64,000 bases of DNA, from assembly GCA_946965045.2 (NCBI GenBank), contig OX337232.1, forward strand, positions 868,001 through 932,000. The letters run 5' to 3'. The stretch is from Epithemia pelagica. Its lineage: Eukaryota > Protista > Bacillariophyta. The notes beneath the pieces are model-generated. The model saw only the letters and a list, made by a program, of their open reading frames with translations. It searched no databases and had not been told where the DNA came from. The position numbers were made by a program, and so were the translations under genes. Below, piece by piece: positions 1 through 64,000 of the stretch. Positions within the stretch are counted from its first letter, which is position 1; each line of letters begins with the position of its first letter.

Positions 1-3000
1 GAGAGGACATTCCCCAGCTTCGGGATCTTGCCACTCCACAAGTAATTTATCTCATGGACCTCTACCAACGGACACATGATGAAGGTCCAGATGCCAAGTT
101 TATGACGGCTCAAAAATCCAATTGGTCTCTTGTCCCACCAGAACTACGGCCATTTCAACTCCCACAAGATGTTGACAATGAGGGAGAGCCAAATGTGTTA
201 CAGCGATCTCACGAGCCATCTCATCTTCCAGACACGTCCATTGTTCCTCCCGAATTCTTGCCAATCGAGCCACCAAATGGCACACAACAAGGTGGGAAAC
301 CGAGCAGCATTGACGAAACAGACAAATTGTGCCCTGATGATGGATGCAAACCGAGTGCACTCGATTTGTCCCTTGTATGTAAACAAGTTGTTCCTCATGG
401 GGACGCCATGGATCAGGATGGAAACATGAAGCCTAGTAAAATAGAGAATGCTTTGATGCTTTGGGAGGTGAAGCTCAAAAACCTCAAACGGGTGCAAGGA
501 ATCGGGGACAAAAAGAAGAAAACCTCGTTCCAAGAGGTGGAAAAACAAGGTGATGGACCCATGCTACAAGTCCACAAAACAGTGCCCAAAGTGGACAAGG
601 CAAAGCCACAACTCAACAAGCTGGATCAACAAGTGGACAAGTCGGTAGACAAATTTAAAGAATCTGTGGACACGTCCTTACAACAAGCCATCAAGTCGAT
701 GCAAGAAGGAGGCAAGTCGTCGCAGCAAGCCAACAAGTCGATGCAAAGGGAGGACAAGTCGGTGCAAAAAATCAACAAGTCGATGCAAAACGCTGACAAA
801 TCGTTGCAAATGGGGGACAAGTCCATGCAAAAAACCGACAAGTCGATGCAAAATGATGACAAATCGTTGCGACCGGAGGACAAGTCCGTGTAAAAAACCA
901 ACAAGTCGATGCAAAATGATGACAAATCATTGCGACCAGTGGACAAGTCCATGCAAAAAACCAACAGTGCAAAAACCAACAAGTCGATGCAAAATGATGA
1001 CAACTCATTGCGACCGGTGGACAAGTCCGTGGAAAAAACCAACAAGTCAATGCAACAGGTCAACGAGTCATTGCAAAAGGGGGACAGGTCCTCGCAACGT
1101 GTCTCAATGCAAGAAGTGGACAACCTCCCATTGCCACCATTGGACATTTTCGTGCACAAATTTAACAAACCGATGCAAAATTTCGACAAATCGATACAAA
1201 AAATAGACAAATCAATGCAACAAGTTGGCAAGTCGATGCATTTCAAGACCAACATTGAGGAACCAATTACAGAATCAGATCAAGAAGTAATGATTGTTGA
1301 TGGTCCCGTCGGGAAGGATATTAAGGAACGCCTTCAGATGAGCGAGCGTAATCCATTGCTCACAACGGTACTAGATGTGCTTACAGAATCAGAGGACTAC
1401 AAGAAGGCACATCCCAAGGACAAAATCGTACAGGCTCGAGTGGAATGTATTTCTTGTCCTTTGATGGCACACCAAGATCATGTATCACTTGATATTCCAT
1501 CAAAGCATTGCCTTCGTCATTATTTTGGTCCTTCCTCAACTGCCTGCTGGTTGCCCGACATTCTGATCCATTCTTTCGGTTTGCTATGTGCTCATAGAAA
1601 CCACCACGACAACATGATTTTCTACGATGTTGCCCAGATTGTGAGCGCAAAAGATATGGAGTCTTTAAAAGATGCTGTTGGGAGACCCTCAAGTCTCCTT
1701 CAAGACAATCCCAAAGTCAATGAAATAATTGTATTGGCAACTGGGAATAGACACTACGTTGTACTCCAACTTTTGGTTGAGCAGAAACATTGTGTCGTAT
1801 ACGATGGAATGCGAACAACAAATATGAGGGGATGGTCTGATGTCACCAAAATGTTATTTTGGAAGTTTGGCATCCACAAGATGTTGAACATGGATGCTGT
1901 GTCTGTCGTTGAAAAACTGGACACATTGGCTCCAAATAGAAATTGGAGCATCTCACAGGACCCCAAGATTTGTGGTTTACAACGCGATAGTCACTCTTGT
2001 GGCCCCATAGCTATGCTCATCATTGCAAGTCTTTTTCACACAGCCAAGGATAAGGGAAGCATGCATCTCTCTCAATTTCATCCTGGAAACATGAACAAAC
2101 AACAGTGGCGAGAAAATGTCTCGAATCTTTTCAAGACATACATCGGTTTTGCATGGGGGGATCTATATTCCCAAAAGATTATTCCACTGGAACAGCGAAG
2201 GAATGTCTACGACTTCCATGTGGGGGAACAATGCAACAACTTTTTGGATGAAAAAAGCATTACCCGCAAGAAAGCGCCTTCCAATTCTGAACAACCTTCC
2301 AATTCTGAAGCCCCCACAGAAGATCAGAGCACCACTGTTCCCCTCCGTCGCTCTGCTCGCAATCTTTCGAAAAGGTGAGTATCGTTGTTCAGACCCTTAC
2401 TCATACATAAATAATAGTTTGTTCTGATCAAGAGAAAGTGATGATTTTGAGATTGTGGATGATGTACAGCTACGTATGGAAGAACGCAACTCGAAGACTG
2501 AACAAAGGCGTAATGATCAGTCTTACCAGGCTAGCAAAATGATCCGTATGAACCAAAGGCCGGGGTTTTCAGTTAACATCGGAGACCCAGTGGCTTTTTT
2601 CCCCGATGGAAGAGACAGAGCAACCCGCTCAAGGCTAGGTATTCATTGCCTTGTCATTGGAGTTTCTAGAGGAAGCTATCCTTCTATAAGAGTAATGATC
2701 CCAGAAGGAATTATTGGAGACAAGAAATTGAGAACGTCAACTTGGTTCCCACATGACAGATATAATGTGATGCATCCGTCATCTCCCTTGGGAACAGAAC
2801 GTAGGAAAATACAGACTCAGATTTTGAATTAGACCTTTGATTCTAGAAGCTACCCTATAATTCCTGTACGAGGAGCACATAGAGTGACATATAGCAGTCA
2901 ACGATCAATCAAGAAGAAACAACCTATGCTACAAAATCGAAAAGTAAAATGCAGTTGTAAAAGACTTGGAATACAATGTTCCACAGATAATTGCGGATGT

Positions 3001-3147
3001 CGAAAAGCGGGGGTCGTGTGTTCACATCACTGCAAATGTCTTGATGGCCAATGCATGAACAGGCGAATTCATGGGACAATATTGCCTGGCAATGATCCGA
3101 ATTCCATGACAGGGAGTGACGTTCCAAAGAACCACCCCACAGTATGA
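1..3147 (+). pseudogene. C-terminal part of transposase polyprotein: linker, DKSMQ heptad repeats, Ulp1/SENP (C48) peptidase, predicted intron 2375-2432, CXC domain
   Basis: ORFs 54-893 and 909-2378 are in frame across a TAA. Ulp1 triad: RHYVVL, VYDG, QRDSHSCG. GT-AG phase-2 join to 2433. Extra TAG at 2830-2832. CSCKRLGIQCSTDNCGCRKAGVVCSHHCKC. Confidence 0.8.
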
Positions 3148-4857
3148 TTGCTGCTTCCATCACGAGATTTTGAATGTTCATGTTGAGATGTGCAATGGCG
3201 CACAACCCTTCCGTCAAACAATATGGTTTTGCCATGTGTAAGTTTGATAACCAGACCATTGTACGAACGGCCATTGACTCGGAGCAAAAAATCTGGAAAT
3301 ACAAAGTACCAATCTGTAGTGGAATGTGGCGTAGTCTCTGCAAATGTAACAATACACACACTGGCATCGTTGACATCAACGTGTGACGCATTTTCCAAAT
3401 CAACACTAATCATCCATTCGCACCACCAAATTCCTCAGGAATCGTAATGCCAGATTGCTTACGCAAACTCTGAAAAAGAGATCGCACACCTGGGTATTGT
3501 TGGTCAGCCAATTCAGCAACTCCAAGACATACGGACTTGACATAATCTTTTAGCTTTTTGTTGTCTGGCAATGAAATACACTTGTTCGTCCGTTTATAGC
3601 GATCAAACATGACACCATACCCATTCATTTGTCCATAATCACCTGCATTCCGACGCGCATTCCCACGTGATGATAATGTCGTATCTCTAACGACCTCGTT
3701 CAAAGCTAGTGACAAGTCTTGGTACAAGTTGTCGGAAGACTTCAAGAAAGATACGACAATGTTTGATTGGCCTGTTGGGCGTTTATTTGCATCCAATATT
3801 GTGGTCTGAAAGGCATAAATCATTCTCTCTTTTGAACGTGGATCGTGTACATAGGCTGTGGAATCGTGCAAATTCTGATAAAGAGCTTGAGGAACATAAC
3901 GATGACATCGGACCTTGTTGGAACGTGACCGTTCAAATAGGGCCCGATAAAAAAGACGTCTGTTACATACTCCTGTAATAATGTTAGTACCAAATAATCA
4001 GGAGGGAGCAAAGGAGTGTCGTCATCAGCGTCATGAAACTGAATACTGTGAACAACCTTGGGATTCTTCATGCCCGTGATGTGATTGACCGTCCACACTT
4101 GGTTGATTTTCTTGATAAAGCTTCCCAATGCAGGCTGGCCTGTTTTGTAAACTATCCGGAGCCACGAAATTGGCAGAGGTACAAGGGATGAAGTAGTGAT
4201 TGTGCTCCCAATACCACTCTGTACCTCACTGAAAATTCTCGTCGGATCAGAAACAAAGGCAGAAGTCCAAAAAACAGATGTGTACGGGAATATGATAATA
4301 AGTGTACGGAAAATATCGTCGAACTGATCGGAACAGAGTTCTCTGGAGGTACGGGTTCTATGAACCAATTCGTAATAGGGGGACTCATCTGGAATGCGTG
4401 GCTTTTTGTGTGTCCGGGACAATACACAGTCAACCAAGAAGGCATCATGCAATTCATGAGTCAATTGCAGGGATACAGCTTCTTGAATTCGGAGAGAATG
4501 TTGACCTGGTATGGAGCTGGATGTTGATTGTAAATCAGATAGAGCCTGCCGAATATGGGGAATCAAGATGATGGGGATATCAGGTACAGATGATCTGACA
4601 GATGGGTGTGGAAAATGCTGGTTCAGTTGTTGTGTGCATTGACGCACAAAGATGACTTGGAGGAAGGATGGTAGACAGAGGGATACCATCTCTGTCAGAA
4701 GAAGATTGAAATTGTCCGTGTCAAAACAAAACAGTTCACGTTTGACAGGGTTGCAAACACTCTGGTACACATGAATGATTCCTGGAGGGCGGTTTATTCG
4801 GTTGGGGTTTCTCGTATGTTTGATCAAAGGCTTCGTCTTCTTGTTAGCCTGAGATAT
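3069..4857 (-). pseudogene. Putative TET/JBP-like 2OG-Fe(II) dioxygenase cargo gene, copy A1 (two frameshifts, start codon ATA)
   Basis: ORFs 3820-4920, 3410-3871 and 3069-3413 join into one protein. HVDVND and distal VRHCTS motifs. Collinear with the intact-frame paralog at 29043-30800. Confidence 0.6.
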
Positions 4858-5139
4858 GGTTGATTGTTCTGGAAGCAGCAATGGATGGAAAAGGAGTAGT
4901 GTCGTTGTGAGGGATAACATATGGGATGTTGAACGATGAGGATGTTGGATGAAGATCTAGGGGTTGAGGTAATCCGTGACTGAACCCGACAAATCAAATG
5001 GTCGCAGAAACATACAATCATTTGTTCCGACAAATGATTGCATTGCATTCAAATGTCTTTTGCACTCAAATGACGTGTCACAGATCCGCCAGTTCTGCCC
5101 TTCCAACAACACCACCCTTATATGCGAACCGCCCGCTTA

Positions 5140-5861
5140 GGGGGTATGTTATCGGGCGCGCGGAGCATGTGCGGAGCATGATATGGGCGGAGAAAGGCCA
5201 ATCCAACCCGGATATAAAGCTTTCCTCCGCAAAATTTACATGCGGAGTGCGGGTGGAGCAAGGTTGGAAGCAAAATCACGCGCCCACACCCACACCCCAC
5301 ACACCACACACCACACACTCAATGCGTCGAACAGTCGAAGTCTTCCGATGATGGATTTATCATGGACAAAAGAGACGACAGAGTCTATCTAGGCACTAGT
5401 ATTGTAGACAAGTACATATAGTCGGTCAACTGTTGCTGCCTTGGTCTTTCGGAGTCTTTTCCATCCACCAGGAGGTTGTGTTTCCATAGAGCATGGAAAT
5501 TGACGTGTCTTTCCATCATGAGCTCGTAGGGCCAACAGAACAACTGGTGAAATATACAATGGATACTCTAAATGATAAGTAGTCTATAAAGGGAATGATT
5601 ATTGTGTCCGGAAACCATCCCTTTGCTTGCCATCGTCTTCCTGAAGTTGCTCTTCTCTTTCCTTTTCGATTCCATAATTAAGGCGACCCATACGCGTTTC
5701 CGTGACGGTCGGGGATTTTGAGCGCGCCCGTCGCGCATGCTCCGCATCTCTACATCCGCCCACCCAAAATATAGACGCGCGGAGCATGCATCGTGGAGCA
5801 TGCATTGCTCCCCCCATATCCATGCTCCGCCCATGCTCCGCGCGCCCGATAACATACCCCC
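5140..5861. mobile_element. PIF/Harbinger-type MITE (722 bp)
   Basis: 30-bp perfect TIR gggggtatgttatcgggcgcgcggagcatg, extending imperfectly to ~48 bp. TTA on both flanks (5137-5139, 5862-5864). No transposase. Confidence 0.8.
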
Positions 5862-5975
5862 TTAGAGAAGTTTTTGTACTATACGGAGAGTCTGTGTAAA
5901 TGTAAAGTAGGATCTTATCACGTGGTGGTTTCCAAAGAAAAAAGAAAAGTCAGTCATGATGACAACATGACAATA

Positions 5976-7497
5976 CGGACTCCGGGGGCCGAAAAATTCC
6001 CCCACAATATCCCGTGTTTCACGTTCGTGAGACTTCCGGCCCTACGAGATTCATGACTCCATTCATTTTCTCGAAGTAAAATGAATTGCCCCTCATCATC
6101 CACAAGACGTTCACGTATCTCGCAGTCGTGATGAACCTTTTCACCATGACGAGGCGCTTACCCTTCCTGTGCGAGTAGTAAACAACAATCATACAAGTGC
6201 AAAATATACGACCCACTTATTAATTATAAGCCTTTATTATGTAGTCACCACCACTGCTGCTTGTTGTCATGGGTATAGGTGATGGTTTCACTTGGAGTTG
6301 GTTGTTGCATTTGTTGTCGTTGTCGCGGCACAGGATTGTCTCGTTCGGCCGAAACAAGGCGTTGATCGTTGTGTTTGTTGTAGAAACGTAGAACTGAAAG
6401 AGCCAGAGCTGGAGAGCAGTTGATTGTTGCTTTTGGTGCCATTGTCATTGTCGTGGCCCCGGATTGTTTTGTTCGGCCGAAACGATGAGTTGATTGTTGC
6501 GATGGGGGCATGCATGCTACGCGAGGCCAAAACCAGTTGGTTGTGTGGTTGGTATCTGTTGTCATGTTTGTGGGTGTCGTATCATCATTACCATCCGATG
6601 GCTTGCTCGTTGTGGCTGTTGGTTTTGTCGTCAAGATCCTCCCGCTTTTGATTGTTGCATTGGATGTTTTTGTCGTTGTGGCCAAAACGAGGAGTGGATT
6701 GTTGCATTTAGGTTTTGTTGGAGGTCTAGAGTAGTTGATTGGTGCATTGGTGCCATTGTCTTGTACCATCCAATGGATTGGTCGTGGTGGATGTTGGTTT
6801 TGTGGTCGTGGGCTTCACGTCGTTGGGAAACAAGGGTTCACTTCGCGTCCAACTCGTCGTGTGGTGCCACAAATCAGTCGCTGTCTTTGTTGTGGCTGAG
6901 GTTGTTGCGGTTGTTGCAGCCGTGATGATGGAGTCGACCCTTCACTTGCACAAGGCGGCCGGTTGTTGTTGGGTTCTTGTGGTCTCGCAACATTGAGAGA
7001 CAGTCTGTTGTTGGTGTTGTCGTTGTTGCGGCCGACTGTTTTGTTCAGACGAGAATCCTCCAGTTGATTGCCGTGTGTCCTTGCCGCTGCTCTCCCACGA
7101 CTCATCCATCCATTTAGAAGCTTCCATTGTCGTCCCTCATTGCAATCTTTGTTCATTACATCATTCTCCGACTCCAATCTTGGTAATCTTGTTGCTTCCT
7201 TCCCACCAGGATTTGGAAGACTTCAAAACCTTGCCTTCGGTCCACCAAAATGGCCAACCCATCGCCGCCCGTTCATTCCGTCACAGTACACTTGATTCTG
7301 AGGACTCCGTGGTGGTCGGAGGAGTGCTAGCACCTTTAGTTGGAGGTGCACACCGGCTTGAGTTTGCCATGTTGGTGCCATGCAGTGTATCATGACCGTG
7401 GTTTCCTAAACCACCGGCCCAGATAACTATAGACAATAGAGTACAATTATGAAAAGCACGGCTAACTGTGGGGGAATTTTTCGGCCCCCGGAGTCCG
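5976..7497. mobile_element. Tc1/mariner-type non-autonomous element (1522 bp)
   Basis: 31-bp perfect TIR cggactccgggggccgaaaaattcccccaca (5976-6006; 7467-7497), flanked by TA on both sides. Interior is low complexity with no recognisable DDE/D ORF. Confidence 0.8.
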
Positions 7498-7571
7498 TAT
7501 ACTTTGACCTTTGACCGAGTCCGTTGGATTCATCGCGCACCATCTCCCTGATCACCAAGGCCCTGGCTCCA

Positions 7572-9530
7572 ATGAGGCGGATGAGTGATCATCTTTTCCC
7601 TTGGTGGTGGTGGTGGTTGCTGCCGGTGGACGGAACCGTCAGTCGATTGATGGTTCATGTCATTCCAGCCTTTGGCTTTCGTCATGACTTGTGGTGGAAC
7701 GGTCGCCACTCTTGTTGTTCCCGGGTGCCAAGAGGTCACCCACTTGTATTCCAACTGGCAAACGATCGTGCCGGAAAGGGATCACCACCACCGTGGTGGC
7801 ACTTTCACCTTGCCAACCATCAGGAACCGGTCCTGGAATCCACCACCCTGGACAATCAGCCGAATCGGACCGCCCGAGTGGGCACCGACACACCCATGCT
7901 GCAACGACACACCCAAGGTCGCAAGGCTCAACTTCGACGCAAACCCATCCATCGTCGTCCCAAGTATTATTGGACCAATCCCACCAATCTGCGGTTCGAA
8001 TTGCACGAGTTTTGGTCCAATCCGCATGGACGAAGCACCCTTTCCCACGGAAACGACTCGGTAGGAGGAGGAACAACAACAACCGACGACGACGGCCGTG
8101 TCGTCGTGTTGATTCCCAATGAAAGTTTGTTGTGTCATTTTGGTCGTCATGATTTGCGAGCCGCCATTGCCTCCCAGGGAGGACGATCCGTCGTGGTACG
8201 TCTCTTGCACCCCGCTCGGATCATGGAAGGACAATGGCAACGTGCCATGAAACAACACTACCCACAAGTCGAACGATTGATTCAGCAACATGATACCTTG
8301 TCTCGTGATCATTCACCCTTTGCCCTTACAACAAGCAGCAGCAGCAGCAGCACCACCACCACCACCACCACAAACGATGCTACCCACAACACGACGACAC
8401 GAGCGACTGACATTCCTGCACATGCCGTTGAAGGACTGTCAGAGGACGAGCAAATGAAGGTACCACCAGATGCAACATCTATGGTATCTAGAGACTTGCC
8501 GGATTCATCCCAACTCTGGAATTCGTCCGCGTCCTCATCGGTGGCCACAACGACACCCAGCATGGCACCACACCACTCCTCACTGGCATATCCCAAATGG
8601 TCACATCAAACTGAAACTCGAAATCCCAAAGGATATTGGACGATGCAACGTGTCGTGTGTGAATTGTACGAGTATGTCGATGGCGTCCAACGGGAACAGG
8701 GTCGTCCGTGTGTGTGGATGCCACGCTTGAGTGAAATTACCGGTCGAGGACGACACGATCTGACGCAAGCCTTGCGGCGGTTGTTTCGCCCCCCGGATGA
8801 CGCTCCGCACAACAACCACAACCACCAACTGTCGTTGCATCATACCATTTGTCAACGAACGGGAATGATTCCCTACCGTGAATGGTATTACTTTGAAGGA
8901 CAATTGGAGTTACTGACATTGTTGAAGGACTATTTAGACGACTATTACGACAGTGATTATTCCATTTTCCCGGCGGTCCATGCCATGAAGAAATCACAGT
9001 GCTCCCATTACCACCACAAGTTGCATGGCCTTATTCAATATTATGGAGGAAGCAAGTTTTTGGCCGCTCGTTTCAACCTGCACATGCCGCCACCGAATGG
9101 CCATGACAATCGCCACAGCAAGACCGTGTCATTGGGGATACCGACCCTCAGTTGGGGAGCCTTTGATTTGATTTTTGCCATTCGATTGTTGAACATGGTA
9201 CGCGAGGATTTGAGTCGACAACGTCCACCTCTTTTACAATCGTCGGGAACACGAAGGATGCCCCGTATATGGATGCCGTCGCGATCGAAATTGTTGCAAT
9301 GGAAGGGGTTGCCGTCATGGACCACTGGAAGAACACCACAAGACAACGGAGAAGAAGAATATGATGATGATGAACCAGAAGACGAGTCGTCACACTCCAA
9401 GGAGGACGACGACGACAATGGTGAAGAACATGAAGGACGTTGGTTGGACGAAAAAATAATGGAATATGGAGGTTACGAAAACGTGGCTCGACGATTGGGA
9501 TTGGCAATTTTTCCATCGCAGGAATACTGA
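7572..9530 (+). CDS. Conserved hypothetical protein with repeated GYW / MPxxxE..GRxDL / YGG..VAxxLGL motifs; possibly plastid-targeted
   Basis: Single long ORF (7524-9530; first ATG 7572). Motifs RNPKGYWT (and PKYYWT), MPRLSEITGRGRHDL, YYGGSKFLAARF, EYGGYENVARRLGL. Hydrophobic N-terminus ending IPAF resembles a diatom ASAF cleavage site (inference). Confidence 0.65.
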   Translation: MRRMSDHLFPWWWWWLLPVDGTVSRLMVHVIPAFGFRHDLWWNGRHSCCSRVPRGHPLVFQLANDRAGKGSPPPWWHFHLANHQEPVLESTTLDNQPNRTARVGTDTPMLQRHTQGRKAQLRRKPIHRRPKYYWTNPTNLRFELHEFWSNPHGRSTLSHGNDSVGGGTTTTDDDGRVVVLIPNESLLCHFGRHDLRAAIASQGGRSVVVRLLHPARIMEGQWQRAMKQHYPQVERLIQQHDTLSRDHSPFALTTSSSSSSTTTTTTTNDATHNTTTRATDIPAHAVEGLSEDEQMKVPPDATSMVSRDLPDSSQLWNSSASSSVATTTPSMAPHHSSLAYPKWSHQTETRNPKGYWTMQRVVCELYEYVDGVQREQGRPCVWMPRLSEITGRGRHDLTQALRRLFRPPDDAPHNNHNHQLSLHHTICQRTGMIPYREWYYFEGQLELLTLLKDYLDDYYDSDYSIFPAVHAMKKSQCSHYHHKLHGLIQYYGGSKFLAARFNLHMPPPNGHDNRHSKTVSLGIPTLSWGAFDLIFAIRLLNMVREDLSRQRPPLLQSSGTRRMPRIWMPSRSKLLQWKGLPSWTTGRTPQDNGEEEYDDDEPEDESSHSKEDDDDNGEEHEGRWLDEKIMEYGGYENVARRLGLAIFPSQEY

Positions 9531-10801
9531 CCAGGACAAGATCTCCCTCAAGGCTTCCAAGTTTTTCTCCAACACACCAACAAAGCTGCCAGTGGTGACA
9601 TTTCCGCCAATGGAGAGACCTTCTAGGTCGCACGATGGCAGAACGAGTGTGACGACAGTGCCACCGGTGGTCGGAGTGCGTCTGACGAAGAGCGAAATGC
9701 ACGAGACGTTAAGGTCCGTGCTTGAATAGTTGACTCAACGTCGTGATCGCACTGTCCAGAGTCGCAGAGAAATGGCCAAACACACCAAGTTCTGCCCGGG
9801 TTTCTTCAACCCCTGTCCACGAAGAAGAAGAACTGGGATTTGGAACAAAGAATCGTGCCATTCGCCAACAAGAAACCAAGCATCTGACTCTAAGACTTGA
9901 TGGGTGGATTACCGACATGTTCCCCTTGGATGCTTCTAGTTCTTGTCCCGTGTCGTTGCGCTCGATCATGACACATGCCGACGAAACTGCCGACGACTAC
10001 TGGACGGGGATCCCGAGCTAATGGCCCATGCACCGCTTCGGAAGCGACCTAGTTTTGCCAGTAATCATAAGTACGCTCCTAGTTTTTCAGCGTGACACCT
10101 TGTGCCGCCGAGTTGAGGGTGTGTCTTTGGCCCGCCAAAATCCCATGGTCTAGACCACATGCCGACGACGACGCGTCGAAAGACACAGTGTGGTCTGTGA
10201 CGTCAAGTAGCTTGCTCGGACGAGAAGGGGTACGTTCTTTGGGGTCGACAAAGATCGCAAAGATACCCTTCTGGCACGTGCGTTCTGGGGTCCCATTCAA
10301 AACTTCTCGAAAGAACCGATTCTGCGGTTCTCACAACAGCGAATGAGAACACACGACAGACGGTCTTTCTACTATTCAGGGGTAAGATGGTGAAGATAAT
10401 TTATATCAACAATGGTGATTTTCCACGATGGGACACTAGGTTGTCGGAAGATTTTTTAAATTAGTCGCATAAAATTTCAAAATGGATGCCATCACTTGGC
10501 TCCTTCGTACGTCATTTCGAAAAATGACGTACTTTTGAAATCGAAAATGTCCGAATCATCTCGACACGGTCACAACCAATCAGGGAAGTTTGGTTGGTCG
10601 GCGATGGTTGGGGAAGACGAGATTGGACGGTGCTAAACTGGAAGTTGAGGAGGTCAAGAATTGAACAAACGCGTTTGTACTTGCCACAACTTTCCTGAAC
10701 ACCAGCTGTCAAAAAGACACGAGACACTGCAACACCATCCTGTCTTGCTGCAACTCTTTCCCATCAAAAAGAGAAAGACACATCAATCATCACAAACCCG
10801 A

Positions 10802-12929
10802 AAGCTTTTTATGCAATGAATGTAACTTCTTCAATACGGTACGTGCATCTTCATCATGTTCATGTTCACGTACATAGGCTCGACCTTGGTCAGTCTGGAT
10901 GATACGGACAAGAACGGAGTAAAGAAATACTTGTTGCTCTTGGAAAAGTTCTTCAGCATACTCATCATCTTTGGAAGGTGTGTACTTTAAATTTAGAACG
11001 TTGGATAGGCCTTGTGCCTTAGCTGTAGTCTTGAATACACGCCAGAATGAATCGTAGTATCGTTCATCCTTGAAAACATCATATGCAGTTGCGTCGCGCT
11101 TAGTTCCCTTTCTGAACGCCGTTAGGTCTTGTTGAGATTGGGATGCGGCAGTAACTGTACTGACAGATTTTGCAGATGACGGTGACTTCATTGGCGAGAC
11201 CAGGACTTGGCTGGGTTGTCCATTGGAAAAATCTGTGTTGATCCTCCAGACGTTGAACTCCTTCTTGGTTAGGTTCATCCAGTCGCTATTGGATAGCTCA
11301 TCTTGAATTTCATTGGTCTTGTATATGGCCCAATAGGCTAAGAGCTTGATCTGTTGTCTTGTAGGACCTTGCAGATCATGCGTCTTGTTGTTTACCTTGT
11401 ATTGGGTTAGTTTGTTCATGGATTCCTCAGTATTGGTTTGCATGTACGAGATAACATGAGTAATGTTCTCAAAACCATGGTATTTTGTCCACTTCATTTA
11501 ATAGTCAGCTCTTTCTTTGGTAAAGAATTGGCAGACAGTAAATATGATGTGGTCAAATAAGTCTGTGTTCGAGACATTGCCTTGGTTATCTTCTCCCTTA
11601 GGAGTCGTAGGTGTCTTGGGTGGTTGAAGATCCATGGTAGTATTTGATTTGTTTCATTTAATGTGCGGTGTGATACGAACCCGGATGTACCACGCATGTG
11701 CCACGTATAAAGTACCCGGATGTGTGTTATGATGTCCAAAAGGTAACCCGGATGTGCGGAACTCGGTTTTGTCTCTGGGTTGGTGTGAAAACGACTTAAA
11801 GATTTTTATTCTTGGTCTCTTCCAGACTCGTTGCGGTGATCAGGTTGAACCGGGGAGTCAGGAACAGTGGTAGTTTGCTCGTCTTGCTCGTAGTCCTCAA
11901 CAAAGTGGTTCACTGGTCAGGTGAGTATTGGGAAGGTAGTTGCATCGAGTCCTGGTGCAGCTTGAGGTCCTGGAATAGGAGAGGGTTGGTGACCCTAGCC
12001 TTAGCCAGGCTGGCCCTGTTGTTGGGTTGGGTAGCTTTGTCCTCTAACTCTTGTTTGTTGGGGTATCTCAATCTGTAATGGGCGTTGATGGGTAAGTAAG
12101 GTTCCAAATGCAACTGCAGGGAAATAAGCAGTGAGACTGTTAATCTAGTAGAATTCTTTCAAACTCATAGGGGATAATGCTCGGTAGAGCAGACAATCAG
12201 GTAGGTCACCAACCGATACAAGCTTCTCAGGGTCAGAGAAGCAAGCAAGTTGAAGTCTATCAAAAGGATAGTCGGGACACAAAAGAAGATGTGATCAATG
12301 GTGATGTTGTTAGATTGTGAGCTTTAGGACTACGGTGTGTGTTTTGATGTGCAGGTCTGGCCAGGGTGCATGACTGATATATTCATGGCGCTGACAGGAT
12401 TGGTCTGGTTGGAGTAGACATGGATATTGTGTATTGGAAGTATATGCACTTGCATATCATATACCAATGCCAACAGCTCTTGCTTTGTTGTGATATAGGT
12501 AGTTTTCTTGGCGCGTTGCTGATTGCATTTTTGGAATTGTGGGAATGGAAATATGGTCTCGCGTGATCGTGAATCGTGCTTCATTTACTTAAGCCGTTGA
12601 GTTAAGTCGTGGAGATGCGCACTCGGATAGAAGTTGCGCGCGCTTGCGAATATTGGGCGCGCACGTGTAGGGCCATAGTTCATTTCTGAGTGGTCGTTGA
12701 TAACGCGCGCATTGCGAGCATGCCATGGCCGAAATAAAAGGTCCGCGAGCATGCCGTCATTCTGTTCTCACTTTTCATGAAATGCGAAGGAATATAGGTC
12801 GATATAGCGCCAGCTAGTAGGGAACATAGGACGGCGATGGGTGGCATAGATGGTGCTTCGAAGCCTCGGGACTCGGCTAACCGATGAGATGCCGAATCTA
12901 GCCAATGGATAACGGTGAGAATCCTACTA
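10802..12929 (-). mobile_element. Truncated Copia derivative: one 784-bp LTR (12146-12929), PBS, leader and 5-prime gag only
   Basis: LTR is homologous to, and the same length as, 12994-13777. The gag fragment (ATG 11635 to ~10810, stop near 11498) is homologous to 19432 onward. Flanked by cccga at 10797-10801 and 12930-12934. Confidence 0.8.
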
Positions 12930-15900
12930 CCCGATGCTGACGATGACAACAGCGACAGCTCACTCAGCCACCACAAAAAGAAAGGTACGTTGATGTTACA
13001 ATTCTTTCTGAATCGTAGGGACATCAATGCTCGTTAGAGCAGACAATCAGGTAGTCACCAACCGATACAAACCTCTCCACGGGTAAGAGAGGAAAGCAAG
13101 TTGTAGTCTATCAAAAGGATAGTCGGGACACAAAAGAGGATGTGATAAATGGTGATATTGTTAGATTGTGTGTTGATTACTACGATAGGTCTACGTGAAA
13201 TGTTCGGTCCTGCCAAGGGTCATGTGTCATAGGTTCTTGGCGGCAACAGGTTTGGAATAGTTGGAGTCGATTCATGTGATGTATATGACATGTATATGTG
13301 GACGGATAACATATACAGGGTCAACAGCTCTTGCTTTGGATTGGCATAGTTGTTTTCATGGCGCGCAGCTTGTTGACAATTTGGAGATTGTGGGAATGGA
13401 AATATGGTCTCGCGTGATCGTGTGTCGTGCTTGGGATACTTAGACCGTTGGGTCGGATAGATGCCGACAGCGCTCGGATGTCGCTTGGGCGCGCTCGATG
13501 ATTTCGGGCGCGTACGCTTAGGGCGCTAGTATAATGTCCGAGCAACGGCCAAATTTACGTCCGTTGTAATACCGCACGACCCAGTTTAGTCTTGAGAGTG
13601 AGTTCGTCAATCTATTCTCACTTTTCATGATTTGCGAAGAAATATAGGTCGATATAGCGCGAAGCTAGGGAACAAAGCTCGAAGCTAGATGGCATGATGC
13701 GATAGCACGAGGCTATGTGACATGGGGAATCGATGAGATGTAGAATCTAACCACCATAGACGGTGAGAATTCTAACACTCCCCACAACTCGTCGTTTCAG
13801 CCTTGTCATCATTGGATTTGTTGAGGTCTTGAACTTCTCCTTTCCAAAACAAAAATGGCTTGAGCATGGGCCAAATAGATACGAAATCCCAATGTTTGCT
13901 AAGGATATCGGCAGGGTTGGTCTTTCCATCTTTCCAGTAGAATGCAACATACTTTGCTGCGATGGCTTCACGAACTTGGTGGTATGACAGAAGATGGTGT
14001 CTCTTGGATAGTATGGAATGAGGAACGGTTGCATTGAGCACAACAGATCTGTTATCTCCGTACATGTAACTTCGCTCTCGGATAGGTACTCCAAGGTAGC
14101 GGAGAGAATGTCGTAATTCTGTAATATGATCTATTGCTGTCCTTGCAGCCACAAACTCGGATCCATAGGTAGCAGTTTCCACCATGCTCTGTCTCTTGCT
14201 GTACCAGTCAATAGGTGTTCCGTTCAACAAATGTAGAACAGTAGTGACGGATTTACCAGTGACTATGTCATGCATGAGATTGGCATCAACATAATGAGTT
14301 GTGGTAACAAAGCGGCCAAGAGGTGTTGGGCAGTCTTCAGGAATATGTTCACTTGCATTCGAATAGACAGTGCGAGTCCAATCGAATTCTTGGGTAGGAA
14401 GACTTGAATAATCAGGCTCTCCAATCCTAAATCTGATTGCGCCTTCTGGGAGATGTGCAAGGTATCCATAGATACGCTTGGCTCTATCAAGATGTCCTTT
14501 CCTTGGAGCAGCACGAAAGCGTGATAGCGTCATTGTAGCGGTGAAGACGTCGAAACGACCAATAGTGATCACCCATTGGAGTTGTCCAATCAGAGTTTGG
14601 AAATGGCTAGTACCTTCTTCATCAAGGAGCTCAGAATCATCCAATTCAGGATGGTCTCCACCAATAAGAGGTGTTTTGGCTTTCTTGGGTTTCTCCTTGA
14701 AGATTCGTTTGAAAGTGTCCATCATCTTACCAATGTAGCATCTTGGATCTGCTACTAATGTTCCATCAGAATCCTTGGTGTAACAACATCCCAAGTGGAA
14801 ATCAATAGGTCCATCTCCTTTGAGTTTGAAGTTGTATTTCTCCTTCAGGATCTTGCAGATATTCCCAGGATCAGTAGAAATAATGGCTAAGTCATCAACG
14901 TATACGGCAATGTATTCGTAACAGTCTTCTCCAGGTGCTTTCCTCATCCAGATATCCGGATCTGCTTTGCTTGGTGAAAATCCCATGTCGGTCAAAACAT
15001 GGAATAAGACATCATGCCAGCGTGCGCCTGATGACTTCAATCCATAAAGTGCCTTGTATATAATCAGGATGTGACCTTCTAATTCCTTGAATTCAGGTCC
15101 TGCGACAATGAAGATTTTCTCCCCTGTCAAGGCTTCCAGATATGCGTTTCCAATATCTGCTCCCCATATTTCCAAGTCATTCAAAGTACCCAAGAATAAG
15201 GCAATGCGGATGTTGCGAATGGAAACAACACCTGAATAGATTGTCTCAACAGGTTCTTTTGTGAGATGTCCATCTGCGACAAGTCTTGCTTTATGTCGTC
15301 CATCATGTTTTACTTCAAAGACAAGATGTACACGTATCTTATGATATCCTTCAGGTGCATTGGATGCTTTCCCTTTAATGAAGATGGCTTTCTCAAAATC
15401 CTTGAATGTCTTGTAGGACTGGATCTGTGACAATTCTAATTCTGTTGCATCCTGCCACTTTGTGTTGCCATGTTGTTTATCAAGAGCGACAGCTTCCTCA
15501 TAATTGCGTGGTACTTGGAGTCCAAACTTATACTTGACGGAATGATGAACTTGTTTAATTCTTGACTGTTTGGCTGCTCGAATGAGACGTTTGCTTGTTT
15601 TGACATAACGTTTCAAATGCTTCCATCCAGGTTCGTTGAGTAAACCATGTTTCTTTCCATTGGCGATGAGTGATAAAGGTTCATAGGTAGTCTCCCTAGT
15701 TTCCCAATCAACAAGCAAATTATATTTGCTCCCCTTGTAATCTGGATCAGTTGTGTTCAGTGGGCCTTGATGGGCGATGACGTCCCTGAACCTGAAAAGA
15801 TTATCTCCAGAGGTTTGAGCTTGGTTATCTCGTTTGATATACTCCATGAGTTGATTATAGGATATCATCTCATCAACATCAGAATTTGTCTTTCGGTAGA

Positions 15901-18900
15901 TGTACTTGACACGTTCTTCCTGTTTTGTTGCTTCTTCATTAAGATCAATGACTCGTTTGATGACACGTGCACGGTGTCGCTCCCCATTTTCTTCTGTGTC
16001 GCATAGGAATGTGCGTCCTATCATGTCGTCAAAATCGATCGTGGGCATTGGTTTGGATAGATCTTCACTATCACTGCGAATGAAGACAGTGTCAGCTTGC
16101 TTATCATTGTCATCCTTCTCAGACGAATCCTCCCCTGAAGGTCAATCCACAAGTAGGTTAGGTGTAGTGGATTCAACACGGCAAACGGCAGAACGGTAGA
16201 TTATCTGGTTATCCTGGGTGAGAATCTTCCAAGTAAAAGAATCACCAACGTTGTGAGCAAAACCAACCCAGTGGCCAAGTTTCTCATCAGAAGAAGATGG
16301 ATATGAACCAGAATTGGGTTCAGCGGGGTCGACACGGTAGTAAACCTCATCCCAGAAAGGAAAGAACAAGAGATGAGTAATGTCGGGTGGGCGTCCGGAG
16401 AGAGCTTCAAGAGGAGTGCGACCGGAATGGGTGGGTGATGATGTATGGTTCAATAAGTCACAGACATACTCAAGGCAAAGAAGCCAGGTGTTGGCAGGGC
16501 AACCAGTGGCATTCATGAGAGCGTTGGTCATACGTTTGACGGTCTGGTAACGGTTTTCAGCCTTATTCTGGTGTTGATGATAAGGTTCGGATCGATACTC
16601 CCCAATAAGCATAGTGCGAAGAATGTCTTTGACCTTTTGAGAGATGAGAGATGAACCACCATCACTGATAAGAGTCTCCATGGCACCACGAAACCGGATG
16701 TTGTCCTGAAGAGTATTGACAAACTGTTTGGTCGACTTGATCCCATAGATATCAGTAACCAGAGTATCTCGACCAACAAAGATTTGTGCGACTTTACCGC
16801 CATGGTCAACAGCAGGGGTGTCGGAGAAAACCGAGTCAGTAGCAACGGGTTCATGACGTCGAGGTATATTAAGGACCGGATTGCGAGCCTTGAAATGTTT
16901 CTTGAGGGTGTCGTGGTCAAAAGTAATGCTACCATTACGTGTAGTGTGCTTGAACGTATCGGCAATAACATCTTCAGATTGCCAACCAAAGAATGGACGG
17001 AACTTCTTCCAGTCATACACTTCCTGGTAACGACGGTGGACAGAGGCATGAAGTGTAGGATCATTACCTTCTGCGTCAGCATAGATAGAAAAGAAGGGTG
17101 CGTCGTCAGGTCCATGATCGTATGGGAGATCCAAAAGGAGATTGAGGTTACAAACAACACGATCAGTGTACTCCCCATAGCTGTCATATGGATGGTTTGA
17201 CATACTACCATCAGTCTTGACGTGTTTCCAATCAGGATCATTGTCAGAGGGTGTGGGAGAATGCGAATGGTCCAGAACACCAGGATCCCATGTGTCGGGT
17301 GACGTGAAGATGATCTGAGGTAAGGTATTCATGTCATCGTCGCTGGGGATACCCAAGGAGTGGATGTAGGCTAACCCATCCTTGATGTGAAGGGGTATAG
17401 CGCGACCATCAAGTGTAGTGATGCGTTGTTTACCATCAACTTTAACAGATCGTTCATCAACAGCAAGTCCGAAATGCTCGAATTGACCAGGAGCATGGAT
17501 AGATAAGCCCTTTCCATAATAAGCATATTCATTGAAGATGCCGACAATAGGTCAATCATTGGTCTCAAACTTTGCGGCACATGTGACGACAGGAAGTGCA
17601 GTAAGTTCATGGTTATCAATACCCACAATAGTGATATGGCGGCCAGTCTTAGAAAGGATGCGCATGTCAGAACCAGCAAGTCCTCCATTAGCACCACGGT
17701 TAATCAATTGAATTCCTGGTAAAGTAGATTTCCTGGAAAACAAATAGCGTGGAACATGTCCTGCTTGTTTATGCATGTTGGCTTTCAAAGTAACCTTCTT
17801 GCTCGTCTTGGACTTGGCGTTAGAAAGAACACTAGTCAGGTCAGTTGCCGGGTGATTGATATCAGTCGTCATGGCTTGGTTGATAAATTGTGTAACCGGA
17901 TCTGAATCATCTGGTTGCTCAGGAACTGTGCCAGGTGAGTCGTCATCAGATGCAACTTGGTTGGGGTCAGGATCAGGTTCCGGATCAATGTCGAGGGCAT
18001 GTGTTTGCACTTTCCTCGGCGTTGTTGGTGAAGGTGCTTGAATCATCTTGTTATACTCAATGATCAACTTGCGATCTTCTTCAGAAAGTTTGAACCATAG
18101 GTCACGCGGTAGACTAACCTTGGACGAAGAGGATGGAGATTCAGGTGTCACTTTGGTGTTGTGGACATGATACTCCATATCATCTTGTGAGGTTATGTCA
18201 GCATCGGTATCTTGGCCGTTTAGTGATTCATGTTGTTTGACATGTCGACGGCGACTCTGAACAGATGACTGGGTTGCTTGATCATGGTCGTAAGCTGCGT
18301 CCAGAAGAAGACGGAAGTATGATTGATAGCAAAGGGATTTTGCACTGGATTTGGTGTTCACCACATTATCCAAGATCTTGACTCGGCGGAGATCAGGTAC
18401 CTTTTCTACAGCTTGCATGAGGAAGGTCATCCTGGTATGATCAGGGATGCGATCAGACAATGTCACTAGATTGTCTAGCAAACGTAGCTGCTCTTGAAAG
18501 TGTAGAAGAAATTGACGTGTTGTTCCGCGCCATGTGTCGTCAAGACGTAGATTGGAAATGTAGTTGGTTAAACGGAGGACTTCTTGTTTTGCTAGGTCGG
18601 ATTCGCTATGCAAAGAATGTAACTTCTGCAATACGGCACGCGCATCTTCATCATGTTCATGTTCACGTACATAGGCTCGACCTTGGTCAGTTTGAATGAT
18701 ACGGACAAGAACGGAGTAAAGAAATACTTGTTGCTCTTGAAAAAGTTCTTCGGCATACTCATCATCATGGGGTGGTGTGTATTTGAAATTCAGAACGTTG
18801 GATAGGCCTTGAGCCTTAGCTGTAGTCTTGAATACACGCCAGAATGAATCGTAGTATCGTTCATCCTTGAATACCTCATACGCAATTGCGTCGCGCTTAG

Positions 18901-21900
18901 TTCCCTTTCTGAATGCTGTAAGGTCTTGTTGAGATTGGGATGCGGCAGTAACTGTGCTGACAGATTTCACAGATGACGGTGACTTCATTGGCGAGACTGG
19001 AACTTGGCTAGGTGGTCCCTTAGAGAAATCTGTGTTGATCCTCCAAGCGTTGAACTCTTTCCTCGTTAGGTTCATCCAGTCGCTATTGGATAGCTCGTCT
19101 TGAATTTCATTGGTCTTGTATATGGCCCAATAAGCCAAGAGCTTGATCTGCTGTCTTGTGGGGCCTTGTAGATCATGTGTCTGTTTGTTGACCTTGTATT
19201 GTGTCTGTTCGTTCATGGATTCCTCGGTATTAGTTTGCATATACGAGATAACATGGGTAATGTTCTCAAAACCATGGTATTTAATCCACTTCATTAAGTA
19301 GTCGGCCCTTTCCTTGGTAAAGAATTGGCAGACAGTAAATATGATGTGGTCAAATAAGTCTGTGTTCGAAACATTGTCTTGGTTATCTTCTCCCTTAGGA
19401 GTCGTAGGTGTCTTGGGTGATTGAGGATCCATGGTGATATTTGGTTGGTTCGATGTTTATTTAATGTGCGGTGTGATGTGGTTTATTTAACGTGTGATGT
19501 GGTGAGAACCCGGATGTACCACGTGTGCCACGTATGTACCACGTATGTGATACCCGGATGTGTTTTGTGATGTGCGATTCCTGGAAATTTCCGTTGATTC
19601 CGACAAATTTTCGCCGAGTTTCAACAAATTTTTGCCGAGTTTTCGCGATTTGACGGGAATGTGTGGCGTGTTGTGCGACCGAGGGTACCCGGATGTGCGT
19701 TGAGTTTAAGTCTTGGAAAGGTTTTGAGAGGACGGGAGTTAACTATGAGTAATAATCAGAGTCGTTTCCAGGATCGGAGCGTGAGGCTGGGTTGGAGTCT
19801 AGAATGGGTTGCTGTTGGAACTGTCGACGGAGATTTTGACGGATGTGTTGGCTGCCTTCGGCGTCGGCACCTGTTCCTGCTGCACCAGGGTATCGGGCTG
19901 CCCGGAATGCAGGTTGACTCGATAAATCTGTCGTACAGGAGTGATAAGCTCGTTAGTATCCATGAAACCACAAGGAAATAAGCTCTGAGACTGTTAATCT
20001 GTTACAATTCTTTCTGAATCGTAGGGACATCAATGCTCGTTAGAGCAGACAATCAGGTAGTCACCAACCGATACAAACCTCTCCACGGGTAAGAGAGGAA
20101 AGCAAGTCGTAGTCTATCAAAAGGATAGTCGGGACACAAAAGAGGATGTGATAAATGGTGATATTGTTAGATTGTGTGTTGATTACTACGATAGGTCTAC
20201 GTGAAATGTTCGGTCCTGCCAAGGGTCATGTGTCATAGGTTCTTGGCGGCAACAGGTTTGGAATAGTTGGAGTCGATTCATGTGATGTATATGACATGTA
20301 TATGTGGACGGATAACATATACAGGGTCAACAGCTCTTGCTTTGGATTGGCATAGTTGTTTTCATGGCGCGCAGCTTGTTGACAATTTGGAGATTGTGGG
20401 AATGGAAATATGGTCTCGCGTGATCGTGTGTCGTGCTTGGGATACTTAGACCGTTGGGTCGGATAGATGCCGACAGCGCTCGGATGTCGCTTGGGCGCGC
20501 TCGATGATTTCGGGCGCGTATGCTTAGGGCGCTAGTATAATGTCCGAGCAACGGCCAAATTTACGTCCGTTGTAATACCGCACGACCCAGTTTAGTCTTG
20601 AGAGTGAGTTCGTCAATCTATTCTCACTTTTCATGATTTGCGAAGAAATATAGGTCGATATAGCGCGAAGCTAGGGAACAAAGCTCGAAGCTAGATGGCA
20701 TGATGCGATAGCACGAGGCTATGTGACATGGGGAATCGATGAGATGTAGAATCTAAGCACCATAGACGGTGAGAATTCTAACAGTTGATTGTTGCAATGG
20801 ATGCTTGATTGTTGTGTCGTCATTTTGCTCATTTCATTGGTTTTGGTTAAACAGACAAGAAGAAGAAGAAGAAGAAGAAGAAGAAGAAGAAGAAGAAGAA
20901 GAAGAAGAAGAAGAAGAAGAAGAAGAAGAAGAAGAAGAAGAAGAAGAAGAAGAAGAAGAAGAAGAAGAAGAAGAAGAAGAAGAAGAAGAAGAAGAAGAAG
21001 AAGAAAAAGAAGAAGAAGAAAAAGAAGAAGAAGAAAAAGAAGAAGAAGAAAAAGAAGAAGAAAAAGAAGAAGAAAAAGAAGAAGAAAAAGAAGAAGAAAA
21101 AGAAGAAGAAGAAAAAGAAGAAGAAAAAGAAGAAGAAAAAGAAGAAGAAAAAGAAGAAGAAAAAGAAGAAAAAGAAGAAGAAAAAGAAGCGTCGCAAAAC
21201 CTCCTCTATAGCCGCGTTGTCGTTGTCATTGTCTTCGTCATCTTCTGGTGACGATCTCTTTCGTGAATTGGGTAGATTGGAGAAAAAGAAGAACAAGAAG
21301 AACCCACAACAACCACCTCCTGTTGTTTCTCTTGTTGGTACGTTGAATTTGAATTGTTGCTTTTTGTCCTGTTAACATTGGTTTCTCACCGACTCTCTTT
21401 GCCTTTTGACAAAGGCCAAGTCGAAAAAGAGAACACAACACCATTATCATCAACCGTGGCCAAGAAAGTTGCCGACGTGATGGACAATAAGTCGAAGAAG
21501 AAGTACTCGAGTACTTCTTCGCCTGGAAAAGATTTGGTGCTTGCCACCCGTCACCACCACAATGCACCCACAGAGACGACGGTAGCTTCCTCGCACATTG
21601 TTGCTGTCTCCCTGCAACAACCATTGTTGCCAAGCCCATTGCGTACCAGACGCCCAACTGCTCCTGGTCGTTACAACGACCATTCGGTGGATTGTCATAT
21701 TGGTGGTGGTCGTTATTCGGACGACCGTGTCGTGGAGCATCATTCGTCGTCGTACGTCTACCATCGCCAGGGGCACAACAATGTTTATGCATCCCGGTTG
21801 GCGTCGTACTCACCCTCTCCACCACCACCCTCCCATTCACGGCATCATCATTCCTCCTCCTTGACCCATGAGTACCACCGCCACCATCAATACGACCCGT

Positions 21901-22094
21901 CACCATCGCCACCGCCACCACCTCCTTCGTATCGTCCTCCATACCCTTATCACCACAATCATCATTCCTACCATCACCATGACCACCGTAGTGGATACAC
22001 GCCACCGCCGCCGCGTCCTCGTTCCTCTTCTTCTCTCCATTACCATCACGAACATCGCGGCAACCATCACGGTCATCACCGCTACCACCACTGA
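12930..22094 (+). CDS. Predicted spliced host gene (exons 12930-12984, 20855-21337, 21415-22094) encoding poly-Lys then His/Pro/Tyr-rich low-complexity protein; 5-prime end unresolved and disrupted by Copia insertions
   Basis: GTACGT donors at 12985 and 21338 and AG acceptors at 20854 and 21414 are all phase 1 and keep one open frame (PDADDDNSDSSLSHHKKK-D-Kn-RRKTSS...V-G-QVEKEN...HHRYHH*). Confidence 0.5.
12994..13777 (-). repeat. 3-prime LTR of Copia-1
   Basis: Direct repeat of 20000-20783; I saw 3 substitutions, two at CpG. Confidence 0.95.
13772..19432 (-). pseudogene. gag-pol: gag-pol polyprotein of Copia-1, interrupted by two in-frame TGA (17552-17554, 16142-16144)
   Basis: ORFs 17552-19432, 16142-17356 and 13772-16048 are in one frame. 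PR INRGANGG, INT ISDGG / HQHQNKAENR, RT YVDD, RNaseH YVDAN / YGSEF / GDN. Confidence 0.9.
20000..20783 (-). repeat. 5-prime LTR of Copia-1
   Basis: Direct repeat of 12994-13777, adjacent to the PBS. Confidence 0.95.
20857..21189 (+). repeat. (AAG)n / (GAA)n microsatellite with AAA interruptions, ~333 bp
   Basis: Directly visible. Confidence 0.98.
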
Positions 22095-22445
22095 CTTCGT
22101 GTCTTGCCAGCCATGCCTCCAAGTACTTCTTCTTCCGACTATAGACGTTGATGCGTTGAAGGTACGTTGATTGTTGCGCCTGTCCTCTCTCTTTACCTTG
22201 TCTCGGCCACACGGTTGTCTCACGCAGTCTCGTTTTTGTATTTTTGCCTTGGAATGAAATTTTGGATGTCTTCTTCTGTTTCGGTCGTGTTTGTCCGCTC
22301 GTTGTTACACGTTACGATCACTGTCTCTGTCCGTTGTCTCCGCCTTTTGTCATGTTGCCCCTATGCCTGTTGGTCTGTTGCTGGTTGACTGTCCGTTTCT
22401 GTCCGTTTTCGACTGTTTCTGTTTTTGGCGCGTTCCGTTTCTGTT

Positions 22446-22495
22446 GGTGCTACTTTTCTGTGGGTGCTACTTTTCTGTGGGTGCTACTTTTCTGT
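22446..22495. repeat. 3 x 17-bp tandem repeat ggtgctacttttctgtg
   Basis: Directly visible. Confidence 0.85.
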
Positions 22496-22924
22496 TTTGG
22501 GCTATTCTAAATTCTTACACTAAAATAAAAATCCAAGTACAGTAAATTTTAGGGCTTATCAATTTGGGGGTGAAAGTAGGGAAAGGCACGACGAGGAGTG
22601 ATAAAGGTAGTTGGCAAACAATCCAACTTCAAAGCGGTTTGTCTATGTGGCCCCTTGTCACAAGCGGGCTGTCCCCCCGCTCCATGATTCCGAGAGTAAT
22701 GGCGCCAGGGACACCTACGAATATTGTTCCCAGTGGCCAAAATGACTGTTTCCTATTATAAGGATAAGGATTTAAAAAGCATTGAGTTTTCCCAATAAGT
22801 GGTGATGATATGTTTCTGAAGATGCGAACCACACACACTCTATTATTTATTGGCATTAGAAACAAGGACATGAATTAGAGTCCTCTACGACACAGGAGTA
22901 AACAATATATTTAATGACTTTTCT

Positions 22925-23118
22925 AGAAACACGAGTGGAAACATATCGCCAAAACTGGAAGCGTGACTGGAAACATCGGAAACAAGTGGGAACACGACTG
23001 GAAACAATGGAAACAAGTGGAATCAAATGGAAACAACATGGAAACATCGGACACACGACTGGAAACTCTGGGAGCATCTTGGAAACAACAGATACACGAC
23101 TGGAAACATTGGATACAC
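22925..23118 (+). repeat. Degenerate GGAAACA / CACGACTGGAAAC minisatellite cluster 1
   Basis: Repeated ggaaaca and cacgactggaaac units. Confidence 0.8.
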
Positions 23119-23703
23119 GAAGAAAGATCCCAAGAAAGATCCTGAACTTTCTGGCTGAAAAGCACTCGGATCCTCACGGTAGGGGGCTTTGGTGGAATGA
23201 TCCTTGGACGTTGACGAGCATTCAACATTCAGCATCGAACACAAAACAATCAACAACAATGACGTGCAAACGCAACAAACAGCTCTTCGTCAAAACAAAA
23301 CAAATCAATCAAACATCAAACGCAACAATCAACTCAGCCGCCATCGCAACCATCCATGGAATCTTGAGTCTCTTGGTAGACATGGTGACAATCAAGAAAG
23401 ACAAAGACAAATGGATCGATGCAGGCAAAAAAGAGGATGGCGAACGAGGATGGATGAAGACAGATGAATGACGGCGGAAACGATAGCTATGGCCTACGAC
23501 ACATACGTGCATGTACAACTAGGTTGATGCTCTCTATTAGTAGCTGTTCGTATGCAAAGAGGAGGCGGGTTGATTGTTGTGCTAGCATCTCGTCACCATC
23601 GAGTGAGTGGTGAGCCTTGGTTGGTTTTACGCATATTGTTTACTATAGGAAATGAGTGGAGTCCTGAATCTCGTTGGGCCGGGAGTCTCATGCGAACGGC
23701 GAC

Positions 23704-23887
23704 CGGAAACAACGGGCACACGACTGGAAACAACGGGCACACGACTGGAAACAACGGAAACAGCGCGGAAACAACGGAAACACGACTGGAAACAACTGGA
23801 AACAACTGGAAACAACGGAAACAACTGGTATCACGACTGGAAACAACGGAAACAACGGAAACAACTGGTATCACGACTGGAAACATC
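23704..23887 (+). repeat. Degenerate GGAAACA / CACGACTGGAAAC minisatellite cluster 2
   Basis: Same units and orientation as cluster 1, more homogeneous. Confidence 0.85.
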
Positions 23888-24487
23888 TTAAGTAAGTTTT
23901 GCAAGACCAAAATAAAATATTCTTCATAACAGTAAGTCCGCTAAGGTGGCAGAATAAACGTTAACTTTCTCGTTACTATCAGGAACCATAATAAGTATTT
24001 TTCTTGTTGCTATGGCCCGCTCCGTATTAGGCGATGTTTGGAAGTAGAGCTATTAATACTTATTGGGCTACACGTGCAACTGGCCATCGGTAACAATAAT
24101 TTTCGTAGGTGTCCCAGGGCAGTCGGTCGACCGTACCCTAGCGGGTAGGCGCGGCAGCTGGAAGAATAGACTATTCCCTTTTTATCCTAGGAGCTTGGAT
24201 TTTATTCGTCGTAATCGTTGTGGTGGAATTTGTTGTGCACGAGATACCGGGACGTCCGTGGCACGCAAGTTCCTCTTTGTGGTCATGTTTGAGTCTCTAT
24301 GCCATAATTGATTACTCTATCTGTAGGAACATGTGTTCAAGACATGTTCTACAAAAATGGATGTTTGTCGACAGAGTCCAATTCGGTCGATCAGATTCCA
24401 AGCGTAAGCGTAAGGACATATAGATGAATCCTGGTGCGCGGACAAGTGTTCTCGAATGTGGCCGACGGGCAATCCAGGAACTTCCTA

Positions 24488-25305
24488 CCGTAATTTGCGG
24501 ATTCCTGTCCCCCCGGAATGTACAAAAATTAAGAGGAGGGGGACAGGACTACGCAATTTTTGATAATTTTCTTAAGATTCCATTCACACAATACAATTAA
24601 TTTCTTAGTATTAATACTTCCCGGTGTCGAGTCCTTTCAAGGAGGGACCGCCCGGCGCGGAGGGTAGAATGACGAGGAGGGCAATGGTCGAGGAGGGCGC
24701 ACGCCCGACAAGACAATTGCCCGTCGAGTCATTCTCCCGACAAGCCGGGCGCGCCCGACGCGAGAGGACGGCGAGACACAGGGAAGTAGTAAACTTACTC
24801 CCTATCAAGCTGTGTAGGTAGTGAGGATTTCCTGGAAGCCATGTCGCAAAGTGTCACACAAGTGTCACACAAGTGTCACACACGAGAGGGAAGCCGCGCG
24901 ACTCGCACGAAACTACTTTCCGGTCGTACAAAAATTCCTACTGTAGTATAAAAATGTGAGACGAACTACCTACACAGTCTGGTATGGAGTTAGTAAAATA
25001 ATTTTCAACCTCGGGGCTGTAGATAAGGTTTGGTCGCACAATTCCAGTCAGGGGAAAGACCGTGCTTCAATGCGTAGCCTTAACCCTAATCATAATACCC
25101 ATCATGCTTTATCTCTTGTTTCTCCTCTTTGATTCACTCCCATGTAATGTCAGGCAGTGCGGTAGAAAGCTCGGAACGTGAGGAGTGTGGGGGTAACCCA
25201 TAAGCCCAGAAAGAACCTACAGATAAAAAGTTAGGGGGCCATGTACGTTTAAGGGGAGTGGGGGGGGACAGGACTATAGGGGGGACAGGAATGCGCAAAT
25301 TACGG
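24488..25305. mobile_element. Tc1/mariner (pogo-like) MITE (818 bp)
   Basis: ~27-bp TIR ccgtaatttgcg(g/c)attcctgtcccccc with one mismatch. TA flanks at 24486-24487 and 25306-25307. Confidence 0.75.
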
Positions 25306-25914
25306 TAGGTAGTTCGTGTTCCCTTCCCGCCCATATGTTCGAGCCCATTGCGGGATTTCGAAATGAGCGACCGCACTAGCGCCGACGAACACGATGCTCA
25401 TGACGACAAACAAAACGCACCAAGGTCCAATGCTCATTGCAGTGGCCACTACATGGGCCACTGCGACGCATATTGCAGCTTCCACCATTCCCTTTTCCAG
25501 TCCGCTTTGCACTCTTGCTGCAGCTTCCACCATTCCCTTTTCATGGGCTAATGCAATATTGTTTGCAGCCGCTGAAAGCTCTTGGGATGCGGCCGCACTA
25601 GCGCCGACGAACACGATGCTCATGACGACAAACAAAACGCACCCAGGCCCAATGCTCATTGCAGTGGCCACTACATGGGCCACTGCGACGCATATTGCAG
25701 CTTCCACCATTCCCTTTTCCAGTCCGCTTTGCACTCTTGCTGCGGCTTCCACCATTCCCTTTTCATGGGCTAATGCAATATTGTTTGCAGCCGCTGAAAG
25801 CTCTTGGGATGCGGCCAGATGTGCGCAACTGATTCCATTGGAGGCGACAGGGATTCCAGTGAACAAGCCTGTCCACGTTTTCTTGTTTCGTTCGAGGCTC
25901 TCTGTCAGTTGCAC
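25300..25914 (-). CDS. Small predicted membrane protein containing a 74-aa internal duplication
   Basis: ORF of 204 aa. 222-bp tandem duplication 25371-25816 is in frame. Hydrophobic segments ICVAVAHVVATAM and CVLFVVMSIVFVGA. Confidence 0.35.
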   Translation of the reverse strand: MQLTESLERNKKTWTGLFTGIPVASNGISCAHLAASQELSAAANNIALAHEKGMVEAAARVQSGLEKGMVEAAICVAVAHVVATAMSIGPGCVLFVVMSIVFVGASAAASQELSAAANNIALAHEKGMVEAAARVQSGLEKGMVEAAICVAVAHVVATAMSIGPWCVLFVVMSIVFVGASAVAHFEIPQWARTYGREGNTNYLP

Positions 25915-26617
25915 CTAAACAAAGGTTACGATGAGAAAGTGACGGATGAGAAACAACTCAAAAGACATTGGACAGCAATCGGTCAAAGTTTCAGTTGTCG
26001 GTCTTATTTTCTTCTCTTTTTTTTCGCCCTGGTGCTTCCCAATTCCTGTCAGGTGCTACAGGAACGCACCGTTTCGGCTTCTCTTAGACGCATGTCGTTT
26101 AGCCAATACGATAAAGAATTACTACGTCAGTCAAAGTTCGTAAGACAACGACATACCTGCGTTTCGGTGGTTCTGGCAAGGTCTAGATCTGTTGGATCTG
26201 ACATAACATGGTTTTGATGATGCTGGACTTTGGTGGAATCCGATTAATGAGGAAGTTGTCTAGTGAAAAGGGCATCCCCTAGGGTAGAAACTATTCATAC
26301 ATGACGAGGAACAGAAAGCACATTTTCACAAATATGGCATGGTAACAAATGACCTTTCTCGAAACTGATGGATTAAGCCCGGTCCACGCCAGCCGTAGGA
26401 AAAAGTACCAGCCCTTCTTGAATTTTGCCTCAACAACGTTGGCCTGCCTTAAGAGGGATACGTTTCTTTTCGTTGATTGGCTGTTGGTTTTTTTTTAATA
26501 GAATGACAGGATAGTGATATAAGGCACAGGAATGAGATGGTTGTTGTTTCCAAGGTGAACTACACAGCTACCCCCAGTCTGACAAGTTCCAGCCCAGAGG
26601 TCAAGAAAGTGTAGTAT

Positions 26618-28123
26618 CTATTCAGTAGACGGGAAAGCACGTTCGATGGAATCTAACAACTCCCTTTTCTCCTGTTCTTTGTCTTCGGAAATGTCCATGG
26701 ATTCGAAAAGACGGCCTGCTCTCATATCAATCCATCGCGCATTTCCGTTTACATTCACAATGTTTTCCACTCGACAGTCACCGTGCAAAATGTTCTTCGA
26801 ATGAAGAGCCTCCAATGCCTGAATGATATCGGTTTTTGAAAGCGTAGAATAATGACGACCGACGTCTGACTGAAGTAGTACGCCAGCCTTGTCCTCATAA
26901 TGCAGAAAACCATTGCTTTCAATGCCAACAATGTACTGAGGACATATGGTTTTCGCTCGATTGGTAACCTCCGCCTGTATCTTGAGTTGTTGCACGTGAT
27001 TACCTTCATCCGAAACAATCTTCATGGCGAAAAGTTTCCCTTCCTGATTCTTGACTCGAAACACAACCCCAAACGCACCCTGTCCAAGAAAGCTGTTCTC
27101 ATCAATAGTAAGGTGAAACGCTTTGCAGGCATCATCTAGGGCCTCGATCAGCGGATCACGTAGCGCAAAATTACGCATCAGAGAAGCAGACCCACACTGC
27201 GACCAACAACATTTTTCAATGGAGGATGCTACTCCTTTCACGCATTCAACGAGCCAGAATTCATTCCGGTCGAATAGAATCAAACGAACCGTCACCGGCC
27301 CATCCTCGAAACAAATGTGGGAGCCATAATTGATGGTTTCCCCTAAACCTGTATTGTCAATCTTCATCTTTGCTTCGCAAACAACGTAAAGAAAGCGACG
27401 AAGCTTCCAGTCGGCCAACACCCCAAAAGCATCTCTTGTTCCTCGCATTTTTATATGAATCGGGTCCCTAGTTTTGAATGGCTGGCGCTTCTGGTAGATA
27501 GCTCTGTGACAGACAAACAGGTCTGGTTTCTGGCCGAAAGTGCTGTCATCAGAAGTTTGGAGCCACCTGTGCTCTTCCGAATTTACGACAACAGTAGTTG
27601 ATCCGTCATCATTTTGCCCGAAAATCTTTTCCAAGTGAGGCGTAATGAACGCCACAACGTGGTGTTCATTACCAAGCTCTGAGAGCTTCATGTTCTCATC
27701 TGAGGACAAGATAGGTAATTCGCTGTCGACAGATGTGAAGGTCTTCACTTTGCCTTCCCGTTGAAGACGACACAACTCGTCCTTCCCGTGGCTAGCTGGG
27801 GTTTTCTGCGGCGTGGCCCGATCTCCATTGACGAGACTTTGGTATATTTCTTCCAGCATTTTGCGTGATTCAACTTGTTCCAGTTCAACAGTTTCTTTCT
27901 CTGGGATAGCAGACAAAGGTTGTGGCTTCTGCATAAGTAACAATTTCTCATGCCTCAAGCGATCTTCCTTCTGCCTCAAGAGATTTTCCTTTTGCCTCAA
28001 GTACTGCTTGTCCTCGTCCGACAAATTTTGAGCTTCCAGCTGCCGGGCCACATCTTTAATCTCTTGAACAACGTCCTGAATTTGGCTCTGCACCGATAGT
28101 ATTTCTTGTTCGATCGATACCAT
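26618..28123 (-). CDS. Crinkler/CR-effector-like protein: N-terminal coiled coil, PD-(D/E)xK REase-like domain, C-terminal protein kinase
   Basis: Intact 501-aa ORF. QKPDLFV...VVCEAK (REase-like). LGQGAFGVVF, AMKIV, HGDCRVEN, WIDM (kinase subdomains I, II, VIb, VII). Confidence 0.7.
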   Translation of the reverse strand: MVSIEQEILSVQSQIQDVVQEIKDVARQLEAQNLSDEDKQYLRQKENLLRQKEDRLRHEKLLLMQKPQPLSAIPEKETVELEQVESRKMLEEIYQSLVNGDRATPQKTPASHGKDELCRLQREGKVKTFTSVDSELPILSSDENMKLSELGNEHHVVAFITPHLEKIFGQNDDGSTTVVVNSEEHRWLQTSDDSTFGQKPDLFVCHRAIYQKRQPFKTRDPIHIKMRGTRDAFGVLADWKLRRFLYVVCEAKMKIDNTGLGETINYGSHICFEDGPVTVRLILFDRNEFWLVECVKGVASSIEKCCWSQCGSASLMRNFALRDPLIEALDDACKAFHLTIDENSFLGQGAFGVVFRVKNQEGKLFAMKIVSDEGNHVQQLKIQAEVTNRAKTICPQYIVGIESNGFLHYEDKAGVLLQSDVGRHYSTLSKTDIIQALEALHSKNILHGDCRVENIVNVNGNARWIDMRAGRLFESMDISEDKEQEKRELLDSIERAFPSTE

Positions 28124-29042
28124 CGTTTACCGGCAAATTGACTGAACACCAAGTTGTTGTTGGTGTTTTGTTGTTGGTGGTGGTTCTTCTTTTTTCTTGA
28201 AACGACTATAGAAGACTAGGTACTCCTAGGCGGTAAGTTGGCACTTTCGTCTAGAGAGTACGACTAAGTCTATGCTACTACCGCGCGTTAGGTGGCCCTA
28301 CAATTTCTCGTAGTAGGAGTAGTATTAAAATTAAAGGGGCGGGGTGGAACTCCAAATTTCGCCCGGGCGAGAACAGACGGTTTACTGTAGAGCAAAGAGA
28401 CTCCCCGGGATTTTGCGGAGGAGGTCGGACCGCCTGCCACATTGCATGCGTAGCGGATTTAAAAATATTGAATTGAATAATTAGGTGTATTGACATTTGG
28501 AAAAACCGTTATAGCGGCAAAAGTGCCCCCGAAACAAAAAGATGGGGTATTTTGCGAAGGTTGTATGGGTGTCATGGACTGTTCTGGGGGTATGCTGTAC
28601 GACTATCAAGCAGAGTGATAAATTTTTTGAATATCGTGTCGCAATTATCCGGGTTTCCACTGAAAAGGATTACCCGGTATTTTTGATTATCTAGCGGGAA
28701 CTACGGACTACGGAGAGACTGCCTCCACCCCCAATATTAAAAAAGGATAGTCTATTTCAGCTGCCGCGGCACCGTAACCTTGGGCCGGACCCGCAAACGC
28801 GGTGTCTGTTACACGTCATTTGAGTGCAAAAGGCATTTGAGTGCAATGCGATCATTTGTCGGAACAAATGATTGCATGTTTGTGCATTCATTTGATTTGT
28901 CGGGTTCAGTCACGGATTGTCTCAATCCCTAGATCTTTATCCAACATCCTCATCGTTCAACATCCCGTTTCCTTACCTCTCATCACGACATCATCACATT
29001 ACTACCATTTCCTATCTATTGCTGATTGCAAAACAATCAACC

Positions 29043-30800
29043 ATGTCTCTTGCAAAGAAGAAGAAAAAGTCGTTAACCAAACATAAGAGGAACTTGGACC
29101 GCATACACCGGCCTCCAGGAATCATCCATGTTTATCAGAACGTTCACAATCCTGTCAAGCACAAGCTCTTTTGTTTTGGCACCGACAATTTCAATCTTCT
29201 GCTGACAGAGATGATTTCCCTCTGTATTCCGTCCGTGTTTCAAGCGATCTTTGTTCATCAATGCGTGCTATATATGAACAAACGTTACCCACATCCTACG
29301 GTGAGGTCATCTGTGCCAGATATCCCAATACTTATTCCACATCTTCAACAGGCTTCATCCGATTTAATAGAAAAATCCGGTGCTCTACGAATTCAAGAAG
29401 CTGTTTCTTTACAATTGACTCATGAACTACATGGTGCCTTTTTGGTCGACTGTGTATTATCACGGACGCACAAAAAGCCACGTATTCCAGAAGAGTCACC
29501 ATACTATGAATTGGTTCATAGAACACACACCTCAAGACAACTATGTTCGGATGAATATGGTGACATTTTCCGTACCGTCATAATTGTTTTCCCATACACG
29601 TCCGTTTTTTGGACGTCTGCTGCTTATGTGTCTGATCCAACCAAACTTTTCAGTGAGGTACAGAGTGGTATTGGTACCACCATTACTACTTCCTCTCTTG
29701 TACCTCTACCTCTTTCTTGGCTAAGGTTGGTATACAAAACGGGAGAACCTGCATTTGGAAGTTTTATCAAAAGAATCAACAAAGTGGTGTGGACAATCAA
29801 TTATGACACCTCCACAGAATGTCCCAAGGTTCCTCATAGCATACAGTTTCACGATGGCGACACCGACACTCCTTTACGTCCTCCCGATTTCTTTGGTACT
29901 AATATTATTACCAATGTCCCCGATAGACGGCTGTTCTACCGTGCCCAATTTGAACGTTCTGGGTCAAACCGTGTGAGATGCCGGCGATATGTTCCTCAAG
30001 CTCTTTATCAGAATCTACAAGATACGACAGCCTACATCCATGATCCCCGCTCCAAGGAAAGGAAGTTGTATGCCTTCCAAACAACATTCTTAGATGCCAA
30101 TAAGCGTCCCACTGGACAATCGAATATCGTCGTCTCTTTCTTGCGGTCTTCCGATACACTCTGCAATGACTTGACACAAGCTTCCAATGAGGTCGTTTCC
30201 GACAAATCGCTGCCAACACGTGGCAATGCTTGTCGAAATGCTGGTGACCATGGACAGATGAGTGGCTTTCGTGTGATGTTTGATCGATACAAACGAACTA
30301 ACAAGTGCATTTCCTTATCAGAAGACAACAAAAAACTAAAGAGCAGTGTCCGATCTGTCTGTCTCGGGATGGCCGGATTGGCTGAAAAACAATCAGGAAT
30401 TACAATCCCTGAAGAATTGGGTGGTTCTAGTGGGTTTTGTTCAAATATTGCGATAAGCGTGGATTTGGAAAACGCGGCGCATGTGGATGTAAATGACGCA
30501 ACAAATGTTTGTCTTGTGGCATTTGCAGAAACGACTCCGCATTCAACTACCGATTGGTACTTTGTTTTCCCCGACGTTTTGCTACGAGTCAATGGCCATT
30601 CCTACAATGGTCTGGTTGTCAAACTCACTCACGGAGTTACTATTTTGTTTGATGGCAGGCTTGTGCGTCATTGCACATCTCGGCATAAACGTTTCCAAAA
30701 TCCTGATGGTACCTTGGATCATACTGTTGGATGGTTTTTTGGAACATCACTTCGTCCTGTACTTGAATCTGGTCCATCATTGGCCACTACCACCCCATAA
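29043..30800 (+). CDS. Putative TET/JBP-like 2OG-Fe(II) dioxygenase (open frame, 14-aa internal deletion relative to A)
   Basis: ATG at 29043 within ORF 28917-30800. HxD at 30480 (AHVDVND), distal His at 30669 (VRHCTS), beta-rich WYFVFP...VKLTHG.TILFDG core. The canonical 2OG-binding Arg is not evident. Confidence 0.6.
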   Translation: MSLAKKKKKSLTKHKRNLDRIHRPPGIIHVYQNVHNPVKHKLFCFGTDNFNLLLTEMISLCIPSVFQAIFVHQCVLYMNKRYPHPTVRSSVPDIPILIPHLQQASSDLIEKSGALRIQEAVSLQLTHELHGAFLVDCVLSRTHKKPRIPEESPYYELVHRTHTSRQLCSDEYGDIFRTVIIVFPYTSVFWTSAAYVSDPTKLFSEVQSGIGTTITTSSLVPLPLSWLRLVYKTGEPAFGSFIKRINKVVWTINYDTSTECPKVPHSIQFHDGDTDTPLRPPDFFGTNIITNVPDRRLFYRAQFERSGSNRVRCRRYVPQALYQNLQDTTAYIHDPRSKERKLYAFQTTFLDANKRPTGQSNIVVSFLRSSDTLCNDLTQASNEVVSDKSLPTRGNACRNAGDHGQMSGFRVMFDRYKRTNKCISLSEDNKKLKSSVRSVCLGMAGLAEKQSGITIPEELGGSSGFCSNIAISVDLENAAHVDVNDATNVCLVAFAETTPHSTTDWYFVFPDVLLRVNGHSYNGLVVKLTHGVTILFDGRLVRHCTSRHKRFQNPDGTLDHTVGWFFGTSLRPVLESGPSLATTTP

Positions 30801-31238
30801 AGACGATGGTTCATGCATTGACTGTTGTTACACTTGCAGTGATTCGAACAAACAACCCCTGCTTTGCGGCATCCACAGTTGTCAGTCGAACATTGCAGTC
30901 CAAGTCTTTTGCAACTGCATTTTATCTTTCGCTTGTGTAGTGGTTGTTGTTTCTTTATCATTGAATGATGACTTCTGTATGTCACTCGATGTGCTTCCCG
31001 TACAGATATTATTGGATACTTACTGTAATCGAAAATGCTATTCAAAAGTTGTGCTTGTAGTGTCCTCCGTTCCAAACCCAGTGGTGATGATGGGTGCATA
31101 ATATTGTACCTGTCATGTGGGAACCAAGTGGATGTTCTGGCTTTCTTGTCCCCAATAATCCCCTCAGGGATTATTGCTCTTACGGATGGGTAGCTTCCTC
31201 TAGAAACCCCAATAACAATACACTGAATACCTAGTCTT
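30719..31238 (-). pseudogene. CXC-containing C-terminal transposase exon of element B (fragment)
   Basis: RLGIQCIVIGVSRGSYPS...CSCKRLGLQCSTDNCGCRKAGVVCSNHCKC, homologous to 46263-46955. Confidence 0.8.
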
Positions 31239-31968
31239 ACTACGTCAGTCAAAGTTCGTAAGACAACGACATACCTGCGTTTCGGTGGTTCTGGCAAGGT
31301 CTAGATCTGTTGGATCTGACATGACATGGTTTTGATGATGCTGGACTTTGGTGCAATCCGATTAATGAAGTGAAAAGGGTATCCGCTACTCCCTAGCGCT
31401 AACGCATGCTACCCCTAAAGTGCCGAGATCTGTTACTCAACATTTGGAGCAAAAAACATATGGAGCATTCAAAAAAACATTTGGAGCTTGTTTTTCAAAA
31501 AAACCCGCTGGCTTTCTAGCGTTACAAACCTCATCGGTTTTTTACTATCTAGCGTTTTATTTGTATATACTTGTCACACTGCTTCCTTATGTTCACTGTC
31601 CTATTTCATGAACAAACGACAATGGTGAGGTACCGGATTTGGTACTGTTATAGCGTAACCCAACCCTGTCGCTATGATGTTGCTTTTCGTCGTCTTTTCC
31701 AATGAGTTGATCCCAAATACACTGTCACAATATTTTCCCACCATCGTCACAATTTTTGTCCCCAACCCTCATTTTTTCCCCAACAATCAAAATACAGCCA
31801 GTGAGTCCCGTTATCTCATGCTCTATTTGTCGGAATTTTTGCTTCCACATGTAGTAGCATTGTCTCACAAATGATCGCAAATTTTCGACAAATCACTATT
31901 GCTTTCATTTGTAGACGACAAATAGATGCAACTGCATCTATTTGTCTCATTTCACTACAATATATAAC

Positions 31969-32096
31969 GAGGGTAGGCTGCTTAGGGCACGAGTGCCGTT
32001 ACAGCTGTTGGCGCACGAGTGCGTGTAGCTTCAGCTGCCGCACGAGTGCGCACAACAGCTGTAACGGCACGAGTGCCCTAAGCGTAGCCTGCCCTC
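31969..32096. repeat. 128-bp foldback with four GCACGAGTGC motifs
   Basis: The arms gagggtaggctgcttagggcac...gcg and cgc...gtgccctaagcgtagcctgccctc are imperfect reverse complements. Confidence 0.75.
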
Positions 32097-33193
32097 AGTT
32101 AAAAATGTAATTCCACAGTGTCGATACTTTATTCCAAAGTAGACGAGTGCTATTAGTCCCTACATCTAGTAGTCGCTATCCCTACTATCTACTACATAGT
32201 ATCCTTTATCCTCTGGGAGGAGGAGTACTTGCTTGGCATCAAGTTTTTCTTGGCATCAAATTCTCTGCGTGATGCGTGACACGTGACACGTGACACAATT
32301 CAAACAAGAGTTGTAATCCTCCAGCGTGATCACTACAGTTGTAACATGCTACAAATAGTTCTATACTCCGACGAAGCGGAAATTCTGCTCCGTGCTGGAG
32401 ATGCCGTGACACAACCCACAACCCACAACCCAGTCGACACGATCCTTAACCCCGAGTGCTAAACCCGTACATCCGTCCTAGGTTGAGCGCTTATGGTCCA
32501 TTCTTGAATTTAGACATGTCTAAGCACTAAGGATGCCTCTCTACTAGTCTCCTCTACTAGTAGATATACCGGTACCGGTGATCAAATTCTTCCAGTGCCA
32601 TTACACGTGATCAAGACTAAAAATTACTAGAATAATGACACTGGACGATTTTTACTTAGAGACCAGTGGCGACTACTAGAATAATAGCACGAGTCTACTT
32701 AGAAGAAAGTATCGTCATAGTGTAATTACAAATAGATGCACACTTCTCTACCTCATCATTACTTATGCCCCGAAGTTCTGAATCTGTCACGCTGTGACAC
32801 ACACGTGACACTGCTTGCTGTGTATTGCACCTCTTTTTTATCCTATCGCGATCATTTGTCTTTCGAAGTCCAAGTGATCGATCCACAATAACAGCCACAA
32901 CAACAGGTCGTCCTATTCTTCTTTCGGTATGTTTCTCAACCTGTCTTTGTGATTCTTGATGTCTTTCTAACACTATCTTACTTTACATTGACAGACGGCG
33001 TCAATTTAATCTTTTCCAATCCATCCTTGTGCAATTTCCATCCACCTTGCTCAGCATCGTAATTTCCACCGTGCCTTGTGTACTGTTTCATTGTTTCATC
33101 AACTTCTCGACGACTGTGACTTTTAGCAGCCTACTCTTTTTGCCTATAGTATCTCTAGTACTACTTCTACAGCGCCCCTACGGGTTGCTCACC

Positions 33194-35878
33194 ATGGTCA
33201 ATCGCCGCTCCCCCCGATCGTCTCCGGCAGCTTCGACCGCTGTCTCAGGTGCACCTCCTTCCCAGGCTACCGTGACCCAATTTTTCCAACCGGCAACCGC
33301 CGCCATGGCCACGGGCACTACTCCCCAGATCCGTACCCAAGCTTCCAATCCTGCAACGGACTCCCTCGCGGATACGACGACAGCGGCCAGCACTTCTACA
33401 GCTTCTATGACGTCGCGTTCCGCTCGGGCGTCGGGTCGCGGCCGTGCAACCATGGAGAATGCCCGTACTCCAGATCAAGTCTCCCTTCCGGACACTGCTT
33501 CTGAAGCTAACTCGGACTGGACCAGTGTTCCTTCGTCTACTGGTGGTTCTGGACGTGGTCGAGGCCGGGCTTCGGGTCGTGGCGGAAACCGAGGTCGAGG
33601 ACGAGGCCGTGGCAACGGTCACGGCCGACCTCCCTTGGACATTCCTGGGTCTCGTGGTGGTCGAGCAGCTGTCTTTCAAGCTTCTCCCGCCCGTCGCCGT
33701 CGTAATCGGCGGTCTCATCGACGATTGAATCGGTTGGCACCCCAGTCGGAAGAGTCCGCCCCCGACGACGTTCCGATGGAGGACGTATCTGTACCCAACC
33801 AGACTCAAGCTTCCCATGGCCAAACGACTGCAACAACTCCAGCGCCTCAGCCCCAAACTACTAGCGTGCCCACGGCTTCCCTGGCGGACGCCCCACCCGG
33901 GGCGGTGCAAGCGGCCCAGGCATCGGTCGAGTCGCCGCAACGCGGTTTTCAATCTACTTTAACCTCGGAAATTCAAGACTTGGCTCGTCAATCCCAGACT
34001 CAGCCGGCACCAGGTACAGAGGCAACCTCTACAAATGAACCAAGCCCGGATCGAGAGATGGCCGATGATCCTACGGTAGCACGCGACAACGCGACAGGGC
34101 CGCTGGTGCACATCTTTGTGAACCAGCCAGTCACCACTCCTGTTGCTACCACTCCGCAGTCTGGCACCACAACCTACGCCGCGGTTGCGTCTCGTCCAGC
34201 GGCTAGTATTCCCTCCAGACGTACACGGACTCCCATCGTTAACCCGTACCTACGTCCTCTGCGTCTCAATCCGGCCAGGCATGTGACAGCGCGTTACGAA
34301 ATTCGAGTTAATGTACCGCCATCTTCCCAGCCAGACGACGAGCTTCGCAGAGCTTTAGCTACCTACTTTGCTAAGCTCCAAGAGGTCGACGCCTCTGTGG
34401 TCCTACACCCGTGGGCCGAAGCCGACAATCGGGATAGACCGAACGGCTCACGACCGCTCCGAGCCATCTCTTCACCGAATGGGATCCCAGCGGATGTCAG
34501 TACTCTGAAAAAGTACTTCCCTCGGGCCGTCCCCCGTACGTCTGGCGGATTTGTGTATCCGTCCGTTTGGTTGGGTCATACTAAGCCCTTCTCGGATTTG
34601 GTCTCCGCCCTCTCGTGCTGGTTCCAGGCTGAACGACATGGCCTCTGGACTCGGCAGCTCCAATGCGAGACAACCTCGATCGTGGGCTGGGCTCTGTATT
34701 CGACCCAAACGATCCATGCCCCTACTCTTCGCATGCATCTTTCTGCCGAATTGGGCTTTGAAGTGGGAATCCGTTGGCGCACGATTAGCACCGGCCAATC
34801 GGGGCCCATTCCGGCAAACCAAATGGCTAAGGCCTTACATTTTGAGGTGGATCGACAGCATAAATCGGAAGCCAAGCGGCGGTTAGCGTCGATTTACGAC
34901 CGCAACGCGCAAGACTTTCCTCTTGGAATTAAGCTCCGCCTCGTCTGGCCACTGCATGACTTAATGAACATTAACACTCGGAACAAAGTGGCAGCTTTGC
35001 GATTACGGCAATTACAATTTTGCCAGTCCATGGTTAGCATGAGGACGTGGGAACTCCACGATCTGGACCTCGTGGATGACTCATCCGGCCTGTCTCTCCG
35101 GGACCGGCTCATGGACATCAAAAGTCATGCGGGACACCGTCTCTTTCATTCGGTCGATCCCAGCCATGTCGAGGGCGCCGTGCAGTTTTGTTTTCATCCG
35201 GATCGAGAGGATGAGGCCCGCACCATGATCTTGGCTCTTGTCCCCTACTTACGGTGGAAAGTGGCCTCTGCAGAGCAGGACTTGAATGATCGTGATCGGG
35301 AAATTCTGCTTTCGAGAGTGGTCTACCGCCATTTTAGTCCGGACGCTCTCGAACGAGCCGTTGGTGCAACGTGGAATCCTACTACGATGACGGTCGACTC
35401 ACCTGCCGACTCGTACAGCACTTGGGTTCATGACACGGGTGATGCGGAATTGGATTGCTCCAAAGTGGGATCTGCGGCTGCCTCCACCGTCCAGTTGATC
35501 GCGCCACAGAGTCTCGTTCGACCTCACGACGCTGCGGCCGATGCGGATAGTATTTCGACGCTGCCACAGGGAACCTCCATTGCCTCCACCGTGACTGGCG
35601 GTTCTGTCCCTTCTCAAACCAGTTCCAGAGCCAGCTTCCAACCTCCTCCTCATGCTGCGCCCAACCCCACCGTCACGACAGATTCAACGTCATCTCTAGC
35701 CTCTTCTGCCTCGCCCGACCAGGTCTTAGCACAACTGACCCTTGTCCTCCAAAACGTTACTCAAGTTCTCAATTCTAATCCCCACCATCCGGCCACTGCT
35801 GCGGTACGTGAGCAATTGTCTTCCCTGATGCCTTCCCCGACGGACGCGACACCCCCGCCGTCGGGGCAGCGTCATTAG
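33194..35878 (+). CDS. LINE ORF1 (894 aa; RG-rich and Thr/Ser/Pro-rich N-terminus, globular central region)
   Basis: First ATG inside the element, in frame with ORF 33029-35878. Open to TAG at 35878. Confidence 0.8.
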   Translation: MVNRRSPRSSPAASTAVSGAPPSQATVTQFFQPATAAMATGTTPQIRTQASNPATDSLADTTTAASTSTASMTSRSARASGRGRATMENARTPDQVSLPDTASEANSDWTSVPSSTGGSGRGRGRASGRGGNRGRGRGRGNGHGRPPLDIPGSRGGRAAVFQASPARRRRNRRSHRRLNRLAPQSEESAPDDVPMEDVSVPNQTQASHGQTTATTPAPQPQTTSVPTASLADAPPGAVQAAQASVESPQRGFQSTLTSEIQDLARQSQTQPAPGTEATSTNEPSPDREMADDPTVARDNATGPLVHIFVNQPVTTPVATTPQSGTTTYAAVASRPAASIPSRRTRTPIVNPYLRPLRLNPARHVTARYEIRVNVPPSSQPDDELRRALATYFAKLQEVDASVVLHPWAEADNRDRPNGSRPLRAISSPNGIPADVSTLKKYFPRAVPRTSGGFVYPSVWLGHTKPFSDLVSALSCWFQAERHGLWTRQLQCETTSIVGWALYSTQTIHAPTLRMHLSAELGFEVGIRWRTISTGQSGPIPANQMAKALHFEVDRQHKSEAKRRLASIYDRNAQDFPLGIKLRLVWPLHDLMNINTRNKVAALRLRQLQFCQSMVSMRTWELHDLDLVDDSSGLSLRDRLMDIKSHAGHRLFHSVDPSHVEGAVQFCFHPDREDEARTMILALVPYLRWKVASAEQDLNDRDREILLSRVVYRHFSPDALERAVGATWNPTTMTVDSPADSYSTWVHDTGDAELDCSKVGSAAASTVQLIAPQSLVRPHDAAADADSISTLPQGTSIASTVTGGSVPSQTSSRASFQPPPHAAPNPTVTTDSTSSLASSASPDQVLAQLTLVLQNVTQVLNSNPHHPATAAVREQLSSLMPSPTDATPPPSGQRH

Positions 35879-35879
35879 T

Positions 35880-38800
35880 TCCCTCGCCCCGGACCAGGAT
35901 GGTTTCTCGTCCCATCCTGCGTCCGCCGAGGGGCAGGCGAATCCGAGACAAGGGTCGAACCCCACCTGGTTTGAGCTGGCGTCTGATATCTCACCGGATG
36001 CCTTTTGGGGGGATGCTTTTCGACCACGGACACCGGATCATTGTCTTCGCGTCCTAGCTTTGAACACTTCCGGTCTCCCCACTTCTCCAAACCACGCGAA
36101 GTACCACGCATTGCAGGCTTTTATTCTTTCCAACGATATCGATATTCTTTGTCTTTCTGAGACCAACGTGGCGTGGCAACATCTTGACGAATCGGCACAT
36201 CTTTCACAAGTGACAAGGCCGTGGTTTCGGTCCTCTTTCTGTCGTACCGCCTGGTTCCGCCGTTTTCCTAGTCCCTCGGCGCGTCAGCCCGGAGGAGTAG
36301 CTATTTTGGTGCGCGACAGTCACAGCGGAAGAGTTATTGGGTCGCTGGGTGTGGGTACGCCTCCGGGGCGCTGGTGGCCAGACCATTGTGGTGGTTAGTG
36401 CCTACCGGCCAGTCGCCAACGCGAGGGATGTTTATTCGGTTTGGGCACAACAGCGAGTCCACTTCGACGGTCTCTCACCGGTGCGTCTGACGGACCCGCG
36501 ACAAGCGTTTCTAGAGGATCTGACGTCCTTCCTTTCTGAAATGCGCACTGCGGCGGACCATCTCGTGGTCTGTATGGACGCGAACGAAGACCTGACGGCG
36601 ATATCCAACCCCGTCACCGCGGCTTTTGCTTCTCTACACATGCGTGATGCAATGTTTGCTCGGCACGATCCTACCGCCGCTCCGCCCACTCACCAGCGAG
36701 GATCCCATCCAATTGACGGTATCTTTCTCTCCTCTGTCCTCCCCGCGTCCCCGTGCGGTTATCTCCCGTTCGGATCCGCTGTGGGGGATCATCGACCACT
36801 ATGGTTGGATCTCGATGTGAGCTCCATCTTTCGAACAGAGTCGGTAAACACTAGCCCACTGACAGCCCGCCGGTTGCAATGTTCGGACCCACGCGTCGTC
36901 GAACGTTATAACAAGAAACTCCGGGCCTTCTACGATCTCCATAATATTGCAGGGCGCACCTTTCGGTTAGAACAGGAAGTGGACTCGGGTCAGTGGAATC
37001 AGTCTCTCGCCGCTGAATGGGAGGCCCTAGATCGGCTCCGCGTGGAAGGAATTCGACAGGCTGAAGCTGGTTGTCGTCGTCTGAGGACAGGCAACCTCCC
37101 GTGGTCCCCCACTCTCAGTTGCGCTCTCCTTCGTCATCGTTTTTGGGACCGGCTCTGGGCCCGCTCACTGGGCAATCGGATAAGTTGGTCTTACTTGGTT
37201 CGCCTTGCTCAGAAGGCCGACCTCGTTATTCCATCGACTCTCCTTCCGCATGAGATCCAACAAGAGCGAGAGGCAGCGTGGGCCGAGTATAAACGGGTTC
37301 GAAAAGAGGCCGAGGTCTATCGCACCTCTTACCTCGCTCAACTGGCTCAAGCACGAGCGGACGCCGGTCTGGAAGCTCAGTCCTCTGCGTTAAAAGTCAT
37401 GGCCACCAGGGAACGACAACGTCGGGATGCGCGATTACTACGATCGATCCTTCGCCCTACTCACAGACGTGGCCTGGACCGGATCGAAGTTCCAGTGGGT
37501 GATGGCGAATGGGTAGATGGGGAATGGAACGGCCAGTGGATGGAAGTGACCTCTAGGACGGCCATTGAAAAAGGATGCCTTACAGAGAATGATCGGCGTT
37601 TCCGGCAGGCCACTGGGACGGACTTACTCCAGTCGCCCGTCATTCAGGTCCTGGGGCCCACCGGTTGTGCACCGGCAGCCACGGAATTACTACGCACCGG
37701 CGAGGTCCCGTCCTCCATCGAATCCCTCATTTCTGGACCGGCATGCGAATACCTTCGACAACATCATATCCCCAAAGCGATCCTGGCTGCTCCGCCGGCT
37801 GTTCCGGACTTTCGATCAGCTGCATACTCTCAGGGATGGTCCCGAATGAAAGAACACACGGCGTCAGGACGATCTGGGGTGCACTTCGGGCACTTCATTG
37901 CCCAGGCCCGGGAGCCCCTGCTGTGTTCTGTTGACGCTGCTTTGGCCCGTATCCCCACATGCACTGGCTATGTGCCGAGCCGTTGGACCCAAGGATTAAA
38001 CGTTATGCTGGAAAAAAAGGCCGGCGTAGCTAAGGTCTCAAAGCTCCGTACCATCTTGCTGTACGAGGCGGACTTCAATCAGAACAACAAGGCTCTTGGG
38101 CGGTCTATGATGGCTTTCGCGGAACGGCACCACCTCCTGGCCCCGGAGCAATATGGCAGCCGCAAGTATCACAGCGCCATATATCAAGGCCTCAACAAAG
38201 TCCTCACTTTTGATTTGTTTCGGCAACTACGCCAAGCCGGGGCACTTTGCTCCAACGATGCAAAGTCGTGCTATGACCGCATTGGTCACACGGCTGCTGG
38301 CTTAGCGATGCGACGCTGTGGAGTCCCTGTCCCGTTCGTCGAAGCCTCCTTGCGGCCCATTCAGGCGTTGAGGCACTACATTCGGACCGTGTACGGCGAC
38401 TCTGCCATTTTTTTTGATGCCCATGGACAAGAGATTCCCATCCAAGGCATCGGCCAAGGCAACGGCGGAGGGCCCGCCATCTGGGCAGTTGTGAGCACGC
38501 CTATTTTCAACGCGATGCGTCAGCGTGGATTTGGTATCTTCCTACGTTTACCTATTACGGGCGATCGGTACCTCTTTGTTGGGTATGCGTTTGTGGACGA
38601 CACAGACCTGGTTGTGAACCTGCCCGAGTCCGATGCGGCCGTTTCACCTGACGAGCGAGTGGCTCGAGTCGCGACCCGAATGCAGCAGAGTGTTACTTTT
38701 TGGGAGGCCGCCCTACGAGCCTCGGGGGGAGCTCTAGTACCACAAAAATGCCATTGGTATTTAATGGACTATACTTGGATCAATGGCAAATGGACGATGG

Positions 38801-41685
38801 TGCAACCCTCGGCCACGGACTTTCCTCTACGGGTACGTTCGCCCTCGGGGCGTTTGGTCGAAATAGAACAACTTTCTCCCCATGAGGCCCGCCGCACGCT
38901 GGGAATCCGGGCCGCCCCGGATGGAAATATGGATGCTGAGTTCGATTTCCTGAGCAAGCGCATTCAGCAGTGGACCGACCTCATACAAACACGCCGGTTG
39001 CCTCACCACCTGGTTTGGACGGCCTTACACACGGGAATTCTTAAAACAGTGGCCTATCCTCTCCCGGCCTCGACCTTCTCGGAGGACCAGTGTCGGCGGT
39101 TAATGCACCCTCTCTTACAAGTCGGCTTGAGCCGGTCGCATATTGTCCGAAGCATGCCTCGTGCAGCTGTCCATGGACCTCTTGAGCGAGGGGGATTTGC
39201 TGTTCCCAACCTGTACACGGAACAGGGTATCGCTCATGTCAGGACGCTCCTTCAATTCTTTCAGTCCCCTTCTATCACTGGATATCTCCTGCGGGCCTCG
39301 TACCAAGCCCTTCAGTTGGAATTGGGTCTCCCTGGACAGGTTCTGTCGCGACCCTTTGCAATATGGCTGAAGTGTGTGACGCCCACCTGGCTGTCTCACA
39401 CATGGGAGTTTTGCAGCCGCTACAAAATTTCGATCCCGGCTTTGCCGATTCCGACTGTGGCCCCACTCCGATGCGGCGATTGTTGGCTCATGGAGGCTTT
39501 CTTCGCGGCGGGTTTTCGATCTCCAACCAGGTTGGCTGCCCTCAACTGGTGCAGGCTTACTCTACATGCGGCCTCCTTATCGGACATTGCATCCGCCGAC
39601 AGCAAACACATCCTGCCGGCCGCGTGGACAGGCCGGGATGGACCGTGTGGGCATCGACACCATTGGAAGTGGCCCCGTACCCCACCAGCCTTGGAGTTGG
39701 ACTGGACGGGCTGGAGAGCAGCGCTCTCGGTGACCTTTGGAGTGGATCCGCAATTTGGACGCCTCAACAGGGCGCTTGGATCCTGGCACGCCCCAGCAGC
39801 ATTCGGCGCCTGCGTTCTGTACTCGCGCCGTTTCCATCGCTTATACTGCCCTGAGATCGAGACGGATAGCGCGGACCTACCTACTCGTTGGTTCGTCTTT
39901 CAGGAGTGTCCCACCTAGTCTGGCCGACCCCGTTTTTCCTTCAGTGGTTTCTCGCAGAGCTTCGCTGCCGTGTGTCTGGCCGCACCACTCCATGTTGCCG
40001 ATATATCTGTTCGGCTACAGGACCCTGCTTTCTTGGCTCGGACCGTCAAACTTCTTCAGTTTCACGCTCAACCGCTAGAGATACCCCTTCTCCCGCCTAT
40101 TTGTCCTCCCCCGACAGCTGTGGACATTGCCTGTCGTGCATTACCGACGGACTGGCACCACTGGTTCGTGCCACCCACACAGGCGACCATTGAACAATTG
40201 CTCGACGCCCTGCATAGGGGTGCTATCGAAGCAGTGTCTGATGGGTCCTCTCGAGCTGGAGTGGACGGCACGTGTGCTTGGTGTCTTGCGGCGTCTCCCT
40301 CTCAGCTGGAGTTGGTGTCGGCTGGAGTGCGCGTCCCTGGCCCGGCGGAGAGCCAACACTCTTTCAGAAGCGAATTGTATGGATTGTATAACATTGCCTT
40401 GTTTATACGTGGTTTGGTCCGAGTTGGTCATGGAAGAGGAGGACAAATCACGTTTGCCACTGACAGTACCAGTGTGCTGGGACGCCTTCTCACATCGTCA
40501 AGGCCGGCAACGGTCTCTGATCAATGCTGGGACATGATCTCAGCGGTGCAGGACCTTCTCCTATCTATGCCGTCGGTCCGTTGGCATGGCCGGCATGTAC
40601 GGGGTCACCAAGACCGTGGTGTTGCGCGGGAGGACTTAGACAGGTGGGCACTTCGTAACGTGCTCATGGATGAACGCGCCACTCAGGTGTATGAACTCAT
40701 CCCACCAGATTCTCTGCCCCCTTCCCCGCTCGGCCAAATCCCCGCCGTGTGTGTTGCCGGCTCCGTCGTGGCCTGCGACTTTACGGAACGACTCCGTCTG
40801 CACGTGAATGGCCCCGTGTTGGAGGAGCATCTGGAGCAGCATGGTAAATTTGGCGCGGGGTCTTCGGATCTCGTCCAATGGGAAGCTTATCACATCGCGC
40901 TCCGATCGCAACCTCTCAACAGACGGCATTGGATACTGAAGTCTACTATGAACCGCTCCGCTGTGGGCGTCGAAATGGTCCGCCGTCGTCAGTGGCGTAC
41001 TGCGTCGTGCCCTCGATGTGGTTTCCCTTCTGAAACCGCCATCCATGTGTTTCTGTGCCCGCATCAGGAAGTCACGACTCTTTGGGATGATGCCCTCCTC
41101 CGTCTGGATCGTTGGTTTGCTCAAAAATCTACACACCCTTCGTTAGCTGCTTATATCCTTTCTGCTCTCCGGGCCTGGCGCCATGGGGCGCCACCTCCCG
41201 CCCTCGCCTCGACGGTTCCGCATTTGTCAGCCGCCGCCGCCGCCCAGCGCCTCCTTGGCTGGGATGCGGCGTTCGAAGGCCGTTGGTCTTCTCTGTGGGC
41301 CTCGGTTCAAGACGAGTACTTTCGCTTTATCGGTAAGCGGAATACGGGGCGTCGGTGGTTGTCTGCCCTCATTGCGTTCTTGTGGAACACGGCCTGGGAC
41401 TTGTGGGAACACCGCAATGGACACCAGGTCCGGCGGGCCCAAGCACAAGAGCAGGCATTACTTCACGAGGCTATCCGCCAAGAGTATAGTCGTGGCAACT
41501 TGGGCTTGGACGCACCCGTCCAGTCTCTTCTCCGCCGACCTCTGGAGTTCCGCCTGAGGGACACTCCTGGTTACCAACGCCTGTTTCTCGTTCGGATCCA
41601 GGCTGCCCGTCGAAGGCGCCCATATCGCCTTCTCGCGGAACAACGACGATTGTTCCGACGTTACTTTCACCCTTCATCCCGATGA
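35880..41685 (+). pseudogene. LINE ORF2: APE endonuclease, RT, RNase H; frameshift near 36345 and in-frame TAG at 39916-39918
   Basis: APE LNTSG / DILCLSETN / MDANE / DHRPL. RT QYGSR, NDAKSCYD, QGNG, FVDD. RNase H VSDGS, RSELYG, TDS, HVRGHQD, MDERA. Confidence 0.9.
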
Positions 41686-42060
41686 GGGTATCGTCATTTC
41701 TACATGTTGCATTCTTTTCTTCACGTTTCTCTCCACATCCGGTCCCGGTTTTTCTCGTGTTTCATTGGGTCGACTACGGCCATGGTATGAGGTCTCATCC
41801 ATGCGTGACGCAGCGACGTAAAAGCCCTTGGCAATCTAGCGTTTTAACCAAAGATTAATCTATGAGTTGCATTTGCATTCATTGTTTCATCAAGAAATCA
41901 AGACGATACAAAATTTGTCCGGCGCAAGAGACACTGTGGTGCCTTGGCTGGCTTGTGGTGTGAGCAACACTGTGGTAGCTCAACCAGCAAATTTTGTTCC
42001 TCAAGGAATTTTGCCAGGAGTTGTTTGAAACGGTACTCAGACGTGGAATGGAATGATACG

Positions 42061-45000
42061 ATGCCGGTGAACAAAAAGAAAACAAAGACCATCCAAAAGA
42101 ACAAGCAAAATGCCTCGTTTTCCACCAATGACCTGGCGGTATTCCGCCAATTTGTCGACATCATGAAGCCTATGCTATCAGGAGAAGCCACCAATTGTCA
42201 TAATCAAAATGACTCATCCGATGAATCCGATAGCAATTTTTCTTCATCTTACTCGGCTTCATCGGATCCTCGGGAAAATGATCCATCACCGACACGCGTT
42301 ACACGCTCCACCAAGGAATCACCCACGAACGATGAAAAGTTGTCGAAGAACAGCAGCTCCAAAGGACGTCGACGATTTACAAGGTCAACAGCAACAAGCA
42401 CCTTGACAAAACACGCTGGAACTACACATAGTTCGACAAAACGACGTTCTTCGGTGGTGAATACACGCACAAAAAAGAAATCCAAAGGCACAACACAATC
42501 TTCCTCAGTGGCTGCCCTCGCCCCAAATACAGACCCTCCTACAGAAATACCTCCGACGGAAAATCAGGTGATCCCAATCTAGGTGGATGGAAATTTGGAC
42601 AAGGAACATTGGCATAGATTCAATCTCCGAGTTTTTGGCAATTCCTTCGGTGATGTTTCAAACTTAGGCACCACAAGCACCTCTGCCAGTAATACAAAGT
42701 TCATGTCACGATCTCAGTTAAATCACGAGATTTACATCAAGAAACATTGGAAGACTGGTGATCCTAATGCTCAAGGTCCAGTTTACGATGGTGCACCAGA
42801 TCCCAGAATACCACGAGGATTTCGTAAGCTATACCCACAAGGACGAAGTAATAAACTGCTACGAAGAGAAGTTAGAGCCATTCGATTGGACAATGGCGCA
42901 AACGAATACGCTTTGTTTGACCGTGACCATAGAGTTGTCGCTGCTGAAGATGTTTTCGATATAATTCGTGAGAAACACATCGAGACAGGCCACAAGCTAT
43001 CAGAAGAGACAACCTACAACGCCATAAAAAATGACTACCATAACATAACGGTTAGACAGGTCAAAGAGTTCATCAACGGATGCCCACAGTGCATGCTCCA
43101 ACATTGACCCCAACTGCCCCACAAGGGAGCTTCTAAACCGATCAGATCATTTGCCTTTCGCGATCGATACCAAGCGGACCTGATCGAAATGGACGAGGAA
43201 GGACAAACTGGTGCACGAGATATCTACGGAGTCGAGATGCACTACATTCTGTCCTGCAAGGACCACTTTTCGCAATATGTTATGCTTGCAGCTGTACCAA
43301 GCAAGAGTCCAAGATATGTTGCTCATCATTTGGGACTATTCTTTGGATTAATAGGATTCCCGGCCGTATACCAAAGTGACAATGGTCCAGAGGTCAGTGG
43401 AAACGAAATCATCGCGATGATTTTACAGAACAATCCACATATTGACACCTGCAATGGACGACCAAGAACACCAAGGGAACAAGGTTCAGTTGAACACAAA
43501 CAAAGGGATCAGGAACACCGTCCAAGCCTTCGTGGCAGAAGAGGGGGCTAGAGGCAATCATGATTGCAATTGGACAATGGTTTTGGGCAGAACAATGAGT
43601 GCTCTGAATGGTGCCTCCAGACGTACCACATCGAAAGCGTTTTCGTCTTATGAGACTGTGTTTGGAACCAAATTTTTTGCACCTACGACTGAGGTGCGTG
43701 GATACTCCAAAAATGAACTTGGAAGAGGAAGGACTGCGGTAGAAAGGTGTCTTAACTCTGGTAGCCAGGCTCTGACAGAGAAGTATGCAATAATGGGTGA
43801 GCTTACACGAGAGGACATTCCCCAGCTTCGGGATCTTGCCACTCCACGAGTAATTTATCTCATGGACCTCTACCAACGGACACATGATGAAGGTCCAGAT
43901 GCCAAGTTTATGACGGCTCAAAAATCCGATTGGTCTCTTGTCCCACCAGAACTACGGCCATTTCAACTCCCACAAGATGTTGACAATGAGGGAGAGCCAA
44001 ATGTGTTACAGCAATCTCACGAGCCATCTCATCTTCCAGACACGTCCATTGTTCCTCCCGAATTCTTGCCAATCGAGCCACCAAATGGCACACAACAAGG
44101 TGGGAAACCGAGCAGCATTGACAAAACAGACAAATTGTGCCCTGATGATGAATGCAAACCAAGTGCACTCGATTTGTCCCTTGTATGTAAACAAGTTGTT
44201 CCTCATGGGGACGCCATGGATCAGGATGGAAACATGAAGCCTAGTAAAATAGAGAATGCTTTGATGCTTTGGGAGGTGAAGCTCAAAAACCTCAAACGGG
44301 TGCAAGGAATCGGGGACAAAAAGAAGAAAACCTCGTTCCAAGAGGTGGAAAAACAAGGTGATGGACCCATGCTACAAGTCCACAAAACAGTGCCCAAAGC
44401 GGACAAGGCAAAGCCACAACTCAACAAGCTGGATCAACAAGTGGACAAGTCGGTAGACAAATTTCAAGAATCTGTGGACACGTCCTTACAACAAGCCATC
44501 AAGTCGATGCAAGAAGGAGGCAAGTCGTCGCAGCAAGCCAACAAGTCGATGCAAAGGGAGGACAAGTCGGTGCAAAAAATCAACAAGTCGATGCAAAACG
44601 CTGACAAATCGTTGCAAATGGGGGACAAGTCCATGCAAAAAACCGACAAGTCGATGCAAAATGATGACAAATCGTTGCGACCGGAGGACAAGTCCGTGTA
44701 AAAAACCGACAAGTCGATGCAAAATGATGACAAATCATTGCGACCAGTGGACAAGTCCATGCAAAAAACCAACAGTGCAAAAACCAACAAGTCGATGCAA
44801 AATGATGACAACTCATTGCGACCGGTGGACAAGTCCGCGGAAAAAACCAACAAGTCAATGCAACAGGTCAACGAGTCATTGCAAAAGGGGGACAGGTCCT
44901 CGCAACGTGTCTCAATGCAAGAAGTGGACAACCTCCCATTGCCACCATTGGACATTTTCGTGCACAAATTTAACAAACCGATGCAAAATTTCGACAAATC

Positions 45001-46955
45001 GATACAAAAAATAGACAAATCAATGCAACAAGTTGGCAAGTCGATGCATTTCAAGACCAACATTGAGGAACCAATTACAGAATCAGATCAAGAAGTAATG
45101 ATTGTTGATGGTCCCGTCGGGAAGGATATTAAGGAACGCCTTCAGATGAGCGAGCGTAATCCATTGCTCACAACGGTACTAGATGTGCTTACAGAATCAG
45201 AGGACTACAAGAAGGCACATCCCAAGGACAAAATCGTACAGGCTCGAGTGGAATGTATTTCTTGTCCTTTGATGGCACACCAAGATCATGTATCACTTGA
45301 TATTCCATCAAAGCATTGCCTTCGTCATTATTTTGGTCCTTCCTCAACTGCCTGCTGGTTGCCCGACATTCTGATCCATTCTTTTGGTTTGCTATGTACT
45401 CATAGAAACCACCACGACAACATGATTTTCTACGATGTTGCCCAGATTGTGAGCGCAAAAGATATGGAGTCTTTAAAAGATGCTGTTGGGAGACCCTCAA
45501 GTCTCCTTCAAGACAATCCCAAAGTCAATGAAATAATTGTATTGGCAACTGGGAATAGACACTACGTTGTACTCCAACTTTTGGTTGAGCAGAAACATTG
45601 TGTCGTATACGATGGAATGCGAACAACAAATATGAGGGGATGGTCTGATGTCACCAAAATGCTATTTTGGAAGTTTGGCATCCACAAGATGTCGAACATG
45701 GATGCTGTGTCTGTCGTTGAAAAACTGGACACATTGGCTCCAAATAGAAATTGGAGCATCTCACAGGACCCCAAGATTTGTGGTTTACAACACGATAGTC
45801 ACTCTTGTGGCCCCATAGCTATGCTCATCATTACAAGTCTTTTTCACACAGCCAAGGATAAAGGAAGCATGCATCTCTCTCAATTTCATCCTGGAAACAT
45901 GAACAAACAACAGTGGCGAGAAAATGTCTCGAATCTTTTCAAGACATATATCGGTTTTGCATGGGGGAATCTATATTCCCAAAAGATTATTCCACTGGAA
46001 CAGCGAAGGAATATCTACGACTTCCATGTGGGGGAACAATGCAACAACTTTTTGGATGAAAAAAGCATTACCCGCAAGAAAGCGCCTTCCAATTCTGAAC
46101 AACCTTCCAATTCTGAAGCCCCCACAGAAGATCAGAGCACCACTGTTCCCCTCCGTCGCTCTGCTCGCAATCTTTCGAAAAGGTGAGTATCGTTGTTCAG
46201 ACCCTTACTCATACATAAATAATAGTTTGTTCTGATCAAGAAGAAGTGATGATTTTGAGATTGTGGATGATGTACAGCTACGTATGGAAGAACGCAACTC
46301 GAAGACTGAACAAAGGCGTAATGATCAGTCTTACCAGGCTAGCAAAATGATCCATATGAACCAAAGGCCGTGGTTTTCAGTTAACATCGGAGACCCAGTG
46401 GCTTTTTTCCCCGATGGAAGAGACAGAGCGACCCACTCAAGGCTAGGTATTCATTGCCTTGTCATTGGAGTTTCTAGAGGAAGCTATCCTTCTATAAGAG
46501 TAATGATCCCAGAAGGAATTATTGGAGACAAGAAATCGAGAACGTCAACTTGGTTCCCACATGACAGATATAATGTGATGCATCCGTCATCTCCCTTGGG
46601 AACAGAACGTAGGAAAATACAGACTCAGATTTTGAATCAGACCTTTGATTCTAGAAGCTACCCTATAATTCCTGTACGAGAAGCACATAGAGTGACATAT
46701 AGCAGTCAACGATCAATCAAGAAGAAACAACCTATGCTACAAAATCGAAAAGTAAAATGCAGTTGTAAAAGACTTGGAATACAATGTTCCACAGATAATT
46801 GCGGATGTCGAAAAGCGGGGGTCGTGTGTTCACATCACTGCAAATGTCTTGATGGCCAATGCATGAACAGGCGAATTCATGGGACAATATTGCCTGGCAA
46901 TGATCCGAATTCCATGACAGGGAGTGACGTTCCAAAGAACCGCCCCACAGTATGA
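42061..46955 (+). pseudogene. A2 transposase polyprotein (H2C2 zinc finger, rve DDE, heptad repeats, Ulp1, intron 46183-46240, CXC); stops at 42580, 43105 and 44699, frameshift near 43497
   Basis: KHIETGH...CPQC; QADLIE, QSDNGPE, QGSVE; Ulp1 and CXC as in A1 and A3. Confidence 0.85.
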
Positions 46956-48666
46956 TTGCTGCTTCCATCACGAGATTTTGAACGTTCATGTCGAAATGTG
47001 CAATGGCGCACAACCCCTCCGTCAAACAATATGGTTATGCCATGTGTAAGTTTGATAACCAGACCATTGTACGAACGGCCATTGACTCGGAGCAAAATAT
47101 CTGGAAATACAAAGTACCAATCTGTAGTGGAATGTGGCGTAGTCTCTGCAAATGTAACAATACACACACTGGCATCGTTGACATCAACGTGTGACGCATT
47201 TTCCAAATCAACACTAATCATCCATTCGCACCACCAAATTCCTCAGGAATCGTAATGCCAGATTGCTTACGCAAACTCTGAAAAAGAGATCGCACACCTG
47301 GGTATTGTTGGTCAGCCAATTCAGCAACTCCAAGACATACGGACTTGACATAATCTTTTAGCTTGTTGTTGTCTGGCAATGAAATACACTTGTTCGTCCG
47401 TTTATAGCGATCAAACATGACACCATACCCATTCATTTGTCCATAATCACCTGCATTTCGACGCGCATTCCCACGTGATGATAATGTCGTATCTCTAACG
47501 ACCTCGTTCAAAGCTAGTGACAAGTCTTGGTACAAGTTGTCGGAAGACTTCAAGAAAGATACGACAATGTTTGATTGGCCTGTTGGGCGTTTATTTGTAT
47601 CCAATATTGTGGTCTGAAAGGCATAAATCATTCTCTCTTTTGAACGTGGATCGTGTACATAGGCTGTGGAATCGTGCAAATTCTGATAAAGAGCTTGAGG
47701 AACATAACGATGACATCGGACCTTGTTGGAACGTGACCGTTCAAATAGGGCCCGATAAAAAAGACGTCTGTTACACACTCCTGTAATAATGTTAGTACCA
47801 AAATAATCAGGAGGGAGCAAAGGAGTGTCGTCATCAGCGTCATGAAACTGAATACTGTGAACAACCTTGGGATTCTTCATGCCCGTGATGTGATTGACCG
47901 TCCACACTTGGTTGATTTTCTTGATAAAGCTTCCCAATGCAGGCTGGCCTGTTTTGTAAACTATCCGGAGCCACGAAATTGGCAGAGGTACAAGGGATGA
48001 AGTAGTGATTGTGCTCCCAATACCACTCTGTACCTCACTGAAAATTCTCGTTGGATCAGAAACAAAGGCAGAAGTCCAAAAAACAGATGTGTACGGGAAT
48101 ATGATAATAAGTGTACGGAAAATATCGTCGAACTGATCGGAACAGAGTTCTCTGGAGGTACGGGTTCTATGAACCAATTCGTAATAGGGGGACTCATCTG
48201 GAATGCGTGGCTTTTTGTGTGTACGGGACAATACGCAGTCAACCAAGAAGGCATCATGCAATTCATGAGTCAATTGCAGGGATACAGCTTCTTGAATTCG
48301 GAGAGAATGTTGACCTGGTATGGAGCTGGATGTTGATTGTAAATCAGATAGAGCCTGCCGAATATGGGGAATCAAGATGATGGGGATATCAGGTACAGAT
48401 GATCTGACAGATGGGTGTGGAAAATGCTGGTTCAGTTGTTGTGTGCATTGACGCACAAAGATGACTTGGAGGAAGGATGGTAGACAGAGGGATACCATCT
48501 CTGTCAGAAGAAGATTGAAATTGTCCGTGTCAAAACAAAACAGTTCACGTTTGACAGGGTTGCGAACACTCTGGTACACATGAATGATTCCTGGAGGGCG
48601 GTTTATTCGGTTGGGGTTTCTCTTATGTTTGATCAAAGGCTTCGTCTTCTTGTTAGCCTGAGACAT
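46877..48666 (-). pseudogene. Putative TET/JBP-like dioxygenase, copy A2 (one frameshift at ~47220)
   Basis: ORF 47218-48729 (ATG 48666) plus 46877-47221. About 16 nt shorter than B just before ISVDLEN. Confidence 0.6.
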
Positions 48667-48948
48667 GGTTGATTGTTCTGGAAGCAGCAATGGATGGAAA
48701 AGGAGTAGTGTCGCTGTGAGGGATAACATATAGGATGTTGAACGATGAGGATGTTGGATGAAGATCTAGGGGTTGAGGTTATCCGTGACTGAACCCGACA
48801 AATCAAATGGTCGCAGAAACATACAATCATTTGTTCCGACAAATGATTGCATTGCATTCAAATGTCTTTTGCACTCAAATGACGTGTAACAGATCCGCCA
48901 GTTCTGCCCTTCCAACAACACCACCCTTATATGCGAACCGCCCGCTTA

Positions 48949-49376
48949 GGGGGTATGTTATCGGGCGCGCGGAGCATGTGCGGAGCATGATATGGGCGGA
49001 GAAAGGCCAATCCAACCCGGATATAAAGCTTTCCTCCGCAAAATTTACATGCGGAGTGCGGGTGGAGCAAGGTTGGAAGCAAAATCACGCGCCCACACCC
49101 ACACACCACACACCACACACCACACACCACACACTCAATGCGTCGAACAGTCGAAGTCTTCCGATGATGGATTTATCATGGACAAAAGAGACGACAGAGT
49201 CTATCTAGGCACTAGTATTGTAGACAAGTACATATAGTCGGTCAACTGTTGCTGCCTTGGTCTTTCGGAGTCTTTTCCATCCACCAGGAGGTTGTGTTTC
49301 CATAGAGCATGGAAATTGACGTGTCTTTCCATCATGAGCTCGTAGGGCCAACAGAACAACTGGTGAAATATACAAT
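48949..49376. mobile_element. Left part of the Harbinger MITE, cut by a duplication breakpoint
   Basis: Matches 5140-5560, then switches to sequence matching 31105 onward. Confidence 0.8.
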
Positions 49377-49726
49377 TGTACCTGTCATGTGGGAACCAAG
49401 TGGATGTTCTGGCTTTCTTGTCCCCAATAATCCCCTCAGGGATTATTACTCTTACGGATGGGTAGCTTCCTCTAGAAACCCCAATAACAATACACTGAAT
49501 ACCAAGTCTTACTACGTCAGTCAAAGTTCGTAAGACAACGACATACCTGCGTTTCGGTGGTTCTGGCAAGGTCTAGATCTGTTGGATCTGACATGACATG
49601 GTTTTGATGATGCTGGACTTTGGTGCAATCCGATTAATGAAGTGAAAAGGGTATCCCCTACTCCCTAGCGCTAACGCATGCTTCCCCTAAAGTGCCGAGA
49701 TCTGTTACTCAACATTTGGAGCAAAA

Positions 49727-49966
49727 TGAATAAAAACTGACGGCCAGACGCAATATACGGCTTGCAACAATCAAACTATCAGAAATTATGGTAACTAAAC
49801 TAGGGGTGCCCTTTGGGGGCAAATCGCTCACGTAGGGGCCAAACAGCGACCACGGTACCCACTAGCGAATACGCAACTAGGGGCCGGGCGATGCCAGGCG
49901 ATGCGTAGCGAGGCATGGCGAGGCCCTTCGTAGGTTACAAAGGGGGCGCCCGTGATTATTTATTCA
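49727..49966 (-). repeat. 3-prime LTR of Copia-2
   Basis: Appears identical to 56783-57022. Confidence 0.92.
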
Positions 49967-50090
49967 GTCCCCGCCAACAAAATCGGGGTGGGAAACTTCG
50001 TTAAGTTCGTCATGTCAGCAGAGGCCGGTCCAGTACGTCGGACTATTCTTCAAAAGGGGCGATCCCATTTTGGATCTAAAAAGGGGTCTG

Positions 50091-53000
50091 CTACCACATG
50101 ATACGTTGGGCCAGGAATTGCAATCGAGGTCCGGGTAGCAGTTTGGTTAGGATATCGGCAAGATTCGTTTCACCTTCTTCCCATGCAATGCGCACAAGTC
50201 CAGCAGCTTGCGCTTCACGAGTCCGATGATAAGCAATTGCGTTGTGCTTCTTCTTTAGGACTGATTCCGGCTGCGTCGAGTTCTTAAACACAGATTCATT
50301 GTCGCAAAACACATTCGTCTCTCCATCCAACGGGATACCCATCATTCGCAACTTATAACGAAATGCTTCAATCATTTCAATGGCAGTTTTCATCGCCACG
50401 AACTCACTGCCAAATGTAGACGTCTCAACAGTGTTTTGTCGTTTTGAATACCACATGATCGGTGCTCGTTGCAAGAACAGTAGGACTCCTGTTTGAGAGC
50501 GCCGTGTGACACGACATCCAGCATGATCAGCATCGACAAAGCAAGTCGTGGTGACAGCGTTTCCACGCGGTGCTGGTGCGTTTGGCGGAATCGGCTCGGC
50601 AGCATCAGGATAATACTCAGACCAATCCGGTCGGGTAAAACGTGACTCGTCGAAGTCAGGGGTTGTGTCGTCGAACACAATGGCGGATTTATCGTACTTC
50701 TTCAGATACGCGAAGATGTGCAACGTTTGCTCGAGATGTCCTTCTCGTGGATTCGCCATAAAACGGGACATATGGGAGACTGCGGTTGTAATGTCGATAC
50801 GACCGAGTTCAACAATCCAACGGAGAATACCGATCAGTCCTTGGTAATAGTTCGCACGTCTTGCGTCAAGTTCAGGAGTCGCATCCAATTCCGGGCGATA
50901 TCCATCGGCGATCGGCGTCGTCACTTTTGACTTCAGCTTTTCTCCGGATTTCTCCAGTTCCGTTTCGACTTCGGCAAGAGCACGCTTACAATACTTGTCA
51001 GCGGACATGGCCCAACGATCACGGTTCGACGGATCTTGCGTGTCGGGTATGGTATAACGCCGTATTTCGGATCCCAAGTATTCGTCTGGCGGTTTGATAC
51101 TGTCGGGCTTGATCGTATAGCGCCTCTGCAGGTCCTGCATCACGGTTTTGGGATCATGACTAACAATCAGCAATACTGGAACCCATCAGATGGTCGAGTG
51201 TTCGCTCGAAGCCATACATCCGGATCAGCTTGACACATCTTAAAACCCATATCGCGGAGCGTTGCGGCGATGTGATCACGCCACCTTGCGGCAGAACTTT
51301 TGAGACCATATAATGCGCGCACTATCAGTGCAGGTTGTCCAACCTTATCTGGTCCAAATTCAAGTCCCGCGGTGGTATAGGTCTTCTCTTTAGTTGGTGC
51401 GTTGAGATATGCATTTTGCACGTCCCCGACGAGAACATCTAGACCATTTAGTGCAGCGATAGTAAAAGCAATGCGTACGCTATCGCGAGATACCACACTA
51501 GAATAGGTCGATTCTTTGGGTGGATCAGTTTTGTGGCCTCCGGCCACTAACCGTGCTTTTCGTCGCAGGTCTGATTTGATATCAAAAACCATATGACAGG
51601 GAATATGCTTGTATCCAGAAGGCACTTCGCCATCAGCTGGAAATTCGAAAGCAATGCCAACGTTCTTCATTTCTTTCTCAATGGCCTTGCGCCAGAAGTC
51701 AGTCCCCGTTCGGCGGTCAATCGCCAGGGCTTCTTCTACAGAGTGGGGCAACTCAATGCCATACTTGTGCGTTCGCTTCCAATAACGTGACTTTACCTTT
51801 TTGATAATGCGGTCTCGTTTGCGAAGTGCACGTGGCACCCACTATGCGAACGCAGGCTCTTTTGCGATGCCAGTGGATACTGCGTATTCGGCGGCTTCAA
51901 TCATATTTCCATTCTTGACGTCTTTGAGCGGCAGCTAAACAGTCGATTGATCGGACAGTTCACATTGCAATTCCCAGCCTTTCGTTGTGTGGTGTGATGT
52001 GCCGTCAAGGAACGATGCGTCTGTTCGCTTAACTGCGGTCTCATCACTGCGGTGACCCACAATGGCTTTCAATGTGTTGAACGCATTGCCCTCCGGGTCA
52101 ACTTGCGAATACAGATTCTCTGCGATCATATTGGTTGCATACGACTCGACCGATCCATCCGGAAACTGTACGTCGTAGTACCGGGTATCAAGGATTGGGT
52201 TTGCGTCGCGCTGACCAATAGGTCGCCCATGAGCATCTTTCGTGCGTCCCATGATTTTCGCTCGAGCGCTTTCACCTCCTTGCTGCAGCATGACTTCAGC
52301 GGTGAGATATTCGTCTAGTTCCTCCGGCGTGTACGCGTCGGATTCCAGGGCTTCGGCCTCTGGGAACAAGGGCTCTAGAAGTTCACCTTCGTCAAAGAGG
52401 TCTGGGGGTGGATCGCTCTCAGTTGTGCCATCAGATGGCGGCTCTTTCATTTGCGTTTGAATAGCGGCATCATAGTCCAACAACTGCTGATGAATCGTCG
52501 GATTCTTCAGGTCGTCTTCCGGAATGGCCCACACATCTTTCCGTGTGACATGATTGCCTTCTTGCGTTAGGATTTCATAGGCCATATCATCGATGCAATC
52601 ATCGGCTAAGCCCAGCCATCGGCCAATCAGTCTTTTTTCGAAGGGAAACTGTGCCATGGGCATGCGATAATACACCGGCTGATAGAATTGGAACATGGCT
52701 AATGGAGAGATGTCTGGCGTTGAGCCAATTACATGCTCGAACGGTGTACGTCCATCTAATTCAGGGATTTCGGATGCCGTGAGTTGCCGTACGTGTGAGC
52801 ACCATTTAAGAGCATAGCTCCATAAACGTCGTGGTGCGCCGGTCGTCCTCATAATTTTGACAACTCCCTTTTTTAGTTCACGAATGCTCGCTTCGGCAGC
52901 GTTCTGCCATGGACTATAAGGAACCGTTTTCTCCATCTTTATGCGGTACTCGTTGCATATTTCACGGGACTTCCCTAGGAACAATTCTCGGGCACCATCA

Positions 53001-54988
53001 GATACCATTGTTTGGGGAATCCCTACATTGTGAATCAAAGACATCAATCCTTCAGGATGTTGCTTTTTCAACTTCCAGGGATATACGTGGTCGAATCTTT
53101 TGCCGTCTGTAAAGATCGAGGCGCCCGTGTCCCCGTTCAGTGATACTTCCTTGGCAAACATCTCGTCCGAGAACCAACGGCCTTTCACACTGGGGAATTT
53201 GAGCCACGGTGCCTTTTTACGGACCTTACGCTCAGATGGGATTAATACGTTTCGTACTCCAGCCTGCGTCGTCACCTTAAGCGTGTTCTTCGCTTTGGGT
53301 AAACCAATGCCCCAACGTTGTGACAGTATGGCTGCGTCAAGCACTCCCTTTCCAGCAGGATCGGCTGGGGAAGACTCGTTAGCAGTCTTGATCATGTACA
53401 GCCGACGTTCACGTTTGTCCTCCGGGACTACATCAGGCTCCTCCTTTTCTGGATGAACAGTGACCGTCGCTATCAAGCGTTCGTACAGGTCGTCGCCATG
53501 TGCGTCGGCGTCCAGATCTGGTGATGGGTTGGCAAAAGCATGCTGGTACGTTCGCACTGCTTTGATGAGTCGTGGAATGGAGGATGCGGCAATCGAATTC
53601 TGATCGCCATTGCGAACGACAGTAGCGGCAGCTACACCCAGTTTCTCCTCCGCGTCCGCAAAGGCGGCAGAACGAGGTTACCATGGGCTATCGGCAGTTA
53701 GCACAACTTGTGGCAAGTGCTCCAGCTCGTCAGAAGTGGGTTTGCGAGTGGCAAAACCACTTATCACACCAGCCATGGTGAGAGGGATGGTGAGATCGGC
53801 ATCCGGTACGTGGATACTATGCGTGCTGTGCGGGTCAAACTGTTTAGGTACGTCGTTGACAACGATGCCATGGGCACGCATCTGGTTCGGACAGAGTAAC
53901 GAACTGCCCATACGGTCCCCTAAAAACAATGCTTGGTGGATAACAAGCAAGTAAGACTGGTTTTCGCTGTCAGTCCAGACAGTAGCAACAGTCGCAATAG
54001 GGACATTGGTCAGCGGATTATATTCCTCCGCGAACGGATGCACACTGATATAGCGGTGGGCTTCGGAGATCATTGCGAAGTCTCTTCCCACGGCACAGGT
54101 GTCCGCGTGTGAGTCCAACTCACAGGTGAGCTCAATGGTCTCAACACCATATTCGTCGGTGTTCATTGCACATAGACGATGTGCGAAACGTTTAGAATAA
54201 CTATAATGGGTGCCTACATGTGCATTCGATTGAACAATAAGATTCGTTTTATCAATTTTTACTGCTTCGGCAGCGGATACACAGGGCACACTCCATCAGG
54301 AGGAAGGAGACAGGTCGGCAGACTTGTCAGAGACATTCGGGTCACGGACATCGAATTCAAGATCGGCGGAATAACGACCGCATACATTACGCCTGCGCTC
54401 TGCGGCAGCCAATTGTCCATTGGCAAGCATAGTGTATTTTAAAGCTTCGTCGAACACTTCCGTGTGCTCGGCTAAGCGTTTGCATACATGGTACATTTGG
54501 CGCTCTTCACGTTCATAGCCTGACATTTTAGACCAGCGCCAAGACCAAATTGGACTATTGTGGACAATAGTGTCGATCTCTTCGCGGAAGCTTCCTTTGA
54601 GCATGCTTTGGTCATGCTTGGTAAGTGTGCGGACGTTGCGAGTCCCTTCAGCATACTTGCCTTTGACCGGTAGCGGCAGCTTCACAAAGATGTCGCCGTG
54701 TTCCGGGACTGGCGGGATGGTCATATGACTCATATCAGGACGTCCGTCCTCTTCCCATTGCCACATCGGTGGATAGGTCTCGTATTCCCCCATGGGGTAC
54801 GGATTTGACGGACGCAGATCCGGGTTCGTTCGGTTGCGCTTTAGCCTTATGCGCAAAACGTCCAAAGCTGTTGCCAGCTGAGGACTTTGCCGGTTGCGAA
54901 TCATCTTCGGATGATTTTGCAGGTGAGGCGGAAGCGCGGAACTTAGAGTGCTTGTCTGGCGACGGTACGTTGTCAACAGAGGAGTCAA
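50091..54988 (-). pseudogene. pol: Copia-2 pol (unknown N-terminal segment, PR, INT, RT, RNase H) with several stops and a frameshifting deletion removing the RT YVDD motif
   Basis: PR ELDSHADTC, INT VSDGA / PWQNAAE, RT LVAGGH / DVQNAYL, RNaseH FVDAD / FGSEF / CDN. TGG-to-TAG at 51935 and near 51841. Confidence 0.9.
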
Positions 54989-56363
54989 GCAAGCTCTCGT
55001 CTACTTCCATAATGACCGATACGTTGGTCTTAGCCTCCGGCTTAGCGTCTTCGTCAATGTCTACTGAGATTGCGTCCTCAGCAGTACTCCCATGCGACGT
55101 TTTCGATCTCTTCGACGATGCGTTGGAAGAGTCGTCTGTGGTGACGGATCCAAGCTTTCGCTTTTCTTTACGCTCTTTGCGAAGAGCCAGGACTTGTTTG
55201 CGTTCGTCCTCCGTCAGGTCTGCCCATTCGTCGGCATCGTAGTGACCAGCATGAAGGCGGTCCTTCTTCTTCTTGCTCTTTTTCTGATTGCGCCCTTTTC
55301 CCTTTCCTTTGCTTGGGGTGGTACCGGCAGCGGCGATCTTGCGAGAGTCGTCCTGCGTTTTGGTCTTTGCGGCACTGTGCACAGTCAAAAAGTATCGCTG
55401 GCACGCTTCGAAGTTCTCCAACTTCTCCTGGTCACCGTTGACGACGGTCTTGGCTTGGACGAGCGTCGGATCGGTGATCCCATTCATGAAATCGGTCACC
55501 TTTTTCGTTTCCGCGACCGTTTCGCCAAGCTCTTCCAGGGTGTTGTGCGCATGTTGGTGACAGTGGATGTAATCATGGAAGCGGTACTTCCCTCGTCCTG
55601 TAAACTTAGCATTTGCGATCTGCGCATAAGCCTGTTTCTTGCGCAGGATGCTCGCGGCTTGTCCAGTGGCTTGCCACTTGACAGTTAGGTAGGCCTCACG
55701 GCCGTCCTTCGATTTCGCATGCGTTTTCGCAAACGTCCATGCCAGGCCATCGTAGATGAGAGGGTAGTACAGCTCATACACTCTGCGTCGGTCGGCTTTG
55801 TACTGATCCCCCTCATGACGAGTGGTCGCGACTAGGTCGTCGTCAATGCAGTCGTAATCGGCGGCTAGTGCGTCGTCCGGTACGTCGGACTCCTCACGCA
55901 ATACGTAGGTGAGCGGCACTCCCGTTGTCGGATTGCGGTGCTGACCCAAGTACGTGCGCCACATTCCGTCGTGACGTTCCCAATCGGCGAGGTTCGTTAG
56001 CCTTTTGGGTGGTACTGGGTCATCCTGACCATCAGTGGTGGTGGCATTCGCGAGTTCCGTTACGCGTTTCATCCACTTGGTGATTACGTCACCAGTATGA
56101 CCACCAGCATCAAGGTTTTGACCACGGACAGAACGATATTCCAACCACATTTGGAAGCCAAGGAACTTCAGGTTGAACTGGTAGGGTAGAGTGACACCGT
56201 CGGGTAGGTTCTTGGCTAATGTCTTCAGCATGGGCTTTACTTCGTTGATGGGAAACTCAAGGAACTGATCCGTTGTTGTGAAGCCCTGTTGCGTTAGGTG
56301 CTCAACGGTGGCATTGTCGTAGCCACAACGGCCCAGTGCAGTACGGAAGGCATTTGCGGCCAT
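54735..56363 (-). CDS. gag: Copia-2 gag (542 aa)
   Basis: Open ORF after the PBS. GVPLTYVLRE, KDGREAY, ETKKVTDFMNGI, EWADLTEDERK motifs typical of diatom Copia Gag. Confidence 0.8.
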   Translation of the reverse strand: MAANAFRTALGRCGYDNATVEHLTQQGFTTTDQFLEFPINEVKPMLKTLAKNLPDGVTLPYQFNLKFLGFQMWLEYRSVRGQNLDAGGHTGDVITKWMKRVTELANATTTDGQDDPVPPKRLTNLADWERHDGMWRTYLGQHRNPTTGVPLTYVLREESDVPDDALAADYDCIDDDLVATTRHEGDQYKADRRRVYELYYPLIYDGLAWTFAKTHAKSKDGREAYLTVKWQATGQAASILRKKQAYAQIANAKFTGRGKYRFHDYIHCHQHAHNTLEELGETVAETKKVTDFMNGITDPTLVQAKTVVNGDQEKLENFEACQRYFLTVHSAAKTKTQDDSRKIAAAGTTPSKGKGKGRNQKKSKKKKDRLHAGHYDADEWADLTEDERKQVLALRKERKEKRKLGSVTTDDSSNASSKRSKTSHGSTAEDAISVDIDEDAKPEAKTNVSVIMEVDESLLDSSVDNVPSPDKHSKFRASASPAKSSEDDSQPAKSSAGNSFGRFAHKAKAQPNEPGSASVKSVPHGGIRDLSTDVAMGRGRTS

Positions 56364-56782
56364 GGTTCAAGGGTCGGATAAAGGGTAGGAGGGTAGTAGA
56401 AGGTCAAACGGATGGCAAGGGAAGGCTTGTTCTTGTGCAGAAATTTGCAATTGTGATGAGAGGAGCGAATTTCTGTGAGCCAACAATCTGCGAGTGAATC
56501 GGCGAGTAGTCGTCCGGCGATTCCGCGAGCGAGCGAGCTGGCGATCGGCGAATCCGCGAGTTGGCGATGGACTGTCCACGTGTACGAGCACGTGCACGGT
56601 ACGTTGTGCAGTCGCAAGTCACAAATTAGCGAGTGGGTCCCACAGTGACAGAAACAAGTCACAGAGATGACACAAGCGAGCGAGTGACGAAGCCGCTTAG
56701 CGCGAACACCTCTTGAGCGTTGATCAGGCGCTTGCCGTCCGGCGAACAGTGGGGGAACAACAGACAGATGGGTCTGATAAAC

Positions 56783-57022
56783 TGAATAAAAACTGACGGC
56801 CAGACGCAATATACGGCTTGCAACAATCAAACTATCAGAAATTATGGTAACTAAACTAGGGGTGCCCTTTGGGGGCAAATCGCTCACGTAGGGGCCAAAC
56901 AGCGACCACGGTACCCACTAGCGAATACGCAACTAGGGGCCGGGCGATGCCAGGCGATGCGTAGCGAGGCATGGCGAGGCCCTTCGTAGGTTACAAAGGG
57001 GGCGCCCGTGATTATTTATTCA
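56783..57022 (-). repeat. 5-prime LTR of Copia-2 (shared with an upstream tandem remnant)
   Basis: Appears identical to 49727-49966. Confidence 0.92.
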
Positions 57023-57170
57023 GTCCCCGCAAACAAAATCGGGGTGGGAAACTTCGTTTAGTTCGTCATGTCAGCAGAGGCCGGTCCAGTACGTCGGACT
57101 ATTCTTCAAAAGGGGCGATCCCATTTTGAATCTAAAAAGGGGTCTGCTACCACATGATACGTTGGGCCAG
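57023..57170 (-). mobile_element. Remnant of a second tandem Copia-2 copy (PPT plus pol 3-prime end)
   Basis: Matches 49967-50114 with three substitutions. Confidence 0.85.
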
Positions 57171-57972
57171 TTCCAATGAGTTGATCCCAAATACGCTGTC
57201 ACAATATTTTCCCACCATCGTCACAATTTTTGTCCCCAACCCTCATTTTTTCCCCAACAATCAAAATACAGCCAGTGAGTCCCGTTATCTCATGCTCTAT
57301 TTGTCGGAATTTTTCCTTCCACATGTAGTAGCATTGTCTCACAAATGATCGCAAATTTTCGACAAATCACTATTGCTTTCATTTGTAGACGACAAATAGA
57401 TGCAACTGCATCTATTTGTCTCATTTCACTACAAATAGATGCACACTTCTCTACCTCATCATTACTTATGCCCCGAAGTTCCGAATCTGTCACGCTGTGA
57501 CACACACGTGACACTGCTTGCTGTGTATTGCACCTCTTTTTTATCCTATCGCGATCATTTGTCTTTCGAAGTCCAAGTGATCGATCCACAATAACAGCCA
57601 CAACAACAGGTCGTCCTATTCTTCTTTCGGTATGTTTCTCAACCTGTCTTTGTGATTCTTGATGTCTTTCTAACACTATCTTACTTTACATTGACAGACG
57701 GCGTCAATTTAATCTTTTCCAATCCATCCTTGTGCAATTTCCATCCACCTTGCTCAGCATCGTAATTTCCACCGTGCCTTGTGTACTGTTTCATTGTTTC
57801 ATCAAGAAATCAAGACGATACAAAATTTGTCCGGCGCAAGAGACACTGTGGTACCTTGGCTGGCTTGTGGTGTGAGCAACACTGTGGTAGCTCAACCAGC
57901 AAATTTTGTTCCTCAAGGAATTTTGCCAGGAGTTGTTTGAAACGGTACTCAGACGTGGAATGGAATGATACG

Positions 57973-60900
57973 ATGCCGGTGAACAAAAAGAAAACAAAGA
58001 CCATCCAAAAGAACAAGCAAAATGCCTCATTTTCCACTAATGACCTGACGGTATTCCGCCAATTTGTCGACATCATGAAGCCTATGCTATCAGGAGAAGC
58101 CACCAATTGTCATAATCAAAATGACTCATCCGATGAATCCGATAGCAATTTTTCTTCATCTTACTTGGCTTCATCGGATCCTCGGGAAAATGATCCATCA
58201 CCGACACGCGTTACACGCTCCACCAAGGAATCACCCACGAACGATGAAAAGTTGTCGAAGAACAGCAGCTCCAAAGGACGTCGACGATTTACAAGGTCAA
58301 CAGCAACAAGCACCTTGACAAAACACGCTGGAACTACACATAGTTCGACAAAACGACGTTCTTCGGTGGTGAATACACGCACAAAAAAGAAATCCAAAGG
58401 CACAACACAATCTTCCTCAGTGGCTGCCCTCGCCCCAAATACAGACCCTCCTACAGAAATACCTCCGACGGAAAATCAGGTGATCCCAATCCAGGTGGAT
58501 GGAAATTTGGACGAGGAACATTGGCATAGATTCAATCTCCGAGTTTTTGGCAATTCCTTCGGTGATGTTTCAAACTTAGGCACCACAAGCACCTCTGCCA
58601 GTAATACAAAGTTCATGTCACGATCTCAGTTAAATCACGAGATTTACATCAAGAAACATTGGAAGACTGGTGATCCTAATGCTCAAGGTCCAGTTTACGA
58701 TGGTGCACCAGATCCCAGAATACCACGAGGATTTCGTAAGCTATACCCACAAGGACGAAGTAATAAACTGCTACGAAGAGAAGTTAGAGCCATTCGATTG
58801 GACAATGGCGCAAACGAATACGCTTTGTTTGACCGTGACCTTAGAGTTGTCGCTGCTGAAGATGTTTTCGATATAATTCGTGAGAAACACATCGAGACAG
58901 GCCACAAGCTATCAGAAGAGACAACCTACAACGCCATAAAAAATGACTACCATAACATAACGGTTAGACAGGTCAAAGAGTTCATCAACGGATGCCCACA
59001 GTGCATGCTCCAACGTCGACCCCAACTGCCCCACAAGGGAGCTTCTAAACCGATCAGATCATTCGCATTTCGCGATCGATACCAAGCGGACCTGATCGAA
59101 ATTGACGAGGAAGGACGAACTGGTGCACGAGATATCTACGGAGTCGAGATGCACTACATTCTGTCCTGCAAGGACCACTTTTCGCAATATGTTATGCTTG
59201 CAGCTGTACCAAGCAAGAGTCCAAGATATGTTGCTCATCATTTGGGACTATTCTTTGGATTAATAGGATTCCCGGCCGTATACCAAAGTGACAATGGTCC
59301 AGAGGTCAGTGGAAACGAAATCATTGCGATGATTTTACAGAACAATCCACATATTGACACCTGCAATGGACGACCAAGAACACCAAGGGAACAAGGTTCG
59401 GTTGAACACAAACAAAGGGATCAGGAACACCGTCCAAGCCTTCGTGGCAGAAGAGTGGGCTAGAGGCAATCATGATTGCAATTGGACAATGGTTTTGGGC
59501 AGAACAATGAGTGCTCTGAATGGTGCCTCCAGACGTACCACATCGAAAGCGTTTTCGTCTTATGAGACTGTGTTTGGAACCAAATTTTTTGCACCTACGA
59601 CTGAGGTGCGTGAATACTCCAAAAATGAACTTGGAAGAGGAAGGACTGCGGTAGAAAGGTGTCTTAACTCTGGTAGCCAGGCTCTGACAGAGAAGTATGC
59701 AATAATGGGTGAGCTTACACGAGAGGACATTCCCCAGCTTCGGGATCTTGCCACTCCACGAGTAATTTATCTCATGGACCTCTACCAACGGACACATGAT
59801 GAAGGTCCAGATGCCAAGTTTATGACGGCTCAAAAATCTGATTGGTCTCTTGTCCCACCAGAACTACGGCCATTTCAACTCCCACAAGATGTTGACAATG
59901 AGGGAGAGCCAAATGTGTTACAGCGATCTCACGAGCCATCTCATCTTCCAGACACGTCCATTGTTCCTCCCGAATTCTTGCCAATCGAGCCACCAAATGG
60001 CACACAACAAGGTGGGAAACCGAGCAGCATTGACAAAACAGACAAATTGTGCCCTGATGATGAATGCAAACCGAGTGCACTCGATTTGTCCCTTGTATGT
60101 AAACAAGTTGTTCCTCATGGGGACGCCATGGATCAGGATGGAAACATGAAGCCTAGTAAAATAGAGAATGTTTTGATGCTTTGGGAGGTGAAGCTCAAAA
60201 ACCTCAAACGGGTGCAAGGAATCGGGGACAAAAAGAAGAAAACCTCGTTCCAAGAGGTGGAAAAACAAGGTGATGGACCCATGCTACAAGTCCACAAAAC
60301 AGTGCCCAAAGTGGACAAGGCAAAGCCACAACTCAACAAGCTGGATCAACAAGTGGACAAGTCGGTAGACAAATTTCAAGAATCTGTGGACACGTCCTTA
60401 CAACAAGCCATCAAGTCGATGCAAGAAGGAGGCAAGTCGTCGCAGCAAGCCAACAAGTCGATGCAAAGGGAGGACAAGTCAGTGCAAAAAATCAACAAGT
60501 CGATGCAAAACGCTGACAAATCGTTGCAAAGGGAGGACAAGTCGGTGCAAAAAATCAACAAGTCGATGCAAAACGCTGACAAATCGTTGCAAATGGGGGA
60601 CAAGTCCATGCAAAAAACCGACAAGTCGATGCAAAATGATGACAAATCGTTGCGACCGGAGGACAAGTCCGTGTAAAAAACCGACAAGTCGATGCAAAAT
60701 GATGACAAATCATTGCGACCAGTGGACAAGTCCATGCAAAAAACCAACAGTGCAAAAACCAACAAGTCGATGCAAAATGATGACAACTCATTGCGACCGG
60801 TGGACAAGTCCGCGGAAAAAACCAACAAGTCAATGCAACAGGTCAACGAGTCATTGCAAAAGGGGGACAGGTCCTCGCAACGTGTCTCAATGCAAGAAGT

Positions 60901-62930
60901 GGACAACCTCCCATTGCCACCATTGGACATTTTCGTGCACAAATTTAACAAACCGATGCAAAATTTCGACAAATCGATACAAAAAATAGACAAATCAATG
61001 CAACAAGTTGGCAAGTCGATGCATTTCAAGACCAACATTGAGGAACCAATTACAGAATCAGATCAAGAAGTAATGATTGTTGATGGTCCCGTCGGGAAGG
61101 ATATTAAGGAACGCCTTCAGATGAGCGAGCGTAATCCATTGCTCACAACGGTACTAGATGTGCTTACAGAATCAGAGGACTACAAGAAGGCACATCCCAA
61201 GGACAAAATCGTACAGGCTCGAGTGGAATGTATTTCTTGTCCTTTGATGGCACACCAAGATCATGTATCACTTGATATTCCATCAAAGCATTGCCTTCGT
61301 CATTATTTTGGTCCTTCCTCAACTGCCTGCTGGTTGCCCGACATTCTGATCCATTCTTTTGGTTTGCTATGTACTCATAGAAACCACCACGACAACATGA
61401 TTTTCTACGATGTTGCCCAGATTGTGAGCGCAAAAGATATGGAGTCTTTAAAAGATGCTGTTGGGAGACCCTCAAGTCTCCTTCAAGACAATCCCAAAGT
61501 CAATGAAATAATTGTATTGGCAACTGGGAATAGACACTACGTTGTACTCCAACTTTTGGTTGAGCAGAAACATTGTGTCGTATACGATGGAATGCGAACA
61601 ACAAATATGAGGGGATGGTCTGATGTCACCAAAATGTTATTTTGGAAGTTTGGCATCCACAAGATGTCGAACATGGATGCTGTGTCTGTCGTTGAAAAAC
61701 TGGACACATTGGCTCCAAATAGAAATTGGAGCATCTCACAGGACCCCAAGATTTGTGGTTTACAACACGATAGTCACTCTTGTGGCCCCATAGCTATGCT
61801 CATCATTACAAGTCTTTTTCACACAGCCAAGGATAAAGGAAGCATGCATCTCTCTCAATTTCATCCTGGAAACATGAACAAACAACAGTGGCGAGAAAAT
61901 GTCTCGAATCTTTTCAAGACATATATCGGTTTTGCATGGGGGAATCTATATTCCCAAAAGATTATTCCACTGGAACAGCGAAGGAATATCTACGACTTCC
62001 ATGTGGGGGAACAATGCAACAACTTTTTGGATGAAAAAAGCATTACCCGCAAGAAAGCGCCTTCCAATTCTGAACAACCTTCCAATTCTGAAGCCCCCAC
62101 AGAAGATCAGAGCACCACTGTTCCCCTCCGTCGCTCTGCTCGCAATCTTTCGAAAAGGTGAGTATCGTTGTTCAGACCCTTACTCATACATAAATAATAG
62201 TTTGTTCTGATCAAGAGGAAGTGATGATTTTGAGATTGTGGATGATGTACAGCTACGTATGGAAGAACGCAACTCGAAGACTGAACAAAGGCGTAATGAT
62301 CAGTCTTACCAGGCTAGCAAAATGATCCATATGAACCAAAGGCCGTGGTTTTCAGTTAACATCGGAGACCCAGTGGCTTTTTTCCCCGATGGAAGAGACA
62401 GAGCGACCCACTCAAGGCTAGGTATTCATTGCCTTGTCATTGGAGTTTCTAGAGGAAGCTATCCTTCTATAAGAGTAATGATCCCAGAAGGAATTATTGG
62501 AGACAAGAAATCGAGAACGTCAACTTGGTTCCCACATGACAGATATAATGTGATGCATCCGTCATCTCCCTTGGGAACAGAACGTAGGAAAATACAGACT
62601 CAGATTTTGAATCAGACCTTTGATTCTAGAAGCTACCCTATAATTCCTGTACGAGAAGCACATAGAGTGACATATAGCAGTCAACGATCAATCAAGAAGA
62701 AACAACCTATGCTACAAAATCGAAAAGTAAAATGCAGTTGTAAAAGACTTGGAATACAATGTTCCACAGAAAATTGCAGATGTCGAAAAGCGGGGGTCGT
62801 GTGTTCACATCACTGCAAATGTCTTGATGGCCAATGCATGAACAGGCGAATTCATGGGACAATATTGCCTGGCAATGATCCGAATTCCATGACAGGGAGT
62901 GACGTTCCAAAGAACCGCCCCACAGTATGA
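57973..62930 (+). pseudogene. A3 transposase polyprotein, least damaged copy (frameshift ~59408, TAA 60674-60676, intron 62158-62215; ~1630 aa when repaired)
   Basis: ORFs 57781-59463, 59354-60676, 60692-62161 and 62238-62930. Same motifs as A2. One extra 63-bp repeat unit. Confidence 0.85.
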
Positions 62931-64000
62931 TTGCTGCTTCCATCACGAGATTTTGAACGTTCATGTCGAAATGTGCAATGGCGCACAACCCTTCCGTCAA
63001 ACAATATGGTTATGCCATGTGTAAGTTTGATAACCAGACCATTGTACGAACGGCCATTGACTCGGAGCAAAATATCTGGAAATACAAAGTACCAATCTGT
63101 AGTGGAATGTGGCGTAGTCTCTGCAAATGTAACAATACACACACTGGCATCGTTGACATCAACGTGTGACGCATTTTCCAAATCAACACTAATCATCCAT
63201 TCGCACCACCAAATTCTTCAGGAATCGTAATGCCAGATTGCTTACGCAAACTCTGAAAAAGAGAGCGCACACCTGGGTATTGTTGGTCAGCCAATTCAGC
63301 AACTCCAAGACATACGGACTTGACATAATCTTTTAGCTTTTTGTTGTCTGGCAATGAAATACACTTGTTCGTCCGTTTATAGCGATCAAACATGACACCA
63401 TACCCATTCATTTGTCCATAATCACCTGCATTTCGACGCGCATTCCCACGTGATGATAATGTCGTATCTCTAACGACCTTGTTCAAAGCTAGTGACAAGT
63501 CTTGGTACAAGTTGTCGGAAGACTTCAAGAAAGATACGACAATGTTTGATTGGCCTGTTGGGCGTTTATTTGCATCCAATATTGTGGTCTGAAAGGCATA
63601 AATCATTCTCTCTTTTGAACGTGGATCGTGTACATAGGCTGTGGAATCGTGCAAATTCTGATAAAGAGCTTGAGGAACATAACGATGACATCGGACCTTG
63701 TTGGAACGTGACCGTTCAAATAGGGCCCGATAAAAAAGACGTCTGTTACATACTCCTGTAATAATGTTAGTACCAAATAATCAGGAGGGAGCAAAGGAGT
63801 GTCGTCATCAGCGTCATGAAACTGAATACTGTGAACAACCTTGGGATTCTACATGCCCGTGATGTGATTGACCGTCCACACTTGGTTGATTTTCTTGATA
63901 AAGCTTCCCAATGCAGGCTGGCCTGTTTTGTAAACTATCCGGAGCCACGAAATTGGCAGAGGTACAAGGGATGAAGTAGTGATTGTGCTCCCAATACCAC
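62852..64000 (-). pseudogene. Putative TET/JBP-like dioxygenase, copy A3 (3-prime part; frameshifts near 63195 and 63775)
   Basis: Matches 3069-4220 and 46877-48030. Confidence 0.6.

Follow-up and report, generated by a model that had tools for sequence, protein, structure and literature searches.

A decayed Ginger1-like transposon of a diatom with a TET/JBP-family dioxygenase gene and a possible role against methylation silencing

Does a diatom DNA transposon carry its own TET/JBP-type DNA dioxygenase and, if so, what would the enzyme do? The question is raised by a 64,000-nucleotide stretch of the Epithemia pelagica genome (here called the window), which holds copies of one element family (F1) and of a diverged subfamily (F2). 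In diatoms, 5-methylcytosine (5mC) is reportedly restricted to transposons (PMC12344493), so that an oxidase of 5mC encoded by a transposon would act as a direct and testable device against silencing. We favour, with moderate confidence, the reading that the locus is a decayed Ginger1-like cut-and-paste DNA transposon with a TET/JBP-family gene, whose enzyme would oxidise 5mC and so counter silencing.

The initial annotation described a unit of ~8.7 kb bounded by TGTTAC...GTAACA ends and a GATC duplication. The ends and the duplication are indeed present (Table 1), but the interval, copy B, spans 17,461 bp and comes to 8.7 kb only without a nested non-LTR retrotransposon (LINE), or to ~7.9 kb if an insert of ~760 bp is also subtracted; it is the nesting of these two that accounts for its length. 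The LINE is flanked by a 16-bp target-site duplication (TSD), TTCATTGTTTCATCAA, at 33087-33102 and 41877-41892, with the corresponding empty site in copy C (57790-57805), and the only reverse transcriptase within the copy B interval is part of this LINE. Over its entire own length, copy B is collinear with two other copies (L001 and L004). The boundaries are supported by the similarity with the diverged copy, which ends at 28805/48893, and by read contigs that continue into unrelated sequence from 28805-28807 and from 31428 on. The two ends make up an imperfect terminal inverted repeat (TIR) of ~40 bp, beginning with TGTTACYCAA in copy B, L001, L003 and L004. L003 and L004, from the same genome, have in common an element ending in ...GTAACA and differ in their flanks. 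They also provide independent 4-bp TSDs, a check that the initial annotation had proposed (GATT/GATT at L003, GATT/GAGT at L004). The family ends can be given as TGTTA...TAACA, with 4-bp duplications at GATC/GATT-like sites.

Table 1. Element copies, termini, nested insertions and genes in the window.
Feature	Position	Strand	Remarks
F1 copy A	1..5084	+	cut by window start; TET-like gene with two frameshifts
F2, truncated copy of diverged subfamily	28807..31238	+	76% nucleotide identity, inverted relative to F1
F2 TET/JBP-like gene, intact 585-codon ORF	29043..30800	+	HxD at AAHVDVND; LTHG...DGRLVRHCTS
Left 4-bp TSD, GATC	31427..31430	.	GATC/TGTTAC at 31427-31436
F1 element copy B	31431..48891	+	both termini and the GATC duplication seen in the sequence; no other copy in the window has two ends
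Imperfect left TIR, on the transposase side, TGTTACTCAACATTTGGAGC...	31431..31470	+	
Nested ~760-bp non-autonomous insertion	31965..32726	.	~8-bp duplication; missing in copy C
Nested non-LTR retrotransposon (LINE)	33103..41876	+	57% GC; three ORFs
N-terminal transposase region with H2C2 zinc finger and DDE integrase core	41971..43741	+	
Tandem repeats of 21 bp (7 residues, DKSMQ-like), transposase linker	44437..45069	+	in-frame TAA at 44699-44701
Ulp1-like cysteine protease exon	44720..46183	+	3' end is splice donor AG/GTGAGT
Last transposase exon, CXC (tesmin/TSO1-like) cysteine cluster	46263..46952	+	
F1 TET/JBP-like gene, pseudogene	46895..48666	-	frameshift at ~47220; DGR to DGG (R303G)
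Imperfect right TIR, on the TET side, reverse complement TGTTACACGTCATTTGAGTGC...	48852..48891	-	
Right 4-bp TSD, GATC	48892..48895	.	GTAACA/GATC at 48886-48895
F1 copy C	49703..64000	+	runs off the window; left flank same as copy B

The transposase of the family is one long protein, in which an H2C2 zinc finger and a retrovirus-type DDE core are followed by a linker of heptad repeats, an Ulp1 domain and, encoded beyond a short intron, a CXC domain. In copy B its N-terminal part is broken into four pieces; in copy C there is a single frameshift directly after the catalytic E. Matches to rve and H2C2 are weak in Pfam, with H2C2 exceeding the cut-off in L002, and the window's own copies score below the Pfam gathering score for each of rve, Ulp1 and CXC. 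A profile made from four sequences matches the MMTV and RSV integrases (3e-6 to 1e-2); the zinc finger and the DDE core align, as do the CPxC, D, DNG and GxVE motifs. The Ulp1 region matches Peptidase_C48 of Pfam at 5.8e-4 and 2.1e-3, and its residues H282, D299, Q358 and C364 are invariant and spaced as in Ulp1 (H..17..D, Q..5..C); a sequence-profile search of this region against the PDB returned no match. Together with weak TCR matches of the CXC exon, these results uphold the identification of an rve DDE transposase with Ulp1 and CXC domains. CXC as a separate gene was ruled out by the conserved GT-AG intron that connects it with the Ulp1 exon, the splice donor of which is kept in four subfamilies.

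Ginger1 elements have 4-bp TSDs at CCGG/CCGT, end in TGTNR...YNACA with TIRs that span ~40-270 bp, and encode transposases whose C-terminal protease domain is of the Ulp1 or OTU type (Bao, Kapitonov and Jurka 2010, PMC2836005). The diatom element resembles them in its 4-bp TSD, TGTNR termini, short TIRs, H2C2 and DDE domains followed by Ulp1, few introns and lack of a reverse transcriptase (PMC2836005). It differs in targeting GATC/GATT rather than CCGG/CCGT, in the addition of the heptad-repeat linker, the C-terminal CXC exon and a second gene (TET), and in its host, as the Ginger1 elements described come from animals (PMC2836005). We class it as probably Ginger1-like, an assignment made by TSD, termini, TIRs and transposase domains. 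As an Ulp1 domain is standard in Ginger1 transposases (PMC2836005), the suggestion that it serves as a second countermeasure against silencing was not upheld.

In the family, the transposase gene is separated from one of the termini by a TET-like gene of ~590-600 residues, which reads in the opposite direction. The initial annotation placed an ORF of ~590 residues with HxD...H ligands inside the element, convergent with the transposase. Such an ORF exists, but it lies outside copy B, in the truncated F2 copy; copy B does have a convergent homologue, but this is frameshifted and altered in its DGR motif. Runs X1-X3, which contain the sequence, are genomic DNA contigs, and at 30385-30389, in the F2 gene, the read contigs have 42 extra nucleotides (14 codons). 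H245, D247 and D250 are invariant in all 71 sequences compared. Candidates for the distal iron ligand are H294 (49 residues past HxD; 63 of 71) and H307 (70 of 71), and those for the 2-oxoglutarate-binding Arg are R303 (60 of 71) and R306 (61 of 71). All iron-triad residues are present in F2 and are retained, in frameshifted genes, in the F1 copies. Pfam assigned the TET-like protein of the window to no family even at E 10, and two of the 71 relatives gave weak, sub-threshold matches to PF20515 and PF12851. A PDB sequence search with the protein found no match, its N-terminal 250 residues had no informative match in the Atlas, and it showed no recognisable Cys-rich or CXXC module. Scanning of long relatives for fused domains found one helicase fusion only, possibly a chimeric gene model. 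The dioxygenase family comprises at least 667 representatives missed by current Pfam models, and therefore extends the known TET/JBP sequence space.

The fold was modelled for residues 250-598 of the protein (P0001:250-598) from a core alignment of 71 relatives, superseding an unusable model from a 6-sequence alignment (pLDDT 35.8). The C-terminal 350 residues (pLDDT 91.2, pTM 0.90) are, by predicted fold, a TET/JBP-family Fe(II)/2-oxoglutarate dioxygenase. TET2 is the top Foldseek match in the PDB (4.7e-11), and TET2, CMD1, CcTet and NgTET1 fill ranks 1-26, ahead of AlkB. VIA-align Z is 20.4 for TET2 (285 residues aligned), 16.7 for both CcTet and CMD1 and 15.7 for NgTET1 (range for TET/JBP, 20.4-15.2), compared with 12.2 for ALKBH3 and FTO. 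In the AlphaFold DB the matches were JBP1, JBP2, NgTet1 and TET1-3, with JBP1 and JBP2 at the head of the Swiss-Prot structure list, and the AlphaFold DB and Atlas clusters matched are those of a 'Tet-like 2OG-Fe(II) oxygenase'. The structure search thus bears out the TET/JBP identity proposed at the outset: within the 2OG-Fe(II) DSBH fold the protein falls on the TET/JBP branch, and its matches to AlkB and to small-molecule oxygenases rank lower. As in TET2, CcTet, CMD1, NgTET1 and JBP1/2, the fold exceeds the bare DSBH and has HxD with a downstream His and a candidate Arg; unlike in these proteins, to which identity is 11-15%, there is an extra N-terminal region of ~250 residues.

The substrate does not follow from the fold alone. 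A TET/JBP member with other chemistry or another target (JBP-like thymine hydroxylation, or transfer of a CMD1-like vitamin-C-derived group) could mark the element DNA instead of erasing 5mC, for example in regulating transposition or recognising self. The leading position of JBP1 and JBP2 in the Swiss-Prot list and the equal Z of CMD1 and CcTet are consistent with such marking, as is the activity of NgTET1 on thymine too, which is cited in PMC12344493. However, TET2 clearly leads the matches, the two conserved Arg past the distal His fit the use of 2-oxoglutarate, and the transposon-restricted 5mC of diatoms is an obvious substrate (PMC12344493), so that we consider marking rather unlikely. 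In the mechanism that we prefer, the element-encoded enzyme would oxidise 5mC in or near the element, and this oxidation may counteract the methylation of transposons by the diatom, as has been proposed for TET-carrying fungal transposons.

Wherever a copy has retained the transposase 3' end, the TET-like gene is present as well (the three F1 copies and F2 of the window, L001-L004, L036 and, from metagenomes, L005-L007), which contradicts a one-off capture. One layout is common to six or more diverged subfamilies of the genome (F1, F2, L001, L002, L003/L004 and L036) and to the three metagenome contigs. TET, CXC and Ulp1 have the same rank order of divergence. For F1 versus F2, dN/dS is 0.10; in the remaining pairs, where pS has reached saturation, pN is 0.20-0.37. 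What these comparisons show is a gene that has diverged jointly with the transposase under purifying selection. The locus scan was made with a 15-sequence alignment, and the contigs that it found were mostly too short for neighbours.

The dioxygenase gene could also be foreign to the transposon and lie near insertions by chance or by target preference; in favour of this, the three F1 copies of the window share flanks and count as one event. This explanation is already contradicted by the position of the gene between terminus and transposase in every subfamily, by divergence that is collinear with the transposase, and by L003 and L004, which have unrelated flanks and identical element sequence from ~200 bp upstream of the TET gene; we give it hardly any credence. 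On another account, the intact F2 gene could be a TET of transposon origin that the host has exapted and keeps for the benefit of the cell, its link to mobility being historical only. F2 has a full TET ORF even though one of its two termini is lost, as is the transposase apart from some of the CXC exon; its read depth is ~218, compared with ~200-250 for neighbouring unique sequence, and purifying selection is strong. The selection signal comes, however, from comparisons of mobile subfamilies and not from the F2 locus alone, near-identical genes lie within complete elements at L003, L004 and L036, and the F2 gene of the window is without the 14 codons present in the read contigs. Exaptation therefore seems to us very unlikely.

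DNA transposons of fungi that carry TET genes were reportedly described by Iyer et al. in 2014. Ten or more such lineages are recognised, belonging to KDZ (Kyakuja, Dileera, Zisupton), Plavaka, hAT, Harbinger/PHISTA, IS3EU, EnSpm, ESTA and Helitron (Kojima 2025, PMC12730594). In these, as in the diatom element, a separate TET/JBP gene lies beside the transposase, within the TIR and TSD bounds, and is kept across diverged families; the role proposed for it, escape from methylation silencing, is the one we propose here. The diatom element differs in its host, a stramenopile, in a Ginger1-like carrier that is missing from the listed lineages, and in a dioxygenase whose divergence puts it beyond the reach of the Pfam models Tet_JBP and 2OG-FeII_Oxy_6. 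The literature searched contained no report of a TET/JBP-carrying transposon for diatoms or other stramenopiles; TET/JBP cargo on a Ginger-type element is new relative to that literature, where earlier descriptions are of other transposon types, in fungi only. If the enzyme is a 5mC oxidase, an ecologically major algal group would have a counter-silencing device, and the strategy a second, independent origin. Tentatively, and with some doubt, we suggest that diatom transposons of at least two superfamilies (Ginger-like here, Mutator-like at a Fragilaria crotonensis locus) may have taken on a single diverged TET/JBP family as a lasting counter-defence, one that co-evolves and erases 5mC. At L037 of F. 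crotonensis, no recognisable transposase adjoins the dioxygenase homologue. If the suggestion is true, an arms race between methylation silencing and transposon demethylases arose independently in stramenopiles and fungi.

Judged by sequence, none of the element copies in the window would be functional: the F1 transposases are broken and the F1 TET genes frameshifted, and the intact F2 gene lies in a fragment. The left flank is common to copies B and C, and the right flank, up to 5560/49376, to A and B. The three F1 copies are therefore segmental duplicates, and three independent insertions in the window are ruled out. With copies that are dead and owe their number to segmental duplication, the window adds little over the other copies of the genome. 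Copy C also carries an LTR retrotransposon (49723-57170, with LTRs of 392 bp). Insertion of F1 into F2 was considered and rejected, as the similarity of F2 to the family ends at 31238 and another repeat separates the two. This repeat, at 31232-31368, occurs further at 26114 and 49504.

The window carries a Ginger1-like element family (F1) whose second gene, convergent with the transposase gene, encodes a TET/JBP-like dioxygenase. The element is real, and its Ginger-like and TET/JBP-like identities are both right. Our literature search found TET-carrying transposons described for fungi only, and PMC12730594 mentions neither Ginger nor diatoms. New relative to the known TET-carrying transposons are the carrier superfamily, the host group and the diverged enzyme family.

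Comparison of the window with itself identified three near-identical (98-99.6%) F1 units, here copies A, B and C, and a truncated, diverged relative, F2 (see table). The left flank is common to copies B and C (31103-31430 = 49375-49702) and the right flank to copies A and B (to 5560/49376). Thus, the three copies represent one insertion multiplied by segmental duplication. The duplicated block (31103-49374 versus 49375 onward and 1-5560 versus 43809-49376; segmental or tandem) has a present start-to-start spacing of 18,272 bp, and its duplication is older than the insertions of the LINE, the 760-bp insert and the LTR element. The similarity of copy A stops exactly at the duplication junction. 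Two nested insertions account for the size of copy B (17,461 bp). The initial annotation described an 8.7-kb unit at 31431-48891; that figure is correct for F1 without the LINE, and the element without both insertions is ~7.9 kb.

Features of the F1 family and of the insertions within it
Feature	Position	Extent or state	Other details
F1 copy A	1-5084	cut by window start	
F1 copy B	31431-48891	both ends present	sole such copy in window
F1 copy C	49703 to window end	runs off window	
F2	28807-31238	inverted relative to F1	76% identity to right-hand 2.4 kb of F1
LINE insertion	33103-41876	8,774 bp	57% GC versus ~44% around; 16-bp duplication TTCATTGTTTCATCAA on both sides
Second nested insertion	31965-32726	~760 bp	~8-bp duplication; internal 31-nt inverted repeat 31980-32010 / 32053-32083
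LTR retrotransposon in copy C	49723-57170	392-bp LTRs, 99% identical	minus-strand ORFs; gained later

The borders of copy B read GATC/TGTTAC (31427-31436) and GTAACA/GATC (48886-48895), as had been noted from the sequence, and its ends align with each other as an imperfect, roughly 40-bp TIR. These ends have three independent lines of support. The terminal 161 bp of F1 and F2 show 92% identity, and the similarity stops at 28805/48893. Elsewhere in the assembly, loci L003 and L004 have this element between unrelated flanks, with the end ...GAGTAACA and duplications GATT/GATT and GATT/GAGT. In three public DNA runs of this organism, contigs leave the window sequence at 28805-28807 and 31428 and continue into unrelated DNA. 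The transposase-side start, TGTTACYCAA, is common to F1, L003, L004 and a further locus, L001.

Pfam matches to the transposase in the window copies are weak (rve 1.2e-3, Integrase_H2C2 2.4e-3 to 6e-3, TCR/CXC 4.4e-3 to 7.9e-3). At another locus of this genome, L002, H2C2 scores 8e-6 (over the cut-off), rve 2e-4 and Peptidase_C48 5.8e-4; Peptidase_C48 scores 2.1e-3 in L004. An integrase profile of four subfamilies matches PDB entries of retroviral integrases (MMTV, RSV and HIV; best 3e-6), and the alignment covers the CPxC zinc finger, the first D, the DNG motif and the GxVE motif. In the protease region, a PDB profile search gave no match; H282, D299, Q358 and C364 are invariant, with spacings of 17 and 6 residues that we take to be those of yeast Ulp1. 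In every subfamily, 70-76 nt separate the CXC ORF from the Ulp1 ORF before it. This gap opens with AG/GTGAGT (AG/TAAGT in L002), and conservation of the downstream frame sets in at its first residue. Thus, we read the CXC ORF as the predicted last exon of the transposase. The rve transposase with Ulp1 and CXC domains proposed at the outset is borne out by these results, with CXC placed behind an intron. Tandem 21-bp repeats (629-1054, 44437-45069, 60349-60838) encode DKSMQ-like heptads of the transposase linker; their number in copies A and B differs from that in copy C, and the array occurs at other lengths in L001 and L002.

The element agrees with the Ginger1 definition (PMC2836005) in the length of its target site duplication, TGTNR termini, H2C2-DDE integrase-like transposase and C-terminal Ulp1, and departs from it in target sequence. 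Ulp1 is a regular Ginger1 domain that requires no special explanation, and it is not evidence for the second, SUMO-protease countermeasure suggested earlier.

The F2 TET gene is an intact 585-codon ORF (29043-30800) with AAHVDVND and LTHGVTILFDGRLVRHCTS. Sequence searches with its protein found no match in Pfam or the PDB, and by the Pfam sequence criterion the dioxygenase is not a recognised TET/JBP member. A word-indexed search returned five relatives (45-96% identity), which all belong to a single ENA assembly, and a full HMM search 667 representatives at E <= 1e-3 that share a core of about 330 residues. This core was modelled from a 71-sequence alignment on one relative (P0001:250-598; pLDDT 91.2, pTM 0.90); a six-sequence model was unusable (pLDDT 35.8). 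In Foldseek against the PDB, TET2 ranked first (4.7e-11), followed by CMD1, CcTet and NgTET1 through rank 26, with AlkB next at about 1e-5. VIA-align gave Z 20.4 for TET2 over 285 residues, 16.7 for CcTet and CMD1 and 15.7 for NgTET1, dropping below the TET/JBP group to about 12 for ALKBH3 and FTO. Swiss-Prot models retrieved were JBP1, JBP2, NgTet1 and TET1-3, and AlphaFold DB clusters and the ESM Atlas gave 'Tet-like 2OG-Fe(II) oxygenase' (PF20515) and Tet_JBP clusters. Thus, in every structure search the predicted fold of the core places it in the TET/JBP branch. The TET/JBP-type assignment of the initial annotation stands by fold: the modelled core lies neither outside the DSBH nor in a small-molecule oxygenase family, the outcomes set beforehand as refuting it. 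In the core alignment H245, D247 and D250 are present in all 71 sequences, H307 in 70, H294 in 63, R306 in 61 and R303 in 60. H294 and H307 are candidate distal iron ligands; H294 lies 49 residues past HxD, presumably the spacing of compact family members. Another relative, P0130 (1602 aa, from the representative library), has a TET-like core (1290-1591) behind DEAD and Helicase_C domains (721-1032), a layout loosely recalling the fused helicase and dioxygenase of JBP2, and may be a chimeric gene model.

The Ginger-TET instance of F1 in the window is decayed. All three F1 TET copies are pseudogenes: each has the frameshift near 47220, to which copies A and C add another, and the conserved DGR motif reads DGG. 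The transposase is also broken: in copy C a frameshift directly follows the catalytic E and a TAA stands in frame within the heptad repeats, and copy B has two further breaks. An intact HxD-containing ORF of about the reported ~590 aa does exist, in F2, an orphan fragment, and not in F1. Over 2.3 kb, contigs of the three DNA runs differ from F2 only by 37 extra letters at 30385-30389, a 42-nt (14-codon) insert once the 5-nt overlap of the aligned pieces is counted. This segment encodes a peptide present in P0001 and absent from F2 in the window. Thus, the window version represents either an allelic variant or an error of assembly.

The dioxygenase gene is retained as cargo. The convergent order (terminus, TET, and CXC-Ulp1-integrase on the opposite strand) occurs in F1, F2, L001, L002, L003/L004 and a further locus of this genome, L036, with TET identities among these subfamilies of 47 to 77%. 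The convergent CXC exon is also present, before the contig end, in three contigs from metagenomes with a TET core of only ~34% identity. Of three loci reached via the integrase alone, the one complete locus has TET; the other two lack the whole 3' half and thus are not TET-less complete elements. TET, CXC and Ulp1 share the same rank order of divergence (F1/F2/L001 closest, then L004, then L002). The dN/dS between F1 and F2 is 0.10; synonymous sites are saturated in all other subfamily pairs (pN 0.20-0.37). Thus, the TET gene is not a one-off capture, the other outcome set beforehand as refuting the proposal.

The TET-like enzyme would oxidise 5mC and so relieve silencing of the element. This reading, plausible but unproven, draws on the predicted fold (TET2 as best match), the conserved, putative cofactor-binding residues, and analogy with the published proposal of relief from silencing for fungal TET-carrying transposons (PMC12730594), combined with the reported confinement of diatom 5mC to transposons (PMC12344493). 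Chemistry like that of JBP or CMD1 is a possible alternative for the putative dioxygenase. Relatives of the dioxygenase were also found in Fragilaria crotonensis, where the gene for one (P0127; JAKSYS010000354.1, locus positions 11419-14749) is convergent with ORFs that match MULE, ZSWIM RNase-H-like and SWIM domains weakly, arranged as a Mutator transposase would have them. Judged from these hits, this dioxygenase family may also have a Mutator-type carrier, in a second diatom.

The LINE nested in F1 is full-length and has three ORFs: ORF1 (~900 aa), one for endonuclease/RT (1193 aa) and one that is RNase H-like (571 aa); its empty site is found in copy C (57790-57805). By eye, the 1193-residue ORF has endonuclease-like and reverse-transcriptase (FVDD) motifs and the ORF that follows an RNase H-like motif; an Atlas feature search returned RVT_1 and Exo_endo_phos clusters. 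Pfam gave no match to the RT ORF at a cut-off as loose as E 5, so standard domain annotation misses this LINE clade. The ~760-bp insertion is probably a non-autonomous DNA element. Copy C lacks 242 bp of the F1 subterminal region (31455-31696 in copy B), with the gap at the LTR-element junction. The similarity of F2 to the family ends at 31238, where another repeat starts. This 137-nt dispersed repeat (26114-26250, 31232-31368, 49504-49640; 96-97% identical) truncates F2 at ~31238, and read contigs have other flanks at 31237 and 31368. Separately, a 222-bp unit is present as a tandem duplicate (98% identical) at 25367-25810.
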